Source: Lineus longissimus | Taxonomy: Eukaryota | Length of the DNA stretch: 64,000 nt | Reading direction: 5' to 3' | Assembly: GCF_910592395.1 (NCBI RefSeq) | Contig: NC_088309.1 | Location: forward strand, 22,833,923-22,897,922 | In this document: positions 1 through 64,000 of the stretch, piece after piece | Position numbering within the stretch: the first letter of the stretch is position 1 | Layout of the letters: each line of letters starts with the position of its first letter | The notes under the pieces: generated by a model | The model's input: the letters and a program-made list of their open reading frames with translations, nothing else | The model's database searches: none | What the model was told of the DNA's origin: nothing | Made by a program: the position numbers and the translations under genes

Positions 1-100
1 TTGCAAATGATTTTGGCCTTGCTGTATGAGCGTTATCAGTGTAATCAGTACATTTGCACAAGGCATTGTAAGTAATGTATTTCTGTCCTGTCTGTTTTAG

Positions 101-1832
<1,732 letters not shown>

Positions 1833-3662
1833 GTGTGTTGGGCCTTGGAAATTACGATAAGACGATTCTCTCAGCCAAAGGAGGAGAAAATTGGATGAGT
1901 GCATCCTGAAACTCGCATATTACTGGATCAGTCCAGTGGCGGTGCTTGATTAGAGTACAATAAAATAATTGTCTTCCATTGGCCAATATCTATGTCCTAC
2001 ATCAAGCAGTCATGTGTGGAAGAGTTTTCGTGTAATGACTAGTTTTCACCAATACGTATCTGTAGACCCCCTTACGAGTGGCCATGTGATCAATTTTATT
2101 CATCTCATACAAATGTAGTTTTATTGTTCTTGTTCAGGAGCTGAAAAACATGAATGCCATAGCTTACATTGTGCTGATAAATTGTGATAGAAAATGGAAT
2201 AAATATACATGTACCATATTCTGGTATTTTGCTGAAAGATTCTATTGTATTGTTTTGTTCCTTGACTTACTCATATCTTCACACTAAACCAGTGATAGGA
2301 AAGAGTCTTAACAAAGGCTGCTGACAGGATTTCTATGGACTGGCCCATACCCCAATGTAATGAAGATGGACAATGTCTGTCAGCCACATGCATACCCCAA
2401 CATAAATGTATTTGATGTTCCTGGACTGAAGTGAATCATTTTTGGAGGGCAGATCCTTCATTGGACACCAGTCAGTGACAGCACACCATTCACTTTCGCC
2501 TTCCAAGGATTTGTCACTTTTGTCCTACATGTGCATCAACATGTACTCCTCAGCAAACAAGGTAAAGTCATTGGCCTACCAAAGACCTGACGTGATGACA
2601 CAGTCATCAATGCAATTTTGACCCTTTGGCTTGGTTGTGCTTTATACTTGGTCAGATGTCAACCTGGACCATTGCGTTTGATTGTGATATTGTCTGGCTG
2701 GAATACCTGAAGATTCGTACAGAAAGACAGCATGGCAACCTTCAGTAATCAAATGAGTGGAAGCTCATCGCGAAATCTTTAATTTCATCACAACCAAGAC
2801 CACTGATAATTGTACCAATTCAGGCACACTCGCCTGAGCCTATTCTTGTAAAATTGTGACATTGTCCCATTGATATAGCCTTCTTTTGTAGGATGACATG
2901 GGTAAGCCTCTCAAACGAAAAGAGTGGGAAGTCTCTTTGGCTGCACATTCACTGCTTTGTTGTCCCTATCCAGATCATCTACCAAAATGAGCTCGATACA
3001 TGTACCTCACAGCGTAGATGGCAATGAAGAAAGGAACACTGTATTTAACTGATAAAACATGTTTATTGACAAGCAACATGTAGGGTCATATTATTGGTAT
3101 CAATACTGAGACAAAAATATATTCAGCTATCATACTCCTTGCAAGGCATACGTGTATTCAGATTATTGGTTTCATACAGGGACCCTACAAGAAGTTTCAG
3201 TACCTGGTACAATCAGCAGTTGCTCAGGCTGAAGTGGCTTCTCAACGAAATCTTTACATGTAGACACAGAAAGATGACAAACGCAAATGCGTCATTGTTA
3301 CATGTACATTCACTGCTGAATAGACAGATTTAAACCTTAAGGTGTCTATGTCCCAAGCCCAAAACTAAGCATAAAACATCCCAACTCCTTAGTATTTTCA
3401 TTATCAACACCGTTGGTCAGACAATGGCAGAAACCTGCAGCCCAGGGTCTGATTCCACTACATGTAGCTGGATATGGCTGGCACCTCCGACACAAACAAT
3501 GGAACACACTGTAAGATGTCTTTTCCTGACAAGCACAGACTGAACTAAATGAACAGACTCAAGTTCGTCCACCTTGGACAATGCTCACTGGCTTAGAGAA
3601 TGTCTAGATAACCAGGAGAATAGATGTATCAATTTAAAGATATTTCCTTAGTTTTTTCAGCC

Positions 3663-3827
3663 TCATCTGTCCTCGGTTGTTTCATGTGACTCCTCAACAA
3701 CATACAGTTTTTCAGAAATTTTCAGGGACTTTGTGCTGTTTACATCCGCTGGTCGAATGGTATATTCATTTTCTTCCTCTTCCTCTTCTTCTTCGCTCTC
3801 TTCCTCCTCTTCCTCTCCTGAAATATA
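3663..3827 (-). CDS. PRKRIP1: PRKRIP1 exon 6 (poly-Glu tail, stop TGA)
   Basis: Acceptor tatttcag|GAG. A (GAR)n run encodes [20 protein letters not shown]...EDR*. Same frame as track ORF 3663-3881(-). Confidence 0.8.
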   Translation of the reverse strand, partial: YISGEEEEEESEEEEEEEENEYTIRPADVNSTKSLKISEKLYVVEESHETTEDR

Positions 3828-5726
3828 CCAAGTTCTATACATCACTTTCACAACTTTTGTTTTGTTTAGAACCGAAATCATTCTGATGTCTCAAGTAAGT
3901 TGTACAGCAGGGTAATCAATTCCCATATAACTTGTAAAAGGCTTGTTCACAAACATCCTTTAATTCTCAGCGAGGAAGTCCATTTTACTGAGATAAGGAG
4001 TAAATTTGGATGGTGTACTACGTAAGAGGAAACTTAAACAACAATCACTTACTAGAACATTCCCATACCAACCTTTATCCTTTTCTGTTGCCTTGGGTTT
4101 CTTTGACCTCTGCTTTTGCTTCTTTTTTTGTCTACAAGTTAAGAGATACGGTCACATTATGCGTACTTTTCACAAACATATACCGCACTCATGTTCAACA
4201 TCAGTTTCATGACTTCAGAGTCAACTCAAGCCAACTACTTCTTTCACCCAAACATCAATCTTTTTTTTCATCTGACAATAGAGACAAAGCTCAACATTTT
4301 ACAAAGCCTTATCATATGAAACATTCACACCTAGTTTTATAACAATTTGTCAATACCATTATCATTATAAAAATGAGGAACTGTTCATACCTTTTTGCTC
4401 TTTTCTTGGCTGTTCTTTCCTCTGCTGCTTTCTTATTCTGTTCAACTTTATCAACATACTCTTGATCCAATTTTTCCTAGAAACAAAAAAACCTTGAATA
4501 ATTTTGTAGCCACAATTCAACACTGCTCATCTAACAACTGAGTGGAATGCACATTTTGCTCCTACTCACTGTGGTTAATCAGTTTTTGATTTCAGTTTCA
4601 CAGGGTGTTTAAGACACGGTTTTAAGGCTTCACCTGCTGCATTCTGAAGACCACTAAATTTGGATTCTCACAATAACAAGTTTGGTCATCACCAATATGA
4701 AATGTGCAACTTCTGAACATTTCTATGGACCTACCCTTTCACTCTTTTCTGTATTGAATTTCTGCCTTGCATATTCCCTCCTCCTTATTCCTCTATAGAC
4801 ATGAAATTCACCACTTCCAGCACCGGCACTAGATCCTGCGAACAAATTGACCTTTTTAAATCTAGGTATTCAGTAACAACTTTAACATGATTTAAGCTTA
4901 CTATGCCACTTACAATGCATTAAAGTCAATCATTTTATCTACCCTGGACAGCGAGTCAGATCGCTTATGATGACAAAGATTGAAATCACTTCTTCAGTTG
5001 AATTGGCCCACTCTTCACAACGAGCAACCCCCAAAGATTTATGAAAAGTTAGTAGTTACACTGTACTCACCCCATACATTTCGGACAAATTCTGGAGGTG
5101 CTCTTGGTGCCTTTTCTTGGGGGCCATCAGGAATCACTACAGGTTTATCCTATAAAATTAAGTACATTGGGCCTATGACTTTATCAAACTATTTTGTCAA
5201 TCATAAACATTGCATGTTCAATATGAGATCCGACATGGTGTTTGGCAGATCCCTTTGCATTGTCATGTGAGTCATGAGAAGAGTGGCAAATGGAAACGAA
5301 GCAGGCAAAATGTATATCGTGGCGAATTGGGGGCGGGTTCAAAATTTGACATTAGAGTAGGTTAGTCGTCTACCAAAATTGGGAATCAACCACAATACTA
5401 AAATACCAAAAGCACAGAGTAAACAGGTACAGTACAGTGAGTGAGAGTTTTTTTATCAATTGCCTAGGTCTGTCCGGAAAAAGATACTAAATAATACGTC
5501 CGATTATTGTAATGTATGTGTGCAGCACAGAAAAGAAGCTACCTTAAACATTGATTACATCATAACTAACGCTACAGGCAATCAATTTCTTTTAAAATTG
5601 TCACACCAATGGACAAGAAAGCAAGTATCAACATACGGGTTTGTTCATTAATTTCTGAAGCTTGAGGCGCTGTATCTCAGCTGGAGTTTGGGGAACAATT
5701 ACAACTTTTTCTTCTTTGGCCGCCAT
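3663..5726 (-). CDS. PRKRIP1: PRKR-interacting protein 1 (PRKRIP1) ortholog, complete 6-exon CDS (5637-5726, 5071-5149, 4735-4835, 4391-4476, 4073-4131, 3663-3827)
   Basis: The spliced product is [164 protein letters not shown]...EDR*. The [27 protein letters not shown] block, the K-rich middle and the acidic C-terminal tail are diagnostic of the PRKRIP1 family. All junctions are canonical GT/AG with consistent phases. Confidence 0.85.
3775..3830 (-). repeat. PRKRIP1: coding (GAR)n repeat producing the poly-Glu tract of PRKRIP1
   Basis: On the + strand the sequence is tcctcttcctcttcttcttcgctctcttcctcctcttcctctcc. Confidence 0.8.
4073..4131 (-). CDS. PRKRIP1: PRKRIP1 exon 5 (Lys-rich)
   Basis: Acceptor cttgtag|A and donor AAAG|gttggt. 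Encodes [20 protein letters not shown]. Confidence 0.7.
4391..4476 (-). CDS. PRKRIP1: PRKRIP1 exon 4
   Basis: Acceptor tctag|GAAAAATTG and donor AAAAG|gtatga. Encodes [28 protein letters not shown]. Confidence 0.75.
4735..4835 (-). CDS. PRKRIP1: PRKRIP1 exon 3
   Basis: Acceptor ttgttcgcag|GA and donor AGG|gtaggt. Encodes [33 protein letters not shown]. Confidence 0.8.
5071..5149 (-). CDS. PRKRIP1: PRKRIP1 exon 2
   Basis: Acceptor ag|GATAAACCT and donor TGGG|gtgagt. Encodes [26 protein letters not shown]. Confidence 0.8.
5637..5726 (-). CDS. PRKRIP1: PRKRIP1 exon 1 (ATG at 5726-5724)
   Basis: Encodes [30 protein letters not shown], then donor CCC|gtatgt. Confidence 0.75.
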
Positions 5727-6030
5727 GATGGATCACGTTGAAATGAGAGTAATTGACGTCTAATTAAACAGTTAACGAATTATGATTTTACCACAGATAT
5801 GGTAGATATACTAATATCAAGTGTATCATTCATCAAATGTAATAAATAAAATCTAAATAACAATTCAGGCCGAATTTTCAGCGCCCCCTATCCGCAGATA
5901 AGATATAAACAAACTCCCCCAACAAAGAAGACATCTCAACAAAAAACAGGTGTTCAAAAGCATCCAGCCTTGAAAATCGCCTATGATTTTTCGCTGAGCT
6001 GACTTATTGTGTCAGAGAAATAGAAGGTAT
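5727..6030. promoter_or_regulatory. putative bidirectional promoter interval between the divergent PRKRIP1 (-) and HVCN1 (+) genes; a possible HVCN1 5'UTR exon ends at a donor near 6026
   Basis: The PRKRIP1 ATG is at 5726 on the minus strand. The HVCN1 ATG at 6439 sits directly after an acceptor (ctttcag|c ATG), which implies an upstream non-coding exon. A donor-like AGAAG|gtatgc lies at ~6026. No TATA box was identified. Confidence 0.3.
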
Positions 6031-6438
6031 GCCATGAATAATCCCATCACCCTGTCAGTGTCTTTATGATTTTGGATTTTGTGAGAGTGTTCATCTTCTT
6101 TAGTTTTTTTCTCATCACTGACACTGGTCATCCTCCAATCCATGGGCATGGCATTGTCATGATGTCCTCGGTGATCAAGTGATCTCGCCAATCAATGAGT
6201 GTCAGTGTCAGTCTTCGGTCACGTCAGTCAGTGATTAACATACTGATGGAAGTGATGGTGGCATGTCATGATGACTAGATCATGAGTCCTGCACTTGGTC
6301 GTGAGCAGCAACATAAAGTACCGGATGTTCTCTCTTCAATTCTAAGTTTAATAGTCATGAGTGACAGCATGCATGATTCACCTTCACAGTGATCCTGTCT
6401 GCATGGTTCTCATTTTGATTTTCACTCTGTCTTTCAGC

Positions 6439-6955
6439 ATGGATGGGTTCAAGAACTTCAAGAAGCTGGACGATGATCTGCAGCGGGTCATCGAGAAGGA
6501 GGAAACCAGCAGCTCCATGACAAGCGAATCAGATGAAACAAAACACGCCATGATGGACCATCGTCAACATCTAAAGCATCTGCTTCATACAAACAAATTT
6601 CAGATATCTGTTGTGATTCTGGTGATCTTGGACTGCATCATCGTGATCGCAGAATTACTCATAGATTTGAAGGTGTTTGAGACTGGAGGTGAGGAGAGCA
6701 TCCATGAAAGTCTCGCACCGCACATTCTCCATTACATCAGTATTGCCATTTTGAGTATCTTCCTTGTGGAACTTGGCATAAAAATATATGCGTTTAGACT
6801 GGAGTTCTTTAAAAGTAAAATGGAAGTGTTTGACGGAATCGTGGTTGTGTTGTCTTTTGCTTTGGATATTGCATTTGCAAATGAGGAAGGGATCATTTCA
6901 GGACTTGGACTTTTTATTGTGCTGCGTTTGTGGAGAGTGACACGAATACTGAATG
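6439..6955 (+). CDS. HVCN1: HVCN1 coding exon 1 (ATG to S4)
   Basis: In frame with track ORF 6361-7011. The ATG at 6439 follows an AG acceptor, so upstream M codons in the track ORF are probably intronic. Confidence 0.85.
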
Positions 6956-7555
6956 GTAAGTGGATGATGCTGATTGTAACTTCCTGGTACCACACACTTC
7001 GGAGTACTTGAATATGTTGAATGGAAAAATTGCATATCATAATTAGCATGTTAACTGGTTCACCCTCTTTTCTCGACAAGGATGATTCTGGTTACAATGT
7101 AGTTCATTAGAAGAGTCTATTCATGATAGTCAAGGGTGTAAAGGTTGAGATAAACATCCCACCCAAAACCTCATTTGATTTTCCAGAGTGTAAATTTCTT
7201 CTGTTACAGTTTGAGAATAGCTCGGGTAGTTTGAAAGTCATTCAGTGCTCTATTTCTTGTTCTTACCCTCTGTTTTCTCCTTTCAGGCATTGTAATATCA
7301 GTAAAGGTGCAAGCAGAGAAAAAACTGGCTCGTGAACGCTGTTCAAGGCAAGCGGTTGAACAGGAGTTGTCCAAGTTTAGGGAGTATTGTTCAGCACAGG
7401 AGAGAGAAATTGAGATTTTGCAAGGTCTTCTAAAAAAACATGGCATCGAGTTTCAAAAAATGGAAAAGCCAGTTGTGATCAACAAAATTGATGTGGTGGC
7501 AGAAGTCAATGAGTTTATTGAAAAAACAAACAATGAAAACTTTAGTAGTGCTTGA
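6439..7555 (+). CDS. HVCN1: voltage-gated proton channel Hv1 (HVCN1) ortholog, 2 coding exons (6439-6955, 7287-7555)
   Basis: Product is MDGFKNFKKLDDDLQRVIEKEE...HLKHLLHTNKFQISVVILVILDCIIVIAELLIDLK (S1)...ILHYISIAILSIFLVELGIKIYAFRLEFFKSKMEVFDGIVVVLSFALDIAF (S2-S3)...GLGLFIVLRLWRVTRILNG|IVISVKVQAEKKLARERCSRQAVEQELSKFREYCSAQEREIEILQGLLKKHGIEFQ...*. The S4 motif RLWRVxRIxNG with three Arg and the C-terminal coiled coil are diagnostic of Hv1. Donor AATG|gtaagt at 6956 and acceptor tttctcctttcag|GC at 7286, phase 1. Confidence 0.88.
7287..7555 (+). CDS. HVCN1: HVCN1 terminal coding exon (coiled-coil, stop TGA)
   Basis: In frame with track ORF 7307-7555. The split Gly codon G|GC joins S4 to IVISVK. 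Confidence 0.85.
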
Positions 7556-10500
7556 GTTATCTTCTCGATGACATAAGACAATGAACAATTTTTGAATCAA
7601 CTTCAGAAAAATCATGGATGCATTTTTTATGGAAATTTGTGCTTTTATTCTGCCAATTTTGATGAAAATTGTATATCAACATACATGTGGTTTCTGTTAA
7701 ATGCTCAGAATGATATGATTGTCAGTGTTTCAAAAATGCTGATGGTATCTTAGTCTGAAGGTTGCGTCAACCTCAAAACATACCATGGACCCTTCGAAAT
7801 ACACTCAATTTTATCGAGGACATGATGGAAAGAGATTGCTTACATGTAGGCTAACGTTATTACTAATGTATTTTTTTGAAGAGTTTCATTGCAAAACACG
7901 ATCCATCCAATTTTGCTTTTTGAGAGAAATTTCTTCAAGTTAGAAATTTTAAATTGAAAATGCATTGGACTTAAGTAATCCTTATTCTGTTGGCCTGATT
8001 GCTCTGAAATAAGGAAGACAGTGAAAAAACTAAATAATATGTACTGGTATGGTTAATTTTGTGATTAATGTTTTCATTTATATAAAGTTGTTGCCATACA
8101 TGTCTACACACTTCTGATGCAAATTCTTATAAAGAGTTTGAAATCAGTGAAGCATTGTGGTCTATAGTTCATTTATAACAGCGCTCATTATTTTAGGCAG
8201 ATCAACCAAAAAAGTTTTGTGCTAAGCTTGATATATTTGATACGTTTTTGTTCAAAAGCTCCACATGCGCACAGGTTTACCTTTGTCACTCCTGTATTGG
8301 TAGTGCTATTCAATAATACATGTATTACTATATGTATTGTAAAGTTGTAGATAATTTTTGTAAACAATTATTACAATACGACTGATAAGTAGATTGTCAA
8401 TGTACAATGTACTTTGTTAATTCTGTTCTGGTCAGTTCAGGATGTTGACACTGATTCCTGATAACTGTCTTCAATTTAGGACGACTTTGTTATCAATGGA
8501 GGACAGGTTTGTTATCAGAAGTCCGAAATCCTTAACTACATGACAAGAATAGCTTTAACTAAATTGGTTCATAGACAACCATCATTTCTAATGTGTTCTT
8601 GATAAAAAATCCTTGTGAATAAATACTCCCATATGATAGGGGTCTTGAGAATTGAAGGGGGGGGGATTGTGAGGAATTCCTAGACAGGTACATGTATTCA
8701 TGTAAATAGAGGGGTTTATATAAAATTTGGTAACATCTTCATTGGCTTTTGCTGCGATGTTTGACTTCGAGGTATGGAATTAGTGATCCTTGATGTTATT
8801 CAGCAAATTACAGGGATTACCTCCAACCAAGTATTAGAACATCATTTAGTTAGATTTACTAAATAGTATTCAATCAAACTATATGCTCAAAACTTTATAA
8901 GTATTCTCCATATTCAATGTTGTTATTTGATGAACCAGCCAAAGTTATAGAACCTTTTGAAATTGTGTCACTGATTACTGCATTGGATTTGCAGAGTAAC
9001 CAATTTTTGACGAATTCACAAGCTAAGACGAAAGGTGTTAAAGGCCTTATTTCACTTGTGTCCCCAAAGGGTATTTGGTAATTCAAACAGTGCTGCGGTG
9101 ATCACAGCAGGGAAGTGCTTCAGTGGAATGAGACCTTGAAAATATTGGTTTTTCATTCCTTGCACATTTTCAATTGGGGTATATCAGGAGGAAATTATTC
9201 CATCCCCGAATCTCAAATTTTTTTGTTTCATAAGGAGATCTTAACACCCTCTTGAATAATTTGAAGTTTTATGAAAAAAAATTTACAGTGACATAAGGTG
9301 GAAAAAATTAAAATGGTAGTGTAAATATTCAAATATGGTGCATATGGTGTTGTTGATGTCGATGGAGGGGAATATCAAATTCTTAAAATGCTTGGGCATT
9401 TTTTACCAAGATAAAAGTAATTTGTACAGATTACCATTTATATTGTAAAAATAAATTTTGCATAAATTTTACGCAACCTACTGCTTCCTGTTGCTCTATT
9501 CCTTTGTCTGCAGAATCAAAAGCAAAGAAGGTGCTGAAAGAATTTCTGTATATTCCTTCTGAACACCTGTTGTGTGTATAGCATTTGATCAATTGATTGG
9601 GTTGATGGAATGATCAGGGACGATTGATTGATCTTCAAGTGCCTGTGGTGGTCAACCACATACCTCACCTTTACATAACTTGCCAGGTACTGCCGTTTTT
9701 ACATGTACATGTACATGGATATGGTGTGTATGGATCGTGTTATTCCCGCTTGAGCTATTTTGGCCAACAGCTTGTACGTACATGCTGTAGGGACCTTTCT
9801 CACCATCTGGCTGAAATAGAGCCCCGGGGTTGTTGAATTTTGATGTTCAGGACCATCATCAAGTTGTTAGCTGTATCAGATATGGTCTGAAGAACATGCA
9901 AGGTAGTTTCATCAGGTTGTCCTCCCAATCAAGGAATATTGTTACGACGAGGGAAGTCAAGACGGTAACCCTCCATAATTGAGCAGGCTAGCAGTCCTTG
10001 ACAAACATTCATTCGAAGAGAGCATGTTGGTACATCGCCGATAGAGACGGACTTTCATACCACTTATTCCGATTGGTCTTCAATCAAAGCACTTACAGTA
10101 ACTCATTATCCCAGCTCAAGTCAGGACACCCACCATTTTAAAGAGTTGCCGTTCTGTTCACTCCTGTCATGTCTTGCCTGTTATGCAGCCTAATGTTACT
10201 CCAAGATACAGGGTTGTTGATGTACTGGATACATGTACCCAGTCACATTTCATCAGGATTCAGGATGAGCAGTGGATTAAAAGCCCCCATTAGGATTGAC
10301 AAGGCCTTCTCTAAACGCAGTGGTGGGACAGATACACCCTTTCCCCTCTTATACCCCATGGAAACCCATTGTGTGCTCTGACAAAACAAGACGAAAGACA
10401 TTTTTAATACTGAAAATAGATTTATTTGATTCACAAGATTGAGTGGACAGCATGGAGTATTCATGTGGATGATTTTGAAAAATTGTACTTTAGAAAAAAC

Positions 10501-11377
10501 AATGTACAAAAACATGTACATACTGTTCACAAGAGCAAATCGCTGGCACTACTTACATGTATGGCAGTTTAATCAGGCTTTGACTAATATAATAGCAATG
10601 CTGCAATGAGTAATGATGGCTAGGTTGAACAATATTTTGATATGTGAAAGTATTAAGCAAAGGACTAGTAATCTAGAAGATGTCATGAAGTAAAGGTTTT
10701 TAAAGGGAGACAATAGATAGAATTCAAGTGGGCCAGATTTACTAAACCAAGCAGTTGATAGCTGTCTCTCCTATCGCATTGTCCCTTGTGCGAGGAGGAT
10801 TTCTAATCACAACCGGGTAGTTTAACCAAATAGCACCAACAGAACCTTGTACCTCCTGCCTCAAAAATCCCCTTAAAGTTATGACACAGTGCCTGGCATG
10901 CCAGATGATATACAAGCATTGTCAAATCCAAGCTACATGTACATGTAGTACAATTATTACAAACAAACAAAAAAGCATTATGAAAGCTAGTGTTTCATCA
11001 CCATCAAGGATAGCTCTAATCTATTGTTGTTACTAACCATGGACCTACTAACACTCTACGTCTATGATTTCAATAATAATTTGTCACTCCCATCATGAAT
11101 ATTATCAAGAAACAGAAAGACTAATGGAATGTAGAAATATCATGTCAGTGTGTGAAATTATTGTGCAAGTGCAAAAGAATATCCTGATGAAAAATTTAAA
11201 AATTGTGAGACTGGGTAATTCAGACTAAATCGGTTTAACATGTTTAACACAGAATTATACAATATCCCATTTGCAATAAAATTTCACAAGTATTTCATGA
11301 TAACATTGAGCTAACACCTATTAAACTTGACAAACCAAAGATATCAAGTTTCAACATTTTTACAGCAAATCTTTACT

Positions 11378-14409
<3,032 letters not shown>

Positions 14410-14620
14410 TGTAACGTGCAGATTCGTATTTTCGAGCAATTAAGTGGAGAAAAGGATGACTTTTAGTAGTTTTTCAAGGATAAAACTGTTTGACTTTTGG
14501 ACCTGGCAACCATGTTGTCAAACTCGTGCTCGGCTACTCATACCAGTACCAAACGCCACCTATGACCAGCAAATACAACCAGCTTTGTTAAGGGACCATC
14601 TCATCATCACTAATGTCTGC

Positions 14621-14646
14621 GTGTGTGTGTGTGTGTGTGTGTGGGG
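14621..14646. repeat. (GT)n microsatellite followed by a G6 run, directly abutting MITE copy A
   Basis: The sequence is gcgtgtgtgtgtgtgtgtgtgtgtgggggg. Confidence 0.9.
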
Positions 14647-14654
14647 GGATCTTG

Positions 14655-14841
14655 TACAGTAGAACCTCTCTATTAAGGACACCCATGGGACTGACAAGTT
14701 CTGTCCTTAGTAGGTGTCTTTAATAGACAGGTGTCCTGATTAGAGGTCAAATTGAATGGAAACAACCAATTTGGGACCAAACAAGTGTCCTTAATAGAGA
14801 GGTTTTCCTTAATAGAGGGGTGTCCGCTAAGTTCCACTGTA
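14655..14841. mobile_element. MITE copy A (Tc1/mariner-like TIRs TACAGTAGAACCTCTCTATTAAGGACAC, TA-flanked)
   Basis: 187 bp. The 5' end tacagtagaacctctctattaaggacaccc is matched at the 3' end by ...cactgta. There is an internal subterminal inverted copy (gtgtccttaatagagagg). The same family recurs at 16260, 17527, 18074 and 44935. Confidence 0.75.
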
Positions 14842-15339
14842 TTTAGTAAGAGATTTCTAAAATAACCAGCCATTCATACATACGACCCTGCTGGTTTAGC
14901 CCACAGACTCATGCCGGAGGTATTCCACACCCGAGCCCACAGTTCCGAAAGATTAGCGAAAAGATACCCCGACAGTGACTAACCAGGGTTTATCAGGTCA
15001 CTCTGAATGAATGGAATTGAGGAATTGATGAGATGTTATACCCTTAATGAATGCTGGAAAGGAGGGCGACCTTCTCATAGAGACCTATGACATTCAATAT
15101 GTCAGAGATTAAGGGCAAAATTATCCAGCTATCGGCTGCCCAGTCACCTCCTATTCTACATAAGTAGTTCCCATCAACAAATTGCACCAAAAAAAGTAAA
15201 AATTTAAAATCTGACTGAATTATCGCGATTTTCCGACGTTGACTCCGATAGCTCTCCACGCATCGACTCTTTCCAAGGTTTCTAGAGGTCTTAGGTCTTT
15301 AAAAAGGTCTTTGGTTTCTAGATACCCCATGGAACGATG

Positions 15340-15520
15340 CACTAATATAAACTAGGAACTACCCTGATGGCGTTTGATGACCCCGCAACAGCGACGCCGA
15401 TAAATGGAAATGACGTTGCGTCTTAATAGCGGGGTGATGCGAAATGAGATCTCGGCGCGCACTCACGTGGCGGGAAAGGTCTTCGCGCCAGGACTTGCGC
15501 GAACTGAAAATAACGAATAA
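15340..15520. promoter_or_regulatory. CpG-rich island about 1 kb upstream of the TM6SF start codon (candidate promoter / 5' exon)
   Basis: A local cluster of CG dinucleotides (gcgacgccg, cggcgcgcactcacgtggcggg, cgcgccaggacttgcgcgaactg) sits in an otherwise CpG-depleted region, positioned 5' of the minus-strand gene. Confidence 0.3.
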
Positions 15521-16259
15521 CGCGTTTTTCTACTGTCTAAGAGCTGAAACAAAATTGGAAAAGTATCAGACACGTTCAGAAAAATAGTTTCCTGATAAAC
15601 CAACAGAAGAACAAACACACTACAATAATAATGGCAGAGAGCGGAACGAGATATTAAAAATCAGCAAAGTTTAGCTAAATCATAGTAATTTGTCATCGCT
15701 TCTTTGTGTAAACTTCAATAATGATCTCCCTAGTATAGCCTGTTTGAGACCGCGCTGACTTTGTTGGCCCGTCGCTATCTGGCCACGTGTTGGCATGGCG
15801 CGTAGCATCTAAAACGCTCCGGACGCAGTAGACCGGCTTCGTCCCTCAATACATGTATAAGGATATCCAATTAGGATGACGCAATGGACTGCCCAGGGAG
15901 TCTAATCGCATCGGGATCCCGTGACAAATGGGATGTTTTATGCGGGTTTTGCAGTTTAGGATCCAATAAGCCTCATTAAAGACGGAAGAAAGGTAGCAAA
16001 GTATGAGTATCTACATGAATTTCTATATATTGAAGGGGTGGTGATACAATCCGATAGGTTGACCTACTGCTTGTATTGCAGTGCTAAAGTGGTACATGTT
16101 TATATAAAGTATCGCCTTGGTCACATAGGTTGGTTACTCTAAGGTCTCGCATACACAGCACATCGGCATAACCTACCTGTAGTGCATATCAATGTATCTT
16201 CAATACAGAGATAGAGAGATGAAGGCCTAAGCCTGGTAGTCCTGGCATGCACAATCAAT

Positions 16260-16457
16260 TACTGTAGAACCTCTCTATTAAGGACACCCTTGGGACTGAC
16301 AAGTGCTGTCCTTAATGGAGAGGTGTCCTGATTAGAGTCAAATTGAATGGCAACAACCACTTTGGGAACAAAAACTAGTGTCCTTATTAGAGAGGTTGTC
16401 CTTAATAGAGAGGTTGTCCTTAATAGAGAGGTGTACGTTAATGGAGGTTCCACTGTA
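16260..16457. mobile_element. MITE copy B (same family; internal 21-bp triplication GTCCTTAATAGAGAGGTT)
   Basis: Runs from tactgtagaacctctctattaaggacaccc to ggttccactgta. Confidence 0.75.
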
Positions 16458-17526
16458 TCTATTAGAAAAAGCTTAGAGTGAAGTGATGATGAGGCTTTTT
16501 TCTGGTCAAAATATACATGATTTGGCCATTACAGGAGATTGCAGGTCAGTTACTGGGTAGTGATGACATGATGTGGCATTGAAAAAGTGTAATTATATGT
16601 GGCTTCCCTAACAAGTTTTTAATGTGTTTTTCTATCAATCTAGGTGAAGATGAACCAGTGGAAAGATTATATGCGCAGTCAATGACACAGAAAATGCTGA
16701 ACTATGAATGGTCACACACCCAGCAACCAAACAGGTAACCAAAACACTTTGCAGCTCTTGTCTGGAGCTAGCTGGTGTGATCAATATTAAACACTATTGT
16801 AATGATTACTGCCCATGCAGTAATGAGCTGTGCTCCTGCAAAAGCAGTATATTGATAGCATGGTGTAAGTTTGAGCGCTGTTGCCCATTATTCCACACTG
16901 ATGAGTGTTCAGTGTACACACTTGGAAATTTAGAGTCAAGTCCCAAGTTACACTTAATGAAAAATCAAAACATCGATGCTTTCAGCAAGTACTGAGATAA
17001 TTTGCAGCCCAGCACTAACAAAGATTATTGCATTCCTGTTTTAAGAGCAGTTATCTTCGAGGATATTTAAAGAAATTTAATGTATGCAAATGTTAGGGCA
17101 AGTCTTACATAATGTTTGCTGTGTGATTTCTTTATTGTTCTCATTTCTTGCCATCAGAGCATTTCATTCCCAATCATCTAATTTTGCTGAATGTGGCTTG
17201 TCCATCATCACCTGCTGGGGTTATGCTTAGCTTGTAGCTTATTCAATTCACAGAGACTGCCTCAGAAATACAATTCCTACTCCAAATAATGGACTGCAAG
17301 TCAAGTTAATTGATATTGAACGATTTTCTGAATAGAGAGGTTGATGCAGAATCGCTGTATGAATTGACGGTATTGACCAAAATGTAAATGGGAAATTGAA
17401 TTACCTGGTAACTTTGATTTGCTGCATAAAAAAAGGGAATGATTATCTCCGAGTTGAATGTACAACTTGCAAATGACTTGGAGTCTATGTAATGGTAATA
17501 TCAGTTCTGGCAATTTTGGGTCTATA

Positions 17527-17690
17527 TACAGTAGAACCTCTCTATTAAGGACACGATCGGGACTGACAAGTACTGTCCTTAATAGAGAGGTGTCCTGATT
17601 AGAAAGGGCAATTTGAATGGAAACAACCAATTTAGGACCAAAAGTAGTGTCCATAATAGAGAGGTGTCCGCTAAGGGAGGTTCCACTGTA
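17527..17690. mobile_element. MITE copy C
   Basis: Runs from tacagtagaacctctctattaaggacacg to gaggttccactgta and is flanked by TA. Confidence 0.75.
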
Positions 17691-18073
17691 ATTTTGATAA
17701 ATTGAAATTGAATATGCATATCATCTGTCTGGTATCATTGGTTCTCTTTGAAGAAACTAAAACATCTTAGGGTGCCTCTATTGGACTTGATTAGCACTGT
17801 GGAATTGATACCCAGCTACTATTATGGTAAGATGTGACCGTTGGTACCAAGAGGAGGTAACCTTAATTTGGTTGCAAACCTTGTTTTTTAATTGATGATT
17901 TCAATTTTGATGGTTGGATCCTTCCTGGCATGTCTGCATTGTCTCAATTTATCTAGGTAAATGTAGCTGCCTTACTGTGAGATTAAACAATCAGAAATGT
18001 AATTCCGATACTGTCCCGACAACTTATAAGGTCTCACATGCAACCATGCATTATTTAGAACATGCGCATGCAT

Positions 18074-18163
18074 TACAGTAGAACCTCTCTTAGTGGACAA
18101 CTCTCTATTAAGGACAGCACTTGTCAGTCCCAAGGGTGTCCTTAATAGAGAGGTTCTACTGTA
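18074..18163. mobile_element. MITE copy D: 90-bp minimal foldback form (two TIRs only)
   Basis: The sequence tacagtagaacctctcttagtggacaactctctattaaggacagcacttgtcagtcccaagggtgtccttaatagagaggttctactgta has perfect 17-bp termini in inverted orientation. Confidence 0.7.
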
Positions 18164-20616
18164 TTTATCTTCAAATACATGGTTGAAGTAATTATGCTAC
18201 AGGTTGGCTTGTGTGAATTCCATGAAAGAAACTATTGATTTTGATGCTGGTTGTGGTCCAATTGGATATATCCAAAATACTTTCAATTTCACAGTGTGCC
18301 TGTTGAGAAGAGATTATATTTTAACTCATTCAGTCTTGACCCATCAAAAACTTTGTTATCTGAGATATTCTGTTCTACTTAATTCTGAAAGCTCAGAAAG
18401 TAGATTTTTCTCATATATTTTAGGTTTTAAAACCAGGAATTTTATGCATGCTTTCATAACAGAACTGCTCAGAAATCCATTTTGGCTTTACATACATCGA
18501 AATTCAACCGTGCTTTGACTTAACTGTTACCCATGGGGCCGGTACTTGTCTCTTCAGTTGCTATGGCAATCATGTAAACAACCAGTAATGGTGCTCAACA
18601 TGACAGGTCAAACAGAATGCACTAAGAGTAAGTGAGGAAGCACCGTGGAAACTGTGGTCTATCGGGGATCTGATGAGCGTGGCCTCCCATCAACCTTGTG
18701 GTCTCAATCCATCCATATGTTTTATCAAGATTTGATTAAAACTCTCAAAGCATATCTCATTGAGCCACTCTTTCATTAGGGATGACCCCTGAAACGCATC
18801 AGATATTACTGGCTGCATAGGCCTCCATTACATTTAGATCGATGGATGTGCCTTAATATTTGGATGTGTTATATTTCACTTGAAAAGTATTAATATCATT
18901 GGTGATAAAATTATAAAGCTCACTGATTTCAGGCTAAAGTCGTTTACTGTCCCCAGCAGTTCAATTCATGGTCCTGTATAAGTTCATGCTATTCACGCAC
19001 TGGGTGTAACTGCTTGCATCTTAAATGAACCACATTCATAATCCGCAATCAGTTATTCATAACCCGCAATAATTCATATCATGTGCTGGAATTTTCATAT
19101 GCTTTGCGTAGGCTTGCATTGTCCGGGGCATGATCCATAATAAAAGTAACATGGAGTTAATGAAATCAATTATTCATAGTTTTTCTTTTGATGAGGGCAG
19201 GTCGGCTAGCATACCTGTATTTCCACGGGCTGCTGGCTGGAGGCGCATGTGTGGTGTTTATTTTGCACACATGCAGCATTGTTTTTGACAACTTCTTTGA
19301 CTCGGATATGTAGTGACATCAACTGTCGCTCGCTACGTACAAATTGATGATTTGCTAAGCGTTTGTGACACCACTGTGGAGTACCTTTAAACGGGATTAT
19401 TCATTTGCTTAAGAGAACCATATATGTTAAAAAGTGGATGCCTCATTTGAACTTTCTGTTGAAGTTGGAATATATTCTGTAGGAAGTTGGATACCCTGAA
19501 CTTCTTTGGAGGTTTGGATAAAGTTGATCTGTGCAACTGGATTATATATCTTGTGGTAATTTTTCTCCGGGCCTGCAGAATTGGGTAAGTTTTCATCAAT
19601 AAGAAATAAAATGGAGAAAAATATATCAGCAAATTTGATAGCTTGTTTGGATAGGTAGCAAAATCCTGGACCTTTTCTTTACTCAGATATCTTGTAGGCT
19701 TATTCTCCTGCCCATTGAACTTAGAAATATCAGGATTCAATGTTCTTGATCTTGGGGAAACATACATGGTGTTGAGAACCTGTCTGTATAATGGAGCATC
19801 TTGGTGTTGATTTTCTTGTATCATCACTAAGAATGAAGCAAGCTGGTGCGACTTGTATTAGGCTGACCTTATTGTCTTTGAAAGATGAGCAATGAGAATG
19901 AGCTGTTATCATTTTGAAGTGGATCAATGGGAAGTGATTGGAAAGTCTTGGGTCATAAAAAGAGAAAGCTGTGTTATAAATAGTTACTGATGAAGATCAT
20001 GTCTTTTCTACTTTCAGATATAAAAGATTAATCAGTCCCTGTATGATGGGTTGGTGAAATCTAGTTCATCTCAAGATAGATCGAGGTGAGTGAAACAGTG
20101 AGTGCAAAAAAAATGTTTAGCCTCATGATAATTCTAATGTTGAGAGATGGAGAAATAAATACAAAACAAAAAGTGAAAACAGGCTCATTGATTTCATGTC
20201 TTTGGTTTGGCATGACTCTTGAAGAATGGTATGGTGAGTCACTCCAAGTTTTAATCAATACGGTGGTGACATTTAAAAGCGGAGTTTGATGATTATTGAT
20301 GAGACCCACCATGGTTACGAACTAGTGGAGCGTCCATTGTTACATTCCAAGTTCATAGTGGTAGTTCATATCAGTCTTGCCGCTGTTTTTAATTGGCTGT
20401 GAAAGAAGAAATGCTTGGATAAAATCTTACTATTTTAGAGAAGTTATGATCTGTTTTCAGTAATTTCAATCAGACTCGACCAAAAGTTTGAAGTAAAAAG
20501 CTTATGTTCTAATGTCTAAAAATCCACTCAAGCCTTAACAGAACTGCATGTTACCTGAAATTGTCTTGTTCTCCCCAAATGAACCCTCTGTATGTTCCAG
20601 CAATCCAGGCAGAATA

Positions 20617-20787
20617 ATGTCTAGCTGTTTGAAGGTGTCGCTACTGTTCTTGGTGCTGCTTGGTCCTTGTTATGGACAAGTCGTGGTCATCACAACTCCC
20701 CAGATAGACGTCAAGGAAGGTGACCAGTTCCCAGTGAAAATCAAACTCATGGGCGAGACATCTGATGAACTGAGTGTGGTCGTGCGG
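20617..20787 (+). CDS. ADGRV1: ADGRV1 exon 1 (ATG, signal peptide)
   Basis: Encodes MSSCLKVSLLFLVLLGPCYGQVVVITTPQIDVKEGDQFPVKIKLMGETSDELSVVVR, then donor gtaagtg. An in-frame upstream ATG at 20548 is less likely because ttccag at 20600 suggests a 5'UTR splice. Confidence 0.7.
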
Positions 20788-23700
20788 GTAAGTGATTTTT
20801 CCTTTATTTCACCCTTGTGTCTCCTCTTCTAGTTTTTATATTAGCAAAGGTGAGGACCGTCTTGTCAGAGTAAGGACTTTTCCAACCGTCACAAAGATAC
20901 ACAAGGGCATGACTCTTATTCATCCTGACGCTTGAAGGGTTGAAATTAATAACGTTCTGATGTGCTTATTTCCGCACACCAGAAGTGAGCAATCATTTTG
21001 TGAATGTTAACCCTTCAAGCTTCAGGCTCAAGCTCAGTTGAGCTAACACTGATGCTTGTCTCTAATGTCATTTGAGCGACTGGGCCATGTAATATTATCA
21101 TAATTGTATTTTCTCTACAGTAATGTCCTATTTGTCAAGCTTCCTCATGTTTTTCTCTGGCATTGTCTATTATATTTCAGTTGAGTCCTGAATCCGACCC
21201 TGCTGACTTTGAAGGTACAAGTCTTGCCTGGGTCTTCAAGAAGGGAGCCAAAAATGAAGAAGTTGAATTGATCTTCACGACCAAGGATGATAAGATTCCA
21301 GAGAAGAATGAAACGTTTATTCTGGAGCTTCTTGTGATCAAGGGGCCAAGTAATGCCTTGGTTGGTGACCCATCGAAGGCTACTGTCATCATCTTGGCTA
21401 ATGATGATGCATTTGGTGTCATTGGCTTTGCAGATGTAAGTCAGTTTTGTTGCTTGATATTCAACACTTACATTAACATCTTATCAAATTCTGTTCTGGT
21501 CTTATTTACTGGGTCGTTGTATCAATGCTACTTTAGAAAATCTTTAGGAATTGGGTTCCAAAGGGTTAAATACATGATGAGCTTGATGGAGATATATTAG
21601 CTTGTTAGTTATATGGCTAAAAAAGTTTAGGCTTTTAGTATGTTTCAGTATAATCTAATCTCAAGTTAAATCCTAGAGCTACACTACATGATCAGGACAT
21701 CCCATAGTATTTTACTTGCATCCATTTTAAATTCACTGACTAAAATGACTGTATTGAGTATTTATAAATGAAACGTTTTATCGATGTCCCACTGGCTTAC
21801 CCAAGGTTTTCAGTAAGTCAGTGTCAACAGTTCTTTTGGCTTCATGCAGAGATTGTTTTTGTGGCTTGATGTCCCATATTCCAAGTAATATTCAACGCTA
21901 TTGATTTCTTCAGCCGTCAGCCAAATCTGTAGAAGAACTGATTGGTAAAGCAAATCCTGTGAGTTTGACTGTCAAGAGAACACAGGGATTGTTTGGATCA
22001 GCCAGAGTCGCATTTCAGGTAACCTTGGTCTTTGAAGATGTGTACGATGTTTCTCAAGTAATTCAAAGACAGAGAAATCTATTCACAAATATTAAGCTTC
22101 CGTTGAAGTAAAGGAAAACAGTAAACCTACAATGAAATATGCTGTTCTGTTTCCATGATTTTCCAGTTCAGGTTTCAGATCTTGAGAAAAAAATGACAAG
22201 ATAAACCAACTAATTGTGTCAACAGGGTGTCCAACGAAGTAGCAGAGATAGTCTTAACTCCGCTCCCGGGCGTAACAGTCAGCTTCCAAGCAGAGCTTAT
22301 CATCTAGCCTCAGGGTTATAGTTTCAACTCCACTCGTAAAAACATGTGGTTTTCTCCATCATGTTCAAGGATATTGTGTATGGTATATTTGACCTGCAGT
22401 ATTGTCGATGTCAACAATAAATATTTCTCAGCTTTACTATGCAGAAGTGACAAATGCACATGATCATAATCAATTGACTTTCTTTCAGACATCTTGGAAT
22501 AATGGAACATTGAGCGGTCCATCTGACATCAGTCCAACAGCTGGTGAGATCATCTTCGGAGAAAACCAGGCGTCTGCTATACTCACCTTCAGTATCCTAC
22601 CAGATGAGGTAAAGTGCTAAAACATCGCATGTGATTTTGAATAAATTTTACGCCATGACTATAGCTATTCCATTCTCATGGCAAGTTCCTGCGGTGGAAC
22701 AATAATGATAAAGGTCGCAGGAGTTGGCCCAGATGAATCTGCTCAGCTGACATGGGGTTGCTCTAAGTCTGCAACCCTTAGACCTTTTGTTATCACTCAC
22801 CTAATTGTTACAAAACTTGTTGCAAGATTGATTTGAGGAGAACCTCTTGATGATAAACCAAATAGTAAACCAGAAATGGCTACAAATACATCTCGCCAAG
22901 TTCGCCAACCTCAGTGGTTGGAGGAACCAAACTTGGGTGTGGTTGGCATTGGAATAATAACTATGAAACTCTTGAATGGATATTAACTGTTTTTTTGGTT
23001 GTTCCCAAAACTTGAACTTGTCAGACCTGGGGTACGCCCATCTGACTGTATACAAGAAACTACTACAGTTTATACTATGTGTGCATGAAGTGCTACAAAC
23101 TCTAGCAGACAGTGAAATAATCAATGCCCACAACCATAACTAGCCTATTAATGTCGGTAACGGTTTATGAAATGTTGATGGAGTTTCCTCTACTGGGACA
23201 TGAACTGATTATTTGATAGAAATGCCTTTTGCTCTTTAATAGTTTAAACTGGTTGCAGCAAAATATTTCAATCGTTTGAAGCCTATTGTTTCTTGTGGTG
23301 TTGACAAATCAGTAAAATAAGAGCTTTTAGAGATTTAGAACCCCATTGAGAAAGCACAGTAATAAAGGTTTAAATGGTGGTAAATCACTGATTTCATTTT
23401 TTCGGACATTTTCTCACCATGTATTATCTCAATAGGTTCCAGAAGAAAATGAAGTGTATCAGGTGACTCTATCCCTGAAGTCAGTTGGGCCTACCCTCAA
23501 CACCGCGAGTTCAGTGGTCGAGATTATCATTGTGAAGAATGATGCACCAGTCAGGTTTGCTAAGGTAGGTTTCCAGATAAAATTGTCCGGTCATCTTAAT
23601 CCTGATATATCAGTTTCCCAGATTGTTGATTGATTGTTGTGTGAAGGGAAAAGTAGGCCTTTCATCTAGCTGCCATACCCTGCCATCTGTTCACATATCG

Positions 23701-26700
23701 TATTAAAGAAAGGTCCAAGAAAGAAGATATTTAGCCTGGAGGAGATGGGGCTAATCTGAATCTGGGTGGACATCACCCAAAAGTTAATAAGTCTGTAAAG
23801 GAACAATATTTGCATGTAAGTCCCTTTTGTGTTTTTGACAGATAGAGTCATTATTCCAGTAGGCTTGAACTTGAAATAATCGCCTTTATACTATTTTCTG
23901 GAGACAACGCGATGATCTTTTGATCAACTGTAGATCATCTGATTCTGTTCGATCAATGGGACTTGCATATTCTTGTATTCTTTTGAAATGAGGCTGTTAT
24001 GTTTGGACTGATCGCGTAATGCCTACATCATCCCTAATTCCTTCTTTCAGTCCCAATTCATTGTTGATGAACTGAACAGCCAGAAGACCTTACAGATTCC
24101 AATATACAGAGGAATGTCTGCAGATGGGAGTGCTCCAGTTGGACCGGCGGACAAACTTGCATCAGTAAACTACTTCCTTGTGTCAAACTCGGCAAAATAT
24201 CAACAGGATTTCCTCGGAAGTAACGGGACAATACGCTTTGATCCAAAGATTCGCACGGACTCCATAACAATCTATATCCAGCCTGATACGATTCCTGAAT
24301 ATTTTGAGAAATTCACCGTAGTTCTAGCAAATCCTGTTGGCAATATTGTCCTCGCCGAACCAAAAGTTGCTGAAGTTGTTATTAATCCGAATGATGATCA
24401 CAATGGAATCTTGGAAGTGAAATCTAAATCAGGTGCTGTTCGTCCCAGCATAAAGGTCAATGAAGATACTACAGTCTCTACAGCAGATTTGTCTGTAGTT
24501 CGGCGTGGTGGTTCTTTCGGGGTCATCTCTGTGAAATGGGAAATCACACAAGATTCGGGAAAACCGGTTGCTGATCTGACCCCTACTTCTGGAACGATCG
24601 AATTCAAGGAAAAAGAAACAGAAAAGCCGATCACAATTTTGATTGTACAGGATACTGCGCCAGAAGTTGTTGAAACGTTTAAAGTGACTTTAGTTAATGG
24701 TTCAGTCACTGGTGGAGCTAGGCTTGGTGAGGTTACTACTGGGAGTTTGACGATTGAGGATAGCGATGATGCCTACGGTGCTTTTGGGTTTGCAAGTGGA
24801 GATCAACAGAAGCTGGAGAGTGTAAGTGTGAAAAATATGTGTTGCACTGACAATGTCACAACCTTGAATCAAGTGAGTGAAGAGCTGGCAGATCAGTTCT
24901 TCAGACACATACAATCATTTGAGATAAGTCATCAAATGGATTTACAATAAGGAACATCATGGGGCGGGTTTTTGCACCAATGATTTTCAAGGATAGGCCT
25001 TTTATTACTTTTAGTGTGTTCGAATGTGGTTTCCCTTTGAAGTCTTTGATCTCATCTTACTTTATCTGACCTCCATGTTTCAGTCTGTCGTGCCCCGACA
25101 TATCCAGCTGACGATTACCCGATCTGGCGGCACCATCGGCCAAGTCCAGCTCAACTATACCATTGTTTACGTAACTAATGGGACCATTTACAAGGACGCA
25201 TTAGAACAAGGAAGCACAGGCTCTGTTGTGTTCGGGGAAGCTGAGCAGAAGAAGATACTGAAGCTGATTATCAAAGCGTCAACGTTCCTCAACGTTGGGG
25301 CGTATTTCCAGGCAACGCTTGACGGCGTTGACCTCACAGACAAAGGTATTGTCCACTTCAGTAGTCCTCGCATCGGCAGTGAGTCGACGATGCTCCTGAA
25401 CGTGACAGCTGAGAATGCTGATGGTGAGATTGGATTTACACAATCTGGAGATGTCCTTGCAGAGGAATTACCAGATAAGGCTCAGTTGGTAAGTTTGATT
25501 TCCATTCAGGCTTGGATCCAAGGAGAACAATCCCAAACCTGTCCTAAAAACCAAGACGTCTTTATATATGTATTGCTAATACAGTTGTAACTATGAGAAC
25601 GATTTCATTGCACTTCAGGTTCGCTTGGGTTTGAGTCGTGAGGGTACCAATGGTGATGCCACAGTATCCTGGAGTATGAAAGCATCTGGGCCGAATGCTT
25701 CTCTTGTTACTACAGGGGACATCAAGCCTTGGAGTGGCCAGGTCAGCTTCACATCAGGTACGTCATTAAGTCTAGATTGATTCTCTGTTTGCAGTGTTGA
25801 ACATTGTGTTTTGACACAGGTGATAATCAAAGTGATGTACGTCTATTAAGGAATGACTTCCAAGCATTTCTTTGTGTATTTCAGGCCAGAAAGAGGCTTT
25901 CATCGACCTGCTCGTCCAGCCAGACACAATCCCAGAAATTGATGAGCAACTCATGATCACATTGGAAAAGGTTGAACCGTCACCAAAACAGAAACTCCGC
26001 TCCGGTGCTACAGAGCGTAAGATTGTCATCAAGGAGAATGACAACCCTGGTGGAACGTTTGAATTCTCGGCTCAAATGTCAGGCAACTATGTCCTCAAGG
26101 TTTGTTGATATCAATTCTTTGCCAAAGACTTCAAAGGTACATGTATGTCTAGATGGCTATCTTTATGGGAGATTCAAAGAAAAGTGGTAGGCATTTAATA
26201 GGATGCAATGAGCACTAAGCTTCAACTGGGACATTATACTATCCAAGCTGGCTGCACAGAATTGAGCTATTTTAAGACAAATTGACAACCATGATACCAC
26301 TGTGTCACAGCTTCGATACTATCAGCAATGTTGAAGAAAGAGATGTCGTCATCCAATTTCAGGAAGGAGGTAATCCAATCTATGTGAATGTGACACGATC
26401 AGGAGGTGCCCTTGTGCAGAGGTCAGTTCTTTATTCAATCAGTCCAAACGGAGCATCACAGTTCTATGGCGCTCAGGATGTCATGGTGTTCAACCAGGGG
26501 GACAAGTTCAAGACGGGAACCATCCTCACCATTGATGACAACATACCTGAGGTAAGTTGATTGTGATGCCTGGCTTCAAGGATAGATTGGTCTAATGGTT
26601 AAGGTGTGGGATTTCTAATCTAAGGGTCATTGGTTTGATACCCAATATGAATACAGCGCTTGTGGCCTCAAGAAAGCCTCTTTACTAATGTGTCCTTTGA

Positions 26701-29700
26701 ATGAGATGTGAAGCCCAAATTCCTTGTACCTGGTACCTAGCCAAGTAGCATGTTGGATTAGTTTCGATGCAGTACATGTGTTAACCCAGCAGCATTAAGA
26801 AAAAGAAGAAATTTAATGATTGAGGAAAAGTGAAAATTTAATTATCACATTTACTGTTAACTCTACCTTTAGATTGACAACCTGTTCGAATTAAAACTCG
26901 AATCCTATAATCTGGCTGTGGCTTCTACCCCTGCTGTGATTGGTGACAATAGCCTCATCAACATAACAATATTAGCCAATGATGATCCTGAGGGTGTGAT
27001 CGTCTTCAACAAGTCGGCTCTGGTTGTTCCTGTCAGTAAGTTACTGTTGCTTTCTTTTAATTGCTTTTGAGTAGTTAATTCATCTAAATGCATAGAATCA
27101 AGACAACACCAGGTGTCATCCATCCCCGGTTCGATCCCCTCAGTCAGCTCTTCCTCACTCCACCCAGGTGAATGAATGGGTATGATTGAGCTGCTCATCT
27201 GTGTCTGCTGAAAGATTCAAGAAAGTCCAGGGTTAAAGTGTTAAGTCAGCTGATAGCCACTAATGCTGTCGATATCAGACTAAACCAAAAACTTCGTTTT
27301 TATGTGACATTTTCAGGTGAGAGTAAAGGAAGCACTATCACCACAGCTGAGGTTGATGTCCTGAGGACACGAGGAACCTTCAAGAAAGTAACAGTGGATT
27401 GGAAGGTTGTCAAGAACACATCAGACCTGACACCCATGAGTGGCACTGTCACATTTGAAAACAGGCAAAGCAAGGCGACTATCAACATTATGACACTGGC
27501 AGATGAGGTATAGTCTTTTTACGATTGTCAAGGTTTCGAAAAGGGAATCACAAAAAATTGTCTGTTATGCTAAACAGACATGTGTTGAATGTCGATTGTG
27601 TGGTGGGCTTAATCTGACACGACAGGGATACTTAAAAGGCATGGATTAACTTTTGATGTCAGGACGAAATGGTTATTGCGTAGAGATCTAATTCTAATAT
27701 TTATGCATTTCAGATTCCAGAAGATACTGAGACGTTCAGTGTTGAACTTAGTAACCCAACCAATGGAGCAAAGATTGGCAAGCCGGCTTCTGCACAGGTT
27801 GTCATATCCAAGAATGATGATGCAATCTATTTCAAAGGTGAGTATCATCAAGGATGTGGTGATTTACAATCAAAACAAGATATTCAGAGCCAATGTGCAT
27901 GTTTCTATTAACGCTGTTGCATTTATAGCCTTGGCAGTTTAGAGTACCAGTACCTGAATATTTGTACATGTTTTTGTTCTTCCAGCCCCTGCCTCTGTAG
28001 ACATCCAGGAGACGGAAGGTGTCAAATTTACCGTTGTCAGAGACAGCGATGCCAAACAAGTTGCTAAAGTCAAATACAGGACGGTAAATGGTACAGCCTC
28101 TGGAGGGTTAGACTTTGTGCCAATAGATGGTGCACAGTTGACGTTCGCTGTCGGAGAGAAGGAGAAGCAGATTGAGATCCAAATATTGAATGACAAACTG
28201 CCGGAGCCGAATGAGACATTTTTTGTGGAGCTATATGATGCAGAAGGTAAAAACAGAAGTGTTCGAGTCTGAATTTGTCACTTCCATGTGACCATACAAA
28301 GTGTTCTGTAAATGTAAACATTATTTCTTGTAATTTTCATTGATACCCTTCCCACATTGGAAGTTAGGCCTCCCGTATAACACTACAGTTTTCTTCTGAA
28401 AAAAACCTTACAGATTTATAGATAGTTTCTGAACAGTTGTCTGAGATCATAAGACAAAACAAATTCTGATTCTACAAATTTCTTTCAAATTCAAAATTAC
28501 AGGTGATGTGGTTGTTTTCGGGGCGACCAAGGCGACTGTCCGCATCCTTAGCAATGACATGGCTGGTGGGGTATTCAAGTTTACTGCACCATTGTCTGAG
28601 GATGCCAAGGAAGGGAGCCCTACTTCATTCAAGTGAGTAGAAATGTACAGTAGATATAACATAGTTGAGGGTTAAAGGAAAGAACGACAAGAATTTTGAT
28701 TTCAGCTGCTGCTATTTTGATACTACTTTGTCTGCTCATCATCAACCTCAACTCCCTGAAGGAACATAAGATTCTGCACTCCTGGCTTTCTTTTAAACAT
28801 TCACACTGACGATCTCTGCCAGCATCATCCAGTTTGAAATAGAGTCAACCGTCTTGCTCAAAGAGACAATGATTAAGCAGTGGTGGTCTTCATGAGAGTC
28901 AAACCCATACTACCACACTGTCAGAAACATGGTGCTCTAATCGCTATAAACAGCTTGTGTCTGAACAGGTTTATCCCATTATTTTTAGTGTTATTCGTGA
29001 TATTGCGCAATTTGGAAGTGTGGCGGTCTTCTGGGAGATCTACAGCATCAGTAGCAACACATTCAACCCTAACGGCACAGACTTTGACAACATGAGAGGC
29101 TCTGTGGTCTTCAAGGAAGGAGAAAAGGTCAAAGCGCTGACTGTTACACCGAAGGCGGATGGCGTGCCCGAATTTGATGAGATGTTCAAGATTGTTTTGT
29201 TTAACACCTCAGGTGAGTAGACCACTGGAAATTGAATTAGTTCAAGGAAAGCATTGTGGGTATTACTTTGTGGCAAAAGATGATGCACTTCTGACTTTGA
29301 TGAAATGTATCTTGAACATGTTTGTTAAAGACCTGATTCGTCCCCAATGTAAAGCTGTGAAAGTGTTGTTCTTTTGACTTCTCTTTCTGTGTTGTACATT
29401 GAGGAAACGTTTACAAACATTGCCAACCTGACCCTGCTGTGATCTTTCAGGGTCTCAGACATAGAATAGGCATGGTGTGTATCTTCATTGGCAGTGGTGT
29501 GTCATGTTGTATAATGCTTGTTATCCCTATTACCTTCCAGTCATCTCTGACGATGTTGATAACTTACAAGCGTCACTCGCCAAGACGGACTTGACCGTAA
29601 ACCTGACCATCAAAATGAATGACGACCCCCATGGCGTACTTGGCTTCCCAGTGACGTCCAAAGAGAGAGATGTGGCAGAGGACTACTACCCTGGGTTCAA

Positions 29701-32700
29701 GAATACAACCAAGACAAATTTCACTGTTCAGAGGACGATGGGAGATGTGGGTGATATTGAGGTAAGGGAGTTGCTTGATGTTTTGGTTTAGGAAACATTT
29801 TGATAACATCCATTTTGGTGTCCCTGTGATTTAAACATTTAAGTTTCATGTCCATAACCTTGCTGTCTCTTTATCTTATCTTATTATGAACTGCATATTT
29901 CAGGCTGTCTGGGGTATCTACTCTGACTCCGGTACCAACCTACCAAGTATGCATGACCTTCTCTTCTTGGGTACTGTCCCGACGTCGGTGAAGGAAGTAG
30001 CCACCAAGAGAAGACTTGGTACTGGCACGGTTGTGCTGCAGTTTGAGGCCACAGCTGGTGAGTACAAGATTGGCAAAACGAACACACAAGCAGACGGCAC
30101 TTCACGGTGATGCACAACCACATGTCGGTAAAATCTTCACTCCTTTTCCAATCACATATTGCTTTTGCTGTGAATTTACTGACAGCCATCAAGAAATGAT
30201 GCATGGTCGTGCTGCAGTTTGAGCCGAAGGTGGGCTAACAAAAGCACAAGCAGATGACACGTGCTGATGATGCCCATAATTTGGTAAAGTCTTCACTCAT
30301 CATCCTTTTCCATTCACTTCTACCTTTGCTATGTCTTTGTCTATGTTGCAATAAATGCATGTAATATCAAGACAGACCTGAAGATGATTCTGTAACATAC
30401 TCGATTTAAATTAGATGATTTCACTTAAAACAGTCCAAATGACTTCATATTGCACACACCATTTCACCTGCACAGTTTATTTTCTTGGGTGGGAAGTGTA
30501 TTAATTTCAATAACTGGAGGTACATGTACATGTACTTGAATTGAATGACAGCAGCTTCCTTTAAACCATTAATGCCAGGCTGTCTCTTAGTATTCGACTA
30601 CCTGATTAATGTTATATGTCTCACCTTTGAAATGCTAAACCAAAACAGTCATGAAAGTTAACTTCAGCATAAACTCTGTAGTTGCATCCACTCTCCATCG
30701 CTTTACATACAAATTTTAGGTTCATGGGTCTCTGTACCGGCTGCGCATCAGCCGTCTCCTGCAGACATCACATCAGGCTTCAGCATCAGCGCGTGGATTC
30801 AACCAGCTGGCGCGACAGATGGGTTCATCGTAGCAAAGACATCACCCAAAGGAGACCGGGTCTATTACGGCTTGAAGGTCAAGACTCAGAAGGTTGAGCC
30901 ATTGACTACGATTGACTTCAGATATGCTTTGAAGGGGAATCAAGTAAGTCAGTTAGCATTGAATCTGAGGCTTTGCTCACTGTTTTCAGCGAGAAGGGCA
31001 GATAGGTTTAAAATCACCTTTGGACATGTTTTTAAAAGGATGTTAAAAAAACAGTTTTATTCAGAAATCATTCAAGTAATATCAGACATCCCAGAGTCAT
31101 TTGAATCTTCGTACAATCCACCCATATGATTTGAACTCAGGACTTGCAACCAAAAAGTATCCATGGGCAAGGAAGTTCTAATTACTCTTGGAGGTGAAGG
31201 TTCCTTTCTTCTTAGTAGCGACATTTGTTTCATTCTAGGACAGTCAGAATGCACCAATCAAGGTGACTGGTAAAGCTCTTGATGATGGAACGTGGCACAG
31301 CATCCTAATCACAGTCGATAGTGGTTACGTGGGAGTCTACCTGGATGGTGTCAACATTGGAAACACGTAAGTATGCTTCACCATCTCTTTTATGACCTTG
31401 AGCAAGTCAGTAACCTCATCCATTAATTATTGGTGTTGAAGTTAGATTCCATTTCCCTGAGAGTCCAATGATGGGCCAGGTCAAGCAAATGACAATCAGA
31501 TATCTCCTTGAGATACAGCAGGTGAGGGGACCAATGCGCCTGCCAGAGCCTTTGCTCTCCTGGTATTAAAGGCAGAGCAAGGCAAAGAATATTTCACTTG
31601 TCAATATACTTGGTTTGTTGTTTACCTTTTCAGTCAACTTGGTGACAAGCAAACGGAGGATCTACCAGGAAACCTGGCTGTTGGCGCTCTACCGTCTGGT
31701 GCTGAGGCCTTCAAGGGACTGATGCAGGATGTTATAGTCTATAGCAGGAAGCTTGAGCCAGGGTGAGTTGGTCCAAATGATTTTTCATTTGTTCACTCAT
31801 TAATCCACTGATCATCTAATACTCTTGAAAATGTGCTTCTTTGAGAAATTACAGAGAAACAAGCAGGCGTTGAAGTAGAACTGAGAGATGAGAGAATGGT
31901 GGATTGGTGACTTAACGTGTCTGCCTGTATGTCTGCAATCGGTAAATCGATGGCATCACACCTCCAAGATGGTCAATTCAGGCGAGATTTTTTATTTTCA
32001 GTGAAATCAAGGAGATATTTGAAACACCCTCTCGTAAGGATGTAACCCCTTTGTCAGGATATCTCCGCTTCCCTGACAAGATGAGACAGGCCTTCATCCA
32101 CTTTTCATCCCTGGATGATGCAGTGGAAGAGAACAATGAAGTGTTCAGTGTCAGGTTGATCTCTGCCAAGGGAGGGGGACGTGTGTCGACGAATGATTAC
32201 GCAGGCATTCTTAAAGGTAGGGGGTAACAAGCAATGAGCCAAGTCAGATATCAAAGTGCTCAAACCCATGATATCCAAATTATGAGCTGACACTTTAACC
32301 ACAAGATTATGCTAAAGATTAAAAGGGAGCTTGGATCAGTATCTGAATGAGATTCAGCCCCTATTTTGCCAATTCTGATTTTGTCGATTGCATCGATTGC
32401 ATTAAAAATCTCTTTTTTTTTCAGTTCTGAAAAGTGACAATGCAAATGGGCTATTTGGGTTCAGCAGTGGCTGCAAACCGACTGTTGCCACAACTGAGAA
32501 CATCACCTTTAACTGTGACGTAGACAGAAGGAGAGGGAACCATGACACTGTTACAGTGAAATGGAAAATTTATCAGATGGTTAATGATGCCTTGGTCAAG
32601 GCAAGTGCAGACTTTGTCCAGTCAAGTGGAGAGGTGATTTTCAAGCCTGGCGACAGACAGGAGGTGGGTATATACACAATGTCCTAATCAATTTGCTGTC

Positions 32701-33469
32701 ATCCGATTTAAAGCTGTATACTTTTGAAGGTTACCATGCCATACTCAGTCAGCCGAGAAAATATCAAATAATTAACATTAGATAATTTCAGAAGAATGAT
32801 ATTTCATCAATTGTCACTTTTCAGGTGTTGAGCTTTACCCTGAAGGATGACACATTGCCAGAACTTGAAGAAAGGTTCACCGTCAAACTGGAATCTGTCT
32901 CAACTGCTGATGGTCTCATAGGCACTACCAATATCAGTGGAGCTAGTATCGATGCAAAGGCTAATATGGCGGAGATTACGGTCGGCGAAAACGACCATCC
33001 GTATGGCTTGATGGAATTTGCAACAAACCTAGTGGCACCACCTAGTGGAGTTGTAGTAAAGCCATTGATGCAGAAACCAGAGGTACGATTCTCATTCTCA
33101 CCCTGAATCATAGGGTGAACATTGACGACGATGGCTGCTTTCTAATCGTGCAAATCATTCTGTAGTTCGAACAAAGTTACTATAAGCAGACACACTAGAG
33201 AGAACAGTCTGGGCTGACGTGATATTTGCAGCTAGTTTCCTTACTCCTGATGATTTTGAAAGCTAATCCAGATACAAAAGATTGAAATTTTGTTTTATCA
33301 TGTTCATAATTATCTATCAATCATTATCTTGAAGGTTCGAGTGGCAGAGGAAGCCCGTGTTGCCACTCTCATGGTTGTAAGGGCCCAGGGCGTGGTGGGC
33401 ACTGTGAAGGTGGAGTGGCTGACCATGGAGGGCAGTGCTGTCAGCTCGGGGGCAAGTGCAGACTTTCAG
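20617..33469 (+). CDS. ADGRV1: ADGRV1 (VLGR1/GPR98, adhesion GPCR V1) ortholog: signal peptide and first 25 coding exons (Calx-beta repeats 1-9ff and pentraxin/LamG domain); gene continues beyond this model
   Basis: Exons: 20617-20787, 21181-21435, 21914-22018, 22489-22608, 23436-23564, 24051-24821, 25084-25488, 25619-25757, 25885-26099, 26363-26551, 26873-27035, 27317-27507, 27714-27837, 27986-28246, 28503-28632, 28989-29212, 29541-29761, 29904-30057, 30720-30943, 31239-31366, 31634-31762, 32001-32215, 32425-32663, 32825-33082, 33335-33469. All are GT/AG with consistent phases; the join gives a continuous ORF of about 1,800 aa. The N-terminus is MSSCLKVSLLFLVLLGPCYGQ (signal peptide). Calx-beta motifs recur (F-F...V-E--G-V-V-V-R-GG ... 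DY--G-L-F--GE--K---V-I-DD-PE--E-F-V-L), e.g. ILANDDAFGVIGFAD versus human ILSNDNAFGIISF. A LamG/pentraxin domain begins at about residue 1322 (exons 19-21: GSWVSVPAAHQPSPADITSGFSISAWIQPAGATDGFIVAKTSPKGDRVYYGLKV...DGTWHSILITVDSGYVGVYLDGVNIGNT...), as in human ADGRV1 (PTX about aa 1336). Confidence 0.85.
21181..21435 (+). CDS. ADGRV1: ADGRV1 exon 2
   Basis: Acceptor tatatttcag|TTG and donor GAT|gtaagt. Encodes LSPESDPADFEGTSLAWVFKKG...ILANDDAFGVIGFAD. Confidence 0.85.
21914..22018 (+). CDS. ADGRV1: ADGRV1 exon 3
   Basis: Encodes PSAKSVEELIGKANPVSLTVKRTQGLFGSARVAFQ. Donor CAG|gtaacc. Confidence 0.75.
22489..22608 (+). CDS. ADGRV1: ADGRV1 exon 4
   Basis: Encodes TSWNNGTLSGPSDISPTAGEIIFGENQASAILTFSILPDE. 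Acceptor tctttcag| and donor GAG|gtaaag. Confidence 0.8.
23436..23564 (+). CDS. ADGRV1: ADGRV1 exon 5
   Basis: Encodes VPEENEVYQVTLSLKSVGPTLNTASSVVEIIIVKNDAPVRFAK. Donor AAG|gtaggt. Confidence 0.8.
24051..24821 (+). CDS. ADGRV1: ADGRV1 exon 6 (771 nt, about 2.5 Calx-beta repeats)
   Basis: In frame with track ORF 24114-24950. Acceptor ccttctttcag|TCC and donor AGT|gtaagt. Contains PDTIPEYFEKFTVVL and QDTAPEVVETFKVTL Calx ends. Confidence 0.85.
25084..25488 (+). CDS. ADGRV1: ADGRV1 exon 7
   Basis: In frame with track ORF 25024-25590. Encodes SVVPRHIQLTITRSGGTIGQVQLNYT...DKAQL. Donor TTG|gtaagt. Confidence 0.85.
25619..25757 (+). CDS. ADGRV1: ADGRV1 exon 8
   Basis: Encodes VRLGLSREGTNGDATVSWSMKASGPNASLVTTGDIKPWSGQVSFTS. 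Donor TCAG|gtacgt. Confidence 0.75.
25885..26099 (+). CDS. ADGRV1: ADGRV1 exon 9
   Basis: Encodes GQKEAFIDLLVQPDTIPEIDEQLMITL...NDNPGGTFEFSAQMSGNYVLK. Donor AAG|gtttgt. Confidence 0.8.
26363..26551 (+). CDS. ADGRV1: ADGRV1 exon 10
   Basis: Acceptor tccaatttcag|GAA is the only phase-0 AG compatible with exon 9. Encodes EGGNPIYVNVTRSGGALVQRSVLY...TILTIDDNIPE and completes the Y-V-E--G-V-V-V-R-GG pattern. Donor GAG|gtaagt. Confidence 0.75.
26586..26800 (+). repeat. tRNA-derived SINE-like fragment in an ADGRV1 intron
   Basis: GGTCTAATGGTTAAGGTGTGGGATTTCTAATCTAAGGGTCATTGGTTTGATACCCAAT has D-loop-like (TAATGGTTAAGG) and T-arm-like (GGTTTGATACC) boxes. Confidence 0.35.
26873..27035 (+). CDS. ADGRV1: ADGRV1 exon 11
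   Basis: Encodes IDNLFELKLESYNLAVASTPAVIGDNSLINITILANDDPEGVIVFNKSALVVPV. Donor A|gtaagt. Confidence 0.8.
27317..27507 (+). CDS. ADGRV1: ADGRV1 exon 12
   Basis: In frame with track ORF 27238-27513. Encodes SESKGSTITTAEVDVLRTRGTFKKVTVDWKVVKNTSDLTPMSGTVTFENRQSKATINIMTLADE. Confidence 0.85.
27714..27837 (+). CDS. ADGRV1: ADGRV1 exon 13
   Basis: Encodes IPEDTETFSVELSNPTNGAKIGKPASAQVVISKNDDAIYFK. Donor AAAG|gtgagt. Confidence 0.8.
27986..28246 (+). CDS. ADGRV1: ADGRV1 exon 14
   Basis: Encodes APASVDIQETEGVKFTVVRDSDAKQVAKVKYRTVNGTASGGLDFVPIDGAQLTFAVGEKEKQIEIQILNDKLPEPNETFFVELYDAE, a textbook Calx-beta. Confidence 0.85.
28503..28632 (+). CDS. ADGRV1: ADGRV1 exon 15
   Basis: Encodes GDVVVFGATKATVRILSNDMAGGVFKFTAPLSEDAKEGSPTSF. 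Donor AA|gtgagt. Confidence 0.8.
28989..29212 (+). CDS. ADGRV1: ADGRV1 exon 16
   Basis: Acceptor ttatttttag|T gives the correct phase. Encodes NVIRDIAQFGSVAVFWEIYSISSNTFNPNGTDFDNMRGSVVFKEGEKVKALTVTPKADGVPEFDEMFKIVLFNTS. Confidence 0.75.
29541..29761 (+). CDS. ADGRV1: ADGRV1 exon 17
   Basis: In frame with track ORF 29477-29791. Encodes VISDDVDNLQASLAKTDLTVNLTIKMNDDPHGVLGFPVTSKERDVAEDYYPGFKNTTKTNFTVQRTMGDVGDIE. Confidence 0.85.
29904..30057 (+). CDS. ADGRV1: ADGRV1 exon 18
   Basis: In frame with track ORF 29886-30110. Encodes AVWGIYSDSGTNLPSMHDLLFLGTVPTSVKEVATKRRLGTGTVVLQFEATA. Donor G|gtgagt. Confidence 0.8.
30185..30300 (+). repeat. local ~120-bp duplication of the exon-18 3' end plus the intron start (pseudo-exon fragment)
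   Basis: 30185-30300 (ggtcgtgctgcagtttgagccgaaggtgggctaacaaaagcacaagcagatgacacg...ggtaaagtcttcactcatcatccttttccattcac) parallels 30030-30150 (ggttgtgctgcagtttgaggccacagctggtgagtacaag...acacaagcagacggcact...ggtaaaatcttcactccttttccaatcac). Confidence 0.6.
30720..30943 (+). CDS. ADGRV1: ADGRV1 exon 19 (start of pentraxin/LamG domain)
   Basis: Encodes GSWVSVPAAHQPSPADITSGFSISAWIQPAGATDGFIVAKTSPKGDRVYYGLKVKTQKVEPLTTIDFRYALKGNQ. Confidence 0.85.
31239..31366 (+). CDS. ADGRV1: ADGRV1 exon 20 (LamG/PTX)
   Basis: Encodes DSQNAPIKVTGKALDDGTWHSILITVDSGYVGVYLDGVNIGNT. Confidence 0.85.
31634..31762 (+). CDS. ADGRV1: ADGRV1 exon 21 (LamG/PTX end)
   Basis: Encodes QLGDKQTEDLPGNLAVGALPSGAEAFKGLMQDVIVYSRKLEP. 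Confidence 0.8.
32001..32215 (+). CDS. ADGRV1: ADGRV1 exon 22
   Basis: Encodes GEIKEIFETPSRKDVTPLSGYLRFPDKMRQAFIHFSSLDDAVEENNEVFSVRLISAKGGGRVSTNDYAGILK. Confidence 0.8.
32425..32663 (+). CDS. ADGRV1: ADGRV1 exon 23
   Basis: Encodes VLKSDNANGLFGFSSGCKPTVATTENITFNCDVDRRRGNHDTVTVKWKIYQMVNDALVKASADFVQSSGEVIFKPGDRQE. Confidence 0.8.
32825..33082 (+). CDS. ADGRV1: ADGRV1 exon 24
   Basis: In frame with track ORF 32825-33106. Encodes VLSFTLKDDTLPELEERFTVKLESVSTADGLIGTTNISGASIDAKANMAEITVGENDHPYGLMEFATNLVAPPSGVVVKPLMQKPE. Confidence 0.85.
33335..33469 (+). CDS. ADGRV1: ADGRV1 exon 25 (last exon identified; Calx repeat continues beyond)
   Basis: In frame with track ORF 33290-33565. Encodes VRVAEEARVATLMVVRAQGVVGTVKVEWLTMEGSAVSSGASADFQ. 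Donor CAG|gtagga. Confidence 0.75.
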
Positions 33470-36400
33470 GTAGGACTACTAGGTTTTTCTTTCAAAACAG
33501 GTTTAAAGGCTGGTACCTCCTTTATTGCTATTGTTCATTGTTGCTCATTGACCAATCTGGAATGATGAGTCAAATGCCCATTATGCTGTGATGAATCTTC
33601 TGCCAGTGGACAACTTTCAATAGGATAAGAGTTGTGAAGTTGTTAGTATACAGACAGAGATGAACATTTCAAATCTTATTTGCCAGATCAGAAGTTCTGG
33701 TATACTGGGCCTTTAAGTAATCACCTTCGTGAGTTTGATCCAGACACATGTCAAGTCAGATGATAATGTGCCAGATTCCTTTCAGTGCTTGGATTTATAT
33801 CGTATCATTTGTAACTTCATCATTACTAGAACTTTCCTGATCATTGTATAGATGGCAATCATCATTACAGTGCTCATATAACTTGTGAACAGCACTTCAC
33901 ATTTTAGTAGTTTACAATCATAATGAAAGTAATGTCATTTTTGCGTTTGTGTTCCCCTTAAGTTTACTGGCATGTACCATTCCCTCAGTTCATCTGGTTT
34001 ATGGTCACATTGCACTTCGATCATGTCTTGCTCAGAAGACATAGTAGCTGTATTAGTTGCCAAGTCATCATCTTGGGTCTCTCAATGATAGATGTAGTTT
34101 CTGCCTTCCAATCAAAGTGAACGTCCCTTGGTGTATTAATCAATTCAGTTTTCAGTCTTACTGTTCCCGCATTGCCCGTACTTTATGCTTTAATGTCAAG
34201 AATGTGTTGAGACATTCACGTAACCCCAAAAGCTTTCAGAAAGAGATTGATGTACTTTTGCACCCTGTTAAGCTGTTCTGACAACCAAAATGACAGATCG
34301 AATGGCATGGCTTCAATTTGCAAATTTCAGATTAGCCATCAATTAGTGCTCAGAATACTTGAGTAGCAATGGCTGGTAACTGGTTGTTCATGCAACTGGT
34401 TTCAAATATCAAACCAATATCAAAGGGTTTCTGTTTCTATTGTGAATTAGTAATTTATGTTCAAGCCTCAAGGCTGAAATCAGCCTCCAAGACTCACTTT
34501 TGAGCTAATACCCTGAAGGTTATGGCCTCCCGTTGAACTTTCATATTTCTAGAATATTTCTCTGACCCATTCTATCACTGGAATCTGAAAAGAGCCATAC
34601 AGGTCGGCTAGAGATTTCATAAGGTATGTTCAGTGGGGTGGCAAGACTTGTCATGCAGTAGCAATATAGGTACAATGTATGAGGTTACCCCAGTAAAAAC
34701 CACAGGTTCTGAAAGGAGATTTTAGAAGATGAAACAGAAAACAGGACACCTCAGATGTTTGAAGAAAGTCTAAAAAGCTTTCTGGTTTTTATTAAATGCT
34801 GATAAAACGAAATTGAAATTGTAATGAATTGTCTTGTTTACATTGACAGAATTCCGCTAGTAATCTTCTTCTGGGTCACTGCACTGGCAAATCGAATCCA
34901 CGTACACTAAAATTGGAAGATGGGCATGCGGTCGATTGCTAACGATCATTAACTATCAATGAGATGTCAGTTTGTACGCTCGAGTTATTAGGGTCGTTGA
35001 CATTTTTCACGCGTACGAGATGTGCAAGCTCTGACACCTTAGACCATCAGTTAATTCGATCGTTCCTCAGAGTTGCCGCGTTCAATTAAGAAATATGCCG
35101 GTCTTGTCAATCATGTCCATTAAAAGATTAATGACTCTTAAAGGTGATGAACATCTTTTCTTTCTGAACTCTGGTACATATCACAGATCACAGACAGTCG
35201 TGGTGAAAATGTAAGCCAGAACTGAAGTTACCTTCCTCAAGAGCTCTTGAACCAGTATGTAGACAATCTTACCATGCCTTTAATATTACAGTTCAATAGG
35301 AGATAATAACTGACTTAATACAAACCATATTGGATTGCCAGGTCTGAAATTCTTGTTCAAGAGATTAGTTCCCTCTCTTGTGCAGATCCATCAAATGAAA
35401 ATTCTTATCCATAAAAAACCTCAACCTAGTTAACTGCATTAACGATGTAATCAAATTTGAATAAACTTGACTAGATTTTATTGGTTCTTCATTGCGGTAG
35501 TAGTCCCATGATGCTGCAAATGTGATGGTCGTGTTTTTTGTAATTGCTGAACAGCATGTGCGGCATGCAATAATGTGAGACACCATCACATGAGGTGCGG
35601 GATTCAGTTTTTAGATGATCTGGATCTTGTTAGTATCTGTAACTTGCTGTTCGCCGTTCTGTCTGCCTGTCTTGTCTTCTTACGTCTTTCTGGTTGTCTC
35701 AGGCACCACACTTCTCAAAATCCAATCTAGGAACTTCAAACCAGATCAGGTCTCACGACGAATTGCATCCTTCTCACCATGCTATACAAGTTTTGTGGAT
35801 GTTGGCCCTTAAAAACAGCCGAAACTATGTATATGGAAAAAGAAAGAAGGCTCCTCTTCCTTTGTTCTATTTGACAATACCAAATTAGATATTGCAACGT
35901 AATATGTAGTACACCTTCTTCTGGGTGAATAATGATATTTTTCTTGCAGCTCTGTATCAATGGAAACTTGAAGATCATCATATTTCTTCATATTCCTTGG
36001 CATAAGTGATAAGAAGTGACAAATATCTTGATAAAAATATATCTAGGGCTCAGAATTGGAAGCAATATTGGGTGATTTATATTACAAACTTGGAGGGAAG
36101 TGGAGCCCCCAAGGTGGAAGACATTGACAAAAGATGAAGTTTATTATGTACACAGACGTGATGGAAGACGATCCTCAGTTAAAAGATTTCTTATAGCACT
36201 TCCACTGGCAGGTCTTTGCGCAAAGCGCTTCATTCAGAGTCTTCTGTACCAAGAACAATGACAACTTTGTCCAAGGAACAGAGCGCGAACACCGACAAAT
36301 TTCAGTGCCAAACTTGGCAGTGATTGATGGAGCTTGGTCATATCAAACTGCATGAAAAAAATATTGTCCTTGTGAAGTGGACTTTAAGTGACCATCTGCT

Positions 36401-39400
36401 ACTGATATTGAATTCCAATACCTGGATATCGGCTGATGTGCAAGCCATGATGGAGAAGAGGAAAAAATTTAATATTCGATGAGACTGATGACTTTTCTAC
36501 CCTCATATTCACTTCGTTGATGACCCTCTGGCCCTATTGATTTCATGATGTGTTTCCAATGTATTCTTTTTCCTCATGTACTGGTCAAGTCAAGAGTAAC
36601 CAAACTTGTTGCCTGGAAATATTCTGCATCACAGGCTAGCCCATTATCAGATGCATCCTTGCTGTCCTATTCACCAGCAAATAATTAAATAGAATTTTTC
36701 AATTTCTCTTAATTCTGCCCATTGGATGACTGCAGATAAAACTCCAGATGGTAAGGTTGTGTGGATGTTAACAACACACACTGATAACACTGTACATGAA
36801 ACCTGTTCCCGGTTAATGTAACTTGCTCAGTCTCTTAGCCTTAAATTGACCATCTCTGTTGCCCTCATCACAACCAATATTGAATTCCAATACACTTAGA
36901 ACGAAACTCAACAGCCCGGCAGGTTGGGTCATCATGATGGGGATAAGATGACTTCTTTCTCCAATAAGTCATCCATACTCTGCTGGAGATGGAATTCGCA
37001 TCGGGAATACGTGAAATGATATTTGCACCAGTATAAAAACCCATAAAAGATTTCTGATAATGTCTGGTTTCAGTTCACTGGTTTATGGTCTTTCATCTCC
37101 TTTCCCACATGTGTCTCCAACGTTTGGCTTTGCAAGCATGATATATAGGGTTTGTTATAGAGAAACTGAGCACTAGTATAAAATTTAAAGAAAGAACATG
37201 GTCCTTTTGAGGGGAGGAGGGGGCTTTAAGCTTCAAGGGTGTTTTCTTGGTAGAGCGAAGCTGAAAATCCCTTCACATGAGCAAATTTTTGATATGCTGG
37301 TACAATAATGTATTCTTCAAAGAGAGCTCTAACAATCGTGCTGTGTCAGCTACATGAAACATTGGACTAATTAGACCTCTCATTATAAAGAAGCTGAGTT
37401 GGCAAGGGGTCTGAACCAATTAGTCCATGTGAATAAAGCAGGGTAGGGGGTAAGTGAGGTCACTGCTGCCTACAAGGCAATTTGACTGTCATAAAGTATT
37501 GATAATGACTTGAAACATTGATCACAGAGAAATTTGATATTCTTATTCTTAGTTATGAATTCAGGTTTTCTCTTTGAAACTGTTGAAATTTCGCGGTCAT
37601 TTTCAAAGATTTTTTCGGAAATCAGGGGCCCCAGGCTCTTCTTTCCCCCTTTGGGATTGCTGATGATGGCCTTGCCTAATTAAGTCAGTTTAAAGATTGT
37701 AACAGAATGTGTTGGTTGGACTGTGATGTGGAGCACATTAATGGATCAATCAGCTGGTGCTCGCGAGATCCTCTCGCCAGCGATGGCCGGTTGAAGGAGC
37801 TGCTGATGATGTCAGTAGTCAGTTATATTGATAAATGACACATACTTGCAAGTCATGGCAACATGTGAAGAGTTTGTCTAGTAGGACGGGGAAACTGGCC
37901 ATGTTGGATGGAGAATTAACCTGGAGCAATTAGCACTCCATGAGTTAGGGTCAAGAAAGTTTGGATCGTCACTGGAAAGTTATACAAGTTTGGTTAATTA
38001 GTGAATGAGAGTTGGATAATTAGTGAGGAATCACATGAGTTTATCTTATTAGTAAATATAATGAGAATTGGGTTAATCACTCAGACATTTCTTTGTCTGA
38101 GAGATTGCTGTGAGATACTGCAGGATTCTGTGGCAGTGTGATTACTATCTCCAGCAGACCATACAAAATATCTCCCCTATAAACTCTCAAACATGAGTTT
38201 GGTGTCTCGCAGGAAATGTATCTCTTGCTAATGGCCAATAATGTAAGCGGACGGAATCCATGGCCTTTGAACGAGAAATTTGTGTTCAGCGAACTTTTAG
38301 AGATCAATGATCTAGTAGAACTCTTACTTAAAAATTGTGTGGTGAATTTGCCGAAATACTGGAGGGTGTTGAGTGATGGACACTTAGGAGTGGAAAACAA
38401 ACTTCCAGAGAAGAGTTCTGTGCCACAGTTCTTGACAGAAGGGTGAAATGGTCTGCACCCCTTAGAAATCTGCCAAGAAATAGATTGATACTCCATAGAA
38501 GAAGTCTGAAGATCTGTGTGTACGTTACCGGTTAATTGAAGGAAGGCTTAGGTGTGTATTGAGCTAATTCAGTTTTAAGGGCACATCTTTCTTAACTCTT
38601 CTGAACTCGTCACTATTGATTTGTGTTGTCTCCTGTGCAGTTATCATGAGTTCCCAAGCCCAAAACCTGTCATGTTATTGATGTTGACATCATCAATTCC
38701 CTGGCCATTCACCAAGCTAGCAATAACATATGATTGTCAATTTCCTCTAAAAACAGATGATAATTGATTGGTGTCAAACTCTATGTACCAATGCTATTTG
38801 TAATTAACAACAGGAAATTAAATTCTGACGGAACAAAATTGAAATCGAGAAACAATTTGCTCCTGATGTGTTAAAGGCCAAGTCGTCCATAAAGTTACGA
38901 GTGGTCCACCGGAAATTGGTAATAAAGATGCCTGTGGTCCGGTTATTGGACAAGCTAGCATGATGAAACTTGGCACGTAAATCATATTTCTATACCACCT
39001 TTATGCAGCAATAGTGTTGTAATTTGAGTTTTGTATGTCCGAATGCAAGGCATGGTATTAAGAAATTAGTCTTGTGCTAGGACAAATGGTCCAGAGTGCT
39101 TATACCATGGCAGAGATCCGACATGAGAGGAAGAAAAAAAGGCATTTTACTGACAACATAACATTTATACATCTTTACTCTTAACCATTAAGTAATCTGT
39201 ATTTACATTTGATTTGATAGATTTAGACTTGACAACAACTTTAAATTAAAGCAATATACAAAGCATTTACAACAATTCTGTCCCTTATCAGTGACGGTCA
39301 TTCAGTAGTTAGCAAATCTTTGGTCATGGGAGCAGGACACTGATTTTCACCTCAGATCTGCATGAAAAACATGTTTTTCAGCAAATGCATGCCTGCTGCA

Positions 39401-40650
39401 ACTGAGTCTTGCCATGGATACCCAGAGGGCATTTGATAAAATGAAATAAAGCAACAATGAATTCTCCTAAATAGACTTCAGAAATGTGCGGGTTAAAGTC
39501 AAAGAGTCATTTCAATTTGAAATTACTGTTTGAATAACACAACATGAGAACTTACATTTCAACATTGCAACCAAGGTATGGTTATACTAACAACATGGCT
39601 GCTGAGAGCACATCTCTATCGAATGAGGTAAAGCACACTTTAGATAATATTTTTTAGCACAGTGATGTGCAGTATTTGTCACTGCAATAAAAAGATTGCA
39701 AGTCTGTGAGCAGTATCAGTGGCCATTTCTCAAATTTGTTATTACCGATAAATCTGACATTTATATGACTTTTTGCGAGCCCTGATGTCTGCCCGGATCA
39801 TGACTCGTACACACTTATTATCTTTGAGATACCCCCTTGATACAAACTATCACAAATCAATGGTCATTCCATGTAGATAAGTAGGTTAGGCAGGAATCAA
39901 ATGATGTTATAGGGGTTATAGATCTTGCCATGTCAAACTGCCCGATAATCCATCGAAACCGATTTCTTCTAATGGAAACAATATAAGACAAACTTTTCTT
40001 GACTTTTTGCTGCTGATTTATGGCCCATGGGGAAGGGTAGGTTTTTTTGATTGTGTAAGGACAAAGAGCTGAGCTTGTGTGACTGTTATAAAAAGTGGTC
40101 ATCACAGATGCCTTCAAGATACGTTCAAAGAGACAAGCATATTTTCAGCCCTATATATTCTATGTAAGACTTGGAGTTGTTTTTCTCAAAACGTCCACTT
40201 TTCAAATAGGATTTGCCATGGTTTACTTTTAACATTTAACTTACTTTGTCACTCACAATAACTCAAAGAAAATTGCCAATACACTGTACATTGAAGTACA
40301 CTAAAAATGATAAGACTAGCTTACTGCTTATAAGACTAGCTGATAAGTTGTAGCTTACATATTATAAATGTAGAAATATGGCACACAGTCTATACGTACA
40401 TTCAACATTATAGCTTGGCGCTGATGTTCTTTAAACCTATAATTAAAAAGGAGCCTTGCGAGAAAGCAAATTGAAACCTGTTGACCCTGGGATATGTGTA
40501 CCCAACAAGGACATACCCAACAGATATTTGCTGAAAAGAAAAATAGTTTAAAAGATAACACCTGCATGTTTTGACTAGATTCCATCCATATACCATTGTC
40601 CTCCCTTTCACTGTCACTCAAAGAATGTTTGAGTTCTAACTTATTTCATC

Positions 40651-40889
40651 TTCATGATCTTAGATGTCTCACAGATGAAGTTATAGGGTTCGGTGCAGAC
40701 ATCACTGATCCATGTATGGGCGTTATCACCGGGGAGGAGCATGCATTTGGTCGTTTCAGATTTTGGTGTGCCGTTCTTCCACTTGTGGAACCGGAATGGC
40801 TGCAGATGGAGTTGGGTTGCCCACATCCAGGTGTTGGACTGCACCTGGTAGTTACCGGCTGTCCACCAAGCTGTGCCGTTTGCCTTAGC
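40651..40889 (-). CDS. C-type lectin terminal exon (stop TAA 40653-40651)
   Basis: In frame with track ORF 40641-40958(-). Acceptor tttttttccagctaag| or cctttcag| at 40934. Confidence 0.6.
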
Positions 40890-42419
40890 TGGAAAAAAAT
40901 TGCGAATGGTATTGAGAAGTATATCAAAATCTCCTGAAAGGGTGCCTCTGGAGGCCAATGACTACTAGGCGTTAATTGTCAGAACAGGAGGCTAGGGTGA
41001 TGTGGATGAGCTGGAACCAAGTTTAGAGAACTGCCCAGGACTGGAGAAAAGGGAGAAATCTTGTTGGCGACCTATGTTCCACTTGGAGTAACAGGGTTAA
41101 AATCTTCTGATGTTCAGAGAAACATTTCAGTTCCAAAATCAACCACGAGGTGGTACTAGGTCTAAATGATTGTCTGACTGTTGATGTTCAAGCCACACCC
41201 ATTCCAAATTCTTGGCACTAATGTCATTAGCCAAGGTATAGTAGATCTATTAGGGAGCCATCCGAAAGTCGAATGTAGATCTACGTCCCTACGACATTTT
41301 CTTATACCTCTTGGTCTTGAACATCAGTGAAATCAATTTTAATATTCAAAACATTGTTATGCCTATTCAGAGAAGCAGAAAGATGAGACTGAGTTGTAAA
41401 AAACTTTATCTGCAAAATAAATCACATTTCCTGCTCCGAGGCACAATTATAACTTCAATTCAAATTCTGGATGTATCTACTGATATAACTCGGTGGTTTA
41501 TCAGGAATTGTCATAGCTTCAGGTCGTGTTATAAAAACCTGATAGTTTTTTACTTTGATATAGTTTTGCTTTGCTTTTTGATCAGATTTCAGCTCGGCTC
41601 AAATTTTGGTTAAAGCCTCACTTTCATATGAAATTCCTTTTCACGTTACTTCAAATAAAAAATTGATTTGTTTGATTTTGTAAACTTTTAGTTTGCCATC
41701 TTTGGTCATGTGTTGCCGTCCAATTTGGCATCTATGCATGTCATCAATGTGTTTTTGATGTCATCTATACTGCTGGTGGGGATAACAAAAAGTATGTGAA
41801 ATTCTAACTTACTCATTTTCTGCTTGATAAGGAGATTCACCAGGTAGTGTTCTTTGTTCGTTTCCATCACGACAAGATTGGCTCCAAGTGCAGCGCAGTA
41901 GTCTCGTGCCTGCTGCCAGGTGGCGTTGAAGTTTGAAAACAGATAGCATGTTTCCCAACCGTCGATTCCAGTAAATAACGTCGGACATTTGTTGGATTCG
42001 CCACGTTCGTTACAGAGAATAGAACGCTCGGAAATTATTCGTTGATCATTGAGGCCACCTTGAGAACCACCTTGAGCTTCTGCATCAAGGCGTACTAAAC
42101 GGCGATCCATCCCTGTTTTTGTCAACTCCTGCATCTTTGTTTCGATCCGCCGGACGCCTCGTAATGTTCTGATTGACAGTGCCTCCATTTGGCGGGTCAG
42201 CCGTGCCTCTAATGCATCCAAGGTCGTCAGAGGTTTCTTCCCGTGGACCTCCTCATCTATTGTGAGGTGATTTGCAAAACATTTTGAAACTTTCATCATG
42301 ATTTCGTCATAAGTGCACTTCCCCCTTGGACCACAGGCTCTCATTGTTATGTTCCTAGACTCAGTTGTCATGGCGACAGCACAGATTATCGTTACCGTTA
42401 ACACAAACTTGTAATCCAT
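40651..42419 (-). CDS. C-type lectin domain protein (signal anchor/peptide + coiled-coil neck + CTLD), 2 coding exons: 41813-42419 and 40651-40889 (alternative acceptor giving 40651-40934)
   Basis: Exon 1 encodes MDYKFVLTVTIICAVAMTTESRNIT... with a coiled-coil segment (LDALEARLTRQMEALSIRTLRGVRRIETKMQELTKTGMDRRLVRLDAEAQ), then the start of the CTLD (CPTLFTGIDGWETCYLFSNFNATWQQARDYCAALGANLVVMETNKEHYLVNLLIKQKM). Donor ATGA|gtaagt. Exon 2 encodes the rest of the CTLD (...ANGTAWWTAGNYQVQSNTWMWATQ...WKNGTPKSETTKCMLLPGDNAHTWISDVCTEPYNFICETSKIMKMK*), including the WIGL-like, W-W-DG-like and C...FICE motifs. The exact exon-2 acceptor is ambiguous between two phase-1 AGs. Confidence 0.7.
41813..42419 (-). 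CDS. C-type lectin exon 1
   Basis: Falls within track ORF 41706-42419(-). The tail of that track ORF (EFHILFV...) is intronic read-through past the gtaagt donor. Confidence 0.65.
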
Positions 42420-43399
42420 TTTGATCTTTGTTTATTCCACTTTAATCCCAACGTGAATTACCAGTGAATTCCAAAACAAAATTATCCTCAATTAAAAAGT
42501 CCTCAATTACAGACGGATGTTTTATTTTGTATTCAAAGTGTCTCCGAGAGCGATATTAGAAAGTTTCCGATAACGCTGAATTGGTATTCACAGCGCGAAG
42601 CCTCTGCTGATCCTTTTGGCAGATTCCAAATCGTTACTTGGTATGTTCACTGAAGCTGAACAAACTATGTAAGCACTGCATAAACTATCCTTTTGCAAAA
42701 AGTATCTCAATTGGTGGATCGTTTATCTTTTTCTTTGCCACTCACAGGAGAACGGTTGTTGGTTAGGCTGGGTTTCTGTCCGACCGAGTTTGTTGTAAAA
42801 CTGTCAATTCTTTTTGACGCTTTCTTGCAATTAGATCAGATACCACATTTTGTTCCGAATGATTTTATCTGAAAATAGAAAAGTTATTTGAAGTTATAGT
42901 GAATTCTCAACCTGAGATATGGAGTCTGAAACTGTAAACAGTAAAACTTTCACGATCATTTATTTCATCATGATTTTTCACACTGCGATTTATATCGGCC
43001 ATTTTTGAGGTGCTAAAGTGAATGCGGTGCACTGAAACAATCAATGGCATCGCGATGAGACTTCCAACACATGTTTTCTATGATTACATGAAATGATCCG
43101 TACCCTCATTACGCCCGATGGTGTCTCTTCCCGCCCCAAGCATTCTTATTAAATCTCGCATTCACTTGGCCAACTTAGGTTACGACTGCTAATATATCTC
43201 TTCGGAGACCGGCGGTTGCTAAGATTAGAGTTTCATATATTGCTCTTGTCTTATGACTATCAATTACAAACACACCAACATCCATATTCTTTTATGATGG
43301 GAAAATGATGATCAAGATCATTTTGTTTTCAGCATTTTAGATACGTGGGCGAAGCTGATGTCTGGAATTGATAAGTTAAGGTTTCAGTGGACTGAGAGG

Positions 43400-43625
43400 T
43401 ATTGGAATGTATCTGATAATGAAGAGTTTTCCATAACCTCTCATGTACTTGTGACACCCACTTTTTTTAGTGCCACTACAGTTTGGCTAATTGGGTTTAT
43501 TGACCAAGTAACTCTTGTCTTTAACCAGAGGAACAGTCCATCTCAAGGTACTTTTTTCTCTGAATCGAACCCTCATGCTCTATTGCATGGTAGCCAGTAG
43601 TGCTAACCACTAAGCTAGGAACCTC
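43400..43625 (-). repeat. tRNA-derived SINE-like element (minus orientation)
   Basis: The reverse complement of 43563-43625 is GGTTCCTAGCTTAGTGGTTAGCACTACTGGCTACCATGCAATAGAGCATGAGGGTTCGATTC, with an A-box-like TAGTGGTTAG and a B-box-like GGTTCGATTC. It does not fold as a true tRNA. Confidence 0.35.
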
Positions 43626-44934
43626 CTCAGTGACTGATAATACAGGAAGCATGGTGGCTCACCCGTGACACTGCAGATATGTTCCAGCCCGATGTTGGTC
43701 GGTTGGTTGGTTGAGTGACTATCTGATAGTCCAGTGTCTCACCCACTGAACCATCAGCTTGGAGAACTTTCAGCTAGAATATTAGAATTCTAGACTTGTG
43801 TTCCCCTCCCATGGCATGTGTTTCAATTCCACTCATATCTCATGGGTATATTCTGACTGTCAGCTTTTGACACTAAATCTGGTAAGCACCATGAACTGAA
43901 TACAGATGTTCGGTGCCAATATTCAAAACTCAAATTGGTAAACTTCTTGAATGACGTCTGCATTGCTTCCCTTCTCATTCTAACTTTCGAGTTTATTGGG
44001 AAGGTTGATACCTTGAAGTTAAAAAGGGGTAATTTTGTCATTTATTGCTGACTAAAACTTGATATGAAGTTTCAATCTTGTTTGTTGGGGTAGGTTTACA
44101 CTGGATGTAATTTTGGCAAGGCATGTAGCTGTACTTCGTGATTTCCTGCTCAACTGCACCAAATCGGATTCATTGTAAACCAGCGCTATGGCTCTTTTAC
44201 TGTACTCAAAACAGATAACTTTAAACTACGTCATTAGGTAAAGGATGGTAATCCATTCAAGTATTACGCTTACCCACGATTTGCTTGTAGTTCGCTAATG
44301 TTGCAGTTATGAAGCTACATGTGACAGAACAATAGAAGGCCTAACTCAGGTTTTACCTCTTGCCTGCATCAGTCACCAAGTGCATCATCATTACTGAAAA
44401 CCAATGTTTATTGGAAATCAAAGTCTGGACAATTAAATGACATATGATTTTAAATCGTATTTGTATGATCAGGTAAATGATTGGTGCGGTGATACCGGTG
44501 CATCAAGCCTCGTGGGCAACAGCCTCTTGTTCCGAATAATTGTGTGTAGCATTGGAAATCATTTTGTGGAGAATGTGCCACTATCGACTGATTGAAGTCC
44601 TTTCAAAAGCAGGACAGAATCATTCAGTGAGTTTTTTTCTGGTCTGATTGGTGATTAGTTAGATTACATTTGGTAGATATCAGATTGATCTGGATATTCT
44701 GTGGCCACAAATTGGAGGCTAAGAAGGCTGACATGACAGCTTGATATGTGATCTGTTTTCCAATAAGTATTTATATCCAATGGCTCTTTTGTGAAATTTT
44801 TGTTTAAAAGAGCTTTGGCATGGTCAAGGTGTGTGAAAAAGTAGCAAAATGTGCATGACTTATTGCATCTACCAAAAGCCCCGAATGTTTCTATCAAGAG
44901 TCTGAACCTGTCACTAATGCGCCATCATGATACC

Positions 44935-45070
44935 AAACAAGTTGAGTGGAACCTCCCTTATTAGACACCTCAAGGACACTAAATTTGGTCTCTAATTGGT
45001 TCTTTCCATTGATTTTGACTTAAGGACAGCAGTGGTCAAGCCCAAGGGTGTCGCGGAGAGGTTCTTCTAG
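44935..45070. mobile_element. degenerate/partial copy of the same MITE family
   Basis: The sequence tggaacctcccttattagacacc...aaggacagcagtggtcaagcccaagggtgtc... shares the TIR and subterminal motifs. Confidence 0.45.
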
Positions 45071-48000
45071 AGGTTAGATTTGAACTCATCATAAAAGCTA
45101 TTATCAAATAATCTGCTAAGTCAAGTAATTTAACATTTTCCTCATTCTTAGCCATCAGTTACCCAAGGCAACTGATGTCTCTTAGTTGATTACTAAAAAA
45201 TAAATCCTTAGAATCGTGCCTTCCAGTTCAAGATGTCTTTCACAACACCATAACCGGAATGCCGTTAGCTATGACCTGAGATTCTGTGATCGTCTAACAT
45301 GCTTTGACAGTTGATGTAATTAAGTCGAGAGAGGTTAAAGGACATGCTAAGAGATGTGTGTTGGTAAAAATTGTGGAGAGATTCCCTGGAGTGGTCCGCT
45401 ATATCCTGGCGCTGTGACAGCTTAACCCTTTGTCCCAAGAAGTTGAGAACTTGAGAAGTTGAGAAGTTCTTTGAGAGTGTTTTTTGAAGATGAGTGGTTC
45501 TGTCAGGTCAGCTTTTTGGGGTATGTGCATACTGCGTATAACTTCATCGGTTATCTTGAAAACTTGAAATTAGGATTGTTATTGTACTTGCACCTTAAAT
45601 TATTATCATGATACTGTTGCTTTTCAGCAGTTTTTAACTCAATGAGCTCTTATAATCCCATGTCGTTGGTCCGTCCAGGTCCATTTGTAGGGGAGGTTTT
45701 GTAACTGCTTGGGCTATTTTAATAAAATGAAGCTTTAAACATAACCCCTTTGTCAGATGTCTCCTGAAGACAGAATTTGGTTCAGTTGCATCATAAAGAT
45801 GAATTCATGCACCACATTTTCCAATCAATTCCTGCTTCCCACAAAGTCACAGCAGTGAGTCTCACAATTTTATCAAATTTATCGTCATTTTATCTTCATT
45901 GAAAATCATGTTAATCTGTCACATAAATTTAAGATGGGATTCTATTCTAAATTTAATTTCATTTGCGGGAATAAGCTTAGGTTATGGGCAGGGGGTAATA
46001 GCGTAAATGCCAAGCAATGGGATCGAGCATGCTTGCTGAAATGAAGTCCATAAATACCAAGATTGAACACCAATCCTCAATTCGATTCAAAGATGATCTC
46101 ATTGGACCAGTTACCTACTCATTATTGCAAGGCATCAGTGCTGGTGGGAGGGTGGGAATGTCCCAGACTGCCTCTCACCCAGTGCCACCAATTCATACCT
46201 AAGATCACATGATCATCAATCATGTACAAGTATCGTTATTGCGGCCACATCATTTCTAAGGATCGGCCATTCCTTTCATCTGGAGCATGGTATTCGACCA
46301 ACGTGGCTATTTGCAACGGAGATCGCGGTCAGGGTTCTCAAAGATTTTAGTGATTTCCTGTTTTATTGCATGGTGATATTGTATCAATACTTGATAATAG
46401 TGTGGTCTATAGCCCTAAAACCTACCATTATTGCAATATTCATCGACACTTTCGATCCTTGTAGCTGAAATGTCAGACAGCTTTGGACAAATGATTGTTC
46501 TATATGGGTAGGAGTATATTGTGCTTGTCAGCAGTGTTAGTATTGTATAGTAACCTCAGGAAACAGATACAGTACAGCTTGGTGCAGTTGACATAAATGA
46601 AGGGGCAACCTGCACTTTCGATGAAATGGAGTTGCTTTCTGCCCTGAACGACATCATTGTCACCAATGCTAATTTTCTCAAAATGACCGTGATGTGTGTC
46701 ACTGGTTGTCTGAATCTATCTGAAAATGTCCAAGAACAGTGATGCCAAGTACTTATTACCCTCAAGTTAAAAACTCTTTCATGCCTTTGGAGACTGTGAT
46801 GATGAAGCTACTAGTTTTGGAAGCTCATTATGTTTTGGATGAAGACTATGAGGCTTTTTTGGCAGTCTGATGGCCTGCTTGTCATGGTACATTTACCATA
46901 TTGACTTTTATTAGAACACCCTATTGCAAAGTGCTATATTTATCCAAACCAACATCCGAAGATCTTTTGAGACATACTTTAGTTCCTTGTAAATATTGGA
47001 AAAGTTCCCCACAGGATATCATGAGAATGACGCAGATATTCTCCGTAGGCAACCTTTGCACCAGATTTTTTGTCAATAATTCATGGTATTTTACAGTGAG
47101 ATGACAACAAGGTGACATTATGCCGGTCGCAAGCCACAACTACTGATAGTCTATTAACAGATTGGTAATATTGCTGATGTGATTAATATTTCCCTCTTTT
47201 CTGGATGTTGGATGAAATAGATTGATAATCTATCTATCATCTTAATGGTGTGAATTTAGTTGAATTACATGCATGTTGCGACCCGTCCCTAAACTAGGAC
47301 CTTGCCTAGGCAACATAATCAGCTTTATGGAATAAAAGAACAGCTCAGAGTGGGAGTCACTGCCTAGCAAACACAGAAAAAGAACCTTGCTACAAAAGTT
47401 TGCTGTAGTATTCCTGTTTCATTGCTTACACTAAACACTCTGACCTCTTAGTACTAATGATGCCATATTTGGCTTGAGCCATTTCAGCTATTAAATTTTC
47501 GTTAATCGGTACTGCCATTCACTGTTTATTGATCTAAAAAGTGCCCTTCAAGTCCAGACTCTTTTGAATTATTGATTGATGTCATCCTGATGAAATATTG
47601 GATCCTTGGGCTCATGCCGATCATTTGTTTATCACCTTATTATTCGTTACACATTTAAGGCAATGTACAGCCATTAGCCTTTTGTGATATTTGAAATTTG
47701 AATTTCCAGACTAAAACTATAGTCAAGGCATTGATCTTGGTTGATTTCAGAGATAGTAGAACGATTTCCAAACATCAATTTCTTGCTGTGTGGTTAAGGA
47801 TGGATGCATAGATGCATGCATTTGAAGTGATAATTTCTTTAGTCGGGTAGAAACCCAAATAAAATGAGCCCCAATCTGCTACATGTATACAATTTTGTCA
47901 TTTTAAAATATCAATGAAGAGTGGACGGAGACTTGAACAGACTACGGCTGCTGCTCCTCCTTATTATCCTGATTTGATTGTAGAATCCCGACATATTCTT

Positions 48001-48139
48001 CCTCTCTACCCTCAAGCAACACTATAAATACGTACGAATAAGTCGTTTAATCTAATATGGCTGTTTTGATTCCTCATTCATGAACGATGCTTCTGTAAAT
48101 CAGGAAGTCACCGAACCCTTATGACTTTTGTTTACTCCC

Positions 48140-48590
48140 ACTTCTAGTGATTCCAATGTTGATGCTAATGCATCATTTCCTTTCGATTGGTTTCTAATTG
48201 TTTGACAAGAGTCCTCAGACATCTAAACTAGCTTCACAGGAGGTTCCTATGGAATCAAAGGTTGTCCTATTCATTGTTGTTAGTTGCAGACAGGTTCCAA
48301 GTCTTGTTCATGACTGATATCGTCTGCTCGATGTATCAATCGTATTGGTTTTGATTCCAATGATGATGCTGATGCAATGATGATGCTGATAGATTGACAA
48401 AGGTCCCCGGACACCAAACTTAGCTTCATAGGAGGTTCTTTGGAATCAGATTGGATCCTATTCATTGCTAGTTGCAGACAGGATTCAACTCTTGTTTATT
48501 ATTGATGCTGGCTGCTGTCAGTTGTAGGCCTATTGCTTTGATTCCAATGTTGATGCTGATGCACATTTCCTTTAGAAGGATTTCTGCATA
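48140..48590. repeat. ~200-bp tandem repeat, about 2.3 copies (unit begins GATTCCAATGTTGATGCTRATGCA)
   Basis: Units start at ~48141, ~48353 and ~48540. They share the gattccaatgntgatgctgatgca...gacaagagtcctcagacatctaaactagcttcacaggaggttc...ttgcagacagg blocks. Confidence 0.7.
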
Positions 48591-49129
48591 AGCAAGAATA
48601 CAGTCTTTATCAATTCTTAATGCAATATTTCTTATGTTTTAAAGAGGTGGACAATTGACACAGAAATGCCAAGTTGCAGGAGATGTTTAAAAGTATCTGG
48701 TTGCAAAGCAAAAGCTGAATTTGATCATTGAATGGCAATAATCCAGTCAACATTACACCCATATGATGAAGATCATTCAGTTCAAAACAAGGATTTCTTT
48801 CCTTGCAGCTAAGTTTGATTCAAGGATTTTATCAGTGAATGGATTAACTAAAAAACTAGTTGTATTCCTCTTATATCTTAGTGCTTATACTACATCAAAG
48901 ACATCAGACTATAAATGTCGTAAGTTAATAGCTAAGATTTTGTATTTGTCTTTATTGCTAATGCCATCAAAAGATGAAAAGGCAAATAGGTTCAATGTAG
49001 ATCTTCAAAGGACTGGTTCTAGTATCAATTTGATGGGGCAAATGTTTCCCTGTGATAAAGAAATGACTGTGAAAAATGTTCTAGATTCATTTTTGGGTAT
49101 TTGTTTGAGACGTTGGCATGAAATCAATT

Positions 49130-49200
49130 GAATGGGGCTTGAACCTTCGACCTTCCATTCACAAAGCAAATGCCTTAACCATGCACTAGGCCATCAGGAT
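49130..49200 (-). repeat. tRNA-like pseudo/SINE fragment
   Basis: The reverse complement cctgatggcctagtgcatggttaaggcatttgctttgtgaatggaaggtcgaaggttcaagcccc ends in a T-arm-like GGTTCAAGCCCC. The acceptor stem does not pair. Confidence 0.25.
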
Positions 49201-51699
49201 CGATAAGTTTGGAAGAATACTAACAGTCACATTGTCAGTTGGCAAGGAATGTTGAAAATACATGGATTTGAAAATCAAAATTACCAACAAGCTTGCACCC
49301 GGTTGGAAGGTAAATGTTCAAATAATGTATCACTGGTTGATATGATAGAATTATGCCATAGCCTGAAACGGGAGGTCCTTTGTTGATGCGGCTTGGCATC
49401 CAGGACATGGGGCCATAAGTCCAATACCAAGTGCTGTAATTTCAGCCTGTCGATAATGTTGATTGTAATAGAAATGAAATGAAATCTGCGTATTGTATCA
49501 AAACTTTACCTACCTAGAAGACCCTTATTACCAGAGATTGCAGCTCCAAACCTACAGCTGAACTGCATGGTATCAGGAAAACCGGTGAAGAAATTTGGAC
49601 ACCAAAAGCATCACTCAAAATTTCCTTTTATAAGATAATGAAATATTTCCAATCGTGTTTATTGATCATCACTTTTTCTGTGGCAGAGGCATTAATTAGA
49701 TTAAAAAAGTGGATTTAAGATTGTTAATTGAATAAATGATGTTGCACATGCATGTGCCATATGAGGTGAGTGACACAGGGGTGGGCTAAGAGACCATTAA
49801 ACTATTATTGTGGACAAACTCTTACCCTTTGACTCTCTGAATGAGAGGACATTGTGAGGCCGCATTCAGTTTATAGTTCTTTATTGTATATATGTTGGGT
49901 TTAAACGAATGAATATAAATTTTGGGAAGAAATGGAAATTTTGAGTGTTTCAAACATGGTGGCCAAATTACAATCATAATGACTATAGTTTGAAATGGGA
50001 CAGCCAGGTGGCAGGACACATTAAAAATAGGGAGTTCAAGAGATAGGTCAACAATTATTGGTACCACACATCATTTCTCATAAACTTCAAATACTAACTT
50101 GAATAACTGCCTTTCTATTCTCTGGAGCTACCAGTAATAAAGTATGCCGTTCCCTTTAAAATTAACATTACCAAAGAATGCACAATTAACTCTCTAAATT
50201 TTCAATCAAGAACTTAACTTTCAAAGTTTGCTTATCATAACATGAATGAACAGGATTGAAATTTTCTGAATCTTATTGAAGGAAAATGGTTAAGCGGTGT
50301 AAGGAATTTCGTACTTGGGCCACCGCCGAAACAATTGTCATAACTTCGCCTATCCTGTTTTAGCCATCTTAGAAGAAATGCTGCATGGACATTGCCACAT
50401 TTCCAAAACACAGAACAGAAAAGAGAATTCAAACTCCAACGTATCACTTCATATCTTCTTTTGATGAGATAGTGTAATATTCCCAGCCATGTTTATTGAT
50501 TACAAAGTTATGCATAAGCTATCATATGGAAGTTTGTACCAGCACGGCTGTGAAACAATTATCTGAACTACCTAGCTGTAGCTGTAACACCATCAAAGAA
50601 GAAGGATGTTCAAAACTAAAGAACAGATAAGAGAAACTCCAGCTCTAAGTGATTTCTTAAAATTTTCCTTCAATAAGATAGAGTACTATTCCAGCCATGT
50701 TTTATTGATTGATTCGTGGTGTATCTAATAAACATTGGTGAACACATAAAAATCACCTACCTTGTTACATCCCAGTATGTCCAGCATGATATTTATCACA
50801 TCAAGCTCTGTCATCAACTGTCGATGAAACTTCTCGTGTTAAATCCTCGGTACCCCGACAGCTATAGGTCACATGACTGGCACGCTGTGTCGTGTGGGTG
50901 TTCGGTCGCTGGTTTGATTGGATTGATGCCAGAGAGATGATACTAACTCGGCTGGTGGTATCTTTGTGTGACTTCAGTTAAACTGTTGGAAACGTTGATG
51001 ATGCGTTTGAAGTAGTTTAATTGGTTTTGATAGGGATTGGTGTAATGGTTTCAGTATGGAACTTATGATGCTAGAGTTGTGGGTTCACCTCTGTTGGTTC
51101 TTTTACTCTCTTCGTTGAGACACTTTATACCACGTTCTCTTTTAGAAATAACTTCAATTCTAGACAAGCTTTGCTCAATGAAGCATCTTAGTCCTTTGCA
51201 AATTCAATCAGACAGTTTAACTTTAGAAATTTGGCTTTTATTTGCTGATATTTTAATAACTTAGTTCGAGCTTATGTATGTAAAGGATGTTGCTTTTGAT
51301 AACAACTGTAATGGCGCAAGTGGATCTTTTTTCCAAATGTTAAGGAGAGATGTTAAGAACTTTAAAAACTTTGTTGCAGTTCAATAAGGTATAAAAAAGG
51401 CCATTTTGATCAGCGACGGCAAGCGACGAAAACCCAATAAATGCCATTGTAAGTACAAATAAACCAAGTGGTGACCTCCTTAATTTCAACAGTCACTTGG
51501 TCTCACTGGGATAAATTGATTCCTTGTCAGTTCTTATTTGTTTGCAATTTATCACAATGTCTGTTTACCGGAGGTTGGTACGAGACATTGTCTTTATAGA
51601 ATTCTCTCGAGAACTAGTTGGATCCCAAGTTTGATTAGAGGATGTTTTACAGTCCAAATCACAATAGTCATCCCAAATTCACTTCATTCGCACGTCATT

Positions 51700-52030
51700 G
51701 ACGCACGACCCAGTGCGTAGGTCATGCGTAAGTCGAGCATAGGTCGTGCGTAATTTACGCGAAACGAAGGGAGATAAGCATGTCATTGGCGCGCAACTTG
51801 GTGCTTAACTCGCATATACATGTACGTTGTGCATCAATGATGCCAAGCAGGACGGAGGTCAATTGTGATTTGGACGCGAGTTGCGTGCCGAGCACGTTAA
51901 TGATGCATCAGTGACGCGGGATCTCTATGTTTCGCGTGACGCGGGATCTCTATGTTTCGCGTGTATTATGTCCGACCTGGGCAGCGGCACGCCACCGACG
52001 ACCCAATGACGCAATTTACAGGATGTCAAT
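51700..52030. promoter_or_regulatory. isolated CpG-rich island with internal direct repeats (GTGACGCGGGATCTCTATGTTTCGC x2; CAATTGTGATTTKGAC x2)
   Basis: Dense CG content (gcgtaggtcatgcgtaagtcgagcataggtcgtgcgtaatttacgcgaaacg...gacgcgagttgcgtgccgagcacg...) sits in a CpG-poor region. The function is unknown; it could be a promoter or a TE remnant. Confidence 0.2.
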
Positions 52031-54540
52031 TGTGATTTTGACTGTATAAATGTCATGTCTGTTAATTGCTAGACAGGTACTGGGTTTGTGATGTATCTGT
52101 TGTGCAGCTGAGGATACTTTAAAGGCATATGACTTATGAGATCGTCCCTCTATGTGTCAGTTTAGCACCTCCGGGCTGATTGAGGAGGCAATAAGAGAAT
52201 GTAGTAAATGTTGTTTACACAGATCAATATATGATATTTGTTATTGACAAGGAAATCTATCATGTTTCCACTCACGTTGAGTGCACACAAGTGTTCATGA
52301 TCTACATGGTTGTGTGTGTTGAATAATTGATCTTGTTAGAGTGGAAATTGCACCTCTATACGTATTAAATCATTAGTGTAAAGGTATTAGGACTATCATT
52401 AAAAGAGGAGGTTGAATACATATTTACTGTCAATATGTCACTTGTACTGAGTAACTTCACCATCAAATTCCCAGTGCGGGATAATCCAACTTAGTGCACT
52501 TATGCTATCTCTGCTAATGAGTTCAGAATATATTTAATTGTCGCTGCATCTGAATTAGTTGTTAATGAGTTCAGACTGTTGTTGTTGGATAATAACTATC
52601 CATATTATTTAGAATAATAAAGATAAATTTGTTAATACAATTAGAGTTTTGTTGTTGAGATGAAGTCTTCTTAAACATTAGAGAGATTGTATCAAGATTT
52701 GATGGAGACTTCATTCTTGCTGTTGTATATATCAAAAGAAGGTTGTCTGTAGCTGATGTGAAATTGGAGTCCAGCTTCTAATGATTCAGTTTCGATTATA
52801 CCCCCAACTTGACCTGATCAAGGTCAAAGTCTATCTTTTTATCACCGATGAGGCAAATAAGTCTTGTGAAAACTCTGGCCGCATTTCTGTTCATTGCCTA
52901 TGGTAGACTTACCTCCCTCATTAAGATTTTCTGGGGATGCGGTTTTCTGAGTTGATGCTATTGTTCATCAGTAAATGACTGATTTCTTCATGAAAACAAT
53001 GTATAAAGAGATCATCTCTTTGTTCTCGTAAGCTTAGTTTTGTTTCCATTGCCATTATTGTTTTATGATAATTTCATCCAGGGTAACTTTTATCGTTTTC
53101 CTTCTTTGCTAATATCTTTCTTTGTTCTTTCCATTACATTGTCGGAACTCTTTTTTTGCCTAGAACTGATAAAAGAAGGATGCTCCCAATTTCCTAAATG
53201 CAGTTCTGGTCAAAGGGATTGTGCCTTGTCGTATGCAACATATAACGCTCCGGTCAGAAGTAATGTAAGAAGTCCAAATGTCTAGAAAAGTTCCCCTTTG
53301 TACAGTTCTGGTCAAAGTAATGTACAATTGGCATGCAACAGATACAGTTTTGGTCAAAGTCTCTCTTGTCGCATGCACGTTTTGCACAAGCAAGTTTTAC
53401 ATGCTGCCACCTGGAAGTCTCGTTTATTTGCTACTGAAAGATTTGAAATGAATGAGATAGCACTCATTTGCATTTAGCGTGCTGATTTGCACCAACCAGG
53501 ATTATGTGTTCACCCCCACGCAACAGATTAACGTCGCATTTTAAAATCTTTACTTATTGATATTCTGCTGCTGAAATCTGCTCACGGACCATTTAGTACC
53601 CAGCGGTGTGTAGGTTAGTCATGAGCCATCAATCCTACATTAAAATCATTAAGGTTTATCTAACTTAACCACGTATCCCTGCGTATTGATTGTGGAATAC
53701 TTTAAGTGTCATCGCTAACTGGTATGCTTGGCTGCATCAATTCACTCCCACAATGCAAAAACTATTGGGTAAACACTAAAACAGGTTTAGCACACTCTTA
53801 AATTCAATTTAGATATGAAAATTGAGGTGTTGTTGTTAGTAGCTGCGAAGAAGTTGGTCAATTTCTCTATGTCCTCATTTAAGGTTTCAGGCATGTCTAT
53901 CAAGTGGCCCAATTGATCAATTAGTTTTCTCAGTTATTTTGTCTCAATATTGTCCACCGAAATGTTTCAATGAGGCATCCTATTGTCAAAGAGTTGTTTT
54001 GATGGACTCTTTAATCATTATATCTTTTTTGGTTTGCTGATCAATGATCAATGAAATTATCGATCAGAAGCATGGTATATAACCCGAAGACAGAGTTAAA
54101 GAAACTCACTACACTTGGGGTGGTATTGGTTTTGACAAGTCATTTGACGTGACAAAAAACCTCTCAGCAGAAAACAGAAATCTTTAAGGTCATGAACCAA
54201 TCTAGCTTTCTTCTTGGTTTGCTTCTACCACCTTATTAAATGCCAAGTGCTGTCATAATGTCAAGACTCAGGTCGTAGTATGAGGGCTGACATCAGGCAG
54301 GAAGCGACCAGGCACAAGATCGAACAAATTGCCTTATTCGCCTCGTTTCATTTAATTCTCACGCCACTTGAACAACAAACTTCGTAGTGTTGTCTTTGGT
54401 GGGAGTTTTATATCTTGACCTTTTATTGTTCAGCACATAAAGGTAGCAATGGCACTTGATAACATGAAAATGCATGATGGTCATCGATTATTACCACTGG
54501 TTGGTTTAATCCCCGGTTTGATCATCACTATCATCTTCAG

Positions 54541-55465
54541 TACCATCATCATAAGCCTATTGGACTTCGTCAAAGGTATGGAGTCCACTGTAGGCTACTG
54601 CTGACCTATGTGGGATCTTTTACTTGCCCTGGCATAGACACTCAGATACAAGTACCATCATAAGCCTATTGGATTTTGGTCAAAGGTATGGAGTTTACTG
54701 TAGGCTACTGTTGACCTATGTGGGATCTTTTACTTGCCCTGGCATAGACACTCAGATACAAGTACTATCGTAAGCCTATTGGATTTCGTCAAAGGTATGG
54801 AGTCCACTGTAGGCTACTGTTGACCTATGTGGGATCTTTTACTTGCCCTGGCATAGACACTCAGATACAAGTACCATCGTAAGCCTATTGGATTTCGTCA
54901 AAGGTATGGAGTCCACTGTAGGCTACTGTTGACCTATGTGGGATCTTTTACTTGCCCTGGCATAGACACTCAGATACAAGTACCATCGTAAGCCTATTGG
55001 ATTTTGGTCGAAGGTATGGAGTCCACTGTAGGCTACTGTTGACCTATGTGGGATCTTTTACTTGCCCTGGCATAGACACTCAGATACAAGTACCATCATA
55101 ACCCTGTTGGATTTTGGTCGAAGGTATGGAGTCCACTGTAGGCTACTGTTGACCTATGTGGGATCTTTTACTTGCCCTGGCATAGACACTCAGACACAAG
55201 TACCATCGTAAGCCTATTGGATTTCGTCAAAGGTATGGAGTCCACTTGACCTATGTGGGATCTTTTACTTGCCCTGGCATAGACACTCAGACACAAGTAC
55301 CATCGTAAGCCTATTGGATTTTCGTCAAAGGTATGGAGTCCACTGTAGGCTACTGTTGACCTATGTGGGATCTTTTACTTGCCCTGGCATAGACACTCAG
55401 ATACAAGTACCATCATAACCCTCTTGGATTTTGGTCAAAGGTATGTCATCCACCGTAGGCTAATC
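54541..55465. repeat. 118-bp minisatellite, about 8 tandem copies
   Basis: The unit is taccatcataagcctattggatttcgtcaaaggtatggagtccactgtaggctactgttgacctatgtgggatcttttacttgccctggcatagacactcagatacaag. One copy carries an 11-bp deletion, and there are a few SNP-level variants. Confidence 0.9.
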
Positions 55466-55499
55466 AATGTGTTATATAACAAATGTCTTTAGGTTATTT

Positions 55500-55815
55500 G
55501 AGATGTGTATATAAGTCATCTCGGGGTGAGATCGGTATATTATCATGTCAAGATCTCGGGTTGAGATTGGTAATATCTCAGGTTGAGGTGGGTATGTCAT
55601 TCTCAGGTTAAGATCTATAATATCTCAGGTTGAGATGGGTATATCTGTTATATCTCCAGTTGAGATGGGTCCCAGGTCGAGATCTGTGATATCTCAGGTT
55701 GAGATGGGTTTATTCTCAGGTCAAGACCTATGATATCTCATGTTGAAATGGGTATATTCTCAGGTCAAGATCTAGTATAATATCTCAGGTTGAGGGTATA
55801 TTCTTAGGTCAATAA
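55500..55815. repeat. ~42-bp minisatellite (atctcaggttgagatgggtatattctcaggtcaagatct), about 7-8 copies
   Basis: Alternating tcaggttgagatgggt and tcaggtcaagatct half-units lie directly downstream of the 118-bp array. Confidence 0.85.
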
Positions 55816-58800
55816 ACTGGTAGCATTCAGTCAAAATCAATAAACCATGTTTTAATTTCAGTTAAATATGTCCTACACTTAATATAAAGCAATGTAAATA
55901 GTCGATTTGACGGCGGCCATAAAGAAGAGCAAAGACTAATGGAGAAAGATAATCCTGTTGCGGATTATGGCTGCTCTATTTATCAAGAAGTTAGATTGCT
56001 TTGTAATGTATATTCTCCTTTGAGACCTCATAATCCACGGCTTTTATGATCAAGGAGAAAAGAACACTTTTAAAGCTGGACGTGGAGAAAATAAGTTTGA
56101 TCAATAGATGGGATGTATAAAAGGAATATAGATCTCAACCCTTTCAAGTTAAATTATGTTGTTGACACTGTTGTACTCATCCTGATGCAGCCAGGGATTA
56201 CTCTTTGCTTCTCTTGCCCTGCACACAAACCCAAGAGATATTTCCCTGCATTGGCTTAAGTACAGACGTGCATCCCCTCTTAGTCGGCTTCCAAGATTCA
56301 AGTGTCAACCTCAGTTGCAGTGCAATACTTCTATGATTTGTATGAATGGAATCGGCACTCATAAGTTGTAGAATCGAGGTTAACAACACTGAAGCCCGAG
56401 TGAGACCTTTCCCTCTCAACTGGCTTGAACTCATCGACTCAGTGGGAGTTGGGGTAATATAGCACCATGTCCATCGTCTGTCTTTGGTTCTCACTAGCTG
56501 TGGCCAAGCATGTCACAAGCATACCCTGCTGTTCAGACAGGAAGAAGAGGCCAATGGTTACAGTTATTTAGGGATAACAAATGAAGGTTTTGATACTGCC
56601 AGTGTGTATTCAGATGAAAACATGCCGGACAGGTTTTGAAATACCCTGCATGACAAGAATATGATCAATGCACCTCTTCTTCTTGGGTTTATAGCAAGGT
56701 TGCTTCTAGACAGTGGTTGTATGGGCTTGCAGCTTGTATACAGAATCCAGGTAGGATCTAGGTAAGATGAGCCCTGACCCCTGACCTGGTGATTGAAACT
56801 GACAACACAAAGATGCCGTACCGTATTTATACACATTTAGAAGCATGCGCAATATTAACAAAAACTGTTTGTTGTATTCACCCTTCATAAGCGCATGAGC
56901 GCATTCATGTTGATGAATTAGCCGTTTAGGATCAGTATGATAGGTCGCCAATAGGCCCAAGTTACCATGCTGGCGACTCAACATATCATGATATAGTGGT
57001 AAAAGATTAGATAATCTGACTGCCTTGTACAGTGCCGGCCTGTAAAATGTCACTCAGAACTCGGGTGTACTGCAAACTTTAAAAAGTAGATTCTTTGAAG
57101 AGTATAACTGCACTTCTGTATTTGGTAGGAGACACAACAACAGTATGTCATCTTGGTTTCACTTTGCTTGTTGTTGTATACACTTGCGTTAATATTCGTG
57201 AGATAAGCACAGCCTGAATAAGTGCAGTCTACCTAAATACGCATAAATACGGTAAGTATCTACAAATCTCCGTTGTCTTCCATTGGGATGCATTTTGGGG
57301 ATCAACCTATTTTTCAAGGTATGAAGGTCGATGACATAAATTTAACATTTGTGACACAAGTGACACATTTCTCGAACAAAGTTTGATTCCGTAAGCACAG
57401 GCCCAGTTAACAGTTTCAATTGTGTCGGTATCCCAAGTGGTGGTTTAAGTAAGAGAAAGGGACTTTTCTTTTTTCAAATTCTTTATTGTATATACACTCA
57501 AAGATGACAGATGCCAACTTGGAATGTTCCGTAGGAGGAAACCCGAGTACCGGGGGGAAACCTACGCAATCGGAGGGAGTCGCAACTCCGTCTTACAGGT
57601 GACAGGCGCATTGATTGTGATGACTTCATGCATGTACATTACATTTGCCGCGCCACTCCGAAAGCCCACTGAAGAAGAACCAGGAGATAGTAGCACTATC
57701 CCTTTAGAACAGGTTCAACTCCTTTACAATGCTAAATTGAGATCATACACTAGACTCTATTGCTCCAACACAAAGGTTTAAGCCCCTGCATGCATTCACA
57801 AAGGAATGAGCAAGCACTTAACCTCAGCATGCATTCATCATGTTTATTTGCATTGAAAACATGATTAAGCTATTGTATTGAAGCCTATTGTTTGTGCCCT
57901 CAGTTTAGCCATGGGAGCTTACAATAGGTTTGGTCACTCTTGTCAAATGGTTTAAGTCCCAATTTGAATAACAAAAGACCAATATTTCTCATGGCCACTG
58001 GGCACAGAGGTTTGCATGACAAAAGGAGCAGGTCTGACATGCTATTTGCATAACAAAAGATGTGTCCTTGACATGGCGAAGACTAGAAAGTCTGTTTTGC
58101 CAGATTTTTTGGCAAGTTAGAGTCTTTGATCTCATTTAGACATTTTACAAAAATGTTTATTATACATACAACAATACATAAAAAGTCAATAAAATATTAT
58201 ACAGCATAACCCTTTAAAAAACATCAAAAGTTGGATGTTTTTTTAATTACATTTTTCTTGATCAATCAGTACCAAGGTCAATCTAAAACCATCTTTACGG
58301 GGTAAAAAGAAGTTTTTCGTAACTTGCAGAGCATCATAAGGCCCTTTTGTTTCTGTGACACCACTAGGGTTGGATCAGCAACCAGTCTAGTCTGCCAAAG
58401 TCAGAAAGTTTTGATATACTGGTAAGTTTCGATAAAACAGTGAGAGTTTTAATCTTACTGTTTTAGTTTAATTGTAAAGATACCATGACTATTTGGTACC
58501 CAGGTATTACGGGAAATACCATGAACATGAAGAGACTGAGCAATTGAGCCAGCCAGTGTGATAAAGGGTTCAGGGCATCGAAGCACAGTTCGAGTTCAAA
58601 TTGTCAGTGGATTCTGTGGTACTGCAGAGATCAAGAAACAAAAATAACAGGCCTACGGTTCCATCAGACAGCATGTGCTGTTGTTTCCTGGGGTCTTAGA
58701 AACAACAACACATGGACCCCATGTCTCAAGTGATGGAGAAATTAAAATGCCATATCTGATGAATTAGGTGATGTTTATCAGAAATTTCAGTTTAAGTGAA

Positions 58801-59091
58801 CAATTTCAGGCAGTAGGGTTCACATGAGCCCAATGCCATTGGCTTCCCTTGTAACCACAAACAACTCCTTCCCCTCAGTGTTCTTACTCATTAAGCAAAC
58901 AAATCAACTTTGCTTGAAAGTTATTTGCTTGGGTTTTTGCAGGCTCCCCTGTTAGGAAGAAACAGCCTCCTCCACTCAATTGAAACCTAAAACACTCTCA
59001 ACTCAAATTCTTGAACCATGGCAAACGTAAGAGTCATTGCCATGAAGGTAAATATTTACCTTCTCATGCACAATCAGAAAATATCAGGATT

Positions 59092-59172
59092 TCATCAATT
59101 CCCTTTCAATCAGAATTTCGTTAAATCCCCTTTCAATCAGAATTTCATTAAATCACCTTTCAATCAGATATG
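59092..59172. repeat. 27-30-bp tandem triplet (CCCTTTCAATCAGAATTTCRTTAAATC)
   Basis: Three consecutive copies lie inside track ORF 59018-59203 (FPFNQNFVKSPFNQNFIKSPFNQ). Confidence 0.8.
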
Positions 59173-59634
59173 TAAGTTTACAATACAAATTATCAAAAAA
59201 TAAGGCCTACGATGACAATACATAAAAACCGCCGTCATGTCACTTGACGACGGACATGACGGCACCGGGAGCACGGCTGGGATGTGCTGGATCGCCAACA
59301 TCCTCCTCCCTCTTGGATGCTTCACCATGCTGAAAAGAAAGGGAATAACATGAAATTCAGGTTGTAAGTGCAGTCATGCTCCAGTTGATTAAAATGCCAC
59401 ATGTATGCTTGTGACAGACAGATCAACACGACCAAGTACTGTGCAAGAGTGAGATATCTGTAGGTGACAAAGCGATATCTAATTCTCTTATGACAACCAT
59501 GGTCAGATTAGTGTTCCATGGTGTTTTTAAGTCGCACAAGCTCGTGAAAGATCACAAAAACCATGCCCAAAGATGACTGAAATCAACTTAGACTTGCTGC
59601 CTCTTTGCTAACAGTAATGAAACGGCCAGGGCCA

Positions 59635-59905
59635 ACGTGCTCACCGTGTAGATATTTGATTGTTAGGAATTCATCCTGGTTAAGAAACATGCTACATGTA
59701 TAGTATATAGGTCAAACCAAAGTTAGTACATGTATAACATTTGATGCATCGTCGCTTGGAGCACCTAACATCAAAATATCATCGAAAACAAGTAACTAAT
59801 AAGCAACATTTAGCACTTTTCACCTTTTTTAGTTTGGGCCTTCTGGTGGCCAGGTGGAGGATATGATCGGATATCGAAATTCGGTGTCTGAGGTTACATG
59901 ACATA
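59635..59905. repeat. segmental duplicate of 62650-62930 (satellite unit plus flank), left partner
   Basis: caccgtgtagatatttgattgttaggaattcatcctggttaagaaacatgctacatgtatagtatataggtcaaaccaaagt... is shared with 62660-62760, and the subsequent unit sequence is also shared. Confidence 0.7.
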
Positions 59906-60587
59906 AGCCGCGTTCACACTGGGGGTTTATACTGAATCGAAACCGGAATAAGGCGCTATTCAACTTCGGTGCGTCACACTTGATTCGGTATAAATTACCT
60001 TTATACCGCTCTAGCGAAACCAGGATTTGTATCGACATCGATGCGCTACAACCAAAGCGATACAGCTAAGCCGCAATATAATTACAGTGTGACCTCTTTA
60101 TTAGTTTATTCCGCAACAAGGTGGATGACTCATCAAGCCGCGCAGGCGCAGTAGCTAATGTCACCTCTATTTCCGTTTTAGCGTATGGAGAAAACGTGTT
60201 GAAAATTTTGTCATTTCTACCACTTACTTTGAAGTATTTAGGCCCTAATTTGGTGTAATGGCGGCGAGAGGTGAAACTTGGGGTATTCCAGAGAGGCTGC
60301 TGCTCCTGCAGATCTGGCGTGATGAGGATGTTGAGGGCCAACTGACTGGTGTGCACCACAACACACCAGTTTACGATCAGGTGAATGAATGACCTTCACC
60401 CTGCAGGGCAGTTTTCTTATCTAACGTATAGGTGGCGTATGTCTATTGCGGATTGAGTGTGACGCGGTTTGTTTCGCATCGATGTCGGTTTCAAGTGCAG
60501 TGTGACCCGAACCAATACAGTGAAATTGGTTTCGGTATTTCGGAATAGGGAAGTCGGCATGAATGCGAAACAAGTGTGAACGCAGCT
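59906..60587 (+). mobile_element. Harbinger/PIF-like DNA transposon (non-autonomous or deleted): 14-bp TIRs AGCCGCGTTCACAC / GTGTGAACGCAGCT, 3-bp TSD ATA, internal Myb/SANT-like (Harbinger DNA-binding protein) ORF fragment at 60259-60390
   Basis: The element interrupts a satellite unit. Flanks read gacATA|agccgcg...cgcagct|ATAgggagtc, whereas intact units read gac(a/g)tagggagtc. There are additional subterminal inverted repeats (ggtgcgtcacacttgattcgg / ccgaaccaa..cagtgtgac). The internal + ORF is MAARGETWGIPERLLLLQIWRDEDVEGQLTGVHHNTPVYDQV followed by a gtgaat donor. This matches the W--ET--LI--W------L-G--RN--VY consensus of MADF/Myb-SANT-like proteins encoded by Harbinger elements. Confidence 0.6.
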
Positions 60588-60594
60588 ATAGGGA

Positions 60595-63460
60595 GTCATG
60601 TGTAACACATTTCAAGTTCACAGCTTTAGCATTTAAGAAACGTGCCATAGTTACACTCAAACGGCCAATTTACGCCATTTGACCTATGTCACCTTGAAAA
60701 TTAGGTAAAATCAAAAACCAGCAGGAAAATATGATGTATCCTTGCAAGGAGAACCTACCATGAAATATCATTGAAACCAAGTCACTAACAAGCGCCATAT
60801 TGCACTTTCTTCTTATAGTTTTGGCCCCCTGGTGGCCAAGTCGAGATTCAGATCAGACCGAAACTCGGTGTCAGTGGTTATATGGCGTAGGGAGTCATGC
60901 CCACCAAATTTCTAGTTCATTGCTTCCAATGGCTAATTTATACAATTTGACCTCTGTGACCTTGAAAATTAAGTCAAATCAAAAACCCGTATATATGTGA
61001 TGTATCTCTGCTAGGAGAAGCTACCATAAAAATTTAATCAAAAACGAGTCACTCATAAGAGAGATATCACACTTCTTAGATTTTCACTTCTGGGGCTTTG
61101 GTGGTCAGAATCAGATCGGACCGAAATTTAGTCTCCGAGGTCATTTGACCTAGGGGTACATAGGTACACGATTTCAAGTCAGTAACACCAGGGGTGAGTA
61201 AAAATGCTGCTATTACCTAACGGTGACGCTGATACCGAACTTGACCTCTGTGACCTTGAAGAGTTGGTCAAATCAAAAACCTGGGTTATATTTCAAACAC
61301 CCTTATAAGATGCATCTACGGTAAAATGTTCATGATTCTAGCTAGCAGCATTCATACGATATAGCCAAAAATATGTTTTCAAAGAGCGCCACCTATATGG
61401 CAGACAAGCAGTCAAATTGCGCTTATTTTCATTATGAAAAAAGGTCTTGCCTAGGGGTTGGCCGTCACAGCAAGTATGAACCTTCTAGGTCAAGTGGTTT
61501 CCACTTCTGGCCCCCTGGTGGTCAAGAATCAGATCGGACTGAAATTTAGTCTCCGAGGTCATTTGACCTAGGGGTACATAGCTGCACGATTTCAAGTCAG
61601 TAACACCAGGGGTGAAAAAACATGCTGCTAGTACCTAACCGCGATGCCGATACTTAACTTTGACCTCTGTGACCTTGAAGAGTTGGTCAAATCAAAAACC
61701 TGGGTTATATTTCAAACACCCTTATAAGATGCATCTACGGTAAAATTTTCATGATTCTAGCTAGCAGCGTTCATACGATATAGCCAAAAGTATGTTTTCA
61801 AAGAGCGCCACCTATCTGGCAGACAAGCAGTCAAATTGCACTTATTTTTTTCATTTTGAAAAAAGGTCTTGCCTAGGGGTTGGCCAACACAACAAGTATG
61901 AACCTTCTAGGTCAAGTGTTTATGAAACATGGCACTCTTTTGTCAATAGTTAACGACAAACGACGACATCGACGGATGACGACAATGGCGGACGACGACG
62001 ACGACGGACGACGGACGCCACGGTATCGTAAAAGCTTCCCTGAACAGTGAGCTAAAAATGATGCAGCGAAGGTGAAGTTGTTGACCATGTTTTTAGAGAT
62101 CATGAAAAGACACTGTAGAGTTTGGGCAAACTGCTCTCAGTTCGGGGACGGAGTGAGCTACCCACTTCCGATACCCAATGCCGATATTGGGCGCATGAAG
62201 ATCCCGATTAAAATGCAAACCCAACTGACAATACTCTATTAAGACTAATCTTTGGTAAAGATCTTGGGTAAAGGGCTTCATTTAAACTACCAGGAAGCTG
62301 ATGTCCTGAGCAACATGAGGAGTTCTTGATAGCCCATGCCTTGGTTGCCTCTGCAAATACCTCAAATATTGACAGCAGTATGATAGAACACTTTGAGAAA
62401 GACCAGGTCATGCAATTTCATTAATTTCCCTCCCAAAATCGCTCCAGAATTCCAAAACTAAAGCCCAACAAGATATACTTTATCAATTTCGACTCTCAGG
62501 AGAAGTCTTGTTATCTAACTGTAATTATATCTCAAATATAACATTGGGAAATTGTTTTATAATCGAAGAGCCCCTTGTACAGTGTTTATGTTCATGATCT
62601 CTAAATCAGGCCAATGTCTTCACCAGAGTAAGGACATTTAAAAATGAAGTGGCAAGGGGCCTTTGTGGTCACCGTATAAATATTTGGTGGATAGGAATTC
62701 ATCCTGGTTAAGAAACATGCTACATGTATAGTATATAGGTCAAACCAAAGTCGGTATGACGACATGTGATGTATCCTTGATTGGAGTACCTTCCATAAAA
62801 ATATCATTGAAAACAAGTCCCCAATGAGAGAGATATCGCACTTTTGTACCTCCTGGTGGGCAAGTCGTGAATCAGATTCAATGTCAGAGGTTATATGACG
62901 TAGGGAGTCATGTGTACCAAATTTAAAGTTCATAGCTTTAGCGGTAAGGAACGTGCCACAATAATTACACTCAAATGGCCACTTTACGCCATTTCACCTC
63001 CGTGACCTTGAAAACATGGTCAAATCAAAAACCTGTATGATATGTGATGTATCATTGCTAGGAGAACCTACCATAAAAATGTTATCGAAACGTGTCACTC
63101 ATAAGAGAGATATCACACTTTTTAGGTTTCCACTTCTGGCCCCTGGTGGCCAACTCAAGATTCGGATCAGACCGAAATTCGGTATCAGAGGTAACATGAC
63201 ATATAGGGAGTCAGTCATGTGTACCAAATCTCAAGCTAATAGCTTCAGCGGTTAAGAAACGCGCCATAGTTACAATCAAACGGCCAATTTATGCCATTTG
63301 ACCTCAGTGACCTTGAAAATCAGGTCAAATCAAAAACCTGTGGGATATGTGATGTATCCTTGCTAGGAGTACCTACCATAAAAATATCATCAAAATTTAT
63401 TATCAGAGGTCACCTGGCCTGAGGGGTCCTGTGTACAAAGTTCACAGCTCTAGCGGTTAA
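60595..63460. repeat. satellite-like array: ~270-bp units (each containing TTCTGGCCCCTGGTGGCCAAG...CAAATCAAAAACC...GCTAGGAGAACCTACCATAAAAAT) plus a ~410-bp higher-order unit duplicated at 61085-61495 / 61495-61925
   Basis: Unit copies start near 60600, 60790, 61070, 62690, 62990 and 63260. The 61085-61925 interval is a near-perfect direct duplication of about 415 bp. The interval 61925-62650 is unique sequence with a (GACGRC)n motif. Confidence 0.75.
61935..62060 (+). repeat. (GACGRC)n-...GGACGCCACGGTAT...GTGAGCTAAAAAT motif block; inverted partner at 63880-64000 and partial direct copy at 63470-63560
   Basis: The reverse complement of 63880-64000 reads ...gacgacggacgacggacgccacggtatgggataagctcacctctgctaagaggtgagctaaaaat. 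A 9-bp-stem hairpin gctcacctc/gaggtgagc is present at 63886-63909. Confidence 0.55.
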
Positions 63461-64000
63461 GTAACGTGGCACTGTTTTTAAAACAGGATACAGACGATCA
63501 CGACGATGACGGACAACGGACACAGAGGTGTTGTATAGACTCCTCTACGGTGAGCCAAAAACAAAAACTAATTCGGTTGTATTACCATGCAGTGGCATCC
63601 TTTTGCCTTGTCATAAGTGGAGCTTTCCCCGAGTCCTCAAAAGATTGTCATTAAAGTCTTTCAGAGCGACTGACGATCCTTTAGGTCATTAGAGTCTTTC
63701 AGAGTGACTGACGATCCTTTAGGTGTCCACTTCACATGTGCAGCAAACACGTTCCTTTTCTGAGAAGGTTCTGCATGCCTTAATTGGTCTGGCAAAGGCA
63801 TCGTCTCTGGACATCGGGGAGTCTCTACTGCAACATAAAAATCAAATATCATTAATTTGCTGTTGCGGTGTTTATACTATTTTTAGCTCACCTCTTAGCA
63901 GAGGTGAGCTTATCCCATACCGTGGCGTCCGTCGTCCGTCGTCGTTGTCGTTGTCGTCGTCGTCCGTCGTCCGTTAGCAGGGCACGTTTCGTAACTGTTA

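What the first reader, a model, noticed from the sequence alone, without database searches (positions are those of the whole stretch)
59890..60600. Harbinger/PIF-like element with a Myb/SANT (MADF-type) ORF fragment, 14-bp TIRs and a 3-bp ATA TSD, inserted in a satellite unit
The satellite unit consensus gacATAgggagtc is split into gacATA + [agccgcgttcacac ... gtgtgaacgcagct] + ATAgggagtc. That gives perfect 14-bp TIRs and a 3-bp TSD, the size typical of PIF/Harbinger. Inside, a plus-strand ORF MAARGETWGIPERLLLLQIWRDEDVEGQLTGVHHNTPVYDQV, ending at a GT donor, matches the N-terminus of Harbinger-associated Myb-like DNA-binding proteins. No transposase ORF is present, so this is a deleted or non-autonomous copy.
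Basis: partly seen in the sequence, partly recalled or inferred. Interest (0 to 1): 0.6.

Follow-up and report, generated by a model that had tools for sequence, protein, structure and literature searches.

The report
Decayed Harbinger-type transposon copy
This is an ordinary dead copy of a small cut-and-paste DNA transposon, most likely of the PIF/Harbinger kind. It kept both ends and the first 42 codons of its DNA-binding (Myb/trihelix) gene, and it sits inside a repeat unit of what is probably a ribbon-worm (Lineus) genome.

Summary
The insertion is real: window 59906-60587 (682 bp), flanked by ATA on both sides.

- **TIRs:** they are 13/14 (14/15), not perfect.
- **ORF end:** the 44-aa ORF does not end at a splice donor. 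It ends where about 250-260 bp of the gene were deleted, then runs into the family's own stop codon.
- **Domain:** it is Myb_DNA-bind_4 (trihelix, GT-1-like), not MADF.

Supporting evidence:
- **Other copies:** copies with the same termini exist in metagenome contigs (L001, 88% identical, perfect TAA duplication; also L127 and L002). Each has a different lesion in the ORF.
- **Likely host:** the first 42 residues are identical to Lineus longissimus XP_064642788.1 (254 aa, Myb_DNA-bind_4 at 50 bits).
- **Target site:** flanks show a 3-bp duplication within a C|WWA|G target.
- **Internal motif:** the 7-mer TCACACT occurs six times in 682 bp (0.08 expected), pointing inward from both ends.

These features, with a roughly 15-bp TIR starting with A, fit the PIF/Harbinger (PHIS) superfamily; the target resembles its NuwaII group.

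No DDE transposase could be linked to these ends, so superfamily membership remains inferred. The finding is a new member of a known kind, of low interest. One mild curiosity: several diverged sister families share the same ~1-kb "Myb-only" layout.

The parts
59903..59905 (.). left copy of the 3-bp target-site duplication (ATA), preceded by C at 59902
   Evidence: the empty site reconstructed with one ATA is collinear with paralogous units
59906..60587 (+). the whole transposon copy (682 bp), an internally deleted member of a ~0.94-kb non-autonomous family
   Evidence: 88%/85% identity to L001:26-944 and 87%/91% to L127:1084-2006, with the same termini
59906..59920 (+). left terminal inverted repeat AGCCGCGTTCACACT
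   Evidence: I5: 15 nt, 93% complementary; identical in L001 and L127
59914..59920 (+). TCACACT motif copy 1 (inside the left TIR)
59974..59980 (+). TCACACT motif copy 2 (GCGTCACACT), 60 bp inside the left end. The same spacing is seen in L001, L127, L129 and L005.
60086..60092 (-). TCACACT motif copy 3 (GGTCACACT on the minus strand)
60140..60199 (+). promoter-like block (GCGCAGGCGCA ... TTTCCGTTTTAGCGTATGGAGAAAACGTG), ~60-120 bp upstream of the ATG. It is conserved in all eight related elements, including families with only 36% protein identity.
   Evidence: its role as a promoter is inferred
60258..60392 (+). remnant ORF of 44 aa: residues 1-42 of the Myb/SANT-like (trihelix) protein, plus NE and the stop
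   Evidence: 42/42 identical to the N-terminus of XP_064642788.1. Pfam Myb_DNA-bind_4 gives only 13.4 bits on the fragment alone, but 50.4 bits on the full-length relative.
60383..60384 (+). internal deletion breakpoint. About 250-260 bp are missing (234 bp = 78 codons relative to L001; 249 bp relative to L127).
   Evidence: alignment A4, columns 522-785
60456..60462 (-). TCACACT motif copy 4 (CGCGTCACACT on the minus strand)
60499..60505 (-). TCACACT motif copy 5 (GGGTCACACT on the minus strand)
60573..60587 (-). right terminal inverted repeat (minus strand AGCTGCGTTCACACT), which contains motif copy 6
60588..60590 (.). right copy of the target-site duplication (ATA), followed by G at 60591
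59740..60890 (+). the interrupted host repeat unit (59740-59905 plus 60588-60890), one of ~6-7 degenerate ~300-bp tandem units spanning 59740-63500

Best explanation
Window 59906-60587 is a dead, internally deleted copy of a small non-autonomous cut-and-paste DNA transposon. It most likely belongs to the PIF/Harbinger (PHIS) superfamily and sits in a genome that is probably a nemertean (Lineus).

**What is shown**
- The family's undeleted short form is about 0.94 kb. It consists of 15-bp TIRs, inward-pointing subterminal TCACACT-containing repeats, a conserved promoter-like block, and one ORF of about 130 codons for a Myb/SANT-like (trihelix, Myb_DNA-bind_4) DNA-binding protein. It has no transposase gene.
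- This copy inserted into the sequence C|ATA|G of a ~300-bp tandem repeat unit and duplicated ATA.
- It later lost about 250-260 bp from inside the ORF. Only 42 codons remain, fused to the last two codons and the stop.
- Other copies carry different, independent lesions, as expected of neutrally decaying transposon copies.

**What is inferred**
- By analogy with Harbinger3_DR, the Myb-like protein of intact relatives would bind the repeated subterminal motif. It would then recruit a DDE transposase made elsewhere in the genome, which would cut at the TIRs and reinsert with a 3-bp staggered cut.
- This copy can no longer make the protein. It keeps both TIRs and all six motif copies, so it could at most be moved passively.
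For: **Copies elsewhere**
- The same termini and internal sequence occur in L001 (26-944; 88%/85% identical), L127 and L002.

**Target-site duplication**
- ATA/ATA here and a perfect TAA/TAA in L001.
- In L129, from a sister family, the flanks are CAA/AAA (one mismatch).
- C lies 4 nt outside the left end in 5 of 6 sites. G lies 4 nt outside the right end in 4 of 4 sites.
- The empty site is supported by paralogous repeat units.

**Internal motif**
- TCACACT occurs 6 times in 682 bp against 0.08 expected. None of 20,000 shuffles reached 6.
- Motif positions are conserved across families.
- The rest of the window holds 8 copies in 63 kb.

**ORF homology**
- 37 relatives at E<=1e-3.
- Myb_DNA-bind_4 scores 42-56 bits in the close relatives P0003, P0011, P0015 and P0019, and 50.4 bits in XP_064642788.1, whose first 42 aa are identical to the ORF.
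- The nearest PDB entry is the trihelix protein GT-1.

**Deletion, not intron**
- Alignment A4.

**Published hallmarks of the superfamily**
- Two genes (DDE transposase plus a Myb/SANT/trihelix protein), ~15-bp TIRs and 3-bp TSDs (PMC9710019).
- TWA target, with the first TIR base A or G. The NuwaII group has target C|TNA|G and a Myb/SANT ORF (PMC4482050).
- The Harbinger3_DR Myb-like protein binds a 9-bp subterminal motif (PMC9710019).
- DNA-binding-gene-only Harbinger derivatives mobilised in trans have been described in C. inopinata (bioRxiv 10.64898/2026.05.26.728016).
Against: - No DDE (DDE_Tnp_4) transposase was found in any related locus or in the window. This rests on Pfam annotations of called genes and a tblastn with a from-memory HARBI1 query. 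The defining enzyme is therefore unlinked.
- The duplicated triplet here is ATA, not the canonical TWA.
- The TIR begins AG, not the GG typical of NuwaII.
- Myb/SANT-like domains are not exclusive to Harbingers; for example, R4/Dong retrotransposons carry one (PMC7998251).
- The repeat unit whose left flank is most like this one (63204) reads gacaTAtaggg. That reading would also allow a 2-bp TA duplication with asymmetric ends.
- The metagenome contigs used for comparison are short and could be chimeric.
Confidence: 0.72

Rival explanations
1. It is a TIR transposon of a different superfamily that makes a 2-bp TA or AT duplication (Tc1/mariner or ISL2EU). On this reading the element is AGCC...GCAGC, inserted at gaca|TA|taggg.
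For: The uninterrupted unit at 63204 reads gacaTAtagggagtc, which is exactly left flank + TA + right flank. It also shares the acatgaca left context with the interrupted unit.
Against: - This reading makes the two ends unequal by one base.
- In L001 and L002, the two bases after ...AGC are TT and AT, not TA. The 3-bp reading gives TAA in both, and a perfect TAA/TAA pair in L001.
- The conserved C and G lie exactly 3 nt outside symmetric ends.
- Unit 63204 carries 6 extra bases relative to the other two units.
- Published ISL2EU elements target A|AT|T and carry THAP/YqaJ genes, not Myb (PMC4482050).
Confidence: 0.06
2. It is a TIR transposon with a 3-bp duplication from a non-PHIS or still undescribed superfamily (for example CMC/Chapaev, Zator or Academ) that happens to carry a trihelix gene.
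For: - No transposase has been linked to the ends.
- ATA is not TWA.
- Myb/SANT-like domains occur in other mobile elements (PMC7998251).
Against: The full combination fits PHIS groups as published and none of the others that I know of (my own knowledge). That combination is a ~15-bp TIR starting with A, an AT-rich 3-bp duplication including canonical TAA, a C...G target context like NuwaII, a separate Myb/SANT gene, and subterminal repeats.
Confidence: 0.15
3. The ORF is a piece of a host gene (LOC135497052 or a paralogue) and the inverted repeats are incidental; there is no mobile element.
For: - 42/42 identity to an NCBI-annotated Lineus longissimus protein.
- Relatives include multi-exon genes with proper splice sites.
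Against: - The insertion is bounded precisely where a repeat unit is interrupted, with a duplicated triplet.
- The whole 682 bp, non-coding ends included, recurs at other loci with different flanks.
- Every copy carries a different ORF lesion.
Confidence: 0.02
4. The ~1-kb "Myb-only" layout is a maintained, self-promoting design rather than deletion debris. In this design the DNA-binding subunit rides on its own small element and borrows a transposase. The window copy would be a decayed member of such a lineage.
For: - The same compact layout (TIRs, conserved promoter-like block, single Myb ORF) recurs in families with only 36-59% protein identity (L129, L005, L006).
- L129 has perfect 16-bp TIRs and an intact 140-aa ORF.
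- There is a precedent in C. inopinata.
Against: - The deletion junctions differ between families and copies. L129 versus its long relative L130 shows an independent truncation. Recurrent internal deletion that spares the gene nearest the left end therefore explains the pattern without selection.
- All four copies of the window's own family are broken.
Confidence: 0.2

Closest known systems
Canonical PIF/Harbinger elements (e.g. zebrafish Harbinger3_DR; rice Ping/Pong)
   Same: - Short TIRs (~15 bp) whose first base is A.
- 3-bp AT-rich target duplication (TAA in the sister copy L001).
- An element-borne Myb/SANT/trihelix gene.
- A repeated subterminal motif, like the 9-bp site bound by the Harbinger3_DR Myb-like protein (PMC9710019; PMC4482050).
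   Different: - No DDE transposase gene is present or linked.
- The triplet here is ATA, not TWA.
- The element is 0.68 kb (family short form ~0.94 kb), against ~4 kb for autonomous elements.
NuwaII group of the PHIS superfamily (PMC4482050)
   Same: - Target C|NNN|G with a 3-bp duplication: C at -4 in 5/6 left flanks and G at +4 in 4/4 right flanks.
- Autonomous NuwaII elements carry a Myb/SANT ORF beside the transposase.
   Different: - The published target is C|TNA|G with TIRs starting GG. Here the triplets are ATA, TAA and CAA/AAA, and the TIRs start AG or TG.
- Group membership is defined by transposase phylogeny, which I could not test.
MADF-only Harbinger derivatives (Harbinger-1M_cIno, Caenorhabditis inopinata; bioRxiv 10.64898/2026.05.26.728016)
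   Same: - TIR-bounded Harbinger derivatives that keep the DNA-binding-protein gene and lack the DDE gene.
- 3-bp duplication.
- Presumed mobilisation in trans.
   Different: - A different phylum.
- A different DNA-binding family (MADF there, Myb_DNA-bind_4/trihelix here).
- ~1.6 kb there against ~0.94 kb here.
- Activity was demonstrated there by a new insertion; nothing here shows activity.
Tourist-like MITEs (e.g. mPing)
   Same: Small internally deleted derivatives of PIF/Harbinger elements that keep the ends and depend on proteins supplied in trans (PMC2836001).
   Different: mPing-type MITEs are non-coding. This family's short form still carries a promoter-like block and a (formerly) complete small ORF.

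Membership tests
PIF/Harbinger (PHIS) superfamily | DDE transposase (Pfam DDE_Tnp_4 / PIF type) encoded by autonomous copies bounded by the same ends | tested here: inconclusive
   No such gene was found in the 682-bp copy, in 10 related loci up to 8.7 kb, or by tblastn with a from-memory HARBI1 query. The host genome itself could not be searched: look-ups of the Lineus proteins P0038 and P0040 found no contig on record.
PIF/Harbinger (PHIS) superfamily | a second, separate gene for a Myb/SANT/trihelix/MADF DNA-binding protein | tested here: met
   The ORF remnant is 42/42 identical to a 254-aa protein that scores 50.4 bits on Myb_DNA-bind_4 (cut-off 27). Sister copies encode the full domain.
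PIF/Harbinger (PHIS) superfamily | 3-bp target-site duplication, canonically TWA | tested here: met
   The length is met: ATA/ATA here and TAA/TAA in L001, with conserved C and G exactly 3 nt outside the ends, and the empty site is supported by paralogous units. The sequence TWA is met in L001 and L002 (TAA) but not in this copy (ATA).
PIF/Harbinger (PHIS) superfamily | short TIRs (most <60 bp, ~15 bp typical), first base usually A or G | tested here: met
   15-bp TIRs matching at 14/15 and starting with A; a perfect 16-bp TIR, AGGTGCGTTCACACTG, in sister family L129.
PIF/Harbinger (PHIS) superfamily | subterminal sites bound by the Myb-like protein | not testable with these tools
   Candidate sites exist: six inward-pointing TCACACT-containing repeats, with 0 of 20,000 shuffles reaching six. 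Binding would need an experiment.
NuwaII group (PHIS) | target C|TNA|G; TIRs beginning GG | tested here: inconclusive
   The C...G context is met (5/6 and 4/4). The central TNA is met in L001/L002 but not here (ATA). TIRs begin AG or TG, not GG. The group is defined by transposase phylogeny, which was unavailable.
Pfam Myb_DNA-bind_4 (PF13837) | score at or above the gathering threshold (27 bits) | tested here: not met
   The window ORF alone scores 13.4 bits, E=0.1, aligned to profile positions 3-40 of 89, because it is only the first ~40% of the domain. Relatives P0003, P0011, P0015, P0019, P0038 and P0044 pass with 42-56 bits; P0002, the closest (86% identical), scores 22.8, below threshold.
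Pfam MADF_DNA_bdg (PF10545) | score at or above the gathering threshold (22 bits) | tested here: not met
   No hit for the ORF. The full-length relatives score 16.9 and 14.0 bits, below threshold and far below their Myb_DNA-bind_4 scores.
Tc1/mariner | TA target-site duplication flanking symmetric TIRs | tested here: not met
   A TA reading requires asymmetric ends here and fails at the right flanks of L001 and L002.
Non-autonomous deletion derivative (MITE-like) | intact ends, no transposase, internal sequence collinear with longer relatives apart from deletions | tested here: met
   Alignment A4. The short form diverges from the long gene after ...IHNP. The L129/L130 pair shows the same relation in a sister family.

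The most novel reading that the evidence does not exclude
In this nemertean lineage the Harbinger DNA-binding subunit may travel on its own compact (~1 kb) elements. Each would carry a conserved internal promoter and arrays of its own binding motif, while the transposase is encoded elsewhere. This would be a persistently split two-component transposon that has diversified into several families. Some members are still intact (L129: perfect TIRs, uninterrupted 140-aa ORF). The window copy would be a decayed member of one such family.
Probability: 0.2. Interest if true: 0.45.

Novelty: new member of a known kind. Interest (0 to 1): 0.2.

Why it matters
For genome annotation, this is a clean example for curating a previously uncatalogued DNA-transposon family in a nemertean genome:
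- exact ends and a target-site rule (C|WWA|G with a 3-bp duplication);
- a candidate binding motif (TCACACT);
- a warning that NCBI gene models such as LOC135497052 are probably transposon genes.

Beyond that it is routine. The only wider point is modest. Several diverged sister families share a "DNA-binding-gene-only" layout. This echoes a recent report from Caenorhabditis inopinata. It could be used to ask whether splitting the two Harbinger functions across elements is a common evolutionary outcome.

Tried and rejected
**Searches that found nothing or had no power**
- The search for homologous proteins with the 44-aa ORF alone: no candidate shared enough 5-mers. The full HMMER scan then succeeded.
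- Protein-pattern scans with alignment A3: metagenome contigs gave 461 pattern matches, genome contigs 107 and viral contigs 120. None was confirmed. These collections evidently lack nemertean DNA.
- TIR pattern GCYGCGTTCACACTKG in metagenome contigs: 120 stretches, all single chance matches. BLAST of the element against them found nothing.
- Phage collection blastn: no match, as expected.
- Look-ups of the Lineus longissimus proteins P0038 and P0040: no contig on record, so the host genome context could not be fetched.
- A search for a protein ending in the conserved 3' peptide ...HSWAHPSWNE, hoped to be a transposase C-terminus: no hit at E<=10. The search had no power, because the positive controls P0002 and P0013 were not recovered either.
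- tblastn of a from-memory HARBI1 sequence against all related loci and the window: nothing. This is a weak test.
- tRNA and Rfam scans of 56-64 kb: nothing.

**Readings rejected**
- **Helitron:** the ends are not TC...CTRR and there is no insertion into AT.
- **piggyBac/Kolobok-type TTAA duplication:** I briefly entertained this after misreading L001's left flank as TTA. The flank is TAA (corrected).
- **CACTA:** the CACAC core lies 9 nt inside the ends.
- **MULE:** the ZSWIM-like fragment beside the Myb exon in L003 is a juxtaposition, and MULE duplications of 8-10 bp do not fit.


Full report
**1. What is in the sequence**

- Reading 59600-60900 shows gacATA|AGCCGCGTTCACACT ... AGTGTGAACGCAGCT|ATAgggagtc.
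- The repeat finder reports the arms 59906-59920 and 60573-60587 as 15 nt, 93% complementary (pair I5). They are not perfect.
- The C/T mismatch at position 4 is also present in the sister copies (left AGCC..., right AGCT...). It is a family trait, not damage to this copy.
- The inserted segment is 682 bp and has no second copy in the window.

**2. The host repeat and the empty site**

- The flanks belong to a ~270-305-bp tandemly repeated unit. About 6-7 degenerate copies (68-78% identity) lie between 59740 and 63500. An unrelated ~419-bp duplication sits in the middle.
- Three junctions are uninterrupted. They read ggcGTAgggagtc (60888), gacGTAgggagtc (62901) and gacATATAgggagtcAGTC (63204).
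- Joining the two flanks with a single ATA gives a unit exactly collinear with the first two. It differs from them only by G>A at a CpG.
It would equally allow a TA duplication.

**3. Other copies**

- A full HMMER scan of 1.84 billion proteins with the 44-aa ORF gave 37 hits at E<=1e-3.
- The contig encoding the best short hit is L001, from JGI metagenome 3300040954. It contains the whole element at 26-944, 88% and 85% identical over the two halves. It has the same termini and 234 additional bases exactly where the window ORF stops.
- L127 is a further copy at the same left flank with a truncated right end.
- L002, from an ENA assembly, is a 70-77% identical copy with the same right terminus.
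- In the four-way alignment (A4) each copy has its own lesion in the ORF:

| Copy | Lesion in the ORF |
|---|---|
| window | lacks columns 522-785 |
| L001 | lacks 30 bp |
| L127 | 2-bp insertion, premature stop and 11-bp deletion |
| L002 | different large deletion |

- This is the pattern of neutrally decaying transposon copies.

**4. The ORF**

- On its own the 44-aa peptide gives only Myb_DNA-bind_4 at E=0.1 and 13.4 bits, against a cut-off of 27. It aligns to profile positions 3-40 of 89.
- Its relatives P0003, P0011, P0015 and P0019 pass clearly with 42-56 bits; the closest, P0002, scores 22.8, below threshold.
- A profile search found XP_064642788.1, "uncharacterized protein LOC135497052" of Lineus longissimus (254 aa).
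  - Its first 42 residues are identical to the window ORF.
  - It scores 50.4 bits on Myb_DNA-bind_4, against 16.9 on MADF, which is below MADF's cut-off of 22.
- The nearest solved structure is the Arabidopsis trihelix protein GT-1.
- The domain call is therefore right in kind (Myb/SANT-like) but is trihelix/Myb_DNA-bind_4, not MADF.
- The identity to the Lineus protein suggests the window is from Lineus longissimus or a close relative. I did not verify this with a host gene.

**5. Not a splice donor**

- In L127, L002 and XP_064642788.1 the sequence after ...YDQV continues in frame as AARLNRNGYNRTGAQCRSKIKGLRAKW.... The GTG at 60381-60383 is therefore a valine codon.
- The window copy jumps from that codon to AAT GAA TGA, the last two codons and stop of the family's short-form ORF (...WNE*). 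The breakpoint is 60383/60384.
- Genuine donors exist in long relatives, but about 100 codons further downstream: L003 GCAG|gtaagt, L004 ACAG|gtacat, L130 CCCAG|gtaagt.

**6. Family architecture**

- The undeleted short form is about 0.94 kb. It has TIRs, a ~350-bp 5' region, an ORF of about 130 codons and a ~250-bp 3' region. There is no room for a transposase.
- The short-form ORF departs from the 254-aa protein after ...RPIHNP. The short form is therefore itself a deletion derivative of a longer element whose Myb gene has at least two exons.
- L130 shows such a long form for a sister family. It has exon 1, a ~1-kb intron and a second exon with a KRKRK/coiled-coil tail weakly similar to the C-terminus of XP_064642788.1.
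- Sister families share the compact layout:
  - L129 is 962 bp with perfect TIRs AGGTGCGTTCACACTG and an intact 140-aa ORF.
  - L005, L006 and L128 are further examples.
- All eight elements share a promoter-like block ~100 bp upstream of the ATG: GCGCATGCGCA, then about 20 nt, then CTTCCGTTTTAKCGTATGG. Its role as a promoter is my inference.

**7. Cis motifs**

- TCACACT occurs six times in the 682 bp, twice on the plus strand near the left end and four times on the minus strand (three near the right end, one about 180 bp inside the left end). Two of the six lie within the TIRs.
- The expectation is 0.08, and none of 20,000 shuffles reached six.
- The other 63 kb of the window hold eight copies, which is chance level.
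- The positions ~9 and ~69 from the left end recur in L001, L127, L129 and L005.
- In Harbinger3_DR, the Myb-like protein binds a 9-bp subterminal motif and brings in the transposase (PMC9710019). I infer the same logic here.

**8. Target site**

Aligning every terminus in register gives:

| Copy | Left flank | Right flank |
|---|---|---|
| window | C ATA\| | \|ATA G |
| L001 | T TAA\| | \|TAA G |
| L129 | C CAA\| | \|AAA G |
| L006 | C ATA\| | (not reached) |
| L130 | C TAT\| | (not reached) |
| L128 | C CAT\| | (not reached) |
| L002 | (not reached) | \|TAA G |

- Two of the three complete copies have perfect 3-bp duplications.
- C lies four bases outside the left end in 5 of 6 sites. G lies four bases outside the right end in 4 of 4 sites.
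- At ~20% base frequency this is unlikely by chance: roughly 0.002 for each side, by my arithmetic.
- A palindromic C|NNN|G target cut with a 3-nt stagger explains it. It also fixes the duplication length independently of the repeat-unit argument.
- I had first misread L001's left flank as TTA. One search corrects it to TAA.

**9. Comparison with known systems**

- Published hallmarks of PIF/Harbinger are:
  - two genes, a DDE transposase plus a Myb/SANT/trihelix/MADF protein;
  - short TIRs whose first base is usually A or G;
  - 3-bp TWA duplications.
- Within the wider PHIS superfamily, NuwaII elements target C|TNA|G and also carry a Myb/SANT ORF, but their TIRs start GG.
- The present family matches the superfamily on every structural hallmark I could test. 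It resembles NuwaII in target context, but not in the TIR start or, for this copy, in the central triplet.
- The defining transposase was not found in any reachable sequence. Membership is therefore inferred, at about 0.7.
- Harbinger derivatives that keep only the DNA-binding gene and move in trans have been described in C. inopinata. That layout therefore has precedent.

**10. Verdict**

- The finding is real and its main interpretation holds.
- Three details are wrong: the TIRs are not perfect, there is no GT donor, and the domain is not MADF.
- The superfamily label remains an inference from structure.
- It is a new member of a known kind and of low general interest.
- The recurrent "Myb-only" layout across diverged families is the one aspect that might repay a genome-wide look.

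Noticed in passing
window 51645-52049: A separate ~405-bp MITE-like element with 29-nt TIRs (86% complementary). Its ends read TA|CAGTCC...GACTG|TA, which looks Tc1/mariner-like. It contains an exact 25-bp x2 tandem repeat at 51911-51960.
   Followed up: partly
window 54547-55462 and 55553-55812: A 110-bp tandem repeat (8.5 copies, 92% matches), followed by arrays of 22/44-bp repeats. This is a better candidate for the name "satellite" than the ~300-bp units that host the transposon.
   Followed up: no
window 61107-61920: Two ~419-bp direct repeats (90-97% identical) lie inside the ~300-bp repeat array, so the array is itself a mosaic.
   Followed up: no
window 6361-7011 (+), 21163-25590 (+), 41706-42419 (-): Host exons: an Ion_trans segment that looks like a voltage-gated proton channel, several Calx-beta exons, and a C-type lectin fragment. 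They show that the window is ordinary eukaryotic gene space.
   Followed up: partly
L001 724-746, L127 1800-1822, L002 462-484, L005 6002-6024, L006 4350-4372 (deleted in the window copy except for its last bases, 60384-60395): The 23-nt block CATCCATCTTGGAATGAATGACC at the end of the short-form ORF matches with at most one mismatch in L001, L127, L002 and L006 (a 1-nt insertion in L005), between families that are otherwise under 70% alike. It is absent from L128 and L129. It carries stops in two frames. Its function is unknown; it could be a 3' processing signal or the last exon of an unseen gene.
   Followed up: partly
L128 1218-6296: An uninterrupted 1692-aa ORF lies next to a related element. 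It had no Pfam hit in my scan, although a precomputed PF25867 (DHD) hit is on record. It could be another mobile element or a host gene.
   Followed up: no
L003 2-199: A Myb exon lacking its first 12 codons directly abuts a ZSWIM1-3 RNaseH-like (MULE-derived) fragment (21 bits, below threshold). This is probably a mosaic of transposon debris or an assembly chimera.
   Followed up: partly
L130 ~3610-3846: The left end of a second, related family (GCTGTGGTCACACTAGCG...) begins right after exon 2 of the first element's Myb gene, which suggests a nested insertion. That family's homology extends at least 13 nt outside the TCACACT-proximal core, so its TIRs are longer.
   Followed up: no
L006 882-3633: Upstream of the related element, the contig carries a 583-aa ankyrin-repeat ORF and a 344-aa Mab-21 (cGAS-like nucleotidyltransferase) ORF, apparently intronless.
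   Followed up: no
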